Part shown: positions 1 through 54,466 of the stretch, piece by piece
Layout: every line of letters begins with the position of its first letter
How positions within the stretch are numbered: position 1 is the stretch's first letter
Origin: an uncultured virus (IMG/VR IMGVR_UViG_3300009177_000001)
Taxonomy: Duplodnaviria; Heunggongvirae; Uroviricota; Caudoviricetes
Length of the DNA: 54,466 nucleotides
Direction: 5' to 3' (one strand)
Virus record (IMG/VR): IMGVR_UViG_3300009177_000001
Position numbers and translations under genes: made by a program
Notes under the pieces: model-generated
What the model was told of the DNA's origin: nothing
Database searches by the model: none
What the model saw: the letters and a program-made list of their open reading frames with translations, nothing else

Positions 1-567
1 GACACCTTCGAGCGCGACTACTGGGGTGACTGCACCAACACCTTCGACGAGGAGCAGAAGCACTACACGTACGCGCGCTACATGGGCATTCCGCAGGTCG
101 GGTACGCGTTCGACGCGCGTGGCAAGAGCGTGCTCGACATCGGCGGTGGCCCCGTGTCGATGCTGCTGAAGTGCAAGAACGTGCGTGGCAGCTTCGTGAT
201 CGACCCGCTGGTCGAGAGCTACCCGCCGTGGGTCATCGATCGCTACGGTACTAAAGGCATTGCCTGTCAGGCGCGGCGTGGAGAAGACGTGCAAGAAGCC
301 TTCCTCGAAGCGCCATTCGACGAAGCGTGGATCTACAACGTCCTCCAGCACACCGACGACCCGGCGAAGGTGGTAGCGAACGCCAAGGCCGTGGCGCCCG
401 TGCTGCGCATCTTCGAGTGGGTGGACATACCGCCGCACGAGGGACACCCGCACATGCTCACGGCGCCGGCGCTACAGGAGTGGATCGGCGCGCGGGGGAA
501 CGTGGTGCAGCTCAACGAGCGCGGCTGCACGGGGAAGGCGTTCTACGGGTGCTTTCGCCACCGTTGA
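1..567 (+). CDS. Class I SAM-dependent methyltransferase (5' truncated by window edge)
   Basis: Frame open from base 1; VLDIGGG motif I and FDEAWIYNVLQHTDDP motif. Confidence 0.8.
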   Translation, partial: DTFERDYWGDCTNTFDEEQKHYTYARYMGIPQVGYAFDARGKSVLDIGGGPVSMLLKCKNVRGSFVIDPLVESYPPWVIDRYGTKGIACQARRGEDVQEAFLEAPFDEAWIYNVLQHTDDPAKVVANAKAVAPVLRIFEWVDIPPHEGHPHMLTAPALQEWIGARGNVVQLNERGCTGKAFYGCFRHR

Positions 568-812
568 AGGTTGGAGATCCAATTACGCTGTGCTGGATAG
601 ATGCCCCCAACCACGTCGTCATGCACGCCCGCGTCGGGTGCATCCATCCGCCGGGCGGCTTGTTCCCTAACATGTTCGAGACCGAGGCGGTCAACGCTAC
701 GTATTATATCAGGTACCTGTCAGGCGAGAATCGCACCTGGATCCGTGGCCACCATCCCCCTGACTCCGAAGCTTGCCGCGCAGTCATAGCCGCCGCTATT
801 CTCACCACATGA
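564..812 (+). CDS. Hypothetical protein
   Basis: TTG start overlaps upstream TGA; its stop overlaps the next ATG. Confidence 0.5.
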   Translation: MKVGDPITLCWIDAPNHVVMHARVGCIHPPGGLFPNMFETEAVNATYYIRYLSGENRTWIRGHHPPDSEACRAVIAAAILTT

Positions 813-1480
813 ACGACATCGGAACCATCGGTGACCCTCAAGGCGAGCCTGACGTCCAGTTCTGGGCGCGGCAGTTCTCGGAACACGCGCTCTTCTTCCA
901 GCTCGGGATCGACAACCCGGCGCTGAAGGCCGACGCGAAAGCGCTGCACGAAGCGTGGGAACGCGTGCGAACACCTACGCTCACGCTCTCGACGACGCTA
1001 ATGCTCGCGCAGGAGCTTCGCGCCTACAAGATGGAGCTGGGCGACCGGCTGAACCGCGGCGAGTGGCTCGGCTGGATCTTTCCGACCTTCGTGGATCACA
1101 CCCGTCGCGAGCTGGACTTGTTCGTCGCGCACGCCACCACGGCCGTGCCGGCGAGCGTGGACTGCGAAGCGTGGCTCCGTTTCATGGCGGAGCACGCCGC
1201 CTTCGCGGCCCATCTGATGGACCCTGTGGAAGCCCGTCGGATTCGCATGGCGCTGGAGTTCGTCGGGAACTTCACGCGGCTCACCCGCGGCTGCGGCGTC
1301 GGGGTGAACACGCAGCTGCTCTCACTCTCGAAGCGCGCCGGCGACGGGCTCGACAAGTTCATGGTGGGACAGGTGGCGAAGGCGAAAGGCATCATCCACC
1401 CGGTGCTGGCCACGCACGTGGTGCGCGAGGGCCGGCGCTTCCTGCGCACGGTGAACATGCTGCGGGGGCACCACGGGTGA
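809..1480 (+). CDS. DUF2935-like protein (two helical repeats)
   Basis: Repeated FWARQFSEHALF / WLRFMAEHAAF and HTRRE / HVVRE motifs; start moved to ATG 809 (ATGA overlap). Confidence 0.7.
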   Translation: MNDIGTIGDPQGEPDVQFWARQFSEHALFFQLGIDNPALKADAKALHEAWERVRTPTLTLSTTLMLAQELRAYKMELGDRLNRGEWLGWIFPTFVDHTRRELDLFVAHATTAVPASVDCEAWLRFMAEHAAFAAHLMDPVEARRIRMALEFVGNFTRLTRGCGVGVNTQLLSLSKRAGDGLDKFMVGQVAKAKGIIHPVLATHVVREGRRFLRTVNMLRGHHG

Positions 1481-1710
1481 GTTCGACGGACTACTACGGG
1501 CGCTGCACGCCGGAGGAGCACTGGGCGTACCTGGCGCCGGACATGTACGAGAAGCTGTGGCTGTGGACCGACGAGGAGCTGCTCAAGCGTGTCGGCGACG
1601 AGTACCGGGCGCGCGTGCTGGCCGCTAAGCCCGGCGACTGGATCGGGATGCATGACGGGATCGCCGTTAGGCTACGCGAGATGCTGGTGCCAGAAGACGA
1701 CGAGCCGTGA
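1477..1710 (+). CDS. Hypothetical protein
   Basis: GTGA overlap with upstream stop; protein-like composition. Confidence 0.55.
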   Translation: MSSTDYYGRCTPEEHWAYLAPDMYEKLWLWTDEELLKRVGDEYRARVLAAKPGDWIGMHDGIAVRLREMLVPEDDEP

Positions 1711-1711
1711 A

Positions 1712-3091
1712 CTACGCCCAGATCGCGCCGCCCGCCGTACTGTCCACCTGTGGTACGGTGGCCGACGACACGCCATTGAGCTGAAACGGCGCCGGATCTG
1801 TCGTCGTTGCCGTGACACCAGCGGCGCCGTACACCACGGCGCGATTGGCGGTAATGAGCTTGCCCGTCATACCGCTGCCGACGACGGACTCCAGCTGCAG
1901 CGTAGAGGCGAAGTCGGCACCCACCGGCGCGGTCGATCCGAGGTCGAAGAACACGAGCGTGCCAGCGGCGCCGATCACACCACCGTGGCGCACGGCAAGC
2001 GGTGCCAAGAACTGGTTCTCCAGCGTATTCCAGTTGAGCGTGGCACCGAGCTGGACCTGTACGGTGCCGTTGAAGCCACAGCTATTCGGCACGAAAGGTC
2101 CGTTCACGGACACGGTTGAAGCGAAGAACGACGTGTAGATCGTGGTGCCCGCAGCACGCAGCTCACCAGCAAAGCCCGTGGACCAGCCGCACAGCACAGA
2201 GATGATCAGGTCGAACGCTTGCTCACGTCCGACGCCATGATCGAGCAGGTACCCGCGCACCCGTCCTCCGGGTTTGGCGCGCAGCGAAGGCCACGACGTG
2301 AGGCTACACACCTCGTAGGCGTCGCCAACCTGCGGGGCCGACAGCAAATTCGCCGGCGTCGCTGTCGGGGTCTCGCTCACGTTTGTCGGGCGCGTGATCA
2401 GCGCCTCCGTGGTGCTCACGGCTTGCTGGATGAATGCGTGCCACGCGCCGCTCGTCTTGCGCACCATTCGCACGCCGCTAGTGCTGCTCACGAGCCCATG
2501 CGCCGCCCAGCTCTGCGCTGAATCCGTGATGGTCCCCTTGCTGTTTCCGGCGCGCATCGTGACACCGGTGAGCGTTCCCGTGCCATTCGCGAGCACGGTG
2601 GCAGCGCCGACGACGGCTACGAAGATGCTGGAGTCGGTGGGCGTCGTAAAGCCTGAGACGTCACCGTAGTCGAGATCGGACGTACCGGACAGCGCGTGGA
2701 TGAGCACGCTGCTCGTGTAGTAGGCCCCCTGAATTCTCGCACGCCACTCGCGCATCGATCGGATCGGTGTGCTCGCGGTGAGTCCGTCGTTTTCGTCGTC
2801 ACCACCGTGGGTGCCGTCCGGGTCGATGTACCACGCGAGCTGTTGCTGCCAGTGCGGATCACCGCCAGCGATACGCAACAGCCGACCGCCTCCGCCCGCC
2901 ACGTCAACTACGAACAGACCATCTACAGCAGCTGTGCACTGCTTGTCGTAGTAGTAACGCGCACGGGTTCTGGTGCAGAAGATCTGCGCGCCCGTCGTGA
3001 ACCCAACGAAACTGAACGAGGCTACGGGGAAGTCTCCGACGTGGATCCCGTCGAAGATCAGAAGCGGCCCAAAATACCCGCGGGGGTTCAT
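1712..3091 (-). CDS. Putative virion spike/fibre-like beta-rich protein
   Basis: WYIDPDG..GDDENDGLT..TPIRS motif typical of the start of beta-helix proteins; G/S/T/A-rich; start 3091 overlaps GT stop. Confidence 0.55.
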   Translation of the reverse strand: MNPRGYFGPLLIFDGIHVGDFPVASFSFVGFTTGAQIFCTRTRARYYYDKQCTAAVDGLFVVDVAGGGGRLLRIAGGDPHWQQQLAWYIDPDGTHGGDDENDGLTASTPIRSMREWRARIQGAYYTSSVLIHALSGTSDLDYGDVSGFTTPTDSSIFVAVVGAATVLANGTGTLTGVTMRAGNSKGTITDSAQSWAAHGLVSSTSGVRMVRKTSGAWHAFIQQAVSTTEALITRPTNVSETPTATPANLLSAPQVGDAYEVCSLTSWPSLRAKPGGRVRGYLLDHGVGREQAFDLIISVLCGWSTGFAGELRAAGTTIYTSFFASTVSVNGPFVPNSCGFNGTVQVQLGATLNWNTLENQFLAPLAVRHGGVIGAAGTLVFFDLGSTAPVGADFASTLQLESVVGSGMTGKLITANRAVVYGAAGVTATTTDPAPFQLNGVSSATVPQVDSTAGGAIWA

Positions 3092-4185
3092 GCGCGTAAA
3101 CGCGCCGCGGCCATAAGCGCCTTGTTCAGGCGCGGTCCGCATTCAGAGAGCGAGAATTGCGCACGCGCCCAACGTGCTGTGTTCTCTCGAAGCGCCGTGG
3201 GCGTGGCTGCGCACGCCATCACAGAAGCGACGAACTCCGCCGGCTCGCGGCACAAGTAGCCCGTGTACCCATGCAAGACGTTGTCTTCGAACCCACCGAA
3301 ATCCGAGGTCAGCGCCGGCGTGCCACACAGCATCCCTTCGACAGCAGCAGCCCCGAAAGGCTCCTGAATCGCCGTCGGGTAGATGGCCGCGAGCGCCTTT
3401 CCCAGCAGGTCTGCACGTGCCCGCCCCAATACTTCCCCGCGCAGATCCACGATCGTCTGCGCTGCGGGAGACAGCGCGGCCTTCCAGCTCGGCCAGTCGC
3501 CTCTCCCCGCGATCACGACCGGCACGGGAGTGGGCGACTGCACTAGCCGCTCGACAATGGCCGCAAGGGTCTTCGGCCCCTTTGACGGGTGAAAGCGCCC
3601 GAGATGCACGAGGTAGCCGCCCGATCCGCTGCCGACGGGCCACTCGTCGAGATTGAACGCCATGGGGACCACCCACGTGGCCGCCGGGTTAGCGATCTTT
3701 TTCCGATCAGGACGTGCGCCATCGCTGGCGCCGAGCATGTACGCGCGCCACGCACGGCTCTCGAAGATGCGGTACGCGCCGAAAGCGTGGTCGGAGTACC
3801 CCACGCCAGGCTCTACGTGGACGAGCTGCGAATGATCACCGACCAGCGTGCGGTGCGCAGCGCCGAGCACGTGCGCCACGAAGTCACCCGGTTGCGGTCG
3901 CTTCGCGAATTCCACCGCTAACCTCGAATCGAACAGTCGCCACAGTTGCGATCCACGCACCGGAGCCTGATCTGGCTCGCTGAACGCGCCCAGTTCTTCG
4001 CCGGTCACCACCTCGACGTGTTCATCTGCTTCGGACTCAGATGCGCCTGCTGCGTACTCGATGACCCGCCAGCCCAACGGGCGCAGCATCTTGGCCAGGT
4101 TCATCACCTTGGCCGCATATGGGAACCACGAGGACGCAGAAGCCGGAGCCACGTTGAACGGGGCTATGACGTGTATCGTTGGCAT
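3088..4185 (-). CDS. GT4-family (GT-B) glycosyltransferase
   Basis: LGRFHPSKG and EPFGAAAVEGMLCGTP (E-x7-E) motifs. Confidence 0.85.
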   Translation of the reverse strand: MPTIHVIAPFNVAPASASSWFPYAAKVMNLAKMLRPLGWRVIEYAAGASESEADEHVEVVTGEELGAFSEPDQAPVRGSQLWRLFDSRLAVEFAKRPQPGDFVAHVLGAAHRTLVGDHSQLVHVEPGVGYSDHAFGAYRIFESRAWRAYMLGASDGARPDRKKIANPAATWVVPMAFNLDEWPVGSGSGGYLVHLGRFHPSKGPKTLAAIVERLVQSPTPVPVVIAGRGDWPSWKAALSPAAQTIVDLRGEVLGRARADLLGKALAAIYPTAIQEPFGAAAVEGMLCGTPALTSDFGGFEDNVLHGYTGYLCREPAEFVASVMACAATPTALRENTARWARAQFSLSECGPRLNKALMAAARLRA

Positions 4186-4200
4186 GCAGGTTCTGCTGGG

Positions 4201-9690
<5,490 letters not shown>

Positions 9691-9710
9691 CGAGTCCTCC
9701 AGGAGGAGCG

Positions 9711-9810
9711 AAAAAAGCAAAAGGCGCCCCGCCGCGCGGTAGTCCACGCGAGGGGCGCCAGTTGCTCTGATCGCCAGGGGTGGAGGGCTAGGGGCCCTCC
9801 TATGTCAAGC
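9711..9810 (-). promoter_or_regulatory. Attenuator leader copy 1 (antiterminator/terminator), upstream of fibre gene
   Basis: GACATAGG-hairpin-GGCGATCAGAGCAACTGGCGCCCC...GGGGCGCCTTTTG; TTGACA-18-GATCCT promoter at 9814-9843. Confidence 0.75.
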
Positions 9811-9884
9811 ACGAGGATCGCCGGCCGTGAGCTACGGTGTCAAGCGACGGCCACGTGGTGGTACCATCGGCAGGCGTGTCCGAG

Positions 9885-10160
9885 ATGCACCCGGGCGTCT
9901 TCCTGTTCGTCGCCGAAGGCTGTCCCGCATGTCACGAGTTCCTGCCGCGCTTCAAGAACGCGGCGGCGCCGGCGCGCGCACGAGGCGTCCCCATCGGCAT
10001 CTACGATCTTGCCCGTGACCGGCATGCCAGGTACCTCGCGCAGAAACTCGCCATCTCCGCCACGCCCACCACGATCGTGCTCACGCGTGCTGGGAAGCTC
10101 CGGCGCTACATCGGTGGCATCACGGCCACCGAAGTGAAGCGTGCCATCGCCTCGATCTGA
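9885..10160 (+). CDS. Thioredoxin-like protein
   Basis: CPAC active site and ATPT cis-Pro motif. Confidence 0.75.
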   Translation: MHPGVFLFVAEGCPACHEFLPRFKNAAAPARARGVPIGIYDLARDRHARYLAQKLAISATPTTIVLTRAGKLRRYIGGITATEVKRAIASI

Positions 10161-10212
10161 CGCGCCAGCCCTTGCCAGGTTGCTGGCGAAAGGCGCAAGA
10201 TGCTGGACGGTG

Positions 10213-10395
10213 ATGCCGTCACGTACCTATAATCCTCGCGGGATCGGCACCTCGACACCGATCGGACGGCCTCCCCAGAGGCGGCGTTTCCATGGGGTGC
10301 CCCCGAAAGCGTGGGATTATGCAGCAATCGGACTCATCGTCGCAGCCTTCGTTGCCAGCGAGTGGCGGTGGATCGCAGTTCACCTATTCCGCTGA
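10213..10395 (+). CDS. Small membrane protein
   Basis: One C-terminal hydrophobic helix. Confidence 0.4.
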   Translation: MPSRTYNPRGIGTSTPIGRPPQRRRFHGVPPKAWDYAAIGLIVAAFVASEWRWIAVHLFR

Positions 10396-10597
10396 GCCAC
10401 CCTGGATCGCCGCGCTGCGAATCATCGTCGCCGGCGGCGGCACGGCATTCCTCGCGGCGACGACCACGATCCCGCCGTGGAGCGCGCTGATCGCCTTCAT
10501 CTTGATCGCGATCCCCACGCACGCCGGCGCTGTCATCGACGTGGTGGGACGGATCGTCCCGAACGTCAACAACCGGGGCCGCGAGCGGGCGCCCTAG
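10319..10597 (+). CDS. Small 2-TM protein (holin-like?)
   Basis: Two hydrophobic segments and charged C-terminus; start uncertain. Confidence 0.4.
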   Translation: MQQSDSSSQPSLPASGGGSQFTYSAEPPWIAALRIIVAGGGTAFLAATTTIPPWSALIAFILIAIPTHAGAVIDVVGRIVPNVNNRGRERAP

Positions 10598-10785
10598 CGG
10601 CCGTTGCAGGCGCAAGGCCGCTTGCGCACGGCGCCACGGAGCTGCGGCTTCTTGCTGCCGCCGGCGAACGCCACCGCTGCAACACCCCCGATGGCTGCGA
10701 GGCCACCGAGCACGGCGGCGATCGTGCCCGCGTTCGAGCGTGGCTGCGGGGGCGATGGCTGGTACGGCTGCTGCTGAGGCTGCAT
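10594..10785 (-). CDS. Small membrane protein with basic tail
   Basis: TM segment followed by KKPQLRGAVRKR; TTGACC-18-CACACT promoter 6 nt before ATG. Confidence 0.6.
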   Translation of the reverse strand: MQPQQQPYQPSPPQPRSNAGTIAAVLGGLAAIGGVAAVAFAGGSKKPQLRGAVRKRPCACNGR

Positions 10786-10817
10786 CCGAGAAGTGTGCTA
10801 CACGTCCAGCAGCACGG

Positions 10818-10991
10818 TCAAGTTGGACAGCGCTTCGTGAACTTCCGTTTGAAGGGGCTCTTGGTGTCCGGCCCGATGTCCGGGCGTGGTCGCTGTTTCC
10901 CGCGGCAGTCCACCTCGAAGACCATACCGCCGTAGTACAAAAACTGGCCGGGCTTGAACGTCTTCGCTGGGCGGCGCACAGGCTTCTTCAC
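10818..10991 (-). CDS. Small basic protein
   Basis: GTG start overlapping upstream stop. Confidence 0.4.
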   Translation of the reverse strand: MKKPVRRPAKTFKPGQFLYYGGMVFEVDCRGKQRPRPDIGPDTKSPFKRKFTKRCPT

Positions 10992-11839
10992 GAGATCGTG
11001 ACCACCTTCCGTGCAGCCTTCCGCTTCTGCACCGCAGTCGCCACGGCGATCGCGTCCGCTTCTGCCTCTTCGAGCGCTGCGCCGGCGAGCACGCTGCCGC
11101 GCACGATGCGCACGATGAAGTAGAGCCCGACGAGTCCTCCGGCGCCAGCGAGCCATGCCCACCACGGGATCCCGAAGCTGATCCCGGGCTTCGTCGGGTT
11201 GTCGTCCGGCGTCGACGTCTTCAGCCCCTGCTTCTTGAGCTGCTTCTTCCAGTCGGCCGCGCGGTGGCGGTACTCGCTGATCTTCTCCATGGTGGAGAAC
11301 CACAGCCGGTCGACCAGCCCGAGGTGCTGCGAATAGAACGTCTGCCATTCGGCGGTGAACGCGCCAAAGGCCGCGCGGCTCTGCGCCTTGATCTTCGGTG
11401 AGGCCGCCACGTCGGTCGCAAGCTGCGTGATGATGTTGTTCACCGTGTCGGCTTCGGCCTGGATCTGGCCGGGGCTGTACACGAGCGAGGCGCCCATCTG
11501 CTGGGGGCGTGGGTGGGCCCAGCCACCGGCGTACTGCGCGAAGCGGTGCAGCTGCTGCTCGACGGCCTGCGTGTGCGAGCCCGTGGAGGCGATCGACGAG
11601 AAGTTGTTCGCGTAGAAGCGCTGCCACTCGCCGTAGAACGCCGGCCACTGCCCAGGGACACGGCGGCCAAAGCGCTGCTGGATCGACGCGATGAAGTTGT
11701 CCGTGTGCCGCGCCTGCGCGCGCAGGTCACGCGGGTGCGCGCTGGCGGGCGGCTGCACGGCGGGCTGCGACTGCGGAATGCCCCGAGCCCGCGCGATGCG
11801 CTGCTCGATCAACCGGACGCTTGCGGAGTCGAGAGGCAC
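10988..11839 (-). CDS. Helical protein with internal repeat and C-terminal TM
   Basis: Repeated FYGEWQRFY / FTAEWQTFY; TM PWWAWLAGAGGLVGLYFIV. Confidence 0.65.
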   Translation of the reverse strand: MPLDSASVRLIEQRIARARGIPQSQPAVQPPASAHPRDLRAQARHTDNFIASIQQRFGRRVPGQWPAFYGEWQRFYANNFSSIASTGSHTQAVEQQLHRFAQYAGGWAHPRPQQMGASLVYSPGQIQAEADTVNNIITQLATDVAASPKIKAQSRAAFGAFTAEWQTFYSQHLGLVDRLWFSTMEKISEYRHRAADWKKQLKKQGLKTSTPDDNPTKPGISFGIPWWAWLAGAGGLVGLYFIVRIVRGSVLAGAALEEAEADAIAVATAVQKRKAARKVVTIS

Positions 11840-11848
11840 GACAGGTGG

Positions 11849-12061
11849 TCAGCGGCGGCGTCTGCGTTTGAAGCGAGGTGCCGTCTTGCAGCGGTTCACC
11901 ATGCGCACCAACGCCTTGACCGTGCGTGGGCGGATGTCGGGCGCGTACGCGACGACTTCGCGCAAGAAGTTGCCCGCGACGACGCAAGCGCCAGAACGCA
12001 CGGCGTAGCGCACGTCCTTGATGCGGCTAGCGATCTGCTTGCGTGTCATCGTGACGGCCAT
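11849..12061 (-). CDS. Small basic protein
   Basis: GGAGG RBS; Arg-rich tail. Confidence 0.6.
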   Translation of the reverse strand: MAVTMTRKQIASRIKDVRYAVRSGACVVAGNFLREVVAYAPDIRPRTVKALVRMVNRCKTAPRFKRRRRR

Positions 12062-12070
12062 GGCGCCCTC

Positions 12071-12496
12071 CTAGCGAAAGATCAAGCCGAGGATTCCCCC
12101 CGCGACGGCGCCGCCGATGGCGCCCCACGCCTGGTGCTTCGACGCCAGTTTGAAGCCGAGCGCCGCGCCGCTGAACATCGCGACGGCGGGCACCAGTGTG
12201 CGGATCGCCGACGCTGCTCCTCCGCCCTCCGCACCACTGAACATGTCTGTGACCGACGCGTTCGCCGGCACGAGGCGGCCGTCGGGCAGGAACATCATGT
12301 GCTCCAGCCCGGGGTACACGGCGCCCGCTTCGCTCTCGCGCACGACGTTGTACGGCGCTCGGTGCACGATGTCGCCGGCGTGGGCACGCACCACGTTCGA
12401 GCCCGGCGCGCGGCGGATGGGCCCGCCACCGTGGTCCGGGTTGTCGTCCGGACCCACGTGAACGAGCGCGTAGCCTGAGCCGAACGTCATGTTCAC
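12071..12496 (-). CDS. Membrane protein (2 C-terminal TMs)
   Basis: Gly-zipper-like GAIGGAVAGGILG. Confidence 0.65.
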   Translation of the reverse strand: MNMTFGSGYALVHVGPDDNPDHGGGPIRRAPGSNVVRAHAGDIVHRAPYNVVRESEAGAVYPGLEHMMFLPDGRLVPANASVTDMFSGAEGGGAASAIRTLVPAVAMFSGAALGFKLASKHQAWGAIGGAVAGGILGLIFR

Positions 12497-12975
12497 ACCT
12501 CCGCGGCGTTCCGGTCTTCGTCCTTCTGCTCCATCACCTGCAGGCTGACGAGGAAGAACAGCCCTGCGCTCGTCTCGCTGTTGACGAGCTGGATCGCCGG
12601 CAGGTCGTTCGGGTCAGCGAACGACGGGATGTTGATCGTCGGGCCCGTGTCGGTGCTCGCCAGCGTGCCTACCAGCGACTCCGACAGCTGCACGCTGGGG
12701 ATGGTGATGGCCTCGCTCGTGTCGTCCACCGGTACGATCGAGAGCGAGAAGCCGAGTGCGAGCCGCGGCACGAAGCCTCCGGAAGCGCCATCTGCCGCGA
12801 TGGTCTCGAAGCGCAGCGGGCGCCCCCGCCACTCGTAGTAGGCGCCACTGCTTGCGTTCGCGCCGCCGAGCACGGGCGCATCCGGTGCACCCGGATCGTC
12901 ACGCACGAGAATGTCGAGCGTGTTCCCGAACTCGGAGCCCTCCGGCATCTGCACCACGTACGTCCGGCTGATCAT
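12493..12975 (-). CDS. Hypothetical beta-rich protein
   Basis: GAGG RBS; coupled to neighbours. Confidence 0.6.
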   Translation of the reverse strand: MISRTYVVQMPEGSEFGNTLDILVRDDPGAPDAPVLGGANASSGAYYEWRGRPLRFETIAADGASGGFVPRLALGFSLSIVPVDDTSEAITIPSVQLSESLVGTLASTDTGPTINIPSFADPNDLPAIQLVNSETSAGLFFLVSLQVMEQKDEDRNAAEV

Positions 12976-13011
12976 CGAGCACCTCGCGGCTGTGCCATCA
13001 CGTCGTCCAGC

Positions 13012-13587
13012 TTACACGCGGAGCGGGCTGCGGGTCAAAGCAGTCACCTGCGCCATGCGGTGCCGCCAGTTCGCCAGAGCATCTGGCGCCCATGCCAGCT
13101 GTGTCGGATCTCGACCGCTCTTGAGCGCGCTCAGCACGGTCGCCGGGCCCTTGTAGGCGAGCCGCACGATCTCGTCGAGCGGTGCTGGCGGCCGGCGCCC
13201 CCGGAGTGCCGCTTGCACCTGGCCACGAAACTCGGCGAGGTATTTCGTTCCCCACTCGATGTTCTTGTCGACGCCGAACAGGTCGTCGCGCGTGACGCCT
13301 GCCGCAGCCATCTCGGCGGCGTGCGCTGCCGTATTCACCTGCATGAGACCCACGCTCTTGCCGCCTGCATCTCCTGCCGCCATTGGGTTGCCCTGCGACT
13401 CCACCAGGATGGTGGCGAGCACCCATTCAAGCGGCAGGCTGCGCTTACGCGCCCACTTCGCAGCGCTCTGCACGTACGTGACGGGCAGCCCGAGTCCGAC
13501 AGCGGCCTTGATGATGTTGGGCCCCTTCGTGAGCTGGATAGCCGCCGCGAGAAGCCCAGCGAGCCCGACGAGCGCCAGCGGGAGCAC
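13012..13587 (-). CDS. SLT-domain lytic transglycosylase with N-terminal membrane anchor
   Basis: ILVES (catalytic Glu), GLMQV, NIEWGTKYL and AYKGP motifs. Confidence 0.85.
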   Translation of the reverse strand: MLPLALVGLAGLLAAAIQLTKGPNIIKAAVGLGLPVTYVQSAAKWARKRSLPLEWVLATILVESQGNPMAAGDAGGKSVGLMQVNTAAHAAEMAAAGVTRDDLFGVDKNIEWGTKYLAEFRGQVQAALRGRRPPAPLDEIVRLAYKGPATVLSALKSGRDPTQLAWAPDALANWRHRMAQVTALTRSPLRV

Positions 13588-13593
13588 CGCCTG

Positions 13594-14001
13594 TTACCCC
13601 ACTTCGCGCTGCTGATCCGACGCCAGGATGGTCGCCACCTGGATCTGCAGCGTCAGCACCACGGGTGCGTCCGTCGCCGCGTAGAGCGCCTGGAGCCCTG
13701 GTAGCAGGGCCTGGTACGCAAGCCCCGCTGGGAGCTGAAGCCCTCGGTTCACGGTCACGCCTGTGGTCCCGATGAACACCTTGAAGCTGAGCGCCGGCGC
13801 CGTGATCGTCACGATCCGGTTCTCCGCCGTGCCCGGCACGATCTCCGTCGCCTTGCCTGGAGGGATCTGCAGGCTGAAGAATTTCGTGTAGACCGGCGCG
13901 CCGGTCTTGTAGCCGGTCGGCTCTCCGTTCGGCGTGGGATGATACCCCGGCGTCGGCCGGAAGCCGGGGGAGAACCCTTGTCCTAGTGCGCGGTCCACCA
14001 C
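13594..14001 (-). CDS. Putative structural beta-sandwich protein
   Basis: Beta-strand-rich; lies in attenuator-led operon. Confidence 0.55.
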   Translation of the reverse strand: MVDRALGQGFSPGFRPTPGYHPTPNGEPTGYKTGAPVYTKFFSLQIPPGKATEIVPGTAENRIVTITAPALSFKVFIGTTGVTVNRGLQLPAGLAYQALLPGLQALYAATDAPVVLTLQIQVATILASDQQREVG

Positions 14002-14005
14002 GTCT

Positions 14006-14497
14006 TCACGGTCCGCGTGGAATCAGCTGGTAGCCGATGAACGAGATGTCGACGCTGATCGGGTTGATCTGGTCGAGGTTCGTCACGAGGCAGGAGAAGG
14101 CGCCGCCTTTCGGCCGCACCACCCACGGGAACTTCCAGCACCACTTGCCGGTGTTGAGATCGACGAGCGTGGCCGGCGAGCTGCCCGTCTGCGCCTTCTC
14201 CAGCGGCCGGTTGAAGATCTGATCGCTGAAGAGGATGCGCCAGTCGCGATACGTGTGGCTGGGGTCCTGCGAGAAGCCGACCTCGTGCACCTCCAGGGGC
14301 CACTCGAAGCTGTACTGGAAGTCAGTGGGCGTGAGCAGCACGCTTTCACCTGCCGGGATCACCTGCGTCTCCGAAAGGGACATCGAGTACGGCACGCGCA
14401 CGACCGGCTGCTCGACCAGCGGCGCGACGCTCTGGAGAATGCGCTGCACCACGGGGCCGAGCTGGGCGATCATCGCTTCGAGGCCGGGGGTCATCAT
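14006..14497 (-). CDS. Putative minor capsid (jelly-roll-like) protein
   Basis: Alternating beta pattern ending VDISFIGYQL; first gene after leader copy 2. Confidence 0.45.
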   Translation of the reverse strand: MMTPGLEAMIAQLGPVVQRILQSVAPLVEQPVVRVPYSMSLSETQVIPAGESVLLTPTDFQYSFEWPLEVHEVGFSQDPSHTYRDWRILFSDQIFNRPLEKAQTGSSPATLVDLNTGKWCWKFPWVVRPKGGAFSCLVTNLDQINPISVDISFIGYQLIPRGP

Positions 14498-14537
14498 GTG
14501 GCGGGCTCCTGCGCGCGGGGTTGGCGGCCTGAAACGC

Positions 14538-14621
14538 GAAAAGGCGTCCGCCGAACAGGAGGCGCTGGACCTTCCGTCGGTGGACGCCAGTTGCTCTGGT
14601 CGCCGGGTGGGTTATGTCAGC
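14538..14621 (-). promoter_or_regulatory. Attenuator leader copy 2
   Basis: GCTGACATA..GGCGACCAGAGCAACTGGCGTCC...GGACGCCTTTT; TTGCCT-18-TATCAT promoter at 14654-14683. Confidence 0.75.
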
Positions 14622-14694
14622 CGGCGCGGCTTGTGCAGCGCCTTCGCTTTCGGATGATAGAGCGGGTCCGGCGCGGAAGGCAAGCGGTGCGAGA

Positions 14695-14952
14695 TCAGGA
14701 GGCTTCTTCGACGGACGCGTGGAGCTTGCACGCGGCTTTGCGCTTCATGCCCGGCACGGGCAGCTCACCGCGCGATCGCCAGGTGCGGCGTGCGGCGCGC
14801 TCTGCACCGAGCTTCGTCGTCGCCTTGATGTCGTAGACGGTTGAGAGGCCGATCGACGTCCGTGAACGTGATGCCCCGGAAGCGCGGGATCCGCCGCGCA
14901 GAACGCACACCACGTTGGCCATCGCGTTGTACCGCTTCGCCTTGCGTGCCAT
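14695..14952 (-). CDS. Small basic protein
   Basis: MARKAKR start; Arg/Lys-rich. Confidence 0.5.
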   Translation of the reverse strand: MARKAKRYNAMANVVCVLRGGSRASGASRSRTSIGLSTVYDIKATTKLGAERAARRTWRSRGELPVPGMKRKAACKLHASVEEAS

Positions 14953-14968
14953 CACCGGATGCTCGCAC

Positions 14969-15012
14969 AAAAAGAAAGGGTGCGGAAGCTCCGAAGAGCC
15001 GCCGCACCCTCT
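14969..15012 (-). terminator. Intrinsic terminator after candidate MCP
   Basis: AGGGTGCGG-GCTC-TTCG-GAGC-CCGCACCCT followed by TTCTTTTT. Confidence 0.8.
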
Positions 15013-15032
15013 CCTCCCTCACGTCGAAGCGA

Positions 15033-15821
15033 TCAGACGACGGGCCGCTTCAGGAGCCCTTCGAGCGTCTCCCGCACGTCGAACCCGAGGTTCGTCGCCG
15101 GGATGTTCGACCAGTCGAAGAAGCCCTCGACGGTGGCGAACGGCGGGCCCGACGACGCCGAGGCGCCGCCGATGCCGAGCGCCGCCTGCGGAGCCAGGAG
15201 CCCCACGTAGGCGATGTTCGGCTTGATCCAGATCGGCAGCACGAAGGCCGACTGGTCCCGCGGCGACGGGATGCCGTTGTTCGCGACCTCCAGCGACGTG
15301 GTGGTGCCGAACACCGACGCGCCCGAGCCCTGCGGGTACTTCTCCACGGGGCCTTCCGACTGCACCTTCTGGTTCACCTGGAAGCGGTGGAACGTCTTCC
15401 GCATGAAGTCGAAGAGCACGCCGCCGGCGACGTTAGCCGGATCGTACCCGCCGAGGTGCGTGTTGCGCGACATCTGGATCGCGCCGCCGCTGTTGGTCTG
15501 GTCCTGCAGGGCGAACGCCTGCTGGGCCGCGTTGCGCGCCATCTCGCGCGTGACGTTGAGCTGGATCGAGTACACCAGCATCTCCCAACCCTCCTGCAGA
15601 CCGGTGTCGCCGGACCGCGGGATGTTGGTGTCGACGGCGGTCAGCACGCGCTGCCCGCCGGGGATCGGCGAGCCCGCCGCCCCGATGAAGACCTGGACCA
15701 CCTGGCTGTCCGTGCCCTCGAACTCCACCGTGTGGTAGAGCCGATCGTGCGTCCAGTCTGCGAACTCGATCGGGAAGGGGACGCCCCTGACCCGAACGGT
15801 GAGTGTGCCGGTGCTGGCCAT
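15033..15821 (-). CDS. Candidate major capsid protein (beta-rich, jelly-roll-like)
   Basis: 262 aa, beta-rich, strongly GC3-biased codons, followed by a strong terminator, flanked by membrane/core genes; no HK97 features seen. Confidence 0.5.
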   Translation of the reverse strand: MASTGTLTVRVRGVPFPIEFADWTHDRLYHTVEFEGTDSQVVQVFIGAAGSPIPGGQRVLTAVDTNIPRSGDTGLQEGWEMLVYSIQLNVTREMARNAAQQAFALQDQTNSGGAIQMSRNTHLGGYDPANVAGGVLFDFMRKTFHRFQVNQKVQSEGPVEKYPQGSGASVFGTTTSLEVANNGIPSPRDQSAFVLPIWIKPNIAYVGLLAPQAALGIGGASASSGPPFATVEGFFDWSNIPATNLGFDVRETLEGLLKRPVV

Positions 15822-15990
15822 GTTCTGCTTGTCCTTCTCCGCGCGGGGTCGGCGTAGCCGGTGTGGTCCCGCGCAGGGAAACGAGATCGACGTCTTTGCC
15901 TTCGCTCAGCTCGTGACGCCTTGGAGCTGTGCGCGTCCCGCTAGATCACCCGCACCGGCGCGGAACGACACCGGTGCGCTCGTGTGCGAA

Positions 15991-16518
15991 TCAGGCGGCG
16001 CTGAGGAAGTTCGTGCCGAAGCCGTTGCCGAGAACCTCGACGCCATCGGCGGCCGGGCCCGCGAGCGGATGAACTTCCTCCGCCACGGTGGTGCCGAGAA
16101 CGCCAGTCGAGCCGCTGCCCGAGTCGAGCAGCTGCACGGCCGGGTCACCGTCGCCGAGAGCCTGGTACTGCTCCGGCGTGATGATCCCGAGACCGTTCAT
16201 CGCGGCCGTCTCCTCGCGGTGCCCGAGGCCCATGAAGCCTTCGAGGATGCGGGGCACGGTCATGATGCCGACGGTGGCGAGGGCGCTGATGCCCGTGGTG
16301 CGGTGCTTCGAGGACATGATGAGCCCGAGGCTCACCAGGCCGCCGAGGATCGCGCCGTGAAGCCCCGCGTGGCGCAGCGCCTTCGGGTTCCTCTTGGCGT
16401 GCAGGTGCGCGAGCATCACGCCGATCTGCGTGGCGCCGCCTCCGATGAGCGGGCCTGCGATGTGCGAGTGATCGCCGGAATCTCCGAAGAAGCTCCGGCG
16501 GCGTCGTCCGAGTGCCAT
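15991..16518 (-). CDS. Membrane-associated virion protein with Arg-rich N-terminus
   Basis: AAAGGAG RBS; hydrophobic segments; many LG/FG motifs. Confidence 0.65.
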   Translation of the reverse strand: MALGRRRRSFFGDSGDHSHIAGPLIGGGATQIGVMLAHLHAKRNPKALRHAGLHGAILGGLVSLGLIMSSKHRTTGISALATVGIMTVPRILEGFMGLGHREETAAMNGLGIITPEQYQALGDGDPAVQLLDSGSGSTGVLGTTVAEEVHPLAGPAADGVEVLGNGFGTNFLSAA

Positions 16519-16569
16519 GTTGGTTTTCTCCTTTCGTCCGATGTGGTGTTGGTGTGGTCGGACGACCGA

Positions 16570-16701
16570 CTACCGACGGTGCCGGCGGCGACGGCGGTGC
16601 GAGCCGAACAGGTGCGCGCGGCGACGGCGGCGCCGGGGCGTCTTGCGGCACCGCTTGGTGCCCTTCTTGAAGCCGTACTTGCAGGTCTTGCGTCGAGCCA
16701 T
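16570..16701 (-). CDS. Protamine-like 43-aa protein (absent from ORF track)
   Basis: MARRKTCKYGFKKGTKRCRKTPRRRRRRAHLFGSHRRRRRHRR; AAAGGAG RBS. Confidence 0.7.
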   Translation of the reverse strand: MARRKTCKYGFKKGTKRCRKTPRRRRRRAHLFGSHRRRRRHRR

Positions 16702-16761
16702 GGCGTTCTCTCTCCTTTCGGGTCTTCGTTTCGGGTGTGCGGGAAAGCTGGGCGAAGGCGA

Positions 16762-17412
16762 TCAGATCGCGGTGCGGACGGTGGCGCCGTTGGTGAAGTG
16801 CAGCTCGACGGCACCACCGCGCATGAGCGCCGCGAGCGGACCGCCGATGATCTCGGGCGGCAGCGCCGCGAGCCCGGTCATCCGGAGCGTCTGTGCTGCA
16901 CGACGGAGCGCGCTGGCGGCGGCCTGCGCGCCTTGATCGGACGGCGACGCGGCGATCGCGAACTTGGCGAGCGGGCGCCCGTTGTGCTCCCCGAGCACCA
17001 CCGCGGGCGCCTCGGCGTCGTGCAGGTTCGCGCTCGGGTGCAGGCGGCGGATGTCCGAGATCGCCGGGTGCACACGCCGGTGCTGTTGCTGCCAGTGGTA
17101 GCGCGACGAGTGCGTGTTCGCCGGCGGCGCGGTGGGCGCCGTCTGGATGGCAGTTGGGGGCGGCGCCACCATTGTCTCGGCCACCGACGTGGTGACGGCG
17201 TTCGGCGGCGCCTGCGTCACGGGTGTGACCGACGTGATCGCGCCACCCGCCGGCATGTAGGGCACGTGCCCCGGCATCGTCGTCACGTCGAGCACGTGCT
17301 GCAGCGTCAGATCACGCCGGGCGTCGCGCGGGCTGACCGGCTGGATGAGCCCCGAGCGCATCACGAGCGCGGGGATGCTGCCGCGGCCTCCAGGTCCCTG
17401 TTGTGCGTGCAT
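16762..17412 (-). CDS. Hypothetical protein (Pro/Thr-rich)
   Basis: First ORF after leader copy 3; start uncertain. Confidence 0.55.
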   Translation of the reverse strand: MHAQQGPGGRGSIPALVMRSGLIQPVSPRDARRDLTLQHVLDVTTMPGHVPYMPAGGAITSVTPVTQAPPNAVTTSVAETMVAPPPTAIQTAPTAPPANTHSSRYHWQQQHRRVHPAISDIRRLHPSANLHDAEAPAVVLGEHNGRPLAKFAIAASPSDQGAQAAASALRRAAQTLRMTGLAALPPEIIGGPLAALMRGGAVELHFTNGATVRTAI

Positions 17413-17457
17413 CGGTTCGCGCCTCGTGCTGGTGGTGGAAGCGCGACCCGGAAATAG

Positions 17458-17553
17458 AAAAAGGCGCTCGCCGAAGGGGATGTCCCTTCGAGGAGCGCCA
17501 GTTACTCTGGTCGCGCAGAGGTAGTCGGGCTTTTGGCCGGACCTATGTCGAGC
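17458..17553 (-). promoter_or_regulatory. Attenuator leader copy 3, heading the capsid operon
   Basis: GACATAGG..GCGACCAGAGTAACTGGCGCTC...GAGCGCCTTTTT; TTGACT-18-CACACT promoter at 17558-17587. Confidence 0.75.
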
Positions 17554-17616
17554 GGTCAGTGTGCCTTGACTTGTGCGCGGAAGTCAAATCGGAGAGGATT
17601 GAAGCGGAGGCAACGG

Positions 17617-17964
17617 ATGGAGATCTTCACGATCAGCGGTGCGCCGGCCGATGGCGTCGAGGTGCTCGGTGATACGCCCAACCAGCTGTTCGATCGGCTG
17701 CGCCAGCGCATGACCGGTCCGACCGGGCCAACACCGCGCGATCAGATGTGCGCGCAGCAGGTGAAGACCGTGTTCCTCGCCGGCATCGGCACCACGGTGG
17801 GCTCCGTCGGCGTGGGGCTCTTCGGCACCTACAAGACGCTGCGGTCGGGGAACCGCGCGCTGGGGGTCACGTCGCTGATCGGCGCGGCGCTGCTCTTCGG
17901 CGTGAGCCGCGTGCTGCTCGGGAACGCTGCGAAGCGGTTCCAGGCGTGTCGAACGGCTGCGTAG
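17617..17964 (+). CDS. 2-TM membrane protein
   Basis: GGAGG RBS before ATG 17617; two TMs. Confidence 0.65.
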   Translation: MEIFTISGAPADGVEVLGDTPNQLFDRLRQRMTGPTGPTPRDQMCAQQVKTVFLAGIGTTVGSVGVGLFGTYKTLRSGNRALGVTSLIGAALLFGVSRVLLGNAAKRFQACRTAA

Positions 17965-17985
17965 CGAAAAAGGAGCGACGAGAAC

Positions 17986-18249
17986 ATGGCACGACGAAGA
18001 GTTGGTCTCGGGTCAACGGCCAAGGTGCACGCGAAGCGCGCCACGATCGCAGCAGAGAAGGCCGTCGAGGCTGCGCGGAAGACGATCTCCTTCGCAGAAG
18101 ACGGCGCCTGCGAGATGGCCTACGCCAACTTCAAGGGCATGAATTTCCACGCAGGTGAAGTTCGCGCACACGGCCACCACATCGTCCACAACGAGGGGCT
18201 GCTCCGCCGCGCGGAGCACGTGTTCCGGACCGGCTGTCTCAAGCTCTAG
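17986..18249 (+). CDS. Small basic protein
   Basis: AAGGAG RBS; begins MARRRVGLG. Confidence 0.65.
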   Translation: MARRRVGLGSTAKVHAKRATIAAEKAVEAARKTISFAEDGACEMAYANFKGMNFHAGEVRAHGHHIVHNEGLLRRAEHVFRTGCLKL

Positions 18250-18268
18250 TGGCCTGCTCCGTCGCTGA

Positions 18269-18574
18269 ATGACCTGCCGTCGTGCACTTCCCCGCCACCT
18301 CGTCGAGCACGCCGAACGCGTGGCAGCGACCCGTGGCGTCTCGAAGGTGGCGCGCAGCCCACGTGGCTTCTTGCCCGCATGGAAGGCGAACGACCTCGAC
18401 ATGGACTGGTGCCGCAAGCGCGAAGGATTCATCGAGCGGCACATGGCACAGGTTCGGAAGCGGCGTGAGCCGCTGTGGCGGAACGGCGAGCCCACGCGCC
18501 GGCACCTCGCGCTCGTGATGTGGGCGTATTCGCCGACGCCCGCCAAGCTCGCGGCGTGGGCAAGAAAGACGTGA
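18269..18574 (+). CDS. Basic hypothetical protein
   Basis: Arg/Trp-rich ORF in operon. Confidence 0.55.
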   Translation: MTCRRALPRHLVEHAERVAATRGVSKVARSPRGFLPAWKANDLDMDWCRKREGFIERHMAQVRKRREPLWRNGEPTRRHLALVMWAYSPTPAKLAAWARKT

Positions 18575-18819
18575 TGCCCCACCCCCGACGCCTCTCCGGC
18601 CCGATGATGTGCGACGTCTCCGTGTGGGACTTCGCGCTTCCGGTGATGCTCGGCTCGCTGGCCGGCGCCGGCGCGGGCACCGTCGCACGCCGGTTCATGC
18701 GTGACGAGCGGCCGAAGACGCAGGCGGCGATCTTCACGATCACGCATGCGGCGGCGTTCTGGCTCGTCGGCGGGCTCGTGTTCGTGCTCCGGCAGCGCCG
18801 GGCGCATCACAGCGCTTGA
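18574..18819 (+). CDS. Small 2-TM protein
   Basis: TGATG coupling; two hydrophobic helices. Confidence 0.55.
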   Translation: MPHPRRLSGPMMCDVSVWDFALPVMLGSLAGAGAGTVARRFMRDERPKTQAAIFTITHAAAFWLVGGLVFVLRQRRAHHSA

Positions 18820-18852
18820 CGCCTGCTGCGGCGGCGCCGGATACTCGACGCC

Positions 18853-19170
18853 ATGGCCATCACGTACACGAAGAACTTCGCCACCCCCTACCGGCTGCGC
18901 TACGACGCCTCCGGGGACGGCTCGGCAGCGAAGTCACGGACGGCGCTGCTGGCCGACTGCGCCGCAGGGCCGCTCAAGGCGTACCTCGCACGGGTTCTCG
19001 ACTGGTCAGGCATCGGTATCACGGACAAGAACGTGTCCGTGGTCATCGTGAACGAGCAGACGCCCGACGCGGCACAGGTCTTGTTTCACACCGACGACAT
19101 GACGACCACCATCGTGACGTCGGGGCTGCTCAGCTTCGAGCTGACGTTTCACCACTCGATAGAACGCTAG
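18853..19170 (+). CDS. Hypothetical protein
   Basis: TTGACG-18-GATACT promoter 7 nt before ATG. Confidence 0.6.
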   Translation: MAITYTKNFATPYRLRYDASGDGSAAKSRTALLADCAAGPLKAYLARVLDWSGIGITDKNVSVVIVNEQTPDAAQVLFHTDDMTTTIVTSGLLSFELTFHHSIER

Positions 19171-19334
19171 CGCTTCACCGTCGCGCGGCCGATCAAGAAG
19201 CCGATCAGCCCCACGGCCACGCCGAGCCCGATCGACTTCAGCGTGTACCACCGTACGAAGTAGTCCGGCGCCTGCGTGATGGCCGTGCGCGCATCAGCGG
19301 CGAAGTCGCCGAGCTGGGGCTGCTGCAAGAGCAT
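19167..19334 (-). CDS. Small TM protein, 55 aa (absent from ORF track)
   Basis: MLLQQPQLGDF...IGLGVAVGLIGFLIGR; TGATG coupling. Confidence 0.55.
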   Translation of the reverse strand: MLLQQPQLGDFAADARTAITQAPDYFVRWYTLKSIGLGVAVGLIGFLIGRATVKR

Positions 19335-19597
19335 CACTTCACCTGCAAGCGCCGCGTCTTCGTCAGGCCGACGGTCTTGTGGCCGCCGTAAGCGTTGTTC
19401 ACTAGGCAGTGCGGGTTCGCGCCGTGGCTCTCTTTCACAGTCTTCTTCGCGAACTTCAGCGCGTCGGGCTCTGACGTGAAGCTCTTTGCCTCGTCCAGGC
19501 CCGTCGAGAGGATGCGCGTGAAGTAGCAGAGCACGGTGAACTTTTCACCGTCGTCATCGCTGCCGAACCCCCGGCGTCTTCGCGCCACCGTTGTCAC
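19334..19597 (-). CDS. Small protein with RRRRGFG N-terminus
   Basis: Coupled ORF. Confidence 0.55.
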   Translation of the reverse strand: MTTVARRRRGFGSDDDGEKFTVLCYFTRILSTGLDEAKSFTSEPDALKFAKKTVKESHGANPHCLVNNAYGGHKTVGLTKTRRLQVK

Positions 19598-19932
19598 ACG
19601 ATTCGGCAGGGCGCCGCGCCAAACGCTTCAGCCACATCGCCGATGTCGCCGTGGCCGTTCGCCTTCTCCCACGCCTTTTCCACCTCGGCCGCGCGGCTGC
19701 TGATCTGGCCGCCCGGCTCGCAGCTCGCGCACGCCGGCTGCGGGTTGTCCATCACGTCGAACGCCTGCTGCGAAATCGCGAGCGCCTCGCCGATCTCGTC
19801 CTGAATGGAGCGCATGCGCTCCGGAGGACCCGCAAGCTGCACGGTGACCGTCACGCCGCCAACCTGTGCCTCGAAGCTGATCTTCGTGATCGGCAGCTTC
19901 GCCGGCGACAGCTCGAAAATTCCTTCTTGCAT
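19594..19932 (-). CDS. Hypothetical protein
   Basis: Coupled ORF; contains CASC. Confidence 0.5.
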   Translation of the reverse strand: MQEGIFELSPAKLPITKISFEAQVGGVTVTVQLAGPPERMRSIQDEIGEALAISQQAFDVMDNPQPACASCEPGGQISSRAAEVEKAWEKANGHGDIGDVAEAFGAAPCRIV

Positions 19933-19934
19933 GT

Positions 19935-20174
19935 TCACACCTTTCTCACGCTTCGACCGACGCTGCACCGGCCGTGCGAAGGCACCAGTACCGCGTGTGC
20001 TTTCGTCCCGACCGAGCACCGCCCGCGCCGCCAGTGGCGCTTCGGGCAGCCGACGAGCACCCATGCCCGCCCGCTCTTCTTCCACCGGAAGCTCTTGCGG
20101 TCGAACACCCGCTTCGAGGCGAGCGCCCGTTCGCAGAAGCGCCCCGTGATCTTCCGCCGACGCGACGCCATCAC
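19935..20174 (-). CDS. Small basic Cys-containing protein
   Basis: Arg/Lys-rich; coupled. Confidence 0.55.
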   Translation of the reverse strand: MMASRRRKITGRFCERALASKRVFDRKSFRWKKSGRAWVLVGCPKRHWRRGRCSVGTKAHAVLVPSHGRCSVGRSVRKV

Positions 20175-20746
20175 TTCTTCTTGTCGCGCTCCTTGAAGTA
20201 CATCACCGCGAGCGCGAGCACGGCGAGCCCCGCGATCACTCCGCCCGGATGCAACTGGATGTGCTCGTACTGCGCCGGGATGAATGCCTTCACGTCCAGC
20301 GACGCCTCGTTCGTCGGCAGACCACCGGGCCCGCGACGTGGCGGCCTGTAGGCTGGCGGCGGGTAGTAGCCCGGCTGCGGCGGTGGGTAATAGGCGGCCA
20401 TCGGAATTCCTCCCGGTTGCTGTGGTGCGGGCTTCGGCGCTGCTGCTGGCGTCTTTGCTTGGGAGGATACACCAAGCGCGGCACCCTCCACGAACGAGGT
20501 GATCTGCGGCAGGAAGTGACGAATCTGGCCCGCCGTGAGCTTGCCCGTGCGCAGCTCCGCCGGCGCGAACGGCACGTAGCCCATCGCCTTGTTCACCGCG
20601 GCGGTGGTGAGCGGACCGATGCGGCCGTCGATCGTGGTCGCCGCCGCCGGATCGTTCACGCGCGCTGCGAGCGTCGCGAGTGCCGTCTGGAGACGCAGCA
20701 CCGCTGGATCGGGTGACGTCTTGCCTTTGGCCGCGGAGAGGATCAC
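20171..20746 (-). CDS. Peptidoglycan-binding-like domain protein with C-terminal TM
   Basis: V..LQ.AL...IDGRIGPLT.AAV motif (PG_binding_1-like). Confidence 0.6.
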   Translation of the reverse strand: MILSAAKGKTSPDPAVLRLQTALATLAARVNDPAAATTIDGRIGPLTTAAVNKAMGYVPFAPAELRTGKLTAGQIRHFLPQITSFVEGAALGVSSQAKTPAAAPKPAPQQPGGIPMAAYYPPPQPGYYPPPAYRPPRRGPGGLPTNEASLDVKAFIPAQYEHIQLHPGGVIAGLAVLALAVMYFKERDKKK

Positions 20747-20747
20747 A

Positions 20748-20960
20748 TCACACCTGCGGCAAATTGCTCGGGAGGAAGGACTGGTTCACGCGCACGATCT
20801 GCACATTCCCGTCCTTGATCTGAATCACCACATCGGCGTGCGCCTTAGCGCCGAGCAGCTGCACGATGAGCCGACCGAGCATCGACCACATCACAGGGAA
20901 GCCCGGCGTGACCGCTGCCGGCATCGGCTTGACGACGTTCACTTGCGCCTCATGTACCAC
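20748..20960 (-). CDS. Hypothetical protein
   Basis: Fills gap in operon. Confidence 0.45.
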   Translation of the reverse strand: MVHEAQVNVVKPMPAAVTPGFPVMWSMLGRLIVQLLGAKAHADVVIQIKDGNVQIVRVNQSFLPSNLPQV

Positions 20961-21157
20961 GCGGTGGCGCCGACACCGATGGCGACGCCCAGCACCACGC
21001 CGAGCATCACGGGCACGACAGGGAAGCTGCCGTCGGGCGACGAGAGCATCGAGCCCGGACGCATCGAGAAGCGCGCTTTCGACCCGGGCAGCGGGATATC
21101 CATCGTGCCGCCGTCGGGCAGCCGGAGCGTGCGCACGTTGGCCTCGCCGAGGTTCAT
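20939..21157 (-). CDS. Small tail-anchored membrane protein
   Basis: AAGGAG RBS; C-terminal TM followed by RRK. Confidence 0.6.
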   Translation of the reverse strand: MNLGEANVRTLRLPDGGTMDIPLPGSKARFSMRPGSMLSSPDGSFPVVPVMLGVVLGVAIGVGATAWYMRRK

Positions 21158-21705
21158 GGCTCCTTCACCTCGAAATCCTTGTAGCTGGCCATCGGCGGCA
21201 ACGTGCCGGCCGAGCCGCGCGGCAGCGTCGTGTCGAGCGCGATCCAGGTGCGCTGCGAACCCTTCGGCGTGGCAGCCATGCAGAAGATGTGGTCCCACGT
21301 CGCGCCGGTGTTGGACGTGATCCGGAACTTCGTCTCGAAGCCGTTCTCCAGCGCGAGCACGGCGCAGAGAACCGAGTGATCGTCGCAGTCGCCTCCACCG
21401 AACTGCAGTGTCCGGTACGACGACTGGAACGTGTCCTTGCGCGTGATATCGCCCGTGTACCGGACGTTGTTTTTCACGAACCAGTAGATCGCTTGCAGCT
21501 CGCACTGGTCATCGCGCGCACGACACGCCTTCGTGACCTCCAGTCCGATCTGCCGCATGCGCGCGTCACGGATGCCACCGATAGGCTCTGCACGAGGATC
21601 GAACGCCTGATCTCCAAGCCACACGAGGCGCCGAAGAATTCGCACGCGATCCTCCAGCGTCCGCACCGTGTGCGAACGGAGCATGGGCCCGGGATCGCGT
21701 AGCAC
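21154..21705 (-). CDS. Transglutaminase-like cysteine enzyme (candidate maturation protease)
   Basis: VRYTGD, GDCDDH (Cys), WDHIF (His), WIALDTT (Asp) triad. Confidence 0.8.
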   Translation of the reverse strand: MLRDPGPMLRSHTVRTLEDRVRILRRLVWLGDQAFDPRAEPIGGIRDARMRQIGLEVTKACRARDDQCELQAIYWFVKNNVRYTGDITRKDTFQSSYRTLQFGGGDCDDHSVLCAVLALENGFETKFRITSNTGATWDHIFCMAATPKGSQRTWIALDTTLPRGSAGTLPPMASYKDFEVKEP

Positions 21706-21786
21706 GCTCCCCAGAATGCACGCTCTGTGCCCCTACGGTCAAGTCCGCGCCACGTCAGTTGACCGTGCTGCCGCCCCACGCGTAGG

Positions 21787-22131
21787 ATGGAGTACATCGT
21801 GGTGCTCGGGATCTCCGCCAGAGACATCGTCAAGGCTGCGACCGATCCGCGCGCCCAGACGCTCGTCGCCACCGCCGCGCAGGCGTATGCGCCCGAGCAG
21901 ACGAAGAAGATCACGGCGGCGACGAGTCAGGCGCTGCAGCACTACCGCCAGGCCCGCGCGATCTTGCAACAGCCGCGACGGCCCGGTGGTCCTCCGCCAC
22001 AGATGATGCCGATGCCGCAGATGGACGCCGACGGGATGCCGCCGGTGGCTCCCGTCCAGAAGAGCAACATCCTCACGTTCGGAATCATCGGCGGCGCCGC
22101 CCTCGTCGTCCTACTCATGCTGAGGAAGTGA
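21787..22131 (+). CDS. Tail-anchored membrane protein
   Basis: C-terminal TM followed by RK; start may be GTG 21799. Confidence 0.65.
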   Translation: MEYIVVLGISARDIVKAATDPRAQTLVATAAQAYAPEQTKKITAATSQALQHYRQARAILQQPRRPGGPPPQMMPMPQMDADGMPPVAPVQKSNILTFGIIGGAALVVLLMLRK

Positions 22132-22721
22132 TCATGTACTTCGGATCCCAACAGCGCCCTCTCGTCCCGCACTTCCGGCCCATGATGCCGCCGCCATCGG
22201 CGCGCCCAATGCCACGCTACATGCCGCCGCAGCTCGTGCCGCGGCCCGCGACGCCCCACCCGATGGTCATCCGCGCCAGGCCCGCACCGCGCTTCACCTA
22301 CGCGCAGGAGCTGAAGCGCCGGCACGAAGTGTTCGCGCGCCAGCGCGGCTTTCGCTCGACGGCGGAGCTGATGGTCGCCGCGCAGCAGAACGCCCAGCTT
22401 CGCGCCGAGATCGCAGCGCTGCAGGCACAAGCAGCGGCTGCAGCCGCCGCTCCCGCACCACCCGCTCCCACGATGCCGATGACGCCCACGGTGGTCGCGC
22501 CGCCGGCCGCGATGCCCGAGCCGCAGACGTCGGTATCGCCGGCGTCGCCGGGTGCCGATCTCACGTCGACACAGGACGAAGCCGCGGCGGACGCGCAGCC
22601 CGAGCCGCCGAAGACGTCGAAGAAGTTCATCATCATCGCTGCCGTGGCAGCGGCTGGCGTGGGCGTCGCGGGGTTCGTGATCATCCGCCGGCGGAAGCGC
22701 AAGGCCGCGTCGGCAAGCTGA
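22128..22721 (+). CDS. Pro-rich tail-anchored membrane protein
   Basis: C-terminal TM followed by RRRKRK. Confidence 0.65.
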   Translation: MIMYFGSQQRPLVPHFRPMMPPPSARPMPRYMPPQLVPRPATPHPMVIRARPAPRFTYAQELKRRHEVFARQRGFRSTAELMVAAQQNAQLRAEIAALQAQAAAAAAAPAPPAPTMPMTPTVVAPPAAMPEPQTSVSPASPGADLTSTQDEAAADAQPEPPKTSKKFIIIAAVAAAGVGVAGFVIIRRRKRKAASAS

Positions 22722-22730
22722 GGTGCTGCC

Positions 22731-23588
22731 ATGATGCTCGCGCACGTTCGGGACAACGGCCTCGGGATCACGCTGAACCCGATCAAGGCCGTGAAGTGGA
22801 CAGCGAAGACGGCCACGCGCGCCGTCACGCATCCCGTGTCGACGGTGAAGAAGACCGTGTCGGCCGCGACGCACCCGATTCGGTCAGTGAAGTACGTCGC
22901 GCGCCAAGCCGGTGGTGCGGCATCGCAGGTCGGCACGGCGCTCAAGAGGGGTGTGCTCAAGCCCGCCGAGTGGCTGGCCTCGAAGGCCACGGCGCCGCTG
23001 CGCTCGCGCGTGCTCAAGCTGCGGCAGCGCCGCGCCGTGAAGCTCGCGTGGGACAAGCGCAGGTCGAAGCAGCCGAATGCCGCCGAGCAGGCCGAGGCGA
23101 AGAGCTGGACGAAGAGCCGCCTGAAGTCGAGCGGACCGCAGGGCTACCTCCTCGCGCTCTTTGCCGGCGCGGACACCGGCGTACTGATGGGCGCGTACGA
23201 TGTGCATCCGCGCGGCCTCGGGTTCGATCCGGCTACCGCTTCGGTGATCGCGGCGTCGATCCCTGTGCTGATGGCCATCCTGAACGCCGTGCTGTCGAAC
23301 AGCGCGAAGAGCGGAGAGGCGCCGGCAGATCCGGGTGCCGATGCCGCTGCCGAAGCGGCGGAGGCACAGGCGGCAGGGGAGAGCCCCGGCGCCGTCGACA
23401 TGGGTCCGGCGCAGGACCAAGCGGCTGCCGACGCGATCGCCGCGCAAGGTGGTGGCGACGGCGATGCGGGCGGCGGAATGCGAAGCCTCATCCCCGGCGG
23501 CGCGAAGAAGTCCAACATGCTGCTCTACGCCGGGATCGGCGGCGCCGTGCTGCTCGTCCTGATGTTGGTTGGCAAGAAGAAGGACTGA
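22731..23588 (+). CDS. Basic tail-anchored membrane protein
   Basis: Repeated THPV/THPI units; C-terminal TM followed by KKKD. Confidence 0.7.
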   Translation: MMLAHVRDNGLGITLNPIKAVKWTAKTATRAVTHPVSTVKKTVSAATHPIRSVKYVARQAGGAASQVGTALKRGVLKPAEWLASKATAPLRSRVLKLRQRRAVKLAWDKRRSKQPNAAEQAEAKSWTKSRLKSSGPQGYLLALFAGADTGVLMGAYDVHPRGLGFDPATASVIAASIPVLMAILNAVLSNSAKSGEAPADPGADAAAEAAEAQAAGESPGAVDMGPAQDQAAADAIAAQGGGDGDAGGGMRSLIPGGAKKSNMLLYAGIGGAVLLVLMLVGKKKD

Positions 23589-23591
23589 CAG

Positions 23592-23831
23592 GTGGAGGAG
23601 ATCACCGAGATGTTCAACATCGATCCCGAGTTCGACGTTCTGATCGACGGCGAGATGGCCGAAAAGTTCCCCGAGGCGTTCATCTGGCGTGCGAAACGAC
23701 GCGCGCAGCTTGCACAGCAGCTGAAGAAGGAACGCGCGGAAAAGATCGCACTGCTGCGCCAACGCGGCCCGTTGGGTGGCGGCTGCTTCGGGATCGACGA
23801 CGTCGAGACGGCCGAGCTGCCCGTACCCTGA
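23592..23831 (+). CDS. Hypothetical protein
   Basis: Coupled ORF. Confidence 0.55.
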   Translation: MEEITEMFNIDPEFDVLIDGEMAEKFPEAFIWRAKRRAQLAQQLKKERAEKIALLRQRGPLGGGCFGIDDVETAELPVP

Positions 23832-24031
23832 TGGCCAGCGCGACGTCGCCATCGCGCTGGGACACGTTCGTCGACTACGCCCAGCAAGCCGAAGAGCTGA
23901 TCGACGCGCCCATCTACGACCTCGCCGCGATTTTGGCCGTCGACGCCACGTGGCTCGGGGGCCTCGTGCTCATCACGAAAGCCGTGGTCACGGGCCTCGT
24001 GATGGAGTTCGGCGGCAAGAAGAAGCAGTAA
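23831..24031 (+). CDS. Small membrane protein
   Basis: TGATG coupling; hydrophobic C-terminal half. Confidence 0.5.
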   Translation: MASATSPSRWDTFVDYAQQAEELIDAPIYDLAAILAVDATWLGGLVLITKAVVTGLVMEFGGKKKQ

Positions 24032-24040
24032 GGGCGCGCG

Positions 24041-25276
24041 TCATTCCGCCGCGACCGGAAGGTCGGTGACCTTGGTGCCGGCCAGCGCCATGCGGATCCC
24101 CGCCAGACGTCCCCAGCGCAGCTCCGTCACGCCAGGCCATTTGATCTTCGTCTTCTCGGTGAACGCGCAGGCGCACTCGTACCAGCCTGCAGCGCGTGCG
24201 AGATCACCCTGGTCCTCCGCGATATCACCGAGCAGACAGAAGGCCACCTGGCGAGGCCCGTCGAGTAGCGCGCGTACGGCCCACCGGTCGGCCTCGGGCA
24301 GGTTGTCCTCACGGTAGTACCGAAACGCCACGGCCAGCGCGAGCCACGCGCGCTCGTCGGCGAGCACGCTGTGGGGCTCGATGCGCGAACGGTAATCCTC
24401 CGCCATCTTGGCCGCGACACCAGGATCGTCGTGGTGCGCGCGGTGCTTCGCCAGGTGGAAGATCGCCGATAGGTCCCCCTTCGCGGCGTCGTCGATCAGC
24501 TCCTCAATGCCACGGTTTCGCTGGGTGTCTCGGCGCGCGTTCTCGTTGGCTTCGCGCAATGTCTTGTCCTCGACCGTCACGAGGTTCACCACCACGTCGG
24601 TGCCTCCATGGGGCAGCTGGTTGTGCGTGCCCGAGTGCCAACGCAGGTGTGTTCGTGCGAGGCGCTGGTGGTCGTCGTAGGTCATCCCACCGACCACCAG
24701 CATCGTCTCGGCAGCCTCGGCGGTCTCGGGAGCTGCTGCTAGCGCCATTCGCAGATCATCTTCCACGTCCACGTATTCGTCGGTATCGATCACGAAGGTC
24801 CACGGGGCCTTCACCCGTCCACGGCCGAGATTCCGCGCCTTGGCGAAGTGGATCTTGTCCGCCTTCCACTCAGCTGCCGTCAGCCCGAGATCGCCGGCGT
24901 CGAACACGAAGAAGGTGTCGGCGTACGCACGTGCTACCTCCTTGGTCCCCTCGTCGCTGCGCGCGTCCACGCCAAGCACGATCTCGTCGACGTGCGGGAG
25001 CACGGTGTGTAGCATCCGTTCGAGGCCCTCGGCGTCACTGCGTGCGATCGTGTCGAGCGCGACGATCGGCGCCTCTGCCGGACCTGGATCGAGATCGGCG
25101 TAGAGCCGGAGCGCCGTCGCGGAGAGCCTCAGCTTGCCCTTCGACGCGAGCGCGGCGCGAACCGCGGAGACCGGCGGCCCGCCCCGTCTCGGGGACATGA
25201 AGACGAGGCGGACCGGCTCGGAGAACGAAATGTCGGTGAGTCCGACGGTGTCTTCCAGCTCGACGATGTGTCTCAT
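24041..25276 (-). CDS. GT2-like glycosyltransferase with C-terminal TPR-like repeats
   Basis: VDEIVLGVD, FAKARN, IDTDE (DxD), HNQL motifs; AFCLLGDIA...WYECA helices. Confidence 0.8.
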   Translation of the reverse strand: MRHIVELEDTVGLTDISFSEPVRLVFMSPRRGGPPVSAVRAALASKGKLRLSATALRLYADLDPGPAEAPIVALDTIARSDAEGLERMLHTVLPHVDEIVLGVDARSDEGTKEVARAYADTFFVFDAGDLGLTAAEWKADKIHFAKARNLGRGRVKAPWTFVIDTDEYVDVEDDLRMALAAAPETAEAAETMLVVGGMTYDDHQRLARTHLRWHSGTHNQLPHGGTDVVVNLVTVEDKTLREANENARRDTQRNRGIEELIDDAAKGDLSAIFHLAKHRAHHDDPGVAAKMAEDYRSRIEPHSVLADERAWLALAVAFRYYREDNLPEADRWAVRALLDGPRQVAFCLLGDIAEDQGDLARAAGWYECACAFTEKTKIKWPGVTELRWGRLAGIRMALAGTKVTDLPVAAE

Positions 25277-25299
25277 CGAGCCGGAAGATTACCGCGGGA

Positions 25300-25848
25300 T
25301 TACACCTCGATCGAGTGCTGCCGCTGGACGTACAGCGTGCCGAAGAGCGACACGTTGCCCGAGGCGCCGCCGGCGCCGGCGTTCGCCCGGCGGAGACGCA
25401 CGGCGAAGTGCCGCTGGCTGCCCAGCGTACCGAACACGGCCGACATGCCCACCTTGCGCAGGTCGCTCGCTCCGGCCGCCGTGATGTAGCGGAGGCGCGT
25501 CACGTTGGCGTTGTTGGCCACGCCACCGGCGCCGGTGCACGCCGTGAGCGCGGTGCCGAAGGTCGGCTGCACGAAGTCGATGAACACGGGCTGCCCCAGC
25601 GACGTGACGGCGGTGCCGCCGAACACCCCGTGCTGCGGGACGAAATAGGCGATCACCTCGGACTGCGCCTTGGCACCGTTCGGGCTCGATCCGCTCAGCG
25701 CCTCCATCGCCTGCAGGAGCCCCCCGTAGCGGTCGCCGAAGCTCGTCGAGCTGCGGAACGGCGTGCACGGGATGTACATCGCCGAGCGGGTGCCGCCGGG
25801 GAACGCGATGTCGAAATACAGCTTCTTTCGGAGTCTTTCGAGCGCCAT
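25300..25848 (-). CDS. Putative structural protein
   Basis: GGAGG RBS before ATG 25848; first gene after leader copy 4. Confidence 0.6.
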   Translation of the reverse strand: MALERLRKKLYFDIAFPGGTRSAMYIPCTPFRSSTSFGDRYGGLLQAMEALSGSSPNGAKAQSEVIAYFVPQHGVFGGTAVTSLGQPVFIDFVQPTFGTALTACTGAGGVANNANVTRLRYITAAGASDLRKVGMSAVFGTLGSQRHFAVRLRRANAGAGGASGNVSLFGTLYVQRQHSIEV

Positions 25849-25924
25849 GATGCCACCTCCTCGGGAGCGGGCCCCCCGAGCTGCTTTCTCGACCGCAGCC
25901 ACGACCGCGGTAGAGGTGGCGACC

Positions 25925-26025
25925 AAAACAAAAAGGCGCCCGCCACACGGATGATTCCGCGTGAGGGGCGCCAGTTACTCTGATCGCCGGTTCGAGAGGA
26001 GCGGTGTCGCCCCTCCTATGTCAGC
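25925..26025 (-). promoter_or_regulatory. Attenuator leader copy 4
   Basis: GCTGACATAGG-hairpin-GGCGATCAGAGTAACTGGCGCCC...GGGCGCCTTTTTGTTTT; TTGACA-18-GATCCT promoter at 26030-26059. Confidence 0.75.
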
Positions 26026-26887
26026 GATGAGGATCGCCGAGGGGCCGGGGGCGTGTCAAGGCGCGCTGACGATTGGACAGAAGCCACGCAAGTTCGATGC
26101 GCTCTTCGCCCGAAACAGCTGGATGGTGATCTGTGTAGAACCGAACGGCACGCGCACACCGTGCAAGCGCAGGCGTGTCCGTCGCGCGGCCGATGCGCGC
26201 CTTGATCTCGTCGAGCGTGGCGTCTGCCTCGGGCTTCGTGAGCCCGCGCTGCGCGGCACACCGCCACGGGTCATGCGTGCTCACCGTAGCGAACAGCCCC
26301 TGCCAGTGATCGACGGCGCAGGCGTTCCCACCGTGAAATCGGTACTCGTACAGCTCCGGCGCGACGATTTGCTCGAACCGAGCGCGCCGCACGTTCCACA
26401 AGGCGCGCACGATCGCGGTGTCCTCGCCGTACGTCACGTCCTCGTACTGCGGAAGCACGTCACGGTGGACGAGCATCGTCGGTTCCCACCCGTGCTGCCG
26501 GCTCGTCACCGTGTAGCCGCAGACGCAGCGGAGCATGACCTTGCCGAGCAGCACAACGTCTCCGTACGCGAGCCCCACAGCCTGCTCTTCGAGCCGGCGC
26601 GCGTGATGCCCATCGTCATCGTCCCAGATCGCGATGGCGTCGCCACAGGACTTCTCGACGGACAGCTGCCGAAGCGCCCCGATGGTTGCACCTGGCGGCG
26701 CCTGCACTACGGAGATGCGCACGTCGTCGCGCGTGAACGGGTAGAACTCGATGGGGTTATCCGCCACGATCATCAGCTCGCGCTTCGGATGCGTCTGCGC
26801 CTGCCAGTCCGCGACAGCGCTAGCCGCCAGCGTCTCTCGGCCGGCGCGCGTCACCATCAGGCACGAGATGAAAGGAGCTACCGCCAC
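26021..26887 (-). CDS. GT2-family glycosyltransferase
   Basis: ISCLMVT, QTHPKRELMIVAD, IWDDDD, GED motifs. Confidence 0.8.
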   Translation of the reverse strand: MAVAPFISCLMVTRAGRETLAASAVADWQAQTHPKRELMIVADNPIEFYPFTRDDVRISVVQAPPGATIGALRQLSVEKSCGDAIAIWDDDDGHHARRLEEQAVGLAYGDVVLLGKVMLRCVCGYTVTSRQHGWEPTMLVHRDVLPQYEDVTYGEDTAIVRALWNVRRARFEQIVAPELYEYRFHGGNACAVDHWQGLFATVSTHDPWRCAAQRGLTKPEADATLDEIKARIGRATDTPALARCARAVRFYTDHHPAVSGEERIELAWLLSNRQRALTRPRPLGDPHR

Positions 26888-27954
26888 GGCTCGGGCTCGT
26901 CGAGCAGCGTGAGCGCGTCGAAGTCTTCTCCGGGAAAGATCACGGCCTCGCGCTTGCCAGTGTTCCCGACCAGCGACGCCTCGCCGCCCACGTGTTGAAC
27001 GAGCGGCGGCACGTGCAGGGCGCACAGCTCGGTCGGCATCACGACGCCGAAGACGCGGTCGCCGCCATGAGGTTCCGGCCAGTTCTTCAGCGCATCGGAC
27101 GCGAGCAGCCGGCGCACGGTGCGCGCTGGGATCGTGAGCCCCTGGTTCGAGCAGAACGCGGACGACGGCAAGCACTGCCACGCGGAGCCGAGCCGCTGCT
27201 CCTTGATGAGCGGCGCCGCGTCGTACTGGTGGAACCACGTGACGAACGCGATGTCCGGATCGATCTCCACGGTCGCGATGTAGTCGAGCGCGTTCTTCGT
27301 CAGGACGACGTCGTCCTCGAAGAGCGTTAGCTTGGTGAGATCGGGGTCGGAGGCGGCCCATTCGAGCGCGCGAAGAAACATGCGTGCTTGTCCGATGTAG
27401 TCGTCGTCGACGAGGCAGTGCCTGGCACCAGGCCAGCGCTCGTGGCCTGCTAGCACAAGCGATGCCCACGTCCGCGGCATGAGATCACGCCGATCGGGCG
27501 TCGTCATAACGGCGATGTGGTGATACGGATCGAACCGATTTGCCTGCACGTGCCGAACGGGGCGAATCGGGTGCGTCTGACAGAGCGCGATGAGACGGCC
27601 GAGGCGATCAGCCGTCAACGGCAGCCGCGGCGCCGGGCACCACTGGCATGCACGCGCCTGCTCGTACCACCTCAGTGCCTGTTCATGTTCGTCGAGCGCG
27701 ACGGCGATCTCGCCAAGAAGGCAAAAGACATCGGTGCGTGGGCCTTCGTGTAACCCGCGAAAGGCCCACATCTGCGCAGCTACTGGCTGCTGATCGATGA
27801 ACAGGCGATCCGCTAGCGCGATGGCAAGCCACGCACGCACAGGCGACGTCGGCAGCGTCGAGCGGAGATCGAGCACCCGTCTCACGTGCTCCGGCAATGG
27901 CAGCGCCGACAGCTCTGTCAGTGTCGGCGCTTCATACGGCTTCATCTCGTCCAT
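26878..27954 (-). CDS. TPR-like + GT-A-like glycosyltransferase
   Basis: FCLLGEIA..ALRWYEQA TPR-like unit; LFEDDV and PPLVQHVG motifs. Confidence 0.7.
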   Translation of the reverse strand: MDEMKPYEAPTLTELSALPLPEHVRRVLDLRSTLPTSPVRAWLAIALADRLFIDQQPVAAQMWAFRGLHEGPRTDVFCLLGEIAVALDEHEQALRWYEQARACQWCPAPRLPLTADRLGRLIALCQTHPIRPVRHVQANRFDPYHHIAVMTTPDRRDLMPRTWASLVLAGHERWPGARHCLVDDDYIGQARMFLRALEWAASDPDLTKLTLFEDDVVLTKNALDYIATVEIDPDIAFVTWFHQYDAAPLIKEQRLGSAWQCLPSSAFCSNQGLTIPARTVRRLLASDALKNWPEPHGGDRVFGVVMPTELCALHVPPLVQHVGGEASLVGNTGKREAVIFPGEDFDALTLLDEPEPWR

Positions 27955-28598
27955 AGCTGATCTCCCGCGATTTGTGACTCCACGCCCACAGTGTCGAGGC
28001 GCAGCGTGAATCCAGCTCCGCGCATGAACGCCGAAACATCTTCGCGCAGTGGCTGGCCCTCGTACAGCTCCACGGTGGAGACCTCGATCCACACACCGCG
28101 TACGGTATCGAGGTAGCACCCCATCCCGCAGAGCGCATCCAGCTCGCTGCCCTGCACGTCGATATGCACGAAATCTACATCGGTTGGCCGCGGGGCTATC
28201 GTGGATGCAACTTCGTCGAAACGCACCACGTGGACCTGCGTCTCTGCGAACGTGCACCACGGGTGGACGGTCAAGTGTTCCTTCGGAGGCAGCAGCGATC
28301 CGGAGTAAGGCCACGGGAGCGTGCTGCTGCGTCCGGGCGGCTGGCCACCGGAAGCGTAGAACGTCTTCTTGCCGTTGACGTACCCCAGCGCTACGGGGAA
28401 CACGCGTAGGCGTGCTTCGTCTCCTATCCACAGCACCAGCAGCTTCTGTACGTTCGCCGGCAGTGGCTCGAACGCCAACACCATCGCGTTCGGGTACCGC
28501 GTGAGGTACCGCTTCGTGTCCTCGCCGTCTGCCGCACCGATCTCAGCAATCACCCGAATATTCGGTATGAAGCGGTCGATCATCGCGAAAGGGATCAT
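27942..28598 (-). CDS. FkbM-family methyltransferase
   Basis: EIGAADG, AFEP, HIDVQGSE motifs. Confidence 0.85.
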   Translation of the reverse strand: MIPFAMIDRFIPNIRVIAEIGAADGEDTKRYLTRYPNAMVLAFEPLPANVQKLLVLWIGDEARLRVFPVALGYVNGKKTFYASGGQPPGRSSTLPWPYSGSLLPPKEHLTVHPWCTFAETQVHVVRFDEVASTIAPRPTDVDFVHIDVQGSELDALCGMGCYLDTVRGVWIEVSTVELYEGQPLREDVSAFMRGAGFTLRLDTVGVESQIAGDQLWTR

Positions 28599-29503
28599 CG
28601 GATCAACCGCGCGTAGAAGTTAGACGCCTCCTCGCACGCGTGCACGTGCGTCGAGCGTGCACCCGGCGGATTGAACCGCGTGGTCCATCCTGTATCGGCG
28701 TAGAGTGCAGCGTTGTCCACGCGCTTGCCTGCCAGGTACGCGGCGGCCATCGCGTCCAAGTTGGTCTCTGGGATCTCGCACCACGGGGCACCGTACTTTC
28801 CTTTGGTCGTCGACTCCTTGTTGAGCTGCCACGTGATGCACGTGGGGGCGATGGGCCCGAGGTGCGGACCGAGACCCGCGCGATGCACCGAGACCCAGCT
28901 GGCGCAATATGACTCCATCGCGTTCGGCGTAAAGGAGATGTCTCTCCAGCCCGGCATGCCGTGCATGCCCACGTCGAGCGTTGTCACGAGTCTCTCACGC
29001 CGATACAAGGCGCCATCCGTGTGGAACAGGTAGCGGTAGTCGCGATCGTCCGTGATCGACGGACACGACCACCACATTTCGTGAAGCGTATGGTCGAACT
29101 GAAAATCTATGTGCGCCGGCTCCCGGTGCCCAAGTCGCCAGCTCCACACAGAACCCTTACGCATATCGAGTACCTTGGCCGCTACCGCGTAGTCGCTCGG
29201 CCGGTAGAAGATCATATCGTCGACGGCGAACCCGACGTGCGTGATGCTGTCGAACCGTTCAATCGCCGCCGCGAGCGCTGCGCCAAGTGGAACGCCCGGT
29301 CGCGTGGCGGAATCCTCACGCACGATCGTAACGAGCTGCGAGCTGCACGCTTCGAGCTGATCGTACGCGCGCTGGTGCAGCTCAGACGAAGCCCTCGCGA
29401 TGACCACCACGTGTTCGACGCCGGTCACGTGATCGGCAATCGAATGCAGCAGGCTGTCGAGCTGCAGCGCCCGGTCCATCGAGAAGACGACGAGAGTTAC
29501 CAT
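28595..29503 (-). CDS. GT-A-like glycosyltransferase
   Basis: VFSMDRALQL and FAVDD motifs. Confidence 0.65.
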   Translation of the reverse strand: MVTLVVFSMDRALQLDSLLHSIADHVTGVEHVVVIARASSELHQRAYDQLEACSSQLVTIVREDSATRPGVPLGAALAAAIERFDSITHVGFAVDDMIFYRPSDYAVAAKVLDMRKGSVWSWRLGHREPAHIDFQFDHTLHEMWWSCPSITDDRDYRYLFHTDGALYRRERLVTTLDVGMHGMPGWRDISFTPNAMESYCASWVSVHRAGLGPHLGPIAPTCITWQLNKESTTKGKYGAPWCEIPETNLDAMAAAYLAGKRVDNAALYADTGWTTRFNPPGARSTHVHACEEASNFYARLIR

Positions 29504-29904
29504 GACTCGTAGTCCGACACGTCCACCGTCGCGCCGCACGAGCACGCCACCGTCTTCTTGTCCGCGATACCCGTGGGGTGAAACGCGTACGTGTAGCCGC
29601 CTCTGTTGTGCTTGTCGTGTTCACGCCGGAAGGCTTCTACGGCGCGGTACTCGGTGATCCCGTACGCGAACGTTCCGATGTCGGGTGCATCCGGCGGTCC
29701 TTCCAGATCCAGCCGTTGCGCCGCTTGCCAATGCGCCTTGCGAATGTCGGCGAGGCTAACGGGGAGCAGCACGGATCCGCACGCCACCGCCAGCAGCTCG
29801 GGCACCATGCCGTTCGTGAGAATGACGAAGCGCAAGCGCAAGAACGCCACGACGATAGCGGTCAGCGCCGCTAGGAGCCACGCATATGCACGCCACAGCC
29901 TCAT
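29497..29904 (-). CDS. Membrane protein with C-terminal CxC motif
   Basis: Two TMs; YTYAFHPTGI...CSCG. Confidence 0.55.
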   Translation of the reverse strand: MRLWRAYAWLLAALTAIVVAFLRLRFVILTNGMVPELLAVACGSVLLPVSLADIRKAHWQAAQRLDLEGPPDAPDIGTFAYGITEYRAVEAFRREHDKHNRGGYTYAFHPTGIADKKTVACSCGATVDVSDYESW

Positions 29905-30113
29905 TTGAAGGCCACGCCGCATTCGAGTGGCTTACCCGTCGTCTTACTGCACTCGATGCGGGCCTGGTCACGTGCGCGCTCCACTTCCAGGCGCACACGG
30001 TCAGTCACGCTTCCGTCGCGGTAGCACTTCACGCCACCGAAGGTGAACACGCAGCACGCCAGCACCACGGCCACTGATATGATCGAAACTTGTTTGGTCT
30101 CCGCGTCCATCAC
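29901..30113 (-). CDS. Small membrane protein
   Basis: Single TM; coupled. Confidence 0.55.
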   Translation of the reverse strand: MMDAETKQVSIISVAVVLACCVFTFGGVKCYRDGSVTDRVRLEVERARDQARIECSKTTGKPLECGVAFK

Positions 30114-32263
30114 AGCTCCTCCAGCCTCTCATACGGCTTCTTCGCGTAGATCAAGTCCCGCACGCGCACCTGCAGGTCTGGGTCTGTCTTGTGATCCTGC
30201 GCCGGCGTCTCCATGTTGTAGACGTAGAGCTGCTGCGGGATGTAGACCGCGCGCTCGCACGCCATCTCCAGGATCGGCAGCATCAGCGCCACGTCTCCTG
30301 CTGTCGTGAACCACTTCCCCTCGTGCTGAAAGTCCTCTGGGTTGATCCGATAGAACAGCTCCACACGAAACGTCTTCGGGTGCGAGCACCGCCACGGGAA
30401 CTTGCGAAAGGCGCCGGCGCGTGCCACCTCGATCGGGTAGGGCGCCATCCAGCTCGGCTTCCCCGTAGGGAACACCTCGAAGTTGCCGTAGGTGCACCAG
30501 GCGCCGTTAGCGTACGCCACGTCGAGTGTCTGCAGCGCGTTGACGCCGTTGATTGAATCTGCTAGCCAATCGTCACCGTCCACGATCACGACGACGTCGC
30601 CGGGCTTGCCGTGCACGCGAATGGCGTCGGAGATGTTCCACAGCGAGTGCCGACGCTGCCCACGCCGCTCGACCCTGAAGCACCGACTGCGCACCGGGCC
30701 GAGCGTGCGGAAGAACGCGTCGATCTCGTCCGGCGTCTTGTCCGTCGATGCGTCGTCGATCACCACGCACAGCAACGGGCTCGTAGAGGGCCACGTGTGC
30801 CCGCGGTATTGCGCTTCGATCGACGTCAGGCAGGTGTTGATCCACTTCTCGGCGTTCCGGCACGGCACCACGATGAGGAAACGCGTGGAGGGCTTGCCGG
30901 GTAACAGCTTCGGATGCGCCTCGGCGCGAAGTGCATCGAAGCGGGCTAGCGTCGCATTCGTGATCAGCGGCGTGCTTGTGTAGCGTGACGGCACGGGGTT
31001 GAGCGCAAGTGCCGCCTCGTACCAGTGCACGCCTTCCTCAACGTGTCCCCGCTCCACCTCGGTCTCGCCCAGCAGCAGCATCGCTGGTGTCCGCGCGCCA
31101 TCCTGCAGGCTCCGCAGTGCCCACACCGCGGCCTCGTCGAGCTTGCCGGCGCGGTAGTACCCCTGCGCGAGCCCGAGCGCGAGCGCCGCACGGTCATCGC
31201 CGTACGCGGGACCCGACGGCAGGCGCTGACGAATCTCGGTGATCAGTGGCTCAGCGATGTCGAACCGGTTGGCCGCGAGCGCTTGCTGCGCGCCCACCAT
31301 CTCGTAGGAGATGTCCGGGGGCTGCGGCGTGCGGGCGGGCAGCTGCAGCACGAGATCGATGAACTGCTGCGAGAGCTTCGCGGCGTCGAGATGCTGTTCG
31401 ACGTAGGCGCGGTATTCGTGGGAGTCGAAGGAACTGCCGTAACGGGGCGGCAGGACCATGTGTTCGTCCAGCTCATCGCAACCACGCCACAGCCACTTCC
31501 CGGGCCAGTTGGTCGCCGTTCCCGGCGCGTAGTGGATCAGCGGCTTGCAGCCCATCGCCATCCCCTCCGCGATGGAGTAGCCGAGTGTTTCCCAGATCGA
31601 CGTCGACAGCACGTAGCTCGCGTCGACTTCATCGAGCCACGTGGCTGGATCGACGTCGCCGTGGATCGTGACGTTGGCAGGCTTCACGTGCTGCAGGTAG
31701 CGCACGAGCCGCGGATTCTGCTCGCCTAGCGCGGTGGTGATGTGCAAGCTGACATCTTGTCGCGTGCGCGCCCACTCCAGCGCGAGCTGGTAGCCCTTGT
31801 CTGCCGTCGCGCGCGCCACCAGCGCCACGATGTTGTTCGGCTCGCGCTTCTTGAACGTGAACCGTTCGAGATCCACGCCGCTCGGGATCACGTGTGAGCG
31901 AAACCCCCGTAGCGCGGGTAGCCGCTCCTGCTCCACTAGCTCTTGCAGAAACTGGCTCTCGTACACGAGCGCGTCGACGTTCTCCCACGCGAGCTTGTCG
32001 AGCGGTCCCCACACGTCGTAACCGCGCATGCGGATCACGAGGCGCTTGCACGCTCCCGAGCGTGCGGCGGCGAACGCCAGCTCGTTGCACCATTCGGTGA
32101 TCACTACGTCGGCTTCGGCACACGCGTGCGCGTCGAAGTCTCCGTGGATGGTCGCGGTATGCCCCTGCTCGACGAGGCGCTTGATGAGCGGCCGGGAGAA
32201 GTGCGCGGGCTCGCCTGGTCCGTGATCGGCGACGGCCGTGGAATCGAGGAAGATGAAATGCAT
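30110..32263 (-). CDS. GT4-TPR-GT2 fusion glycosyltransferase
   Basis: ETLGYSIAEGMAMG (GT4); central TPR-like helices; VVPCRNA, IDDASTD, VDGDD (GT2). Confidence 0.85.
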   Translation of the reverse strand: MHFIFLDSTAVADHGPGEPAHFSRPLIKRLVEQGHTATIHGDFDAHACAEADVVITEWCNELAFAAARSGACKRLVIRMRGYDVWGPLDKLAWENVDALVYESQFLQELVEQERLPALRGFRSHVIPSGVDLERFTFKKREPNNIVALVARATADKGYQLALEWARTRQDVSLHITTALGEQNPRLVRYLQHVKPANVTIHGDVDPATWLDEVDASYVLSTSIWETLGYSIAEGMAMGCKPLIHYAPGTATNWPGKWLWRGCDELDEHMVLPPRYGSSFDSHEYRAYVEQHLDAAKLSQQFIDLVLQLPARTPQPPDISYEMVGAQQALAANRFDIAEPLITEIRQRLPSGPAYGDDRAALALGLAQGYYRAGKLDEAAVWALRSLQDGARTPAMLLLGETEVERGHVEEGVHWYEAALALNPVPSRYTSTPLITNATLARFDALRAEAHPKLLPGKPSTRFLIVVPCRNAEKWINTCLTSIEAQYRGHTWPSTSPLLCVVIDDASTDKTPDEIDAFFRTLGPVRSRCFRVERRGQRRHSLWNISDAIRVHGKPGDVVVIVDGDDWLADSINGVNALQTLDVAYANGAWCTYGNFEVFPTGKPSWMAPYPIEVARAGAFRKFPWRCSHPKTFRVELFYRINPEDFQHEGKWFTTAGDVALMLPILEMACERAVYIPQQLYVYNMETPAQDHKTDPDLQVRVRDLIYAKKPYERLEEL

Positions 32264-32266
32264 GGG

Positions 32267-32551
32267 CTACTTTCTTGGCTTGCGCCGCTGCGGTCCGGGG
32301 AACGGCCGATCGAAGCGCGGCTCGTCGATGAGACGGACGAGCTTTTTGACCGCGTACGCGCGCGAGTCGTGCGTGCTGATGAACGCGCCGGTCAAGCCGT
32401 AGATCCGCCATCTGCCGATCGGACTCCAGCGCACGGAGGCGTGACCGTTCGGTGCGTGCACACGCTCATACGTTCCCCACCAGCCCTCGGGGAGACCGAG
32501 CCGGCGCTCAGCCTTGCGCACGGCCTTGGACACGAACTCGTCGCGGGTCAT
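32267..32551 (-). CDS. Hypothetical protein
   Basis: TGATG-coupled start. Confidence 0.5.
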   Translation of the reverse strand: MTRDEFVSKAVRKAERRLGLPEGWWGTYERVHAPNGHASVRWSPIGRWRIYGLTGAFISTHDSRAYAVKKLVRLIDEPRFDRPFPGPQRRKPRK

Positions 32552-32910
32552 CAGACGGGTGCTCCGCCACACTTCGCGCACAGCAGCGGTGGATCGGCGT
32601 CGCGCTCCAGCATGAGCGCGTGGCACCTGTGGCATTTCGCCGAATGGATACCAAGCGTCTTGAGCCCTTCGAGCAGTTTTGCGTCCGCCACGACGCTGGC
32701 GCCGCCTGCCAGGTTGCGCAGCTCTGCCATGGCTTGATCGATCCGTGCCGTGTTCTCCGTGCGCTCGACGCGTTCTTTTTCCAGCGCTTCTTGATCAGCC
32801 GCGAAGTCCGCGTTTCGCTCCCGGCGACTGATTTCCAGCGATCGCCAGACGAGGTACAGTCCGCTGAAAGTGATCACAGCGTGGATGAGAATCGCGAGCT
32901 GCGTGAGCAT
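32551..32910 (-). CDS. N-anchored protein with C-terminal zinc ribbon
   Basis: TM, coiled coil, CHRC...CAKC. Confidence 0.6.
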   Translation of the reverse strand: MLTQLAILIHAVITFSGLYLVWRSLEISRRERNADFAADQEALEKERVERTENTARIDQAMAELRNLAGGASVVADAKLLEGLKTLGIHSAKCHRCHALMLERDADPPLLCAKCGGAPV

Positions 32911-32961
32911 AGAATCGGATGATGCTGGACAGCTGGCAGAGTGTCAAGGCATGCTCCGCGC

Positions 32962-33897
32962 ATGACCACCTTCGCCCTCGTAGGAGCCGCCGGCTTCGTC
33001 GCCCCCCGCCACCTGCAGGCCATCCGCGACGTCGGCGGAGAGCTTGTCGCCGCGCTCGACCCGCACGATTCCGTCGGTGTGCTCGACCGCTACGGCTTCC
33101 GGAACGCGGACTTCTTCACGGCGCCCGAGCGCTTCGAGCGCCACCTAGCGAAGATGGCCCACACCAAGCCTCTCGACTGGCTCGTCGTGTGCTCGCCGAA
33201 CTACCTTCATGACACGCACATCCGAATGGGGTTGAACGTCGGTGCACAGGTGCTCTGCGAGAAGCCGCTGGTGCTGACGCCGGCGAACCTGGACGAGCTG
33301 TATGGCGCCGAAGCGCGGCTGGCCGAGGCGGGGCTTTTCAACCAGTACAAACCAGCGCCGTTCGACGCGCACAAGCCGCGGGTGTTCACCGTGCTGCAGC
33401 TGCGCCACATGCCGCAGCTGCAGGAGTTGCACGAAGACCGGAAGGCGCGTGCACATCTCCCCTACATCGATGACGTCGAGCTTGTCTACGTCACTCCTCG
33501 CGGGCGCTGGTATGACCATACGTGGAAGGGCGATCCGGCGAAGTCCGGTGGGCTCATCGTGAACATCGGAATCCACATGCTCGACCTGCTCGTGTGGATC
33601 TGGGGACCGCCACCCAAGACGTTGATGTTCGACGAGATCACCTGGGACGACTACGACGAGGAGAAGCGCGAGCACACGGGACAGATCCGACTCGAACACG
33701 CGCGGGTGAAGTTCCGCCTATCCATAAGTGGTGAGACTGCCGCGCGCCGCCTTGTTGCTAACGGGCGCGAGATCGACTTCACCACGGGCTTCGAGAACCT
33801 GCACACCACGGTCTACCGCGAGACGCTCGCCGGACGGGGCCACACCATCGCGGATGCGCGGCCGGCGATCGAGCTGGCGTGGCGGCTACGGAGGTGA
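32962..33897 (+). CDS. wbpB: Gfo/Idh/MocA oxidoreductase, WbpB/WlbA-like UDP-GlcNAcA 3-dehydrogenase
   Basis: FALVGAAGFVAPRHLQAI, DPHDSVG, CSPNYLH, CEKPLV, WKGD..KSGG...NIGIH..D. Confidence 0.85.
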   Translation: MTTFALVGAAGFVAPRHLQAIRDVGGELVAALDPHDSVGVLDRYGFRNADFFTAPERFERHLAKMAHTKPLDWLVVCSPNYLHDTHIRMGLNVGAQVLCEKPLVLTPANLDELYGAEARLAEAGLFNQYKPAPFDAHKPRVFTVLQLRHMPQLQELHEDRKARAHLPYIDDVELVYVTPRGRWYDHTWKGDPAKSGGLIVNIGIHMLDLLVWIWGPPPKTLMFDEITWDDYDEEKREHTGQIRLEHARVKFRLSISGETAARRLVANGREIDFTTGFENLHTTVYRETLAGRGHTIADARPAIELAWRLRR

Positions 33898-34847
33898 AGT
33901 TCTGCCTCAAGCCGTTCGAGCACATGGAGATCGTGCCGAACGGGAACGTGCACCTGTGCTGCCCGCAGTGGATGCCCACGCCGGCGGGGCACGTCGACGA
34001 TGAAGACGCGTGGAACGGCGAAGGTGCAAACGAGATCCGGAACTCGATCATCGACGGGAGCTTTCGCTTCTGCACCGGTTGTCCGTGGCTCGCGGACGCC
34101 ACGGGGCCTGTGCACGTGCTCAAGAAGACGATCAAGCTGCCGGTCATGCTGCCCCGGATCCCCGTGCTCAACCTCGCCTACGACAAGACCTGCAACCTGG
34201 CGTGCCCGAGCTGTCGAACGGAGCACATCGTCGCCAGCGACATCGAGCGCCGCCATCTGGCACGCGTCCAGACACGCGTGATCGAGCTGCTGCCGCGTGT
34301 GGACCAGCTCTACGTGACCGGTAGCGGTGACCCCTTCGCGAGCGCCACGTACCGCGAGCTGTTGCGCTCGATCGACCCGGCGAAGTACCCACGGCTCGCG
34401 GTCAAGCTCCACACGAACGGGCTCTTGTTCACGAAAGAGAACTGGCAGGCGCTCGGGCCCATACGTGAACGCGTGCGCGAAGTCGAGGTGTCGGTGGACG
34501 CCGCATGCGCCGAGACCTACGCGGTGAACCGCAGGGGAGACTGGACGACGCTCTGTGCAAACTTGGCCTTCATCGCAGGGCTGCGCCCCGTTCTCCGTCT
34601 GCAGCTCTCGTTTGTTGTACAGCAGAACAACTGGACCGAGATGCACGCTTTTCTTTTGCTGGCCAGCATCGTGAACGCCACGCACGTCTACTTCATGGGG
34701 ATCAACGACTGGAAGACCTTCTCACCGGAGGAGTACCGCCAGCGAGCGGTGCACCTGCCTGGTCACCCAGATCACAACGCGTTCAAGGCGATGCTGCGCG
34801 ACCCGATGTTCCACCAGGCGGGCGTGTCACTGGGGAATCTCGTCTAG
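33894..34847 (+). CDS. Radical SAM protein with N-terminal SPASM-like Cys cluster
   Basis: CNLACPSC (CxxxCxxC), GSGDPF, HTNG; N-terminal C...G.V.LCC...C..C. Confidence 0.85.
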   Translation: MKFCLKPFEHMEIVPNGNVHLCCPQWMPTPAGHVDDEDAWNGEGANEIRNSIIDGSFRFCTGCPWLADATGPVHVLKKTIKLPVMLPRIPVLNLAYDKTCNLACPSCRTEHIVASDIERRHLARVQTRVIELLPRVDQLYVTGSGDPFASATYRELLRSIDPAKYPRLAVKLHTNGLLFTKENWQALGPIRERVREVEVSVDAACAETYAVNRRGDWTTLCANLAFIAGLRPVLRLQLSFVVQQNNWTEMHAFLLLASIVNATHVYFMGINDWKTFSPEEYRQRAVHLPGHPDHNAFKAMLRDPMFHQAGVSLGNLV

Positions 34848-35419
34848 CCCTTACAGAACGAACCGGCCTTCGCGAAGCACCCGCACGCTGCCGTGCCGTC
34901 GCTCTGCATGTAGCAGCCCGCGGTGAGCGTCTGGCCGCTACAGCCCTGGCAGCAGTCGATCGCCTTCACCACGCACGCCCCCTGCGCGCAGTAGTGGTTG
35001 TCGATCATGCCGCTGTCGTAGCACGTTCCGCCGCCGCACGGGATGTTGTCGCCCGCCGGTACCACGTAGCCGCCGACGCACGTGTTGCACGAGTCGTTGG
35101 GCCGGTCGCAGCACATGCCAGCCGAAGCGCCTTCCTCACGCGTGCACACGCCGCTGCCGCACTGACCGTTCTCCGTGCAGCCGGAGCCTAGAGGCCGCGT
35201 CGGGGGCGCGTCAGCGGCATCAGGCGCCACGGCGGTGTCCAGTGGCAGCGTTGCATCCGTGCTGCCGCCGTCTGGATGGCCACGAACCGGAGCACCGACG
35301 TCGTCAGCGTAGGCATCGTATGCGCCGAAATGGTTGGCGTCCGTGCACCCGGTGAGAATCGCCGAGACAATCACCACAAACCCTACCGTGATGGCCATCA
35401 GTTGCAGAAGAGCGCGCAT
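34844..35419 (-). CDS. Cys-rich lipoprotein
   Basis: Signal peptide with LTGC lipobox, DA-rich linker, Cys-rich domain. Confidence 0.7.
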   Translation of the reverse strand: MRALLQLMAITVGFVVIVSAILTGCTDANHFGAYDAYADDVGAPVRGHPDGGSTDATLPLDTAVAPDAADAPPTRPLGSGCTENGQCGSGVCTREEGASAGMCCDRPNDSCNTCVGGYVVPAGDNIPCGGGTCYDSGMIDNHYCAQGACVVKAIDCCQGCSGQTLTAGCYMQSDGTAACGCFAKAGSFCKG

Positions 35420-35431
35420 GATAGAACCTCC

Positions 35432-35881
35432 TTACAGCCCGAACACCAGCAGGTTGGTCTCGCGGACGTGCGCATCGTGAAGCGCTTGCGCTTCCTTGGC
35501 CACGCTGTCGGCGACTTCGCGATCCGCTTCCGTGATGACGTTGTTCTCGATCAGCCTGTCGACGAGCGTCGTCCAGTCGAGGTGCTGCTTCGCGATCAAA
35601 CGCTGCTCGTGCGTGCTCGCGCCGGCCTCGACGATCTCGGTGGCACGCGGGCTCTCCGCCCCAGGCAGCCGCCAGAATTTCCCCTGCTTTTCGTAAGGCA
35701 TGAACCCGGCGGCGAGTTCGCCTAGCGTCTGCGCCGCCTGGTTCACCCACTCGAAGCCAGCTTCGCCTACGCGTGAGACCTTGCACGTGACCCACACGAT
35801 CGCGGGGCCTCCGACGTGCGCGATCTCGACGCGCGGATCCGCTTTCAACTGTTCTCGTACCGTGCTTGTCGTTTCCATCAC
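35432..35881 (-). CDS. Hypothetical protein
   Basis: GGAGG RBS. Confidence 0.65.
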   Translation of the reverse strand: MMETTSTVREQLKADPRVEIAHVGGPAIVWVTCKVSRVGEAGFEWVNQAAQTLGELAAGFMPYEKQGKFWRLPGAESPRATEIVEAGASTHEQRLIAKQHLDWTTLVDRLIENNVITEADREVADSVAKEAQALHDAHVRETNLLVFGL

Positions 35882-35926
35882 ACTATCCTCCCGATTCGAA
35901 CGAAAAAGGTTTGTTCCGTATCCGCC

Positions 35927-36087
35927 GCGCGCGGGAGTCGGCGAGGAAACACGCCAATGCCGCCCACCGACTCCCGCTGCGCGACGAACCGAAAGAGGCC
36001 CCAGAATCCCGGCGCCTCCGCCGGAGCGAACACGAAGAGCGGGGGGACGAGGGGGGAGGGCGGAGGGGGCAGGCTCTTCGTATTCGC
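35927..36087 (-). ncRNA. Putative structured antisense-type RNA (three hairpins)
   Basis: Two 15-bp stems whose imperfect positions are G-U only on the minus strand; loops are antisense to the early-gene start motif and C-rich. Confidence 0.6.
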
Positions 36088-36101
36088 GCGAATCCTCTAT
36101 C

Positions 36102-37049
36102 TTACTGCACCTCCTCGTCGCTGGTCACGAGCGCCGCCGCCGTGATGTCCGACCGCAGTACCTCAACGCGCGTCTTGATGGTGTCCATGCTGACGCCCAG
36201 CAGCTCTTCGTAGGCCGCCACCTTCGCGAGCACGGCCTCGCACGTCGCCGTGCGCGTCGCCAGCGCTCGCTTGCCGAGATTCCCACCCTGCAGCTCCGCC
36301 TCGATCCCCTGCGCGGCGTCGCGCGCTTCCGTGATGACCGCGTCCAGGATGGCCGCCACGGCCTCGTCGTTGCGCATGGCCGGGATGCGGAACACGAGGT
36401 GCGAGCTGGCCGCCTCGACCGCGGTGGCGATCTTGCGCCAGATCTCCACGTTGGTGCGCGGCACGAAGTAGATGCCGCCGCTGTCGCGGAGGGCGACGGC
36501 GCCGAGCTTGCGTGCATGCCGCACGAGCCAGCTGGAGATGTCGTTCGAGTCGATGGCGCCGAGGTGGTGCTGCACCGACGTCTCCAGTGTTCGCTCGATG
36601 AGTCCGTGCTCACTGTCAGTGGCCTCGACCGCGGTCACGGCGGGAATCTTGTTCTCGCGGAACGCCACCTGCACCAGCCGGCGGTACGTCGGGGGCGAGT
36701 CCTCCCCGATCACCTTGCCGTCCTTGTCGCGCGGCGCCGGGATCACCGTCTCTTCGACGATGGCCCATGCCCCCTGCCGGGCCAGGGTGGTCACGAAGCG
36801 CCGCTTCCCCTGCGCGTTGCGGTGGGTCTGCTGGTCGGCGACTGCTCGGCCGCAGGCGACGATCTCGCTGGTGGGCGTCGGCAGCTGGTCGACGGCCAGC
36901 CCCTGCTCGGTCCACTTCTCGGCGAGCTTGACGAGGCTGATGGTGCCGCTGAGGCGCCAGTAGGAGACGGCGCCGGCGACGCCTTCGGCCTCCTTGGTGA
37001 CGACGAGGTTCTGGTGTCGATGATTCGGCGACTGCTGTTGCATGTTCAT
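36102..37049 (-). CDS. DUF3150-like helical protein accompanying AAA/VWA genes
   Basis: LRDSGGIYFVP motif; coiled-coil C-terminus. Confidence 0.6.
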   Translation of the reverse strand: MNMQQQSPNHRHQNLVVTKEAEGVAGAVSYWRLSGTISLVKLAEKWTEQGLAVDQLPTPTSEIVACGRAVADQQTHRNAQGKRRFVTTLARQGAWAIVEETVIPAPRDKDGKVIGEDSPPTYRRLVQVAFRENKIPAVTAVEATDSEHGLIERTLETSVQHHLGAIDSNDISSWLVRHARKLGAVALRDSGGIYFVPRTNVEIWRKIATAVEAASSHLVFRIPAMRNDEAVAAILDAVITEARDAAQGIEAELQGGNLGKRALATRTATCEAVLAKVAAYEELLGVSMDTIKTRVEVLRSDITAAALVTSDEEVQ

Positions 37050-37087
37050 GGCGTGTTTCCTTGTTGGAGTTGAACGGCTTCGAGGCT

Positions 37088-37585
37088 TCAGCTCTTCACG
37101 TTATGTGCCAGCGGTTTCCAGCGCGCCGTCTTCGGTTCGATGAGCGCTGTGGTGATCTCATCACGCAACAGTGTGGCGGCAGCGACACGGGCGCGCTGCA
37201 GCTGGCGGTTCTTCTTGGCGGCGCGCAACGCACTCGGGTGCAGAGGGCCGATCGCGCGCGCCCACTCCGGAATGTACGCGCACCCCGCTACCCGCCGCAC
37301 GGGAACGCCGGCCGCTGCGTAGTGAACCACGGCGTCCGCGGAGGACTCGAACACCCAGCCCGCGCGCTCGATGCGTTCTTGCCGCCCTTCCGGTGTCTTC
37401 AGCCGCTTCACCTTCCCGCGCTTGATGATCGCGGGGAACTCCTCGTCGATGAGCGCGCGCATCTTGCGGAGCTGCGCGAGCACGCGTGCGCGGGCGTTAC
37501 GGCGGGCTACGGGTCGGTCCGCGGTCGCCGGCAGCTTCACGTACGCGCGCCGCAGCTGCTTCAGGAGCTTGTCGATGGTGTTCAC
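37088..37585 (-). CDS. Basic hypothetical protein
   Basis: GTGA-coupled start. Confidence 0.55.
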   Translation of the reverse strand: MNTIDKLLKQLRRAYVKLPATADRPVARRNARARVLAQLRKMRALIDEEFPAIIKRGKVKRLKTPEGRQERIERAGWVFESSADAVVHYAAAGVPVRRVAGCAYIPEWARAIGPLHPSALRAAKKNRQLQRARVAAATLLRDEITTALIEPKTARWKPLAHNVKS

Positions 37586-38154
37586 GTGTTCTTCTCCTCG
37601 TGGTACTGCTTGCGCCGCGCCGCCAGCTTCTCCCCGCGTTCGCCCAGCAACGCATCGAACACCGGCAGCGGATCGGCGTCGAGCGCGATGGCGGCAGCTG
37701 CCGATCGGAGCCACTGCACGCGACGTGCCTCGGGCAGGCGCATGAGCGCTTCGAGCATGAGCTTGAGGGTGTCAGGGACGTGGAAAGCTACTACCTGACG
37801 CACGAGCGCTGCTATAGCAGCGTCGCAGAAGGTGCCCCGGTGCACCGTCACAGCTGGTTTTCGGCTCCGTCCGTACACCGCCAGAGACCCCGCATGCAGC
37901 GTCACGGACTCGACGCCTTCAACCAACGGGACGTCAGCGGCGCGCAGGATCGGAAGCGTCCAGTGATCCGCCGCTGATCCGCTCACCCTAACCAGCCCAC
38001 GCGCACGCAGCTCCGCCATGTTCGCGTACGCCTTGTGCCGAGCCCCCCGCACGTGTCCGCCGATGCCTCGTGGATCGACGCCGTGCTCTTTGCAGACCGG
38101 GCAGATCCCGGTCTTGCGGATTTCGAGCACGGCGTCGAACCCCAGCGTGTTCAC
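37582..38154 (-). CDS. Protein with C2H2-like zinc finger
   Basis: CPVC...GHVRGARH. Confidence 0.55.
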   Translation of the reverse strand: MNTLGFDAVLEIRKTGICPVCKEHGVDPRGIGGHVRGARHKAYANMAELRARGLVRVSGSAADHWTLPILRAADVPLVEGVESVTLHAGSLAVYGRSRKPAVTVHRGTFCDAAIAALVRQVVAFHVPDTLKLMLEALMRLPEARRVQWLRSAAAAIALDADPLPVFDALLGERGEKLAARRKQYHEEKNT

Positions 38155-39458
38155 TGCGGGGCCTCCACGTGGATCACCTCGCCGTAGCGCGGCTTGAACG
38201 CCACGCGGTTGCCGCACACGCACCAGACCACCCGGTAGTGCGGCTCGATGTCCGGGTACCCGTCACCGATCTCCGCGTCGGTCAGCACCACGACCAGCTC
38301 GATCTTCGGTTGCCGCGCCGACAGGGCCTCGAAGCCCGGCGTGAGGATCGTGCTGCCGCCGCCCGTGAAGATCTCCGCGGCGTCGGCCAGCGACCGGCAC
38401 TCCTTGATGCCCTGCAGCTCCGCGTCCACGGTGCACACCGTGACCGTGGCGTTGACGGCGGCGAGAATGCCCTGCAGCTCGCTCGTAGCGGCCTTCACAC
38501 GCGCCCTGGACATCGAGCCCGACAGATCGATCAGCACCCCCACCTGTGGCACCGGCGCACGGTAGCTCGGCACGATCGGGACGCCGACGCCGTAGCCGAG
38601 ACCGCCCTGCCGCCTCGACGGCTTCGACCAGTCGAAATCGACGGCGCCGGGCCGATACGCCACCGCCGCGCGCACCACCGACGCGAGCTTGTCTTGCCAC
38701 GGCACCTGCGGAGGCGCGAGGAACTCCTCCGCCCAGCGGGCGAGCGACGCTGGCAGGAACCCTCGGCTCTGGCTGTCACGCGCCTCCTGCGCCTGCACCG
38801 CCTGCGCGACCTCGCGGCGGATCCGGTCCATCTCCGCCTTGGACCGGCCCTCGCCGCCGCCTTCGCCGTCCTTCTTGCCCGGCGGAGGTTCACCCGGCGC
38901 GGAATTGCCCGAGCAGCTGCCGCACCCGCCGCCACCACAGCGCGGGACCTTGATCGTCACGGTGTTCTTCTCGATCAGGCGATACCGCTCCTCGAACGTG
39001 AGCCCGAGCGGCTGGTGCAGCGTCTCCGGATAGCACCAGGTCTCCGGCGGCTGCTTGAGCTTGCGGATCTCCTCGTTGATGCACGCGTCCTCGGCTAGGT
39101 TGGCCAGCCGCCGCATCTCCTGCGGCACGCGCAGCGCCCGGCAACGCTCGTGGTGCTTGAGCACGACGTGCATGCACTCGTGGATGAGCCCGAGCGCGAG
39201 CGTCTCGGTCGGCGTGGTGCGCACGAACTCCGCCGCCCAGAACAGGATGCCGTCTTCCGTCACGGCGAGCGTCGGCGCCATCCCTTCGGCACGCATCGCC
39301 TCGACCATCGCCTCGGGCATCTCGCGGCGAACGAGACCACGCAGAACGGCGCCGAAGTAGGGCGCCCAGCCCGTGCGGGAGTCCACCACGCGAAGGATCG
39401 CGGCGGCGAGATTCTGCCGCACGGGTAGCGTCGGAGCTGCAGCAGCGGTGGCGGTCAT
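38151..39458 (-). CDS. DUF2201-type metallopeptidase-like + VWA domain protein
   Basis: HECMH (HExxH), NLAED..IN, DLSGSM (MIDAS), GGGST, VLTD. Confidence 0.85.
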   Translation of the reverse strand: MTATAAAAPTLPVRQNLAAAILRVVDSRTGWAPYFGAVLRGLVRREMPEAMVEAMRAEGMAPTLAVTEDGILFWAAEFVRTTPTETLALGLIHECMHVVLKHHERCRALRVPQEMRRLANLAEDACINEEIRKLKQPPETWCYPETLHQPLGLTFEERYRLIEKNTVTIKVPRCGGGGCGSCSGNSAPGEPPPGKKDGEGGGEGRSKAEMDRIRREVAQAVQAQEARDSQSRGFLPASLARWAEEFLAPPQVPWQDKLASVVRAAVAYRPGAVDFDWSKPSRRQGGLGYGVGVPIVPSYRAPVPQVGVLIDLSGSMSRARVKAATSELQGILAAVNATVTVCTVDAELQGIKECRSLADAAEIFTGGGSTILTPGFEALSARQPKIELVVVLTDAEIGDGYPDIEPHYRVVWCVCGNRVAFKPRYGEVIHVEAPQ

Positions 39459-40603
39459 CGCAGCCCCGCGGCGGTCAGCATGTCGAGGATGCGGTTCTTG
39501 CCACCACCGAGCTTCACCCACGCCGAGTTCTCGCCCATCTTGATGGCACCGGCCTTGATGATCTGGCGCGCCACGGGAACCACGAGATCGGCGGCGTCCT
39601 CCATCAGCGTGTCGAGGAATTTGACGAGCACCTCGCCACGGTCCTGCCGGCGCACCGACTTTTCGGGGATGATCGTGGCGGCGCACGCACCGAGATGCGC
39701 GAGCGTGCGATCGAGCCGCCGGTGGTCGTGAATGAACTTGGCCTTGCCGTCGAGGAACGCCGCCGGGTCCGGGAGATCCGCGTCGAGCGACCACTTGCGG
39801 TACTCGCTCACCCAGCCGAGCCCGACGAAGCCGGCGATCAGCGTGTCGGCGTCCGACTCGGAGAGCCCATGCACATCGGCGGCGGCGATCGCCAGCGATG
39901 CGTACTCGCACGTGCGGGGTGTCGGGAACGCCTTGTCCGTCGAGCCCTTCGGAGGCCGCTTGTCGAGCAGCTCCGGGCGGCGCGTGATGAACCCAGACAC
40001 CATACCGCGCGCCTTGGCGACCGCGCTGGGCCACGCGGCGTCCACGCGCGCCTCGATGTCCGCTGCGGTGTTGGCGCCCGTGTTGGCCTCCGCGGCGAAC
40101 CCGCCGAGCAGCGCGCCGGCCCACTCTTCGGTGCTGTAGCCCTCGAACTCCAGGTGACAGAACCGATTGAGGATGTCGGGGCGCAGCTCCCACGTCCCCG
40201 CGACGCCGTTAGCCGCCGCCATCACGCGGGTGCTCTTCGAGAACTGGTGGCTGCCGAGGATGCGCAGCTGCACCATCCCGAGCAGCGGGGGCTGCAGCGC
40301 GAGCGGCACCGAGTCGACCTCATCCAGGAAGAGCAGGCTGGGGCGCGCGTCCACGTCCTGCGCCCAGACCGGCGGGGGGTAGTGCAGAAAGCCGTCCGAG
40401 CCCGGAACCGGCACAACGCCGAACTGGCCCTCGCCGCGCTCGCTGGGCGCCAGGCGGTAGTGGTAGAGCCCACAGGCGTTGGCGGCGGCGCGCGCGGCGG
40501 CGGTCTTGCCTGTCCCCGACTTGCCCCAGAGCAGAATCGGTGCACCCTTGGGGCCCTCGGGCATCGGGATGAAAAAAGCGGCGCGAAGAACATCGGTGAG
40601 CAT
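39455..40603 (-). CDS. MoxR-like AAA+ ATPase
   Basis: GKSGTGKT Walker A, LLFLDE Walker B, AAAN, NRF, TPR. Confidence 0.85.
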   Translation of the reverse strand: MLTDVLRAAFFIPMPEGPKGAPILLWGKSGTGKTAAARAAANACGLYHYRLAPSERGEGQFGVVPVPGSDGFLHYPPPVWAQDVDARPSLLFLDEVDSVPLALQPPLLGMVQLRILGSHQFSKSTRVMAAANGVAGTWELRPDILNRFCHLEFEGYSTEEWAGALLGGFAAEANTGANTAADIEARVDAAWPSAVAKARGMVSGFITRRPELLDKRPPKGSTDKAFPTPRTCEYASLAIAAADVHGLSESDADTLIAGFVGLGWVSEYRKWSLDADLPDPAAFLDGKAKFIHDHRRLDRTLAHLGACAATIIPEKSVRRQDRGEVLVKFLDTLMEDAADLVVPVARQIIKAGAIKMGENSAWVKLGGGKNRILDMLTAAGLR

Positions 40604-40676
40604 TGGCGTGTTTCCTTTGTTTTGGGTTGAACGGTTCGGCGGGGGCTTCTGCAGTTCGCGTGCCGACCGCGCCGCT

Positions 40677-41039
40677 TCAGCCTTTCGACGGAGTGTGAAC
40701 TTCGGATACGGGCGCCTCGTTCACGGTGTTGCTCGGCCACCACGCCCCTGCAACCTTCAGCGCCGCCTCCAAGCCGTGCTCACGGAGCGCCTGAAGTGCC
40801 TGCGAGTACGCGGGAGCCATGTCGCGCAGAACAGCATCCGTAACCGGTCCTGTGCCTCCGTGCTTGCGCCAGCTTACGATGGGTGAGAGCCCTAGCATCA
40901 TGCGGCAGCTCTCGTCGAACAGATCGGCCTTCCGGCTACGCACCGCGTACGCTATCGCGCGCAGCACGAGAAGTGGATGGCGTTCGCCCGCGTCGAGCAA
41001 GCGCTGGAAGCGCTTTCCGTATTCTTCGCTGCGCTTCAT
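40677..41039 (-). CDS. Hypothetical protein (paralogue A)
   Basis: ERHPLLVLRA motif. Confidence 0.6.
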   Translation of the reverse strand: MKRSEEYGKRFQRLLDAGERHPLLVLRAIAYAVRSRKADLFDESCRMMLGLSPIVSWRKHGGTGPVTDAVLRDMAPAYSQALQALREHGLEAALKVAGAWWPSNTVNEAPVSEVHTPSKG

Positions 41040-41344
41040 GTCGTTCCCTCTTTCGTCTCGGTGTTGCGCTGGCGCCACGCTCTGACCGCTTCAGCGAAAG
41101 CCGGCGCAGCAGAGCGCAGGCGGGCGGGAAGCTCGGCGAGAGACCCGTGCATAACGTCTGCAGCTGCCACGGGTTCGAACGCCAGCCGGAGCAGAAGCAC
41201 GGCGTTGCTTCCATCCAGTGCGCTGAACCGGCCTTGACGCAGCAAGCGGCTCATAGCTCGCAGCACAAGCCACGGGTGTCTCTCGGCGGCTGAAAGCAGC
41301 AGCGCCCATGCCTTTTCCGCGCTTGCCCTTGCAGTAGCTTCCAT
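41036..41344 (-). CDS. Hypothetical protein (paralogue B)
   Basis: ERHPWLVLRA motif. Confidence 0.6.
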   Translation of the reverse strand: MEATARASAEKAWALLLSAAERHPWLVLRAMSRLLRQGRFSALDGSNAVLLLRLAFEPVAAADVMHGSLAELPARLRSAAPAFAEAVRAWRQRNTETKEGTT

Positions 41345-41346
41345 GT

Positions 41347-41532
41347 TCAGTTCACCGCCTTTTTCTTTGTCACGCACGTCGCGCAGTACAGCTCGTCGTC
41401 GATCTCCTCAACCCCCTCGAAGCAGCATTCTGCCGTGGAGCACTCCCCGGGGCACTTCTCCTCCGTGTCGGCACCGTCCTCGTGGAACGAGCACCGTTCG
41501 GTGTCGGTGCAGATCAGCCGGATGATAGCCAT
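41347..41532 (-). CDS. Small Cys-rich acidic protein
   Basis: First gene after leftward sigma-54 promoter. Confidence 0.6.
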   Translation of the reverse strand: MAIIRLICTDTERCSFHEDGADTEEKCPGECSTAECCFEGVEEIDDELYCATCVTKKKAVN

Positions 41533-41772
41533 TTTTGGCGTGTCTCCCTTTCGTGCTGGACATCCAGCATACCGCGTGCCGAGGCGATCGGAGCGAATCT
41601 AGGCTTGCGCGATAAGAGGAGAGGCCCCCTGAGGGTGTATCGGTGACGTCACAGGGTGTGGCGCAGGTAGGTGAGGTGAAAACGCCACGGTCGGGTGAAG
41701 GGAGCTGGCAGCTCGATCGGACAAGGATGGCATGGGGTATGCTGGACAGCTGGCAGGAAAGGAGACACGCCA

Positions 41773-41961
41773 ATGAAAAAGATCGATGGTTGTGACACGC
41801 TGACGGTGCAAGAGCTGATCGAGCGGCTCGCGGCTCTTCCCGGCGATATGCCTGTCATGTTCTCGTACTACGAGGGCTGGTCCACCGTTTCCGCCTGCGC
41901 GGCGCCCCCCGCACAGAGCGCCCTGCCGGCCATCGTTTTGTCCGGCGAGTATGTGGGCTAG
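41773..41961 (+). CDS. Small phage protein
   Basis: LTVQELIERLAALPGDMPV motif; RBS. Confidence 0.65.
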   Translation: MKKIDGCDTLTVQELIERLAALPGDMPVMFSYYEGWSTVSACAAPPAQSALPAIVLSGEYVG

Positions 41962-41965
41962 CCAA

Positions 41966-42367
41966 ATGGCCACCGCCGACACCACCTACCAGGGCTGGAC
42001 CAACTACTCCACGTGGGCCGTCGCCCTCTGGATCGACAACGACGAGCCCCTCTATCGGGCGTCCCGCCGGCGGGCCGCATGGATACACAAGGACGCGCAC
42101 GCCTGTGACGGCGGGGCACACGTGCTGGCCGACAACGCCACGCCCAGCATCTGCGAGAACTGCTCGGTGCTGATGTCGTCGTCCTGCGAGCCGCTACAGA
42201 CGCCCGCGGAGCACGAGGTGTCGACGCTGGCCGATGGGCTCAAGGCATGGCTCACCGAGAAGGCCCCGGAGCTGGGCGGCACGGTCTGGTCCGACCTGCT
42301 CGGCCATGCGCTGGAGGCCGTCAACTGGCACGAGATCGCCAAGCACGTGCTGGAGGAGCTGGAGTAG
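41966..42367 (+). CDS. Conserved phage early protein (YxGWxNYxTW family)
   Basis: YQGWTNYSTWAVALWIDNDEPLY...VNWHEIA. Confidence 0.7.
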   Translation: MATADTTYQGWTNYSTWAVALWIDNDEPLYRASRRRAAWIHKDAHACDGGAHVLADNATPSICENCSVLMSSSCEPLQTPAEHEVSTLADGLKAWLTEKAPELGGTVWSDLLGHALEAVNWHEIAKHVLEELE

Positions 42368-42414
42368 GCTTGGCACGTCTTCTGCTGGACAGCTAGCATC
42401 AGGAGGACACGCCA

Positions 42415-42816
42415 ATGACCAACATGAACGGCCGCACCCCGGAAGAGTTCGCCGCCGCCGGCATCGCGCTCGACGTCGCCTACGACTCCACGTGCGGTTC
42501 GGAGTGGCTCCGCCGCGTCCACGCGGACCTGCCCTACAAGGCCCCTGTGGCGCGCGCCGGCGCGTGGGCCTACAACCCGATGGCGCACGAGAACCAGCGC
42601 GTTCTCCGCGTCGTGTGGGACGCCGGCATCCCCGGCTGCTGCCGCAGCGGCTGGCGCTACCACATGCCGGGCTACTCGGCCTTCGACGCGATCTCGCTGA
42701 CGGACTACCCGGATGCGCCGTTCGTCACGTACGTCGAGACGGCTCCTGGGGGGCACTGCTGGCGCCGCGACCGGGTGATCACGCGTGAGGAGGCGCTCGC
42801 CAGCGCCACGGTGTGA
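42415..42816 (+). CDS. Hypothetical protein
   Basis: AGGAGGACACGCCAATG start. Confidence 0.7.
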   Translation: MTNMNGRTPEEFAAAGIALDVAYDSTCGSEWLRRVHADLPYKAPVARAGAWAYNPMAHENQRVLRVVWDAGIPGCCRSGWRYHMPGYSAFDAISLTDYPDAPFVTYVETAPGGHCWRRDRVITREEALASATV

Positions 42817-42923
42817 ACCAGCGGCACGTGCCTGGCGCTCACGGTTCGGTGGGCGCCAGGCACGGTGCGGGGGGAGCGCGGCGGCACGCCAGGTGCAGAA
42901 GGACCCGAGCGGAGGACACGCCA

Positions 42924-43361
42924 ATGAGCCAGACCCGAGTTCGCATCCAGCACCTCAACGCCTTTCTTCGCCCCGTCACCAGCACCGGGGAGCCGGTCGG
43001 TCACGCCTTCACCGTGCCGGTGACGACCACCGGGAAAGCCGACATGGGCGCCGAAGGGTGCATCGTCTCCGTGGAGGTCATCTTCAGCGCACCGAACGGG
43101 CAGATCACGCCGGCCATCGAGTGGTTGCCTGTGCAAGCGCTCGCGGATGGCGACGAGCCGTACTTTCCGCATCCTGCGCCTGCGCTCATCGTGGACACGC
43201 GCGTGCGGCACGCACACGATGGCCGACAGGGCCGGATCGTGGAGACGTCGCGGTACGCACCTGATGTCGTGCGGGTGCTGTGGGACGGCTCGGACAACCT
43301 GGACGACGCCGAGCCCGTCAACGTGAAGATCCTCACGGCGGCCTCGGGCGCCACAGTGTGA
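42924..43361 (+). CDS. Hypothetical protein
   Basis: GGAGGACACGCCAATG start. Confidence 0.7.
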   Translation: MSQTRVRIQHLNAFLRPVTSTGEPVGHAFTVPVTTTGKADMGAEGCIVSVEVIFSAPNGQITPAIEWLPVQALADGDEPYFPHPAPALIVDTRVRHAHDGRQGRIVETSRYAPDVVRVLWDGSDNLDDAEPVNVKILTAASGATV

Positions 43362-43441
43362 ATTTTCGCCACGTGACCGCCGCGCACAGAAGTGCTAAGT
43401 GCGCGGCGGTCGCGGGCGGAACCCAAACGAAAGGACCAATC

Positions 43442-43681
43442 ATGCATTCGATCGAATTCAAGGGGGGCGTCCTCAACCACCACGGTGACTGGTCGGGCAA
43501 CGTAGTCGTCAGCCTGATCGACCACAATAGCCGCGGTAGCGTCGTCACCACCGAAATGCTCGTGCCTGCCGCCGCGTTCAAGGCCGCTGCGGTGAAGCTC
43601 GTTAGCGCTAAGCTCGACAACGCCGTGGAGACGCTCGTCAGCAAGCTCTGCAAAGAGCTGTGCAACGACGAACCGGTGTAG
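43442..43681 (+). CDS. Hypothetical protein
   Basis: AAAGGA RBS. Confidence 0.55.
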   Translation: MHSIEFKGGVLNHHGDWSGNVVVSLIDHNSRGSVVTTEMLVPAAAFKAAAVKLVSAKLDNAVETLVSKLCKELCNDEPV

Positions 43682-43686
43682 CCCCG

Positions 43687-43974
43687 ATGAACCGCACCCT
43701 CAACCCTGTGGAACAGCTCGCCCGCCACACTTTCTTGCCCGAGGTCACGACCCGCTTCGAGGCGCCGCGCGCGAAGCCGGACTACACGTGGGGCACCACG
43801 TGGCTGCCGGTGTGGCGCCTCGAAGCGATCTATCGGGGCCGATATGCCTGCGTCCAGTGGCGCGAGGGCGAGGGGATCCAGCTCTACCGCGGTAACGCGT
43901 ACCCGGGCCGGCAGGTGGACGGTGTCGAGCGCGCGCGGGTGGCGCTGCTGGAGATCCTCGGCGTGAAGCCGTAG
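43687..43974 (+). CDS. Hypothetical protein
   Basis: In operon. Confidence 0.55.
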   Translation: MNRTLNPVEQLARHTFLPEVTTRFEAPRAKPDYTWGTTWLPVWRLEAIYRGRYACVQWREGEGIQLYRGNAYPGRQVDGVERARVALLEILGVKP

Positions 43975-44015
43975 GCACGCTACCTGCAGAGGCGATCAGG
44001 CTGGAGGACACGCCA

Positions 44016-44477
44016 ATGAAACTCACCCACCAGATGCAGCGGGTGCTCGACATCATCCGCACCGAAGGTTTCGCCGCCGCCGGCACGTACGTCGTGCCCG
44101 GCTGCGCATCGCGCGGCGAAGACATTGCGGCCAGCACGCTCAAGGCGCTCGAAGCCCGTGGTCTGGTCGAGCTGTACACGCACCAAGACGGCGTGCTGGC
44201 CGCGCGGCTGGCCGAGGCGCCTGGGGCGCTGCTGCCCATGCAGCCACCGGCCAAGACCAAGCTCTGGCTCGTCACGTTCGCCACCATCCAGCGCACGCAG
44301 ACGGCCGTGAGCCTCGGCGCCACGGCGGAAGAGGCCATCGATCGCATCCGCAAGTCGTGCGCGCCTGCAGGTGACCGCTGGGCTGCAGGCTCTGGCGTGC
44401 GCGGGTCGGTGATGCGCGAGAGCACGCCGCGCTTTACCGCCACGGAGATCACCGAAGGGTGGAGGTACGTGTCGTGA
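44016..44477 (+). CDS. Hypothetical protein, possible N-terminal winged helix
   Basis: KLT..MQRVL...STLKALEARGLV. Confidence 0.65.
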   Translation: MKLTHQMQRVLDIIRTEGFAAAGTYVVPGCASRGEDIAASTLKALEARGLVELYTHQDGVLAARLAEAPGALLPMQPPAKTKLWLVTFATIQRTQTAVSLGATAEEAIDRIRKSCAPAGDRWAAGSGVRGSVMRESTPRFTATEITEGWRYVS

Positions 44478-44725
44478 TCGGCCCTGCCGGTTTCATGGCG
44501 GCACCGCGTGCGAAACGCAGCCCGCCGCCTGCGCTTCCCCGCGACTTCGGTGATGGCTGGATGACCCGCAACGCCCGTGATCTCGCCAAGATCGCTGTGA
44601 CCTTCGGCGGCTTCGACGCGAAGCTGGTGGCGCGTCGGCTCGCTGCCGTCAACGGCCGGGGCTCGCGAATCAACGCAGCAACGGTCGAGCGCGTCCTTCA
44701 CGCGATACGCCAGGAGCACAAATGA
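44474..44725 (+). CDS. Small protein, possible HTH
   Basis: Coupled ORF. Confidence 0.45.
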   Translation: MIGPAGFMAAPRAKRSPPPALPRDFGDGWMTRNARDLAKIAVTFGGFDAKLVARRLAAVNGRGSRINAATVERVLHAIRQEHK

Positions 44726-44922
44726 CCTCGAACAGTTCAACTCCAAAGCGCCAGCTCGTCCACGGGCCCAAGGCCGCAGTCTGCCAGTGCGACGGCCGCA
44801 CGGAGACGCCGTACGTGTGTAGCACGTGCCGGACGCCGCTCTGTACGGCGTGCGCGGACAACTGCGGCTGCCCACGCTGCGACCTGACCGACGAGGGCTT
44901 CGCGCCTGACTGCACCCAATGA
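44722..44922 (+). CDS. Small Cys-rich zinc-finger-like protein
   Basis: Multiple CxxC. Confidence 0.55.
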   Translation: MTSNSSTPKRQLVHGPKAAVCQCDGRTETPYVCSTCRTPLCTACADNCGCPRCDLTDEGFAPDCTQ

Positions 44923-45146
44923 AAGGCGCGGTCGTCATTCACGCGAAGTGCGGCACGATGCCGGGCTGCTACCTGCGCATCTGCGAGGACATCGAGGGTC
45001 CGCCATCGGTTGGCGACGTGTTCACGGCCGTAGCGTCCACGCGCGCCGGCGTGCCTACGATTCCCGGCGAGAAGCCGCGTCAATGGCTGGTCACGGCGAT
45101 CAAGGGCGAGCCCCGCTACCAAATGTTCGTGCTGGAGGCTTGGTAA
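44919..45146 (+). CDS. Hypothetical protein
   Basis: ATGA coupling. Confidence 0.5.
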   Translation: MKGAVVIHAKCGTMPGCYLRICEDIEGPPSVGDVFTAVASTRAGVPTIPGEKPRQWLVTAIKGEPRYQMFVLEAW

Positions 45147-45739
45147 TGGCTCGATGTACCGGACCGTTGCAGACCTGTCGCTGTACCTATCACACGCGCT
45201 GGCGGCGCTTTATGGAGGCCGCTTCGGGCCTCTCTACGCACGCCGCTGCTGTGCTCATGGGGAACCATGGGACACGCGGCGTCAACTGGCGGGGGTGCGG
45301 TAAGAAGTACATGGCCGACATCTTCGCGGCGCAACAGGAGCATCGCATAGACGACGCTGTGATCGACGTGCTCCGACGCGCGCCGCGCGTGGTGCGGCAT
45401 CCGCCGAGGCCAGCGGCGCCGAAGCCCCCGTCGCGGTTCGATCAGCGCGAGCACGCGAAACGCCACCCGACCGTGCGCGGCTGGGCCATCGACCACGCCA
45501 ACGCCGTTCCGCACGACGCGGCCGTGGCGTGGAGTTCACAGGGTAGCGCCGACGCCACGGTTGCTTTCACGGTCATCCGCATGACGGACGACTTGTCGCT
45601 GCGTGTGACGGTCCCCGTGCCCTACGCCGTGCGGCTGTGGCAGCAGCTCGGCGACATCCTGCGCGCACACAAGGCCATCCGGGGCGGAACCGGGCACGTG
45701 ATCTGCAAGGAGCTGTCGCCAGGAGGAACACGCCAATGA
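45146..45739 (+). CDS. Hypothetical protein
   Basis: GGAGG RBS; TAATG coupling. Confidence 0.55.
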   Translation: MARCTGPLQTCRCTYHTRWRRFMEAASGLSTHAAAVLMGNHGTRGVNWRGCGKKYMADIFAAQQEHRIDDAVIDVLRRAPRVVRHPPRPAAPKPPSRFDQREHAKRHPTVRGWAIDHANAVPHDAAVAWSSQGSADATVAFTVIRMTDDLSLRVTVPVPYAVRLWQQLGDILRAHKAIRGGTGHVICKELSPGGTRQ

Positions 45740-46131
45740 GATGCGACAGCTGCAACAAGTTCGTGGGGCTCGACTTCAGCGATCCGGAGCTGGAGTCGAT
45801 AGAGGTAGACGGCACTAGCGCCACGGCCACCGTTCGCATCGTGCGCACCTGCTCTGACTGCGGGCAGGAGCTGAAGGAAGCTACGCTGGAGATGGAAGAC
45901 ACGTTCGATGGGCCGAAGGACGAAGACGCCGCGGGCGAGGACAAGGAGCACGATCTCTCGGTCGAGGATGACAGCGTCGAGCAGATCGAGGAGGGCGGCG
46001 GCCGGTACGCCAAGAGCTACTTCGGTGCGTCCGTGCGCTACACGGTGTCGTGCGCGTGCGGCTGCGGCTTCACGCACAGCGGGGACATGAGCGACAAGAT
46101 CGCGGCATCGCAGATGGACGAGATGGTCTGA
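45736..46131 (+). CDS. Acidic Cys-containing protein
   Basis: AGGAGGAACACGCCAATG start; CDSC and CSDC. Confidence 0.7.
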   Translation: MRCDSCNKFVGLDFSDPELESIEVDGTSATATVRIVRTCSDCGQELKEATLEMEDTFDGPKDEDAAGEDKEHDLSVEDDSVEQIEEGGGRYAKSYFGASVRYTVSCACGCGFTHSGDMSDKIAASQMDEMV

Positions 46132-46505
46132 TGGCCATTCAGCGCGGCGACTTCGTGCGCACGTGGTTCGACACCGGTGCCGGCAAGATGGGCGGCATGC
46201 AGATCCTTTACGGGCGCTGCACCGCCGCCGGTGCGAAGGCGTTCTACGTCGTGTGGGAAAGTGGCCACACGAACCGGGTGCGGCGCGCCAGCCCGGGAGA
46301 CGTGCAGTTCTGCGCCACAGCTGACGTCGATCCGGCTGCGGTACGCCGGCTGTCCGAGTACGTCGATCCACGCCTCGAAGATATGGACGATGCCGGGCTT
46401 TCCGCAGCGCTGGAAGGGGCCCGCTGCAGCAAGTGTGGCACGACCAAGGGCACGTTCGTCTCGCTCACCCGCTGCTGGCCATGCGATCGCGAGGTGACGA
46501 CATGA
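46131..46505 (+). CDS. Hypothetical protein with C-terminal zinc ribbon
   Basis: TGATG coupling. Confidence 0.55.
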   Translation: MAIQRGDFVRTWFDTGAGKMGGMQILYGRCTAAGAKAFYVVWESGHTNRVRRASPGDVQFCATADVDPAAVRRLSEYVDPRLEDMDDAGLSAALEGARCSKCGTTKGTFVSLTRCWPCDREVTT

Positions 46506-46714
46506 AAACCAAGCACACCCACAAGTGGCGCGTCTACAGCACAGCGCTATGCCCCAGCCCAGCGATCAGCGTTGGTTGCGCGTGCGGTGCTGACGGCTGG
46601 ATCGGCCGGCGCGACTTCGAACAATCCGATTGGAACCGCGCCTTCCACGCGCCGAGCCGCTCGTATCCGCTGCGCAAGGGGTTGGTACCGTACGTGCACG
46701 TGAGCAAGCAGTAG
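46502..46714 (+). CDS. Hypothetical protein
   Basis: GAGG RBS; coupled. Confidence 0.55.
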   Translation: MKTKHTHKWRVYSTALCPSPAISVGCACGADGWIGRRDFEQSDWNRAFHAPSRSYPLRKGLVPYVHVSKQ

Positions 46715-46727
46715 AGGAGAACACGCC

Positions 46728-47732
46728 ATGGCCCGCACGAAGTACCGCAACACGCAGTTCAAGACCGAGTCGCTTGCACGCATCAAGCAACTGCAGACGA
46801 TCGTCGACGAGTATCAGAAGCAAGGGCTCACGCTCACCGCGCGCCAGCTTTACTACCAGTGCGTTGCGCGCGCGTTGATCCACAACAACGACAAGGAGTA
46901 CAAGCGCATAACGGCCTTGCTCACGGACGCGCGCTACGCCGGCATGATCGACTGGGACGCGATCGAGGACAGGGGCCGCGAGCCGAGCACGCCCAGTCAG
47001 TGGAGCGATCCTGCGGCGCTGATGGAGTCCGCGCTTCGCGCCTACCGGCTGCCGCGCTGGGAAGGGCAGGAACGCTACGTCGAGCTATGGGTGGAGAAGC
47101 AAGCGCTTGCCGGTGTGCTCGAACCCCTTGCGCGCGAGCATCACGCCACACTGCTCGTGAACAAGGGCTACGGTTCGGCCAGCTCGATGAAGGAGGCTGC
47201 CGAGCGTATCAAGAAGGCGCAGGTGCTCGACCAAGAGCTGTTCGACGACATCCGGACGCGGCTCGAACGCTCGGATGATCTCGACGAGGGGACCGAGGAG
47301 CGCCGCGAAGCCAAGGAGTTCATGCGCTTGAATATCGAGGGCGCCATCCGCACGCCGGTGATCTTGTACCTCGGCGACCACGATCCCAGCGGCGAGGACA
47401 TGGTGCGCGACATCGGCGAGCGCCTCAAGGAGTTCGGTGTGCTCTGGCTGCAAGTGGAGAAGGTGGCGCTCACGATGGCACAGGTGAAGCGCTATAACCC
47501 ACCGCCGAACCCGGCGAAGATCACCGACCCGCGCGCCGACGCCTACCGCGCGAAGTTCGGCGACAGCTCGTGGGAGGTGGATGCGCTACCGCCGGACGTG
47601 CTGCGCCGGATCATCCGCCAGGCGTTCGCGAAGCACATCGACACGGCGAAGGTCGCGGCCGTCAAGGCGCGCGAGGAGGCCGACAAGGCGGAGCTGCGGA
47701 AGGCCGTGGCTTCGATCATGGAGAAGCGCTGA
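46728..47732 (+). CDS. Toprim-domain protein of Topo VI-A/Spo11/JetD-like type
   Basis: TARQLYY (wHTH Tyr), VELWVEK, NKGY, YLGDHDPSG (DxD), WEVDAL. Confidence 0.8.
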   Translation: MARTKYRNTQFKTESLARIKQLQTIVDEYQKQGLTLTARQLYYQCVARALIHNNDKEYKRITALLTDARYAGMIDWDAIEDRGREPSTPSQWSDPAALMESALRAYRLPRWEGQERYVELWVEKQALAGVLEPLAREHHATLLVNKGYGSASSMKEAAERIKKAQVLDQELFDDIRTRLERSDDLDEGTEERREAKEFMRLNIEGAIRTPVILYLGDHDPSGEDMVRDIGERLKEFGVLWLQVEKVALTMAQVKRYNPPPNPAKITDPRADAYRAKFGDSSWEVDALPPDVLRRIIRQAFAKHIDTAKVAAVKAREEADKAELRKAVASIMEKR

Positions 47733-47812
47733 GTGCACCTCGCGCTTCTTTTCTTCGCCGCGCTCGTTCTGCCTTGGTTGGTGTGGTGGCTCATTCCCGG
47801 GGGGTAACCGTT

Positions 47813-48067
47813 ATGTCCGTTGACGACGATGACTCAGTAGAGATCGATTTCGAGGTCGGCACGCATGGCAAGACCACGCCGGCGTACGAGATGCCGCCGC
47901 TGCCAGCCAATCACGCGTGCTCGTGGCTCGGTGGCTGGTGCGCGCATCCGCTCTGCCCCTGCTGCGGCCCCATCCTGGCGAAGAACGATCCACGTTGGCT
48001 GCCAGACGCCGAGCTGGAGGAGGAGATCGCGCGTGTCGTGGGCAGCCTACGCGAGGTGCCGTCGTGA
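47813..48067 (+). CDS. Hypothetical Cys-containing protein
   Basis: In operon. Confidence 0.45.
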   Translation: MSVDDDDSVEIDFEVGTHGKTTPAYEMPPLPANHACSWLGGWCAHPLCPCCGPILAKNDPRWLPDAELEEEIARVVGSLREVPS

Positions 48068-48249
48068 TCCGGTGGCTACGTGCACTGGTACGGCGGACGT
48101 GGATGTGCGCGCGCTGTGGCGCGGCCGTCGCGCGCGGACGGCACCTGTGCAGCTTGTGCGGTACGGTGCTGGAGTTCGACATGGAGGTGCAGCGCTGGAA
48201 CGCGCTGCAGGCCGGTGATGAGATCGTGGTGAAGGTTCTGGTGCCGTGA
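48064..48249 (+). CDS. Small zinc-ribbon protein
   Basis: CARC...CSLC. Confidence 0.5.
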   Translation: MIRWLRALVRRTWMCARCGAAVARGRHLCSLCGTVLEFDMEVQRWNALQAGDEIVVKVLVP

Positions 48250-48606
48250 AGCACGGGCTCGTCGCACGCGTGTTCGGCCCACGGACGCACGGCGTGCTGG
48301 ATGAGCGTGGAACGCGCTGCCACTCGATCACGATCGGGCACAACAGGCGCATTTCATGCTCGTGTAGTGGATGGACAATAGACGTGCCAGAAGCGCTGGT
48401 AGCTGCCGGAATCAAAGGCAACCCATGCGCGCACCTCGACGCGCTATACGATGGCCCGCGTGACAGAAGACAGACACGAAGCAAAACGGCACGAGTACAA
48501 GTACGCCTATCGTGGCACAGGCCAGCGGCTCTACTACGTCGAGTTCACCGAACTCGGCGCGACGATGTTTCGCCACCGCTACGCCGCGCAGGCGCTGCTC
48601 AAATGA
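48246..48606 (+). pseudogene. SWIM zinc-finger protein with apparent 1-nt frameshift near 48455-48457
   Basis: CSC...CAH SWIM motif; protein-like reading continues in another frame (48460-48606) ending at ATGA overlap. Confidence 0.5.
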
Positions 48607-49079
48607 GACGCGCGGTCGACTACTCCGGCGAGATCGAAGCGAAGCTGCGCGCCGAAGGGCTCCTGCCGGTGCGTAGCGGACCGTTCGAGGTAGACACGCG
48701 ATCGACTATCCGCACCAACCGAGTTGGCGTCGAGGCCATGCTTCGAGCGCTCGGGTGCACATGGCAGGTGCACAACACGCATCCGAACGGGAGAGGTGCG
48801 ACCGAGATGTGGGTGACGCCGGCCGTCTACGCTGACCTGCTCGCCGTAGCGGCAGCGCGCGTGTATTCGACCCGTATGCTTTCCTACAGCCTGCCCAAGG
48901 TGGCGCGCACGCTCGCGAAGGTGCCCGAGACGTTCCGGAGCTTCTGTGCCGCCCTGGCGCTCGGGGCGTGTGGTCCACAGCTCACCGAGATCCTGGCACA
49001 TGTGCCTAGGCCGCACTGCCGTATGTGTAGCCCCGGCGCCACAGCTGCATTTCAGCGCGTGAAAACTGGCGGGCGTTAG
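48603..49079 (+). CDS. Hypothetical protein
   Basis: ATG 48603 overlaps the stop of the shifted upstream frame. Confidence 0.5.
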   Translation: MRRAVDYSGEIEAKLRAEGLLPVRSGPFEVDTRSTIRTNRVGVEAMLRALGCTWQVHNTHPNGRGATEMWVTPAVYADLLAVAAARVYSTRMLSYSLPKVARTLAKVPETFRSFCAALALGACGPQLTEILAHVPRPHCRMCSPGATAAFQRVKTGGR

Positions 49080-49130
49080 CTGGCACGGGGTATGCTGGAT
49101 GTCCAGCACGAAAAGGAACACTGGGACCAA

Positions 49131-49388
49131 ATGGCAAACTTGTACATGTGCACCCGAAATCAAGGTAACTCCTGCTTGGGGGTTTTTCGCGCGGAAGAAC
49201 TCATCGAAGTTTTATCCCCCGCGAAAGACTCGTTTGCGGAGCTAGAGCTGGTCGAGTTTCTCACACATGCGCACACCGGTGACACTTGCGTGTGGCAATA
49301 CTACTACCCTGCTGGTGTCGTAGGACCAGGCTACGACAGCCGCGTGTTCATCACGTGCCTGTCCGTTTTCAAAGGAACACACCGATGA
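49131..49388 (+). CDS. Hypothetical protein
   Basis: ATG after sigma-54 promoter and AAGGA. Confidence 0.55.
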   Translation: MANLYMCTRNQGNSCLGVFRAEELIEVLSPAKDSFAELELVEFLTHAHTGDTCVWQYYYPAGVVGPGYDSRVFITCLSVFKGTHR

Positions 49389-49873
49389 AACGCCAACATC
49401 GTCCGGTCCGTGGGCTCCTACTCCTCGCGCTCGCCCTCTTCTTCGCTGCGGGCTCATCCTGCGGCGCCGCCGGCAAGCTCGTCAGCCACCTCGTGCTCCG
49501 CTTCGTCGGCCTGGGTGGTCTGGTGATCCTCTGCACCACGCTGGTGGCGATCGCGGCCATCTACCTCGTCCCGCCGGGCGCCGTGGCCCGCTGGATGACA
49601 CGCGTGCGCGAGGATCGCCGGGAGGCGCGCCGGGAGCGCCGGCGGCAGCTGCGGCAGGCCGTCGTGCACGCTCCCGCGGTCGTGGCGGCGCCGCCGGTCG
49701 AGGCGCCACAGGATCGGATGATGCGCGAGCGGGTGCGCGCGGCCATGAAGGGGCTGGGGTACAAGCCGTTCGAGTTCGAGGCGTTCGTGCAGGAGATGGA
49801 CACGGCGCAGCCGGTGGAGCTGCTCGTGCGTGAGGGGCTGCGGAAGATGCAGGAGAGGCGGGCGGTGTCATGA
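49385..49873 (+). CDS. Membrane protein with C-terminal RuvA domain III-like motif
   Basis: AAMKGLGYKPFE...VELLVREGLRKM. Confidence 0.6.
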   Translation: MKRQHRPVRGLLLLALALFFAAGSSCGAAGKLVSHLVLRFVGLGGLVILCTTLVAIAAIYLVPPGAVARWMTRVREDRREARRERRRQLRQAVVHAPAVVAAPPVEAPQDRMMRERVRAAMKGLGYKPFEFEAFVQEMDTAQPVELLVREGLRKMQERRAVS

Positions 49874-50379
49874 CCTGGTTGCTGCTCCTGCTCGCCGCTT
49901 TCCCGCCCGACCCGATCCCCTACTTCAAGCCGGACTGCAGCTGCACGTCCACAGCACCGGCGCCGTTCGTGCCCGCGCCTCCGCACCCGTACAACCCGCC
50001 ACCTCCGCATCCGATCGCCTACGAGTGCGCGATTGACGACGCGGCCTGCATCCAGCGCCACGACGACCAGGCCGTGCTGTGGGCGAGCACGTTCGGGCTG
50101 GAGTGGTGCGACGAGGCCACCGACGTCGACGTGTGCCGAACCACCGTGCGTGCGCTCGAATGGGACTACACGCCGCGCATCGACCCTTGCCTATGGGTGG
50201 TCCGCATCGACGGCGAGTGGGCCACGCTCCTCAAGCCGGCAAACGGGCGCACGCTGGTGGTGCACGCTCAGCCGGGGTGGAAGCCAAAGGCGTTCACCGG
50301 TGGCGCAGCTTCGCGATGCGGAAGCCGCGCCGGCGATCCTTCGGGAACACCCCCACGCGAGGCTCACGGCGCTCGGTAG
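49870..50379 (+). CDS. Secreted/anchored Pro- and Cys-rich protein
   Basis: N-terminal hydrophobic stretch. Confidence 0.5.
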   Translation: MTWLLLLLAAFPPDPIPYFKPDCSCTSTAPAPFVPAPPHPYNPPPPHPIAYECAIDDAACIQRHDDQAVLWASTFGLEWCDEATDVDVCRTTVRALEWDYTPRIDPCLWVVRIDGEWATLLKPANGRTLVVHAQPGWKPKAFTGGAASRCGSRAGDPSGTPPREAHGAR

Positions 50380-50442
50380 GACCCCGGCGGCGCTCGGCCT
50401 CCGCCAGCTCGCGCTCGACCGCTGTGAGGTAGGGCGGGAGCT

Positions 50443-50721
50443 TCAGCGGTGCTTCCGGCGGCGCGCGCCCGTCAGGTACGAACGTTGGCCTTGCCGCGCA
50501 AGGCATGCCGCATACGCCTTCACGAGAATGGTGCGCGTGCCGCGCCGTCCGGCCGCGTTCGACATCTTCGTGTGCACGAAATCACCTTCCATCTCGGCGC
50601 GCTTGAAGGCGTTCAGCGCTCGGTCGCAATCTCCAGCGCGGAGCGCCTGGCGCACTTTCTGGATCCGACCCGCGGCGGCCGTCCGGCGTCGCTGGTAGCG
50701 TTTCGTGCGCCGGGCCATCAC
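50443..50721 (-). CDS. Small Arg-rich protein
   Basis: MARRTKR...LTGARRRKHR. Confidence 0.6.
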   Translation of the reverse strand: MMARRTKRYQRRRTAAAGRIQKVRQALRAGDCDRALNAFKRAEMEGDFVHTKMSNAAGRRGTRTILVKAYAACLARQGQRSYLTGARRRKHR

Positions 50722-51131
50722 CCCACGCCGTTCTCGCGCATGAAGCTCTCGTTGAACGCCTTGGCCACCTCGCGGCGGTCGGCCGTCGAGAACATCTTGT
50801 GCCAGGGCGATCCGTCGCCGAACTCCTTGGCGTACTTCCGCGCGCAGTTGTCCGCGAGGTAGCCCCAGAGCTTCACGGCCTTCGTCTTGTCGAAGATGCC
50901 CTTGGTGATCTTCTTCGCCAGGTTCTTCTCGATCGGCTGCACCTGCTGGCGGTAGAGATCGCCGTCGTTCTCACAGAAGAGCTGCAGCTCACGCACCTCG
51001 TGCGGTCCGCGCAAGCCCCGGCGGCCGGAGGCACCGTTCAGCCCGCGCGTGCCCTTCGCGCCCCAGACACCAACCGCGACGGCGCCGAGGGCGAGCCCGA
51101 AGCCGGCGAAGATCGCTGTGTTGGTCGTCAT
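50718..51131 (-). CDS. N-anchored protein with conserved phage domain
   Basis: TM, then ELQLFCENDGDLYRQ...KG.FD..KA.KLW. Confidence 0.65.
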   Translation of the reverse strand: MTTNTAIFAGFGLALGAVAVGVWGAKGTRGLNGASGRRGLRGPHEVRELQLFCENDGDLYRQQVQPIEKNLAKKITKGIFDKTKAVKLWGYLADNCARKYAKEFGDGSPWHKMFSTADRREVAKAFNESFMRENGVG

Positions 51132-51385
51132 CGGCACTTTACCTTCCACCCGGTGTGGAGCGGGTGCTGCCAGTGTTGCTCGGCCTCGGCGCGCGACGCA
51201 ACACGCATGGTGACCTCGGGGCCCACGCCGCGCATGTGCTCCCGCGGACGAACGATCGTCTTCCCAGTGCGGCGGTCCGTGATCGCGTAGAGCACGTTCT
51301 TCACGCCACCGCGCCACCCGCGGGCCTCCGAGTAGCGCGGCAGCGTCGCTCGGGTGACACAGGAGGCGGCACGCTTGGCCGGCAT
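51128..51385 (-). CDS. Small basic protein
   Basis: Coupled ORF. Confidence 0.55.
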   Translation of the reverse strand: MPAKRAASCVTRATLPRYSEARGWRGGVKNVLYAITDRRTGKTIVRPREHMRGVGPEVTMRVASRAEAEQHWQHPLHTGWKVKCR

Positions 51386-51594
51386 CAGCGGCAGAGCCTC
51401 TGCAGATACTGGTGGAACATCCGGCCGCGCGAGCCCGGCGCGCTCTTCGACTTGCGGTAGCCCACGCGTCGCGCCTCATCCACGAGCGCGCTCACCTTCG
51501 AGGTGGACAGCGCGTGGAAGTCCTCGGCGGCTTGCACGCCGACGCGCGCGAGGATGTTGCAGGCATCGGCGCGGGAGATGCGACGGCGGGCCAT
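51385..51594 (-). CDS. Small basic protein
   Basis: DFHAL...GYRK.K.A.GSRGRMF motif. Confidence 0.6.
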   Translation of the reverse strand: MARRRISRADACNILARVGVQAAEDFHALSTSKVSALVDEARRVGYRKSKSAPGSRGRMFHQYLQRLCR

Positions 51595-51857
51595 CAGACG
51601 AACCGCGATCCCTTCCGCGCTCGGTCAGCCGGCAGCCCCCGCGTCGCGTGCGTCGCCGCGTAGAGCTTCCTCCCCGCGCGCACCACCGTCACGTTCGCGC
51701 CGTCGATGCGCCGGTGTCCGACGAGCTTGCCGCACACGGCCTTCGCCATGACCGTGTCCCAGCTGTCATCGCGCGACGTCTTCCATCGGCCGCGTGCGCC
51801 GCCTTCGTACTCGTACTTGTAGCCTGATGCCAGGCAGACGCGCCGCTGCTTCACCAA
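51594..51857 (-). CDS. Small basic protein
   Basis: GGAGG RBS; TTG start. Confidence 0.55.
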   Translation of the reverse strand: MVKQRRVCLASGYKYEYEGGARGRWKTSRDDSWDTVMAKAVCGKLVGHRRIDGANVTVVRAGRKLYAATHATRGLPADRARKGSRFV

Positions 51858-51866
51858 CAGCCTCCG

Positions 51867-52055
51867 CTACCCGCAGGCGTGGTACTGCTTCATGCACCGG
51901 CCGGGGCCGCGCCGAGCGCGCATGCACTCGCCCAGCTCCTTCTTGCAGGCCGCAGGCTTGTTGCGCATGCGCGCGGCCATCTTGCCGCCGCGCCGGCTCT
52001 TGCGTCGCGAGCCGAAGAGCCCCAGGAACTTCTTCCGTCGCTTCCGTCGTGCCAT
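51867..52055 (-). CDS. Protamine-like Cys-containing protein
   Basis: MARRKRRKKFLGLFGSRRK; TTGACA-18-TACGCT promoter 6 nt upstream. Confidence 0.65.
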   Translation of the reverse strand: MARRKRRKKFLGLFGSRRKSRRGGKMAARMRNKPAACKKELGECMRARRGPGRCMKQYHACG

Positions 52056-52179
52056 GCCAGGAGCGTACGCCTGGCTCGGCGCGCGTGTCAACTTGGTGTA
52101 GTAGCGGGGGCCGGCGTCGATCCGGCGTGGGCGGGCTTATGAGGCCCGCTCGGGAACCAATCCACCCTCCCCGCAGCAG

Positions 52180-54357
52180 TTACTCGTCGCTCTCGTCCTC
52201 CTCTTCGTCCTCGTCCGTCGTCCCCGTCGCCTCTTCGAGAGCTTCGACCACGGAGATCAGGTACTGCTCGTCCACGCCGGGGAACAGGCGGTAGGCGAGC
52301 ACCTCGAACTGCTTCGCGTCGAACAACTCCAGCGCTGGCGGCGTCTGGCCTGCAGCACCGAGCTTCACGCGCGCCTCGATCACGGCCTTCGCCACATCCG
52401 CCGGGTCCAGTAGCGGATCCGTGGCGCGCAGCTGTTGCACGTACGGCAGCAAGTACGGGCCGAACAGGATGTCGTCGCTCCACGGCGCGATCGCCTCGCG
52501 AACCTCTGCAGGATCGCGATCGCCGATGTCCCGGACCGTGTACACCACGGGCTCGGTGCCCTTCGTCTTCCCGCGCTTGCCCTTCGCCTTCGGGGCTGGT
52601 GCAGGCGCCACTTCAACCGGCGCGCCGTTGAACTGCACCGGTGCTGTCGCCGCGGGGGGGAACGACACGACGGCGGGCGCCACGACGACGGGCGGTGCAA
52701 CGGCAGGCGTCTCAGGTAGCGGCGCCGGCGGGAACGTGTGCGCCGCCCGCTTCTGCAGCTCGGCGAGCGACCTGCGCCACCCGTCGCGCGTCACGTCGGC
52801 ATGCGAGATCCGCTGGCCGTTGGAGAGCACGAACTCGTTTTTCGCCGCGTCGAACTCCGTGCCGGGCGGACGAACGCCGGTATCGTTGGCGTCCTGCTGC
52901 GGGGGCTGCGGCGCGATCGCCGGTGCGCCCGTGGTCATCGCGGGCTGCGGGATGCCACCGCCTGCCGTGCGCGCCACGCCGTTCGCCGTTGCGGGCATCG
53001 GCCGCTGCACGTACACCGGCCGCTGCTGCACGACGGGCTGCTGCGCCATGCGCTCCGACCGCTCGGCGAGCGCCGTGCCGATCACGCTGGCCTTTTCGAG
53101 CGCCTGCGACGCCACGCTCACCCACGCGGGCTGGTTGCCCTCGCCGGCGACGTCGAGCAACTGCTGGAACACGACCTTCTGCGTGTCCATCGCCTCGCGC
53201 ATGGCGGAGACGAGCGCGCGCGCGCCCTCCGCGCCGGCGCCCTGCGACTGCTGCATGAGCTGCGCGATCTGCATCGGCGACATCACGGAGCTGGAGAGCT
53301 GCTGCAGCATCTGCTGCGTCTGCCGCTCCGACGCCAGTGACGCCGTGGACATCGCGCTCTGGATCGACTTCACCGCCTCCATCGCTCCGGCCTGCTGCTG
53401 CGTGAACATCTGCATCAGCATCGGCATCATCGGATCGGTCTTCGGGGCTGCGTCGCGCATCAGCCGCTCGAACTTGTCGTTGATGGCCTGCAACTCGATG
53501 CGGTGGCGCTCCTCGCGGCGCTGCTCCTCCTCGCGCCGGCGAGCCTCACGCTCGGCTTCCTCACGGCGGTGCTTCTCGTCTTCGAGCTGACGCTCCAGCC
53601 GCAGCTGCTCCGGGCTCGGGCCGGTCGGCTTCGCCGTGATCTCCTTGATGAGCGCCTCGAAGCGCTGCTGCTGTTGCTCCATGCGGCGCTCCGTCGCCTC
53701 GGCCTGCGCACGCATTTCGTGGCGTAGGGTTTCTTCGGCGCGCTGGCGGCGCTCCTCGGCGAGCTGCGCTTCGAGACGCTTCGTCGAATCGTCCTGCACG
53801 GGGTAGCCGCCCCAGCCGCCCTGCTGCGGCGGCCAGTTCCACGGCGTGGCGTTGGCGGGAACGGCCTGGAGGTGCGCGGCGGCAGCAGGCGGCTGCTCGG
53901 GGAACGGATCGCCTTCGTTCCAGTTGTAGATCTTGCGCCACGGCGTCGTGAGAGTGTGCATCACCGGGTTGTAAAAGAACCCGTGGCCGAGGTGTACGAC
54001 GCCTTCGCCTGTCGGCGGCAAGCCTGCGGGAGGAAGTGTGGGACCCTGTTGTCCTGGCATCGGGGAGAACTCCTGCGGTTGATCCGGGCCGAGCTTCACC
54101 ATCCACTTGTCCTCGCCCGAGCCCCCAGCGTCCACCACGTCGAAGCGGTAGTACCCCGGGCCGTGCTTCAGCGGCAGCTCGACCTGAAGACCGTAGACCT
54201 GCTCCTTCGACATCGTCTGCGTCGCCACGACGGAGACGCCGGGCGTGTTCCGCGCGTTCTGGTGCTTCGTCACGGTGACGATGCAGCCGGTAAAGCTGTT
54301 GATCTTCGATGCGTCCGGGGCGGACTTCAGGAGCGGCTCAAGCGTGGAGACGGCCAT
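52180..54357 (-). CDS. Large Pro/Gln-rich coiled-coil protein
   Basis: 725 aa; central E/R/Q coiled coil; acidic tail. Confidence 0.75.
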   Translation of the reverse strand: MAVSTLEPLLKSAPDASKINSFTGCIVTVTKHQNARNTPGVSVVATQTMSKEQVYGLQVELPLKHGPGYYRFDVVDAGGSGEDKWMVKLGPDQPQEFSPMPGQQGPTLPPAGLPPTGEGVVHLGHGFFYNPVMHTLTTPWRKIYNWNEGDPFPEQPPAAAAHLQAVPANATPWNWPPQQGGWGGYPVQDDSTKRLEAQLAEERRQRAEETLRHEMRAQAEATERRMEQQQQRFEALIKEITAKPTGPSPEQLRLERQLEDEKHRREEAEREARRREEEQRREERHRIELQAINDKFERLMRDAAPKTDPMMPMLMQMFTQQQAGAMEAVKSIQSAMSTASLASERQTQQMLQQLSSSVMSPMQIAQLMQQSQGAGAEGARALVSAMREAMDTQKVVFQQLLDVAGEGNQPAWVSVASQALEKASVIGTALAERSERMAQQPVVQQRPVYVQRPMPATANGVARTAGGGIPQPAMTTGAPAIAPQPPQQDANDTGVRPPGTEFDAAKNEFVLSNGQRISHADVTRDGWRRSLAELQKRAAHTFPPAPLPETPAVAPPVVVAPAVVSFPPAATAPVQFNGAPVEVAPAPAPKAKGKRGKTKGTEPVVYTVRDIGDRDPAEVREAIAPWSDDILFGPYLLPYVQQLRATDPLLDPADVAKAVIEARVKLGAAGQTPPALELFDAKQFEVLAYRLFPGVDEQYLISVVEALEEATGTTDEDEEEDESDE

Positions 54358-54466
54358 GGGGTGTTACTACACGGCACGGTCGCCTTGCCGTCAAGAGCCA
54401 TTCGCTTGACGCTGGACCCTCAGCACGGCATTCTGGCGTCTTGAGCTGCTCAGCCTGTGGCCACGA

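What the first reader, a model, noticed from the sequence alone, without database searches (positions are those of the whole stretch)
35927..36087. Intergenic hairpin RNA displaying the antisense of a start-codon motif shared by nine early genes
Seen: on the minus (operon) strand, 35931-35977 folds into a 15-bp stem with loop CGGCAUUGGCGUGUUUC. Bases 35944-35960 are a 17-nt exact complement of the AAA-ATPase RBS/start (AGGAAACACGCCAAUGC) and a near complement of eight other early-gene starts. A second 15-bp stem (36026-36087) presents a ~32-nt C-rich loop containing anti-SD-like CCCUCC. Imperfect stem positions are G-U pairs only on the minus strand, which supports that strand. Known: UUGGCG/CGCCAA loop pairing is used in plasmid R1 CopT/CopA antisense control, and C-rich loops are used by RBS-targeting sRNAs such as RNAIII. 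Inference: a virus-encoded one-to-many antisense regulator that shuts off a whole early regulon at translation, embedded in the transcript it regulates.
Basis: partly seen in the sequence, partly recalled or inferred. Interest (0 to 1): 0.9.

Follow-up and report, generated by a model that had tools for sequence, protein, structure and literature searches.

The report
Phage antisense hairpin against gene starts
An uncultured bacterial virus marks nine of its own genes with the same short tag over the ribosome-binding site and carries one RNA hairpin whose tip mirrors that tag; related viruses change tag and tip together, so the hairpin most likely switches that gene set off by base pairing, which has not yet been tested.

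Summary
A minus-strand hairpin (35931-35977), just after an AAA-ATPase/VWA/DUF6744 operon, has at its apex the complement of a motif covering the Shine-Dalgarno and start codon of nine phage genes on both strands. Three distant relatives (DUF6744 38-43% identical) keep a hairpin at or near the same place, with unrelated stem sequences, the same YUGGCG apex, and a guide matching their own start motifs. The base before ACGCC is C in 9 of 9 window targets (loop G) and A in 15 of 16 targets of the relatives (loop U). A fifth virus pairs a UUGGC loop with a different leader. The C-rich second hairpin is not conserved and has no specific target. No expression data were available. Best reading: one phage RNA represses translation of a tagged, probably early, gene set (RNA pairing about 0.85, repression about 0.65). 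It works like P1/P7 C4 RNA but is not a C4 or Rfam member. The single reversed start-associated sequence (SAS) of mycobacteriophage Anaya also lies in a hairpin loop, so the unexplained SAS question becomes testable in cultured phages. This scan noted similar architectures on other DNA (16 unchecked notes).

The parts
35931..35977 (-). Guide hairpin: 15-bp lower stem (two G-U pairs, extendable by a few pairs), weak upper stem, UGGC apex. The conserved element.
   Evidence: same architecture in L002, L003, L004, L052
35944..35960 (-). Guide: 17 nt exactly complementary to the Shine-Dalgarno-to-start region of the AAA ATPase; 10-18-bp helices with all nine targets
35952..35957 (-). Seed UUGGCG at the hairpin apex (fits YUNR, a recalled U-turn pattern); invariant as YUGGCG in 4 of 4 viruses
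36026..36087 (-). Second hairpin with a 32-nt C-rich loop; lineage-specific, no specific target found
35992..36024 (-). Middle hairpin between the two; no counterpart at this site in relatives
40600..40618 (-). Target 1: start of the AAA ATPase, first gene of the operon that ends in the hairpin (18-bp helix, best match)
37047..37062 (-). Target 2: start of DUF6744 (13 bp); no sigma54-like site upstream
41530..41552 (-). Target 3: start of a 61-aa ORF (14 bp)
41761..41775 (+). Target 4: start of a 62-aa ORF (16 bp)
42401..42417 (+). Target 5: start of a 133-aa ORF (13 bp)
42911..42926 (+). Target 6: start of a 145-aa ORF (13 bp)
44003..44018 (+). Target 7: start of a 153-aa ORF (13 bp)
45721..45738 (+). 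Target 8: start of a 131-aa ORF (14 bp)
46713..46730 (+). Target 9: start of a 334-aa protein matching phrog_6247 'DNA topoisomerase' (10 bp); no sigma54-like site upstream
40651..40664 (-). sigma54-type promoter-like site (GG-N10-GC; consensus recalled) before the AAA operon, the presumed source of the transcript that carries the hairpin. Six more such sites precede targets, at -41580, +41729, +42372, +42883, +43974, +45693
39455..40603 (-). AAA ATPase, 382 aa (PF00004, phrog_1297)
38151..39458 (-). DUF2201 metallopeptidase/VWA-like protein, 435 aa
36102..37049 (-). DUF6744 protein, 315 aa; last gene before the hairpin region
34844..35878 (-). Two genes after the hairpin (148 aa unknown; 191 aa lipoprotein-like by inspection); they lack the motif

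Best explanation
The hairpin is the working part of a phage-encoded base-pairing RNA at the 3' end of the leftward AAA-VWA-DUF6744 operon. Its apical UUGGCG makes a first contact with CGCCA(A) in the short leaders of nine phage mRNAs. The weak upper stem then opens and a 10-18-bp helix covers the Shine-Dalgarno sequence and, in most targets, reaches the start codon, which blocks ribosome loading; the strong lower stem stays shut as a scaffold. Because the RNA is made at the far end of an operon whose first gene is its best target, it forms a delayed negative feedback that shuts the tagged gene set after a burst, or keeps it silent in a lysogen or carrier state and against superinfecting relatives with a matching tag. 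Shown by computation: complementarity, apex position, strand bias, conservation and co-variation. Inferred: expression, release or stability of the RNA, repression, timing.
For: (1) Four distinct viruses (window/L052, L002, L003, L004) each have 5-9 tagged starts and one antisense copy at a hairpin apex after DUF6744, with unrelated stems of 13-18 pairs. (2) Of 259 seed-like sites in 2.72 Mb, 17 lie in a stem of 10 or more Watson-Crick pairs, and all 17 are copies of these four elements. (3) The base before ACGCC is C in 9 of 9 window targets against loop G, and A in 15 of 16 targets of relatives against loop U. Mean unbroken helix: window guide 13.8 bp on its own targets and 6.4-9.2 on the others; the relatives' guides 14.0-15.6 on their own and 6.0-7.4 on the window's. 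(4) L025 has the same architecture with a different guide, a 14-nt exact complement of its own DUF6744 leader. (5) The nine tagged starts rank within the top 12 of 3046 candidate start windows. Binding stays at -13.8 to -23.3 kcal/mol after the cost of opening the hairpin. (6) G-U pairs favour the operon strand in 3 of 4; L003 has a perfect stem and is neutral. (7) L001 and L008, with AAA proteins 50-51% identical, lack both tag and hairpin.
Against: No transcript, processing or repression evidence. Only two or three independent co-varying events are sampled, and L002/L003/L004 guides cross-pair: the L002 guide gives 15.4 bp on L004 targets and 14.0 on its own. The ranking is partly circular because the targets were defined by the motif. 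Target seeds are only 21-54% unpaired in predicted folds, and target opening was not charged. L052 has the window's G-type loop yet carries one A-type tagged start; L003 has one C-type start. No consistent terminator or internal promoter defines a small RNA: a U-run follows the stem directly only in L004, and no sigma54-like site precedes the window's hairpin. Mycobacteriophages Pixie and TM4 have 18 and 10 SAS copies but no antisense loop in the regions read, so start tags can exist without such a loop.
Confidence: 0.65

Rival explanations
1. Pairing is real but mainly in cis: the 3' end of the operon mRNA folds back on its own AAA and DUF6744 starts (autoregulation), and the other tagged genes carry the motif because promoter-leader cassettes were duplicated.
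For: The best helices are with the operon's own AAA start in the window (18 bp) and L003 (17 bp); in L025 the only target seen is its DUF6744 start. Upstream sequences of several tagged genes are near-copies of one another.
Against: Divergent-strand genes keep 13-17-bp complementarity in all four viruses. In the window, purine changes opposite the guide's U-run mostly keep pairing as G-U. Promoter and tag are separable: 49082 has the promoter-like cassette without the tag, while 46728 and 37049 have the tag without it. L025 is a 21% complete fragment.
Confidence: 0.12
2. The hairpin is the sensor, not the regulator: binding of any tagged mRNA switches termination or translation of the genes downstream (attenuator, or activation as with a pseudoknot switch).
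For: U-runs and the next gene's ribosome-binding site lie within about 0-40 nt of the stem in all four; a lipoprotein-like gene follows directly in L002-L004. An RNA pseudoknot is the translation switch of ColIb-P9 repZ (reference title).
Against: Forcing the guide open leaves the lower stem intact and the accessibility of the downstream Shine-Dalgarno unchanged in 4 of 4 (a simple equilibrium model). The targets sit exactly on ribosome-binding sites, which a sensor would not need.
Confidence: 0.1
3. The motif is a site for a protein (DNA operator near the transcription start, or an RNA-binding translational regulator) and the reversed copy is one more site or an accident.
For: The motif lies within about 20-45 nt of sigma54-like sites at 7 genes. 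Cluster K SAS motifs were left open as protein or RNA sites, and Pixie and TM4 have SAS without an antisense loop.
Against: It does not explain why the single reversed copy is centred at a hairpin apex in 4 of 4 viruses with unrelated G-U-containing stems, why L002's copy matches its targets through a G-U pair, or why L025 repeats the layout with another sequence.
Confidence: 0.09
4. The copy at 35944-35960 is simply the tagged start of a 62-aa plus-strand gene (35957-36145).
For: In the window and L052 the copy is followed by ATG and an open frame of 62 codons.
Against: In L002, L003 and L004 the same strand has no start codon after the motif. The frame runs through two hairpins and has no PHROG match.
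Confidence: 0.02

Closest known systems
C4 antisense RNA of phages P1/P7 (passages of PMC5320573); P4 CI RNA recalled
   Same: Phage RNA cut from a larger transcript; a loop pairs with and occludes ribosome-binding sites of phage genes; a few guide changes separate related phages.
   Different: C4 has three stem-loops, two guide loops and RNase P processing. Here one hairpin with one guide faces 5-9 scattered genes on both strands. No Rfam match.
Start-associated sequences (SAS/ESAS) of Cluster K mycobacteriophages (PMC3203893 section 15 part 1; PMC11373665 and PMC12699233 passages)
   Same: A private motif that includes the Shine-Dalgarno but extends beyond it, at many non-structural gene starts, in one orientation, often behind a promoter cassette, with one reversed copy in K1 phages. 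That copy lies in a predicted hairpin loop in Anaya, CrimD, Amelie and (one change) Hammy.
   Different: Unrelated sequence and host group. SAS function is still called ill-defined in 2024 and unverified in 2025. Pixie, Keshu and TM4 lack the antisense loop in the regions read. The SAS loop has no UUGGCG seed.
Kissing-loop plasmid antisense systems (ColIb-P9 Inc/repZ, IncB/K RNAI; passages and reference titles in PMC10724649 and PMC3753616; R1 CopA/CopT recalled)
   Same: UUGGCG apex pairing with CGCCAA; bulged upper stem that can open after the first contact.
   Different: Those RNAs are fully complementary countertranscripts of one replication gene. Here the partner sites are many, short and distant.
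3'-UTR-derived, multi-target bacterial sRNAs (own knowledge) and phage sRNAs reviewed in PMC12197685 (parts 1-2 of 6)
   Same: Located after a stop codon; short seed; many targets at translation starts.
   Different: In the parts read, the multi-target phage sRNAs act on host RNAs (DicF, VpdS in part) and the self-targeting ones act on single genes (sar, OOP, aQ). None read uses a shared tag built into a phage gene set.

Membership tests
C4 antisense RNA / any Rfam family | Match to a covariance model at the gathering score | tested here: not met
   0 matches in the whole window; best at this site Chloroflexi-1, 20.3 bits against a cut-off of 80; only a tRNA in 5 other loci
C4 antisense RNA | Three stem-loops with two guide loops | tested here: not met
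   Only one hairpin with one guide is conserved
C4 antisense RNA | Loop pairing that occludes ribosome-binding sites of phage genes | tested here: met
   In silico only: 10-18-bp helices over Shine-Dalgarno and start
C4 antisense RNA | Release from the operon transcript by RNase P | not testable with these tools
   Needs RNA data
I-complex/R1 kissing-loop antisense RNAs | UUGGCG at the apex of a hairpin with a bulged upper stem | tested here: met
   UUGGCG in window, L003, L004; CUGGCG in L002; predicted folds
I-complex/R1 kissing-loop antisense RNAs | Countertranscript fully complementary to a replication-initiator leader | tested here: not met
   Targets lie 1-11 kb away and share only 10-18 nt
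Cluster K SAS | Repeated asymmetric motif at starts of non-structural genes, beyond the Shine-Dalgarno, with one reversed copy | tested here: met
   9 tagged starts plus one reversed copy; compare
Cluster K SAS | The published 13-bp consensus | tested here: not met
   The motif here is GG-purines-(C/A)-ACGCC-(A0-4)-ATG, unlike the consensus (compared by inspection)
RNAIII-type C-rich anti-SD loops | C-rich loop conserved and matched to specific ribosome-binding sites | tested here: not met
   Best partners are generic G-rich stretches with no gap in energy; no such loop in 6 loci of 3 relatives
3'-UTR-derived sRNAs | Ends in an intrinsic terminator shared with the mRNA | tested here: inconclusive
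   U-run directly after the stem in L004, offset in L002 and L003, about 20 nt away in the window
3'-UTR-derived sRNAs | Distinct stable RNA, chaperone dependence | not testable with these tools
   Needs RNA data

The most novel reading that the evidence does not exclude
Phages build whole regulons without a repressor protein: they write a private tag into the ribosome-binding sites of a gene set and encode one hairpin whose apex reads it. Guide and tag drift together and split related phages into exclusion groups. The same logic would explain the start-associated sequences of Cluster K1 mycobacteriophages, whose single reversed copy is the regulator.
Probability: 0.45. Interest if true: 0.88.

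Novelty: new variant of a known kind. Interest (0 to 1): 0.74.

Why it matters
Phage temporal control is usually ascribed to proteins, and the phage antisense RNAs in the texts read act on one gene or one operon. A single roughly 55-nt hairpin controlling 5-9 dispersed genes through a shared start tag would be a compact RNA-only regulon, with naturally orthogonal guide/tag pairs (window versus L004) useful for synthetic biology. It also gives a concrete, testable hypothesis for the SAS motifs of Cluster K mycobacteriophages, unexplained since 2011, in phages that grow on a laboratory host.

Tried and rejected
No whole genome is held for the window. No RNA holder was listed among sequencing runs; this is no evidence either way, and no reads could be laid. 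Rfam gave nothing at the gathering score. RNAalifold on the four-sequence MAFFT alignment put the stems out of register and missed the hairpin, so it gave no usable pair counts; stems were compared one by one instead. A sequence-only model built from that alignment found only its four members and weak reverse matches to their own targets in 78 sources. DNA pattern scans of viral contigs (104 and 119 stretches) and three more protein scans found no further member of the ACGCC group. The first two energy matrices used a wrongly picked L003 guide and were redone. The loose motif-free scan was dominated by chance hits and its output was cut. In one search the L004 start was mis-picked. In one search the thresholds missed L002 and L004: 7 of 244 hairpins in 82 loci passed (window, L052, L003, L025, L336, plus L028 and L034, which I regard as chance), against 1 of 125 in 79 control loci. 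A looser seed scan gave 19 of 1709 sites, 17 of them copies of the known elements. A GGAGATAG start motif in L001/L008 has no reversed copy in a clear hairpin at the four places fetched. The sigma54-like pattern is not enriched overall (11 sites against 11 in the reversed control); only its position is significant. The tree is a quick tree, not the finished careful search.

Full report
Observation. The region 35927-36087 lies between the stop of a DUF6744 gene (36102) and the next minus-strand gene (35878). It folds far better on the minus strand (z -5.1, 0 of 200 shuffles) than on the plus strand (z -1.1). It holds three hairpins: a 15-bp stem with a 32-nt C-rich loop (36026-36087), a middle hairpin, and a 15-bp stem (35931-35977) whose top carries the guide. 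Bases 35944-35960 are the exact complement of the Shine-Dalgarno-to-start region of the AAA ATPase at 40603; 3 matches at up to 3 mismatches occur against 0.12 expected. The motif GG-purines-C-ACGCC-(A0-4)-ATG opens nine ORFs, six on the plus and three on the minus strand. Rfam has no match.

Setting. The window is viral: it encodes a tail-fibre-like protein, and three relatives are IMG/VR records with direct terminal repeats. The tagged genes lie in a divergent region around 41 kb. Leftward runs AAA ATPase, DUF2201 VWA/metallopeptidase, two unknown genes and DUF6744, then the hairpin. Rightward are small unknown ORFs and a topoisomerase-like gene. Seven of 11 sigma54-like sites in the window lie just 5' of a tagged start; random placement never gave more than 2 in 20,000 trials, although the pattern itself is not enriched. 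If these are promoters, the leaders are 16-36 nt long and the tag is most of the 5' UTR. 'Early' is inferred from this layout. The host is unknown; DUF6744 relatives occur in Myxococcales, Deltaproteobacteria and Vicinamibacterales assemblies, among others. All 5 relatives tested encode a tyrosine recombinase, so a temperate or plasmid-like state is possible.

Relatives. DUF6744 searches returned 51 viral, 22 metagenome and 9 genome loci. L052 is a near-identical strain, with the 221-nt intergenic stretch unchanged but different gene cassettes in the variable region. Three distant viruses (L002, L003, L004; DUF6744 38-43%, AAA 51-53% identical) each have 5-6 tagged starts, including AAA and DUF6744, and one antisense copy at the apex of a 13-18-pair hairpin after DUF6744. 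In L003 it lies about 300 nt further on. The stems share no sequence; the YUGGCG apex is kept and centred. Of 259 seed-like sites in 2.72 Mb, the 17 enclosed by a strong stem are all copies of these four elements. In a quick 54-row tree the four lie in an 8-row clade with L001, L008, L054 and L074, which show no tagged set (L054 is only 2.9 kb). The whole records of L001 and L008 hold 1 and 3 pattern matches against 1 and 1 in the control. Tag and hairpin are thus present or absent together in this small sample.

Co-variation. The base 5' of ACGCC is C in 9 of 9 window targets, facing G in the loop, and A in 15 of 16 targets of the relatives, facing U. L004 has a four-base A-run in both tag and guide, L003 a five-base run. 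Mean unbroken helix lengths: window guide 13.8 bp on its own targets and 8.0, 9.2 and 6.4 on the others; the relatives' guides 14.0, 14.0 and 15.6 on their own and 6.0, 7.4 and 7.4 on the window's. Within the trio the discrimination is weak except for the L004 guide, and these are only two or three independent events. A motif-free scan of 51 loci added L025: a long hairpin about 4 kb downstream with a UUGGC apex and a 14-nt exact complement of its own DUF6744 leader, the seed now 5' of the Shine-Dalgarno. Exceptions exist: L052 carries one A-type start under a G-type loop and L003 one C-type start.

What does not hold. The C-rich loop has no distinct partner in the window and no counterpart in the relatives' loci. 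The 62-aa plus-strand ORF is not conserved. Opening the guide does not unzip the lower stem or change access to the downstream ribosome-binding site in 4 of 4, which weighs against an attenuator. No consistent terminator or internal promoter marks the ends of a small RNA, so the hairpin may act from the full operon mRNA or from a decay product.

Mechanism. Most likely the apex contacts CGCCA(A) in a tagged leader, the weak upper stem opens, and a 10-18-bp helix masks the Shine-Dalgarno and start codon. The nine targets rank in the top 12 of 3046 candidate start windows; the three interleaved windows overlap the same motifs, and the ranking is partly circular. Net binding is -13.8 to -23.3 kcal/mol after hairpin opening, target opening not charged. 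As the last part of an operon whose first gene is the best target, it would give delayed negative feedback on the whole set. In a lysogen it could also hold these genes off and exclude relatives with a matching tag. Pairing at the RNA level I put at about 0.85, translational repression of the set in trans at about 0.65. Expression, processing and effect are all inferred.

Comparison with what is known. It works like P1/P7 C4 RNA, a processed phage RNA whose loops occlude ribosome-binding sites (passages of PMC5320573), but it fails the structure and Rfam tests and faces many more genes. The apex equals the UUGGCG loop motif named for ColIb-P9 (reference titles only; kissing and interior-loop roles in passages of PMC10724649), but it is not a countertranscript. 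The tag resembles in kind the SAS of Cluster K mycobacteriophages, for which Pope et al. noted a single reversed copy in K1 phages and left the function open (PMC3203893 section 15 part 1); the role was still ill-defined or unverified in passages of PMC11373665 and PMC12699233. I tested this link. In Anaya the reversed copy lies in a predicted hairpin loop on the gene strand. The 161-bp region has matches in 138 phage records. Of 5 folded, Anaya, CrimD, Amelie and Hammy keep an anti-SAS loop over changed stems (z -1.4 to -3.5) and Keshu does not. Pixie and TM4 have SAS copies but no reversed copy in the regions read.

Novelty. Paper searches listed no description of a phage hairpin antisense to a shared start tag; the library holds open-access papers only, and I read listings for most hits. 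This scan's own notes list 16 similar findings on other genomes, 8 shown. They are unchecked and are not counted as support; I had reached the SAS link before reading them. No note matched this element or its proteins. Verdict: a real, conserved and co-varying element; a new variant of phage antisense control; interest 0.74.

Noticed in passing
window 40651-45706 and 49082; L003, L004: sigma54-type promoter-like sites (GG-N10-GC) before individual genes of the divergent region; 7 of 11 in the window precede tagged starts, 4 in L004, 1 in L003, none before L002's tagged starts. The only Sigma54_activat matches in 5 relatives are weak, partial and at the AAA ATPase locus.
   Followed up: partly
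L202 31871-31883 (phage Anaya, record about 59,870): The single reversed SAS copy lies in a predicted hairpin loop, kept in CrimD, Amelie and Hammy but not Keshu or Pixie.
   Followed up: partly
L025 6080-6150 and 1110-1132: Long hairpin with a UUGGC apex and a 14-nt exact complement of that virus's own DUF6744 leader; different guide, same layout.
   Followed up: partly
L336 about 8100-8135 and 8435 (minus strand): 12-bp hairpin whose loop is a 12-nt complement of a ribosome-binding site about 300 nt upstream on the same strand.
   Followed up: no
window 9709-9774, 14567-14603, 17449-17514, 25922-25987 (minus strand): Four copies of a conserved roughly 20-nt leader followed by a GC-rich hairpin and, in at least three, a U-run; in three the flanks pair into a longer stem. 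Possible late-gene terminators or processing sites.
   Followed up: partly
L137 and L138: Two other viruses with 6 starts each tagged by a similar GAAAGG-N-AACGCCA motif, several preceded by a repeated sequence resembling a hammerhead core (recalled; no Rfam match). Whole-record pattern matches were listed but not inspected for a hairpin copy.
   Followed up: partly
window 41054-48569 versus L052: The tagged region is mosaic between near-identical strains (86-98% identity in blocks, extra cassettes in L052), and the added genes also carry the tag.
   Followed up: partly
window 4201-9747 (minus): 1848-aa collagen-repeat tail-fibre-like protein with an internal duplication of about 1.87 kb spacing.
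   Followed up: no
window 24041-34847 and 3088-4185: Glycosyltransferases, a radical SAM/SPASM protein and a Gfo/Idh/MocA oxidoreductase, suggesting sugar modification of virion or DNA.
   Followed up: no
window 52101-52175 (minus): tRNA-Met (CAT) gene.
   Followed up: no
window 36041-36072 (plus strand): The complement of the C-rich loop has several G-runs and could form a G-quadruplex; unique in the window's minus strand as a C-rich stretch.
   Followed up: no
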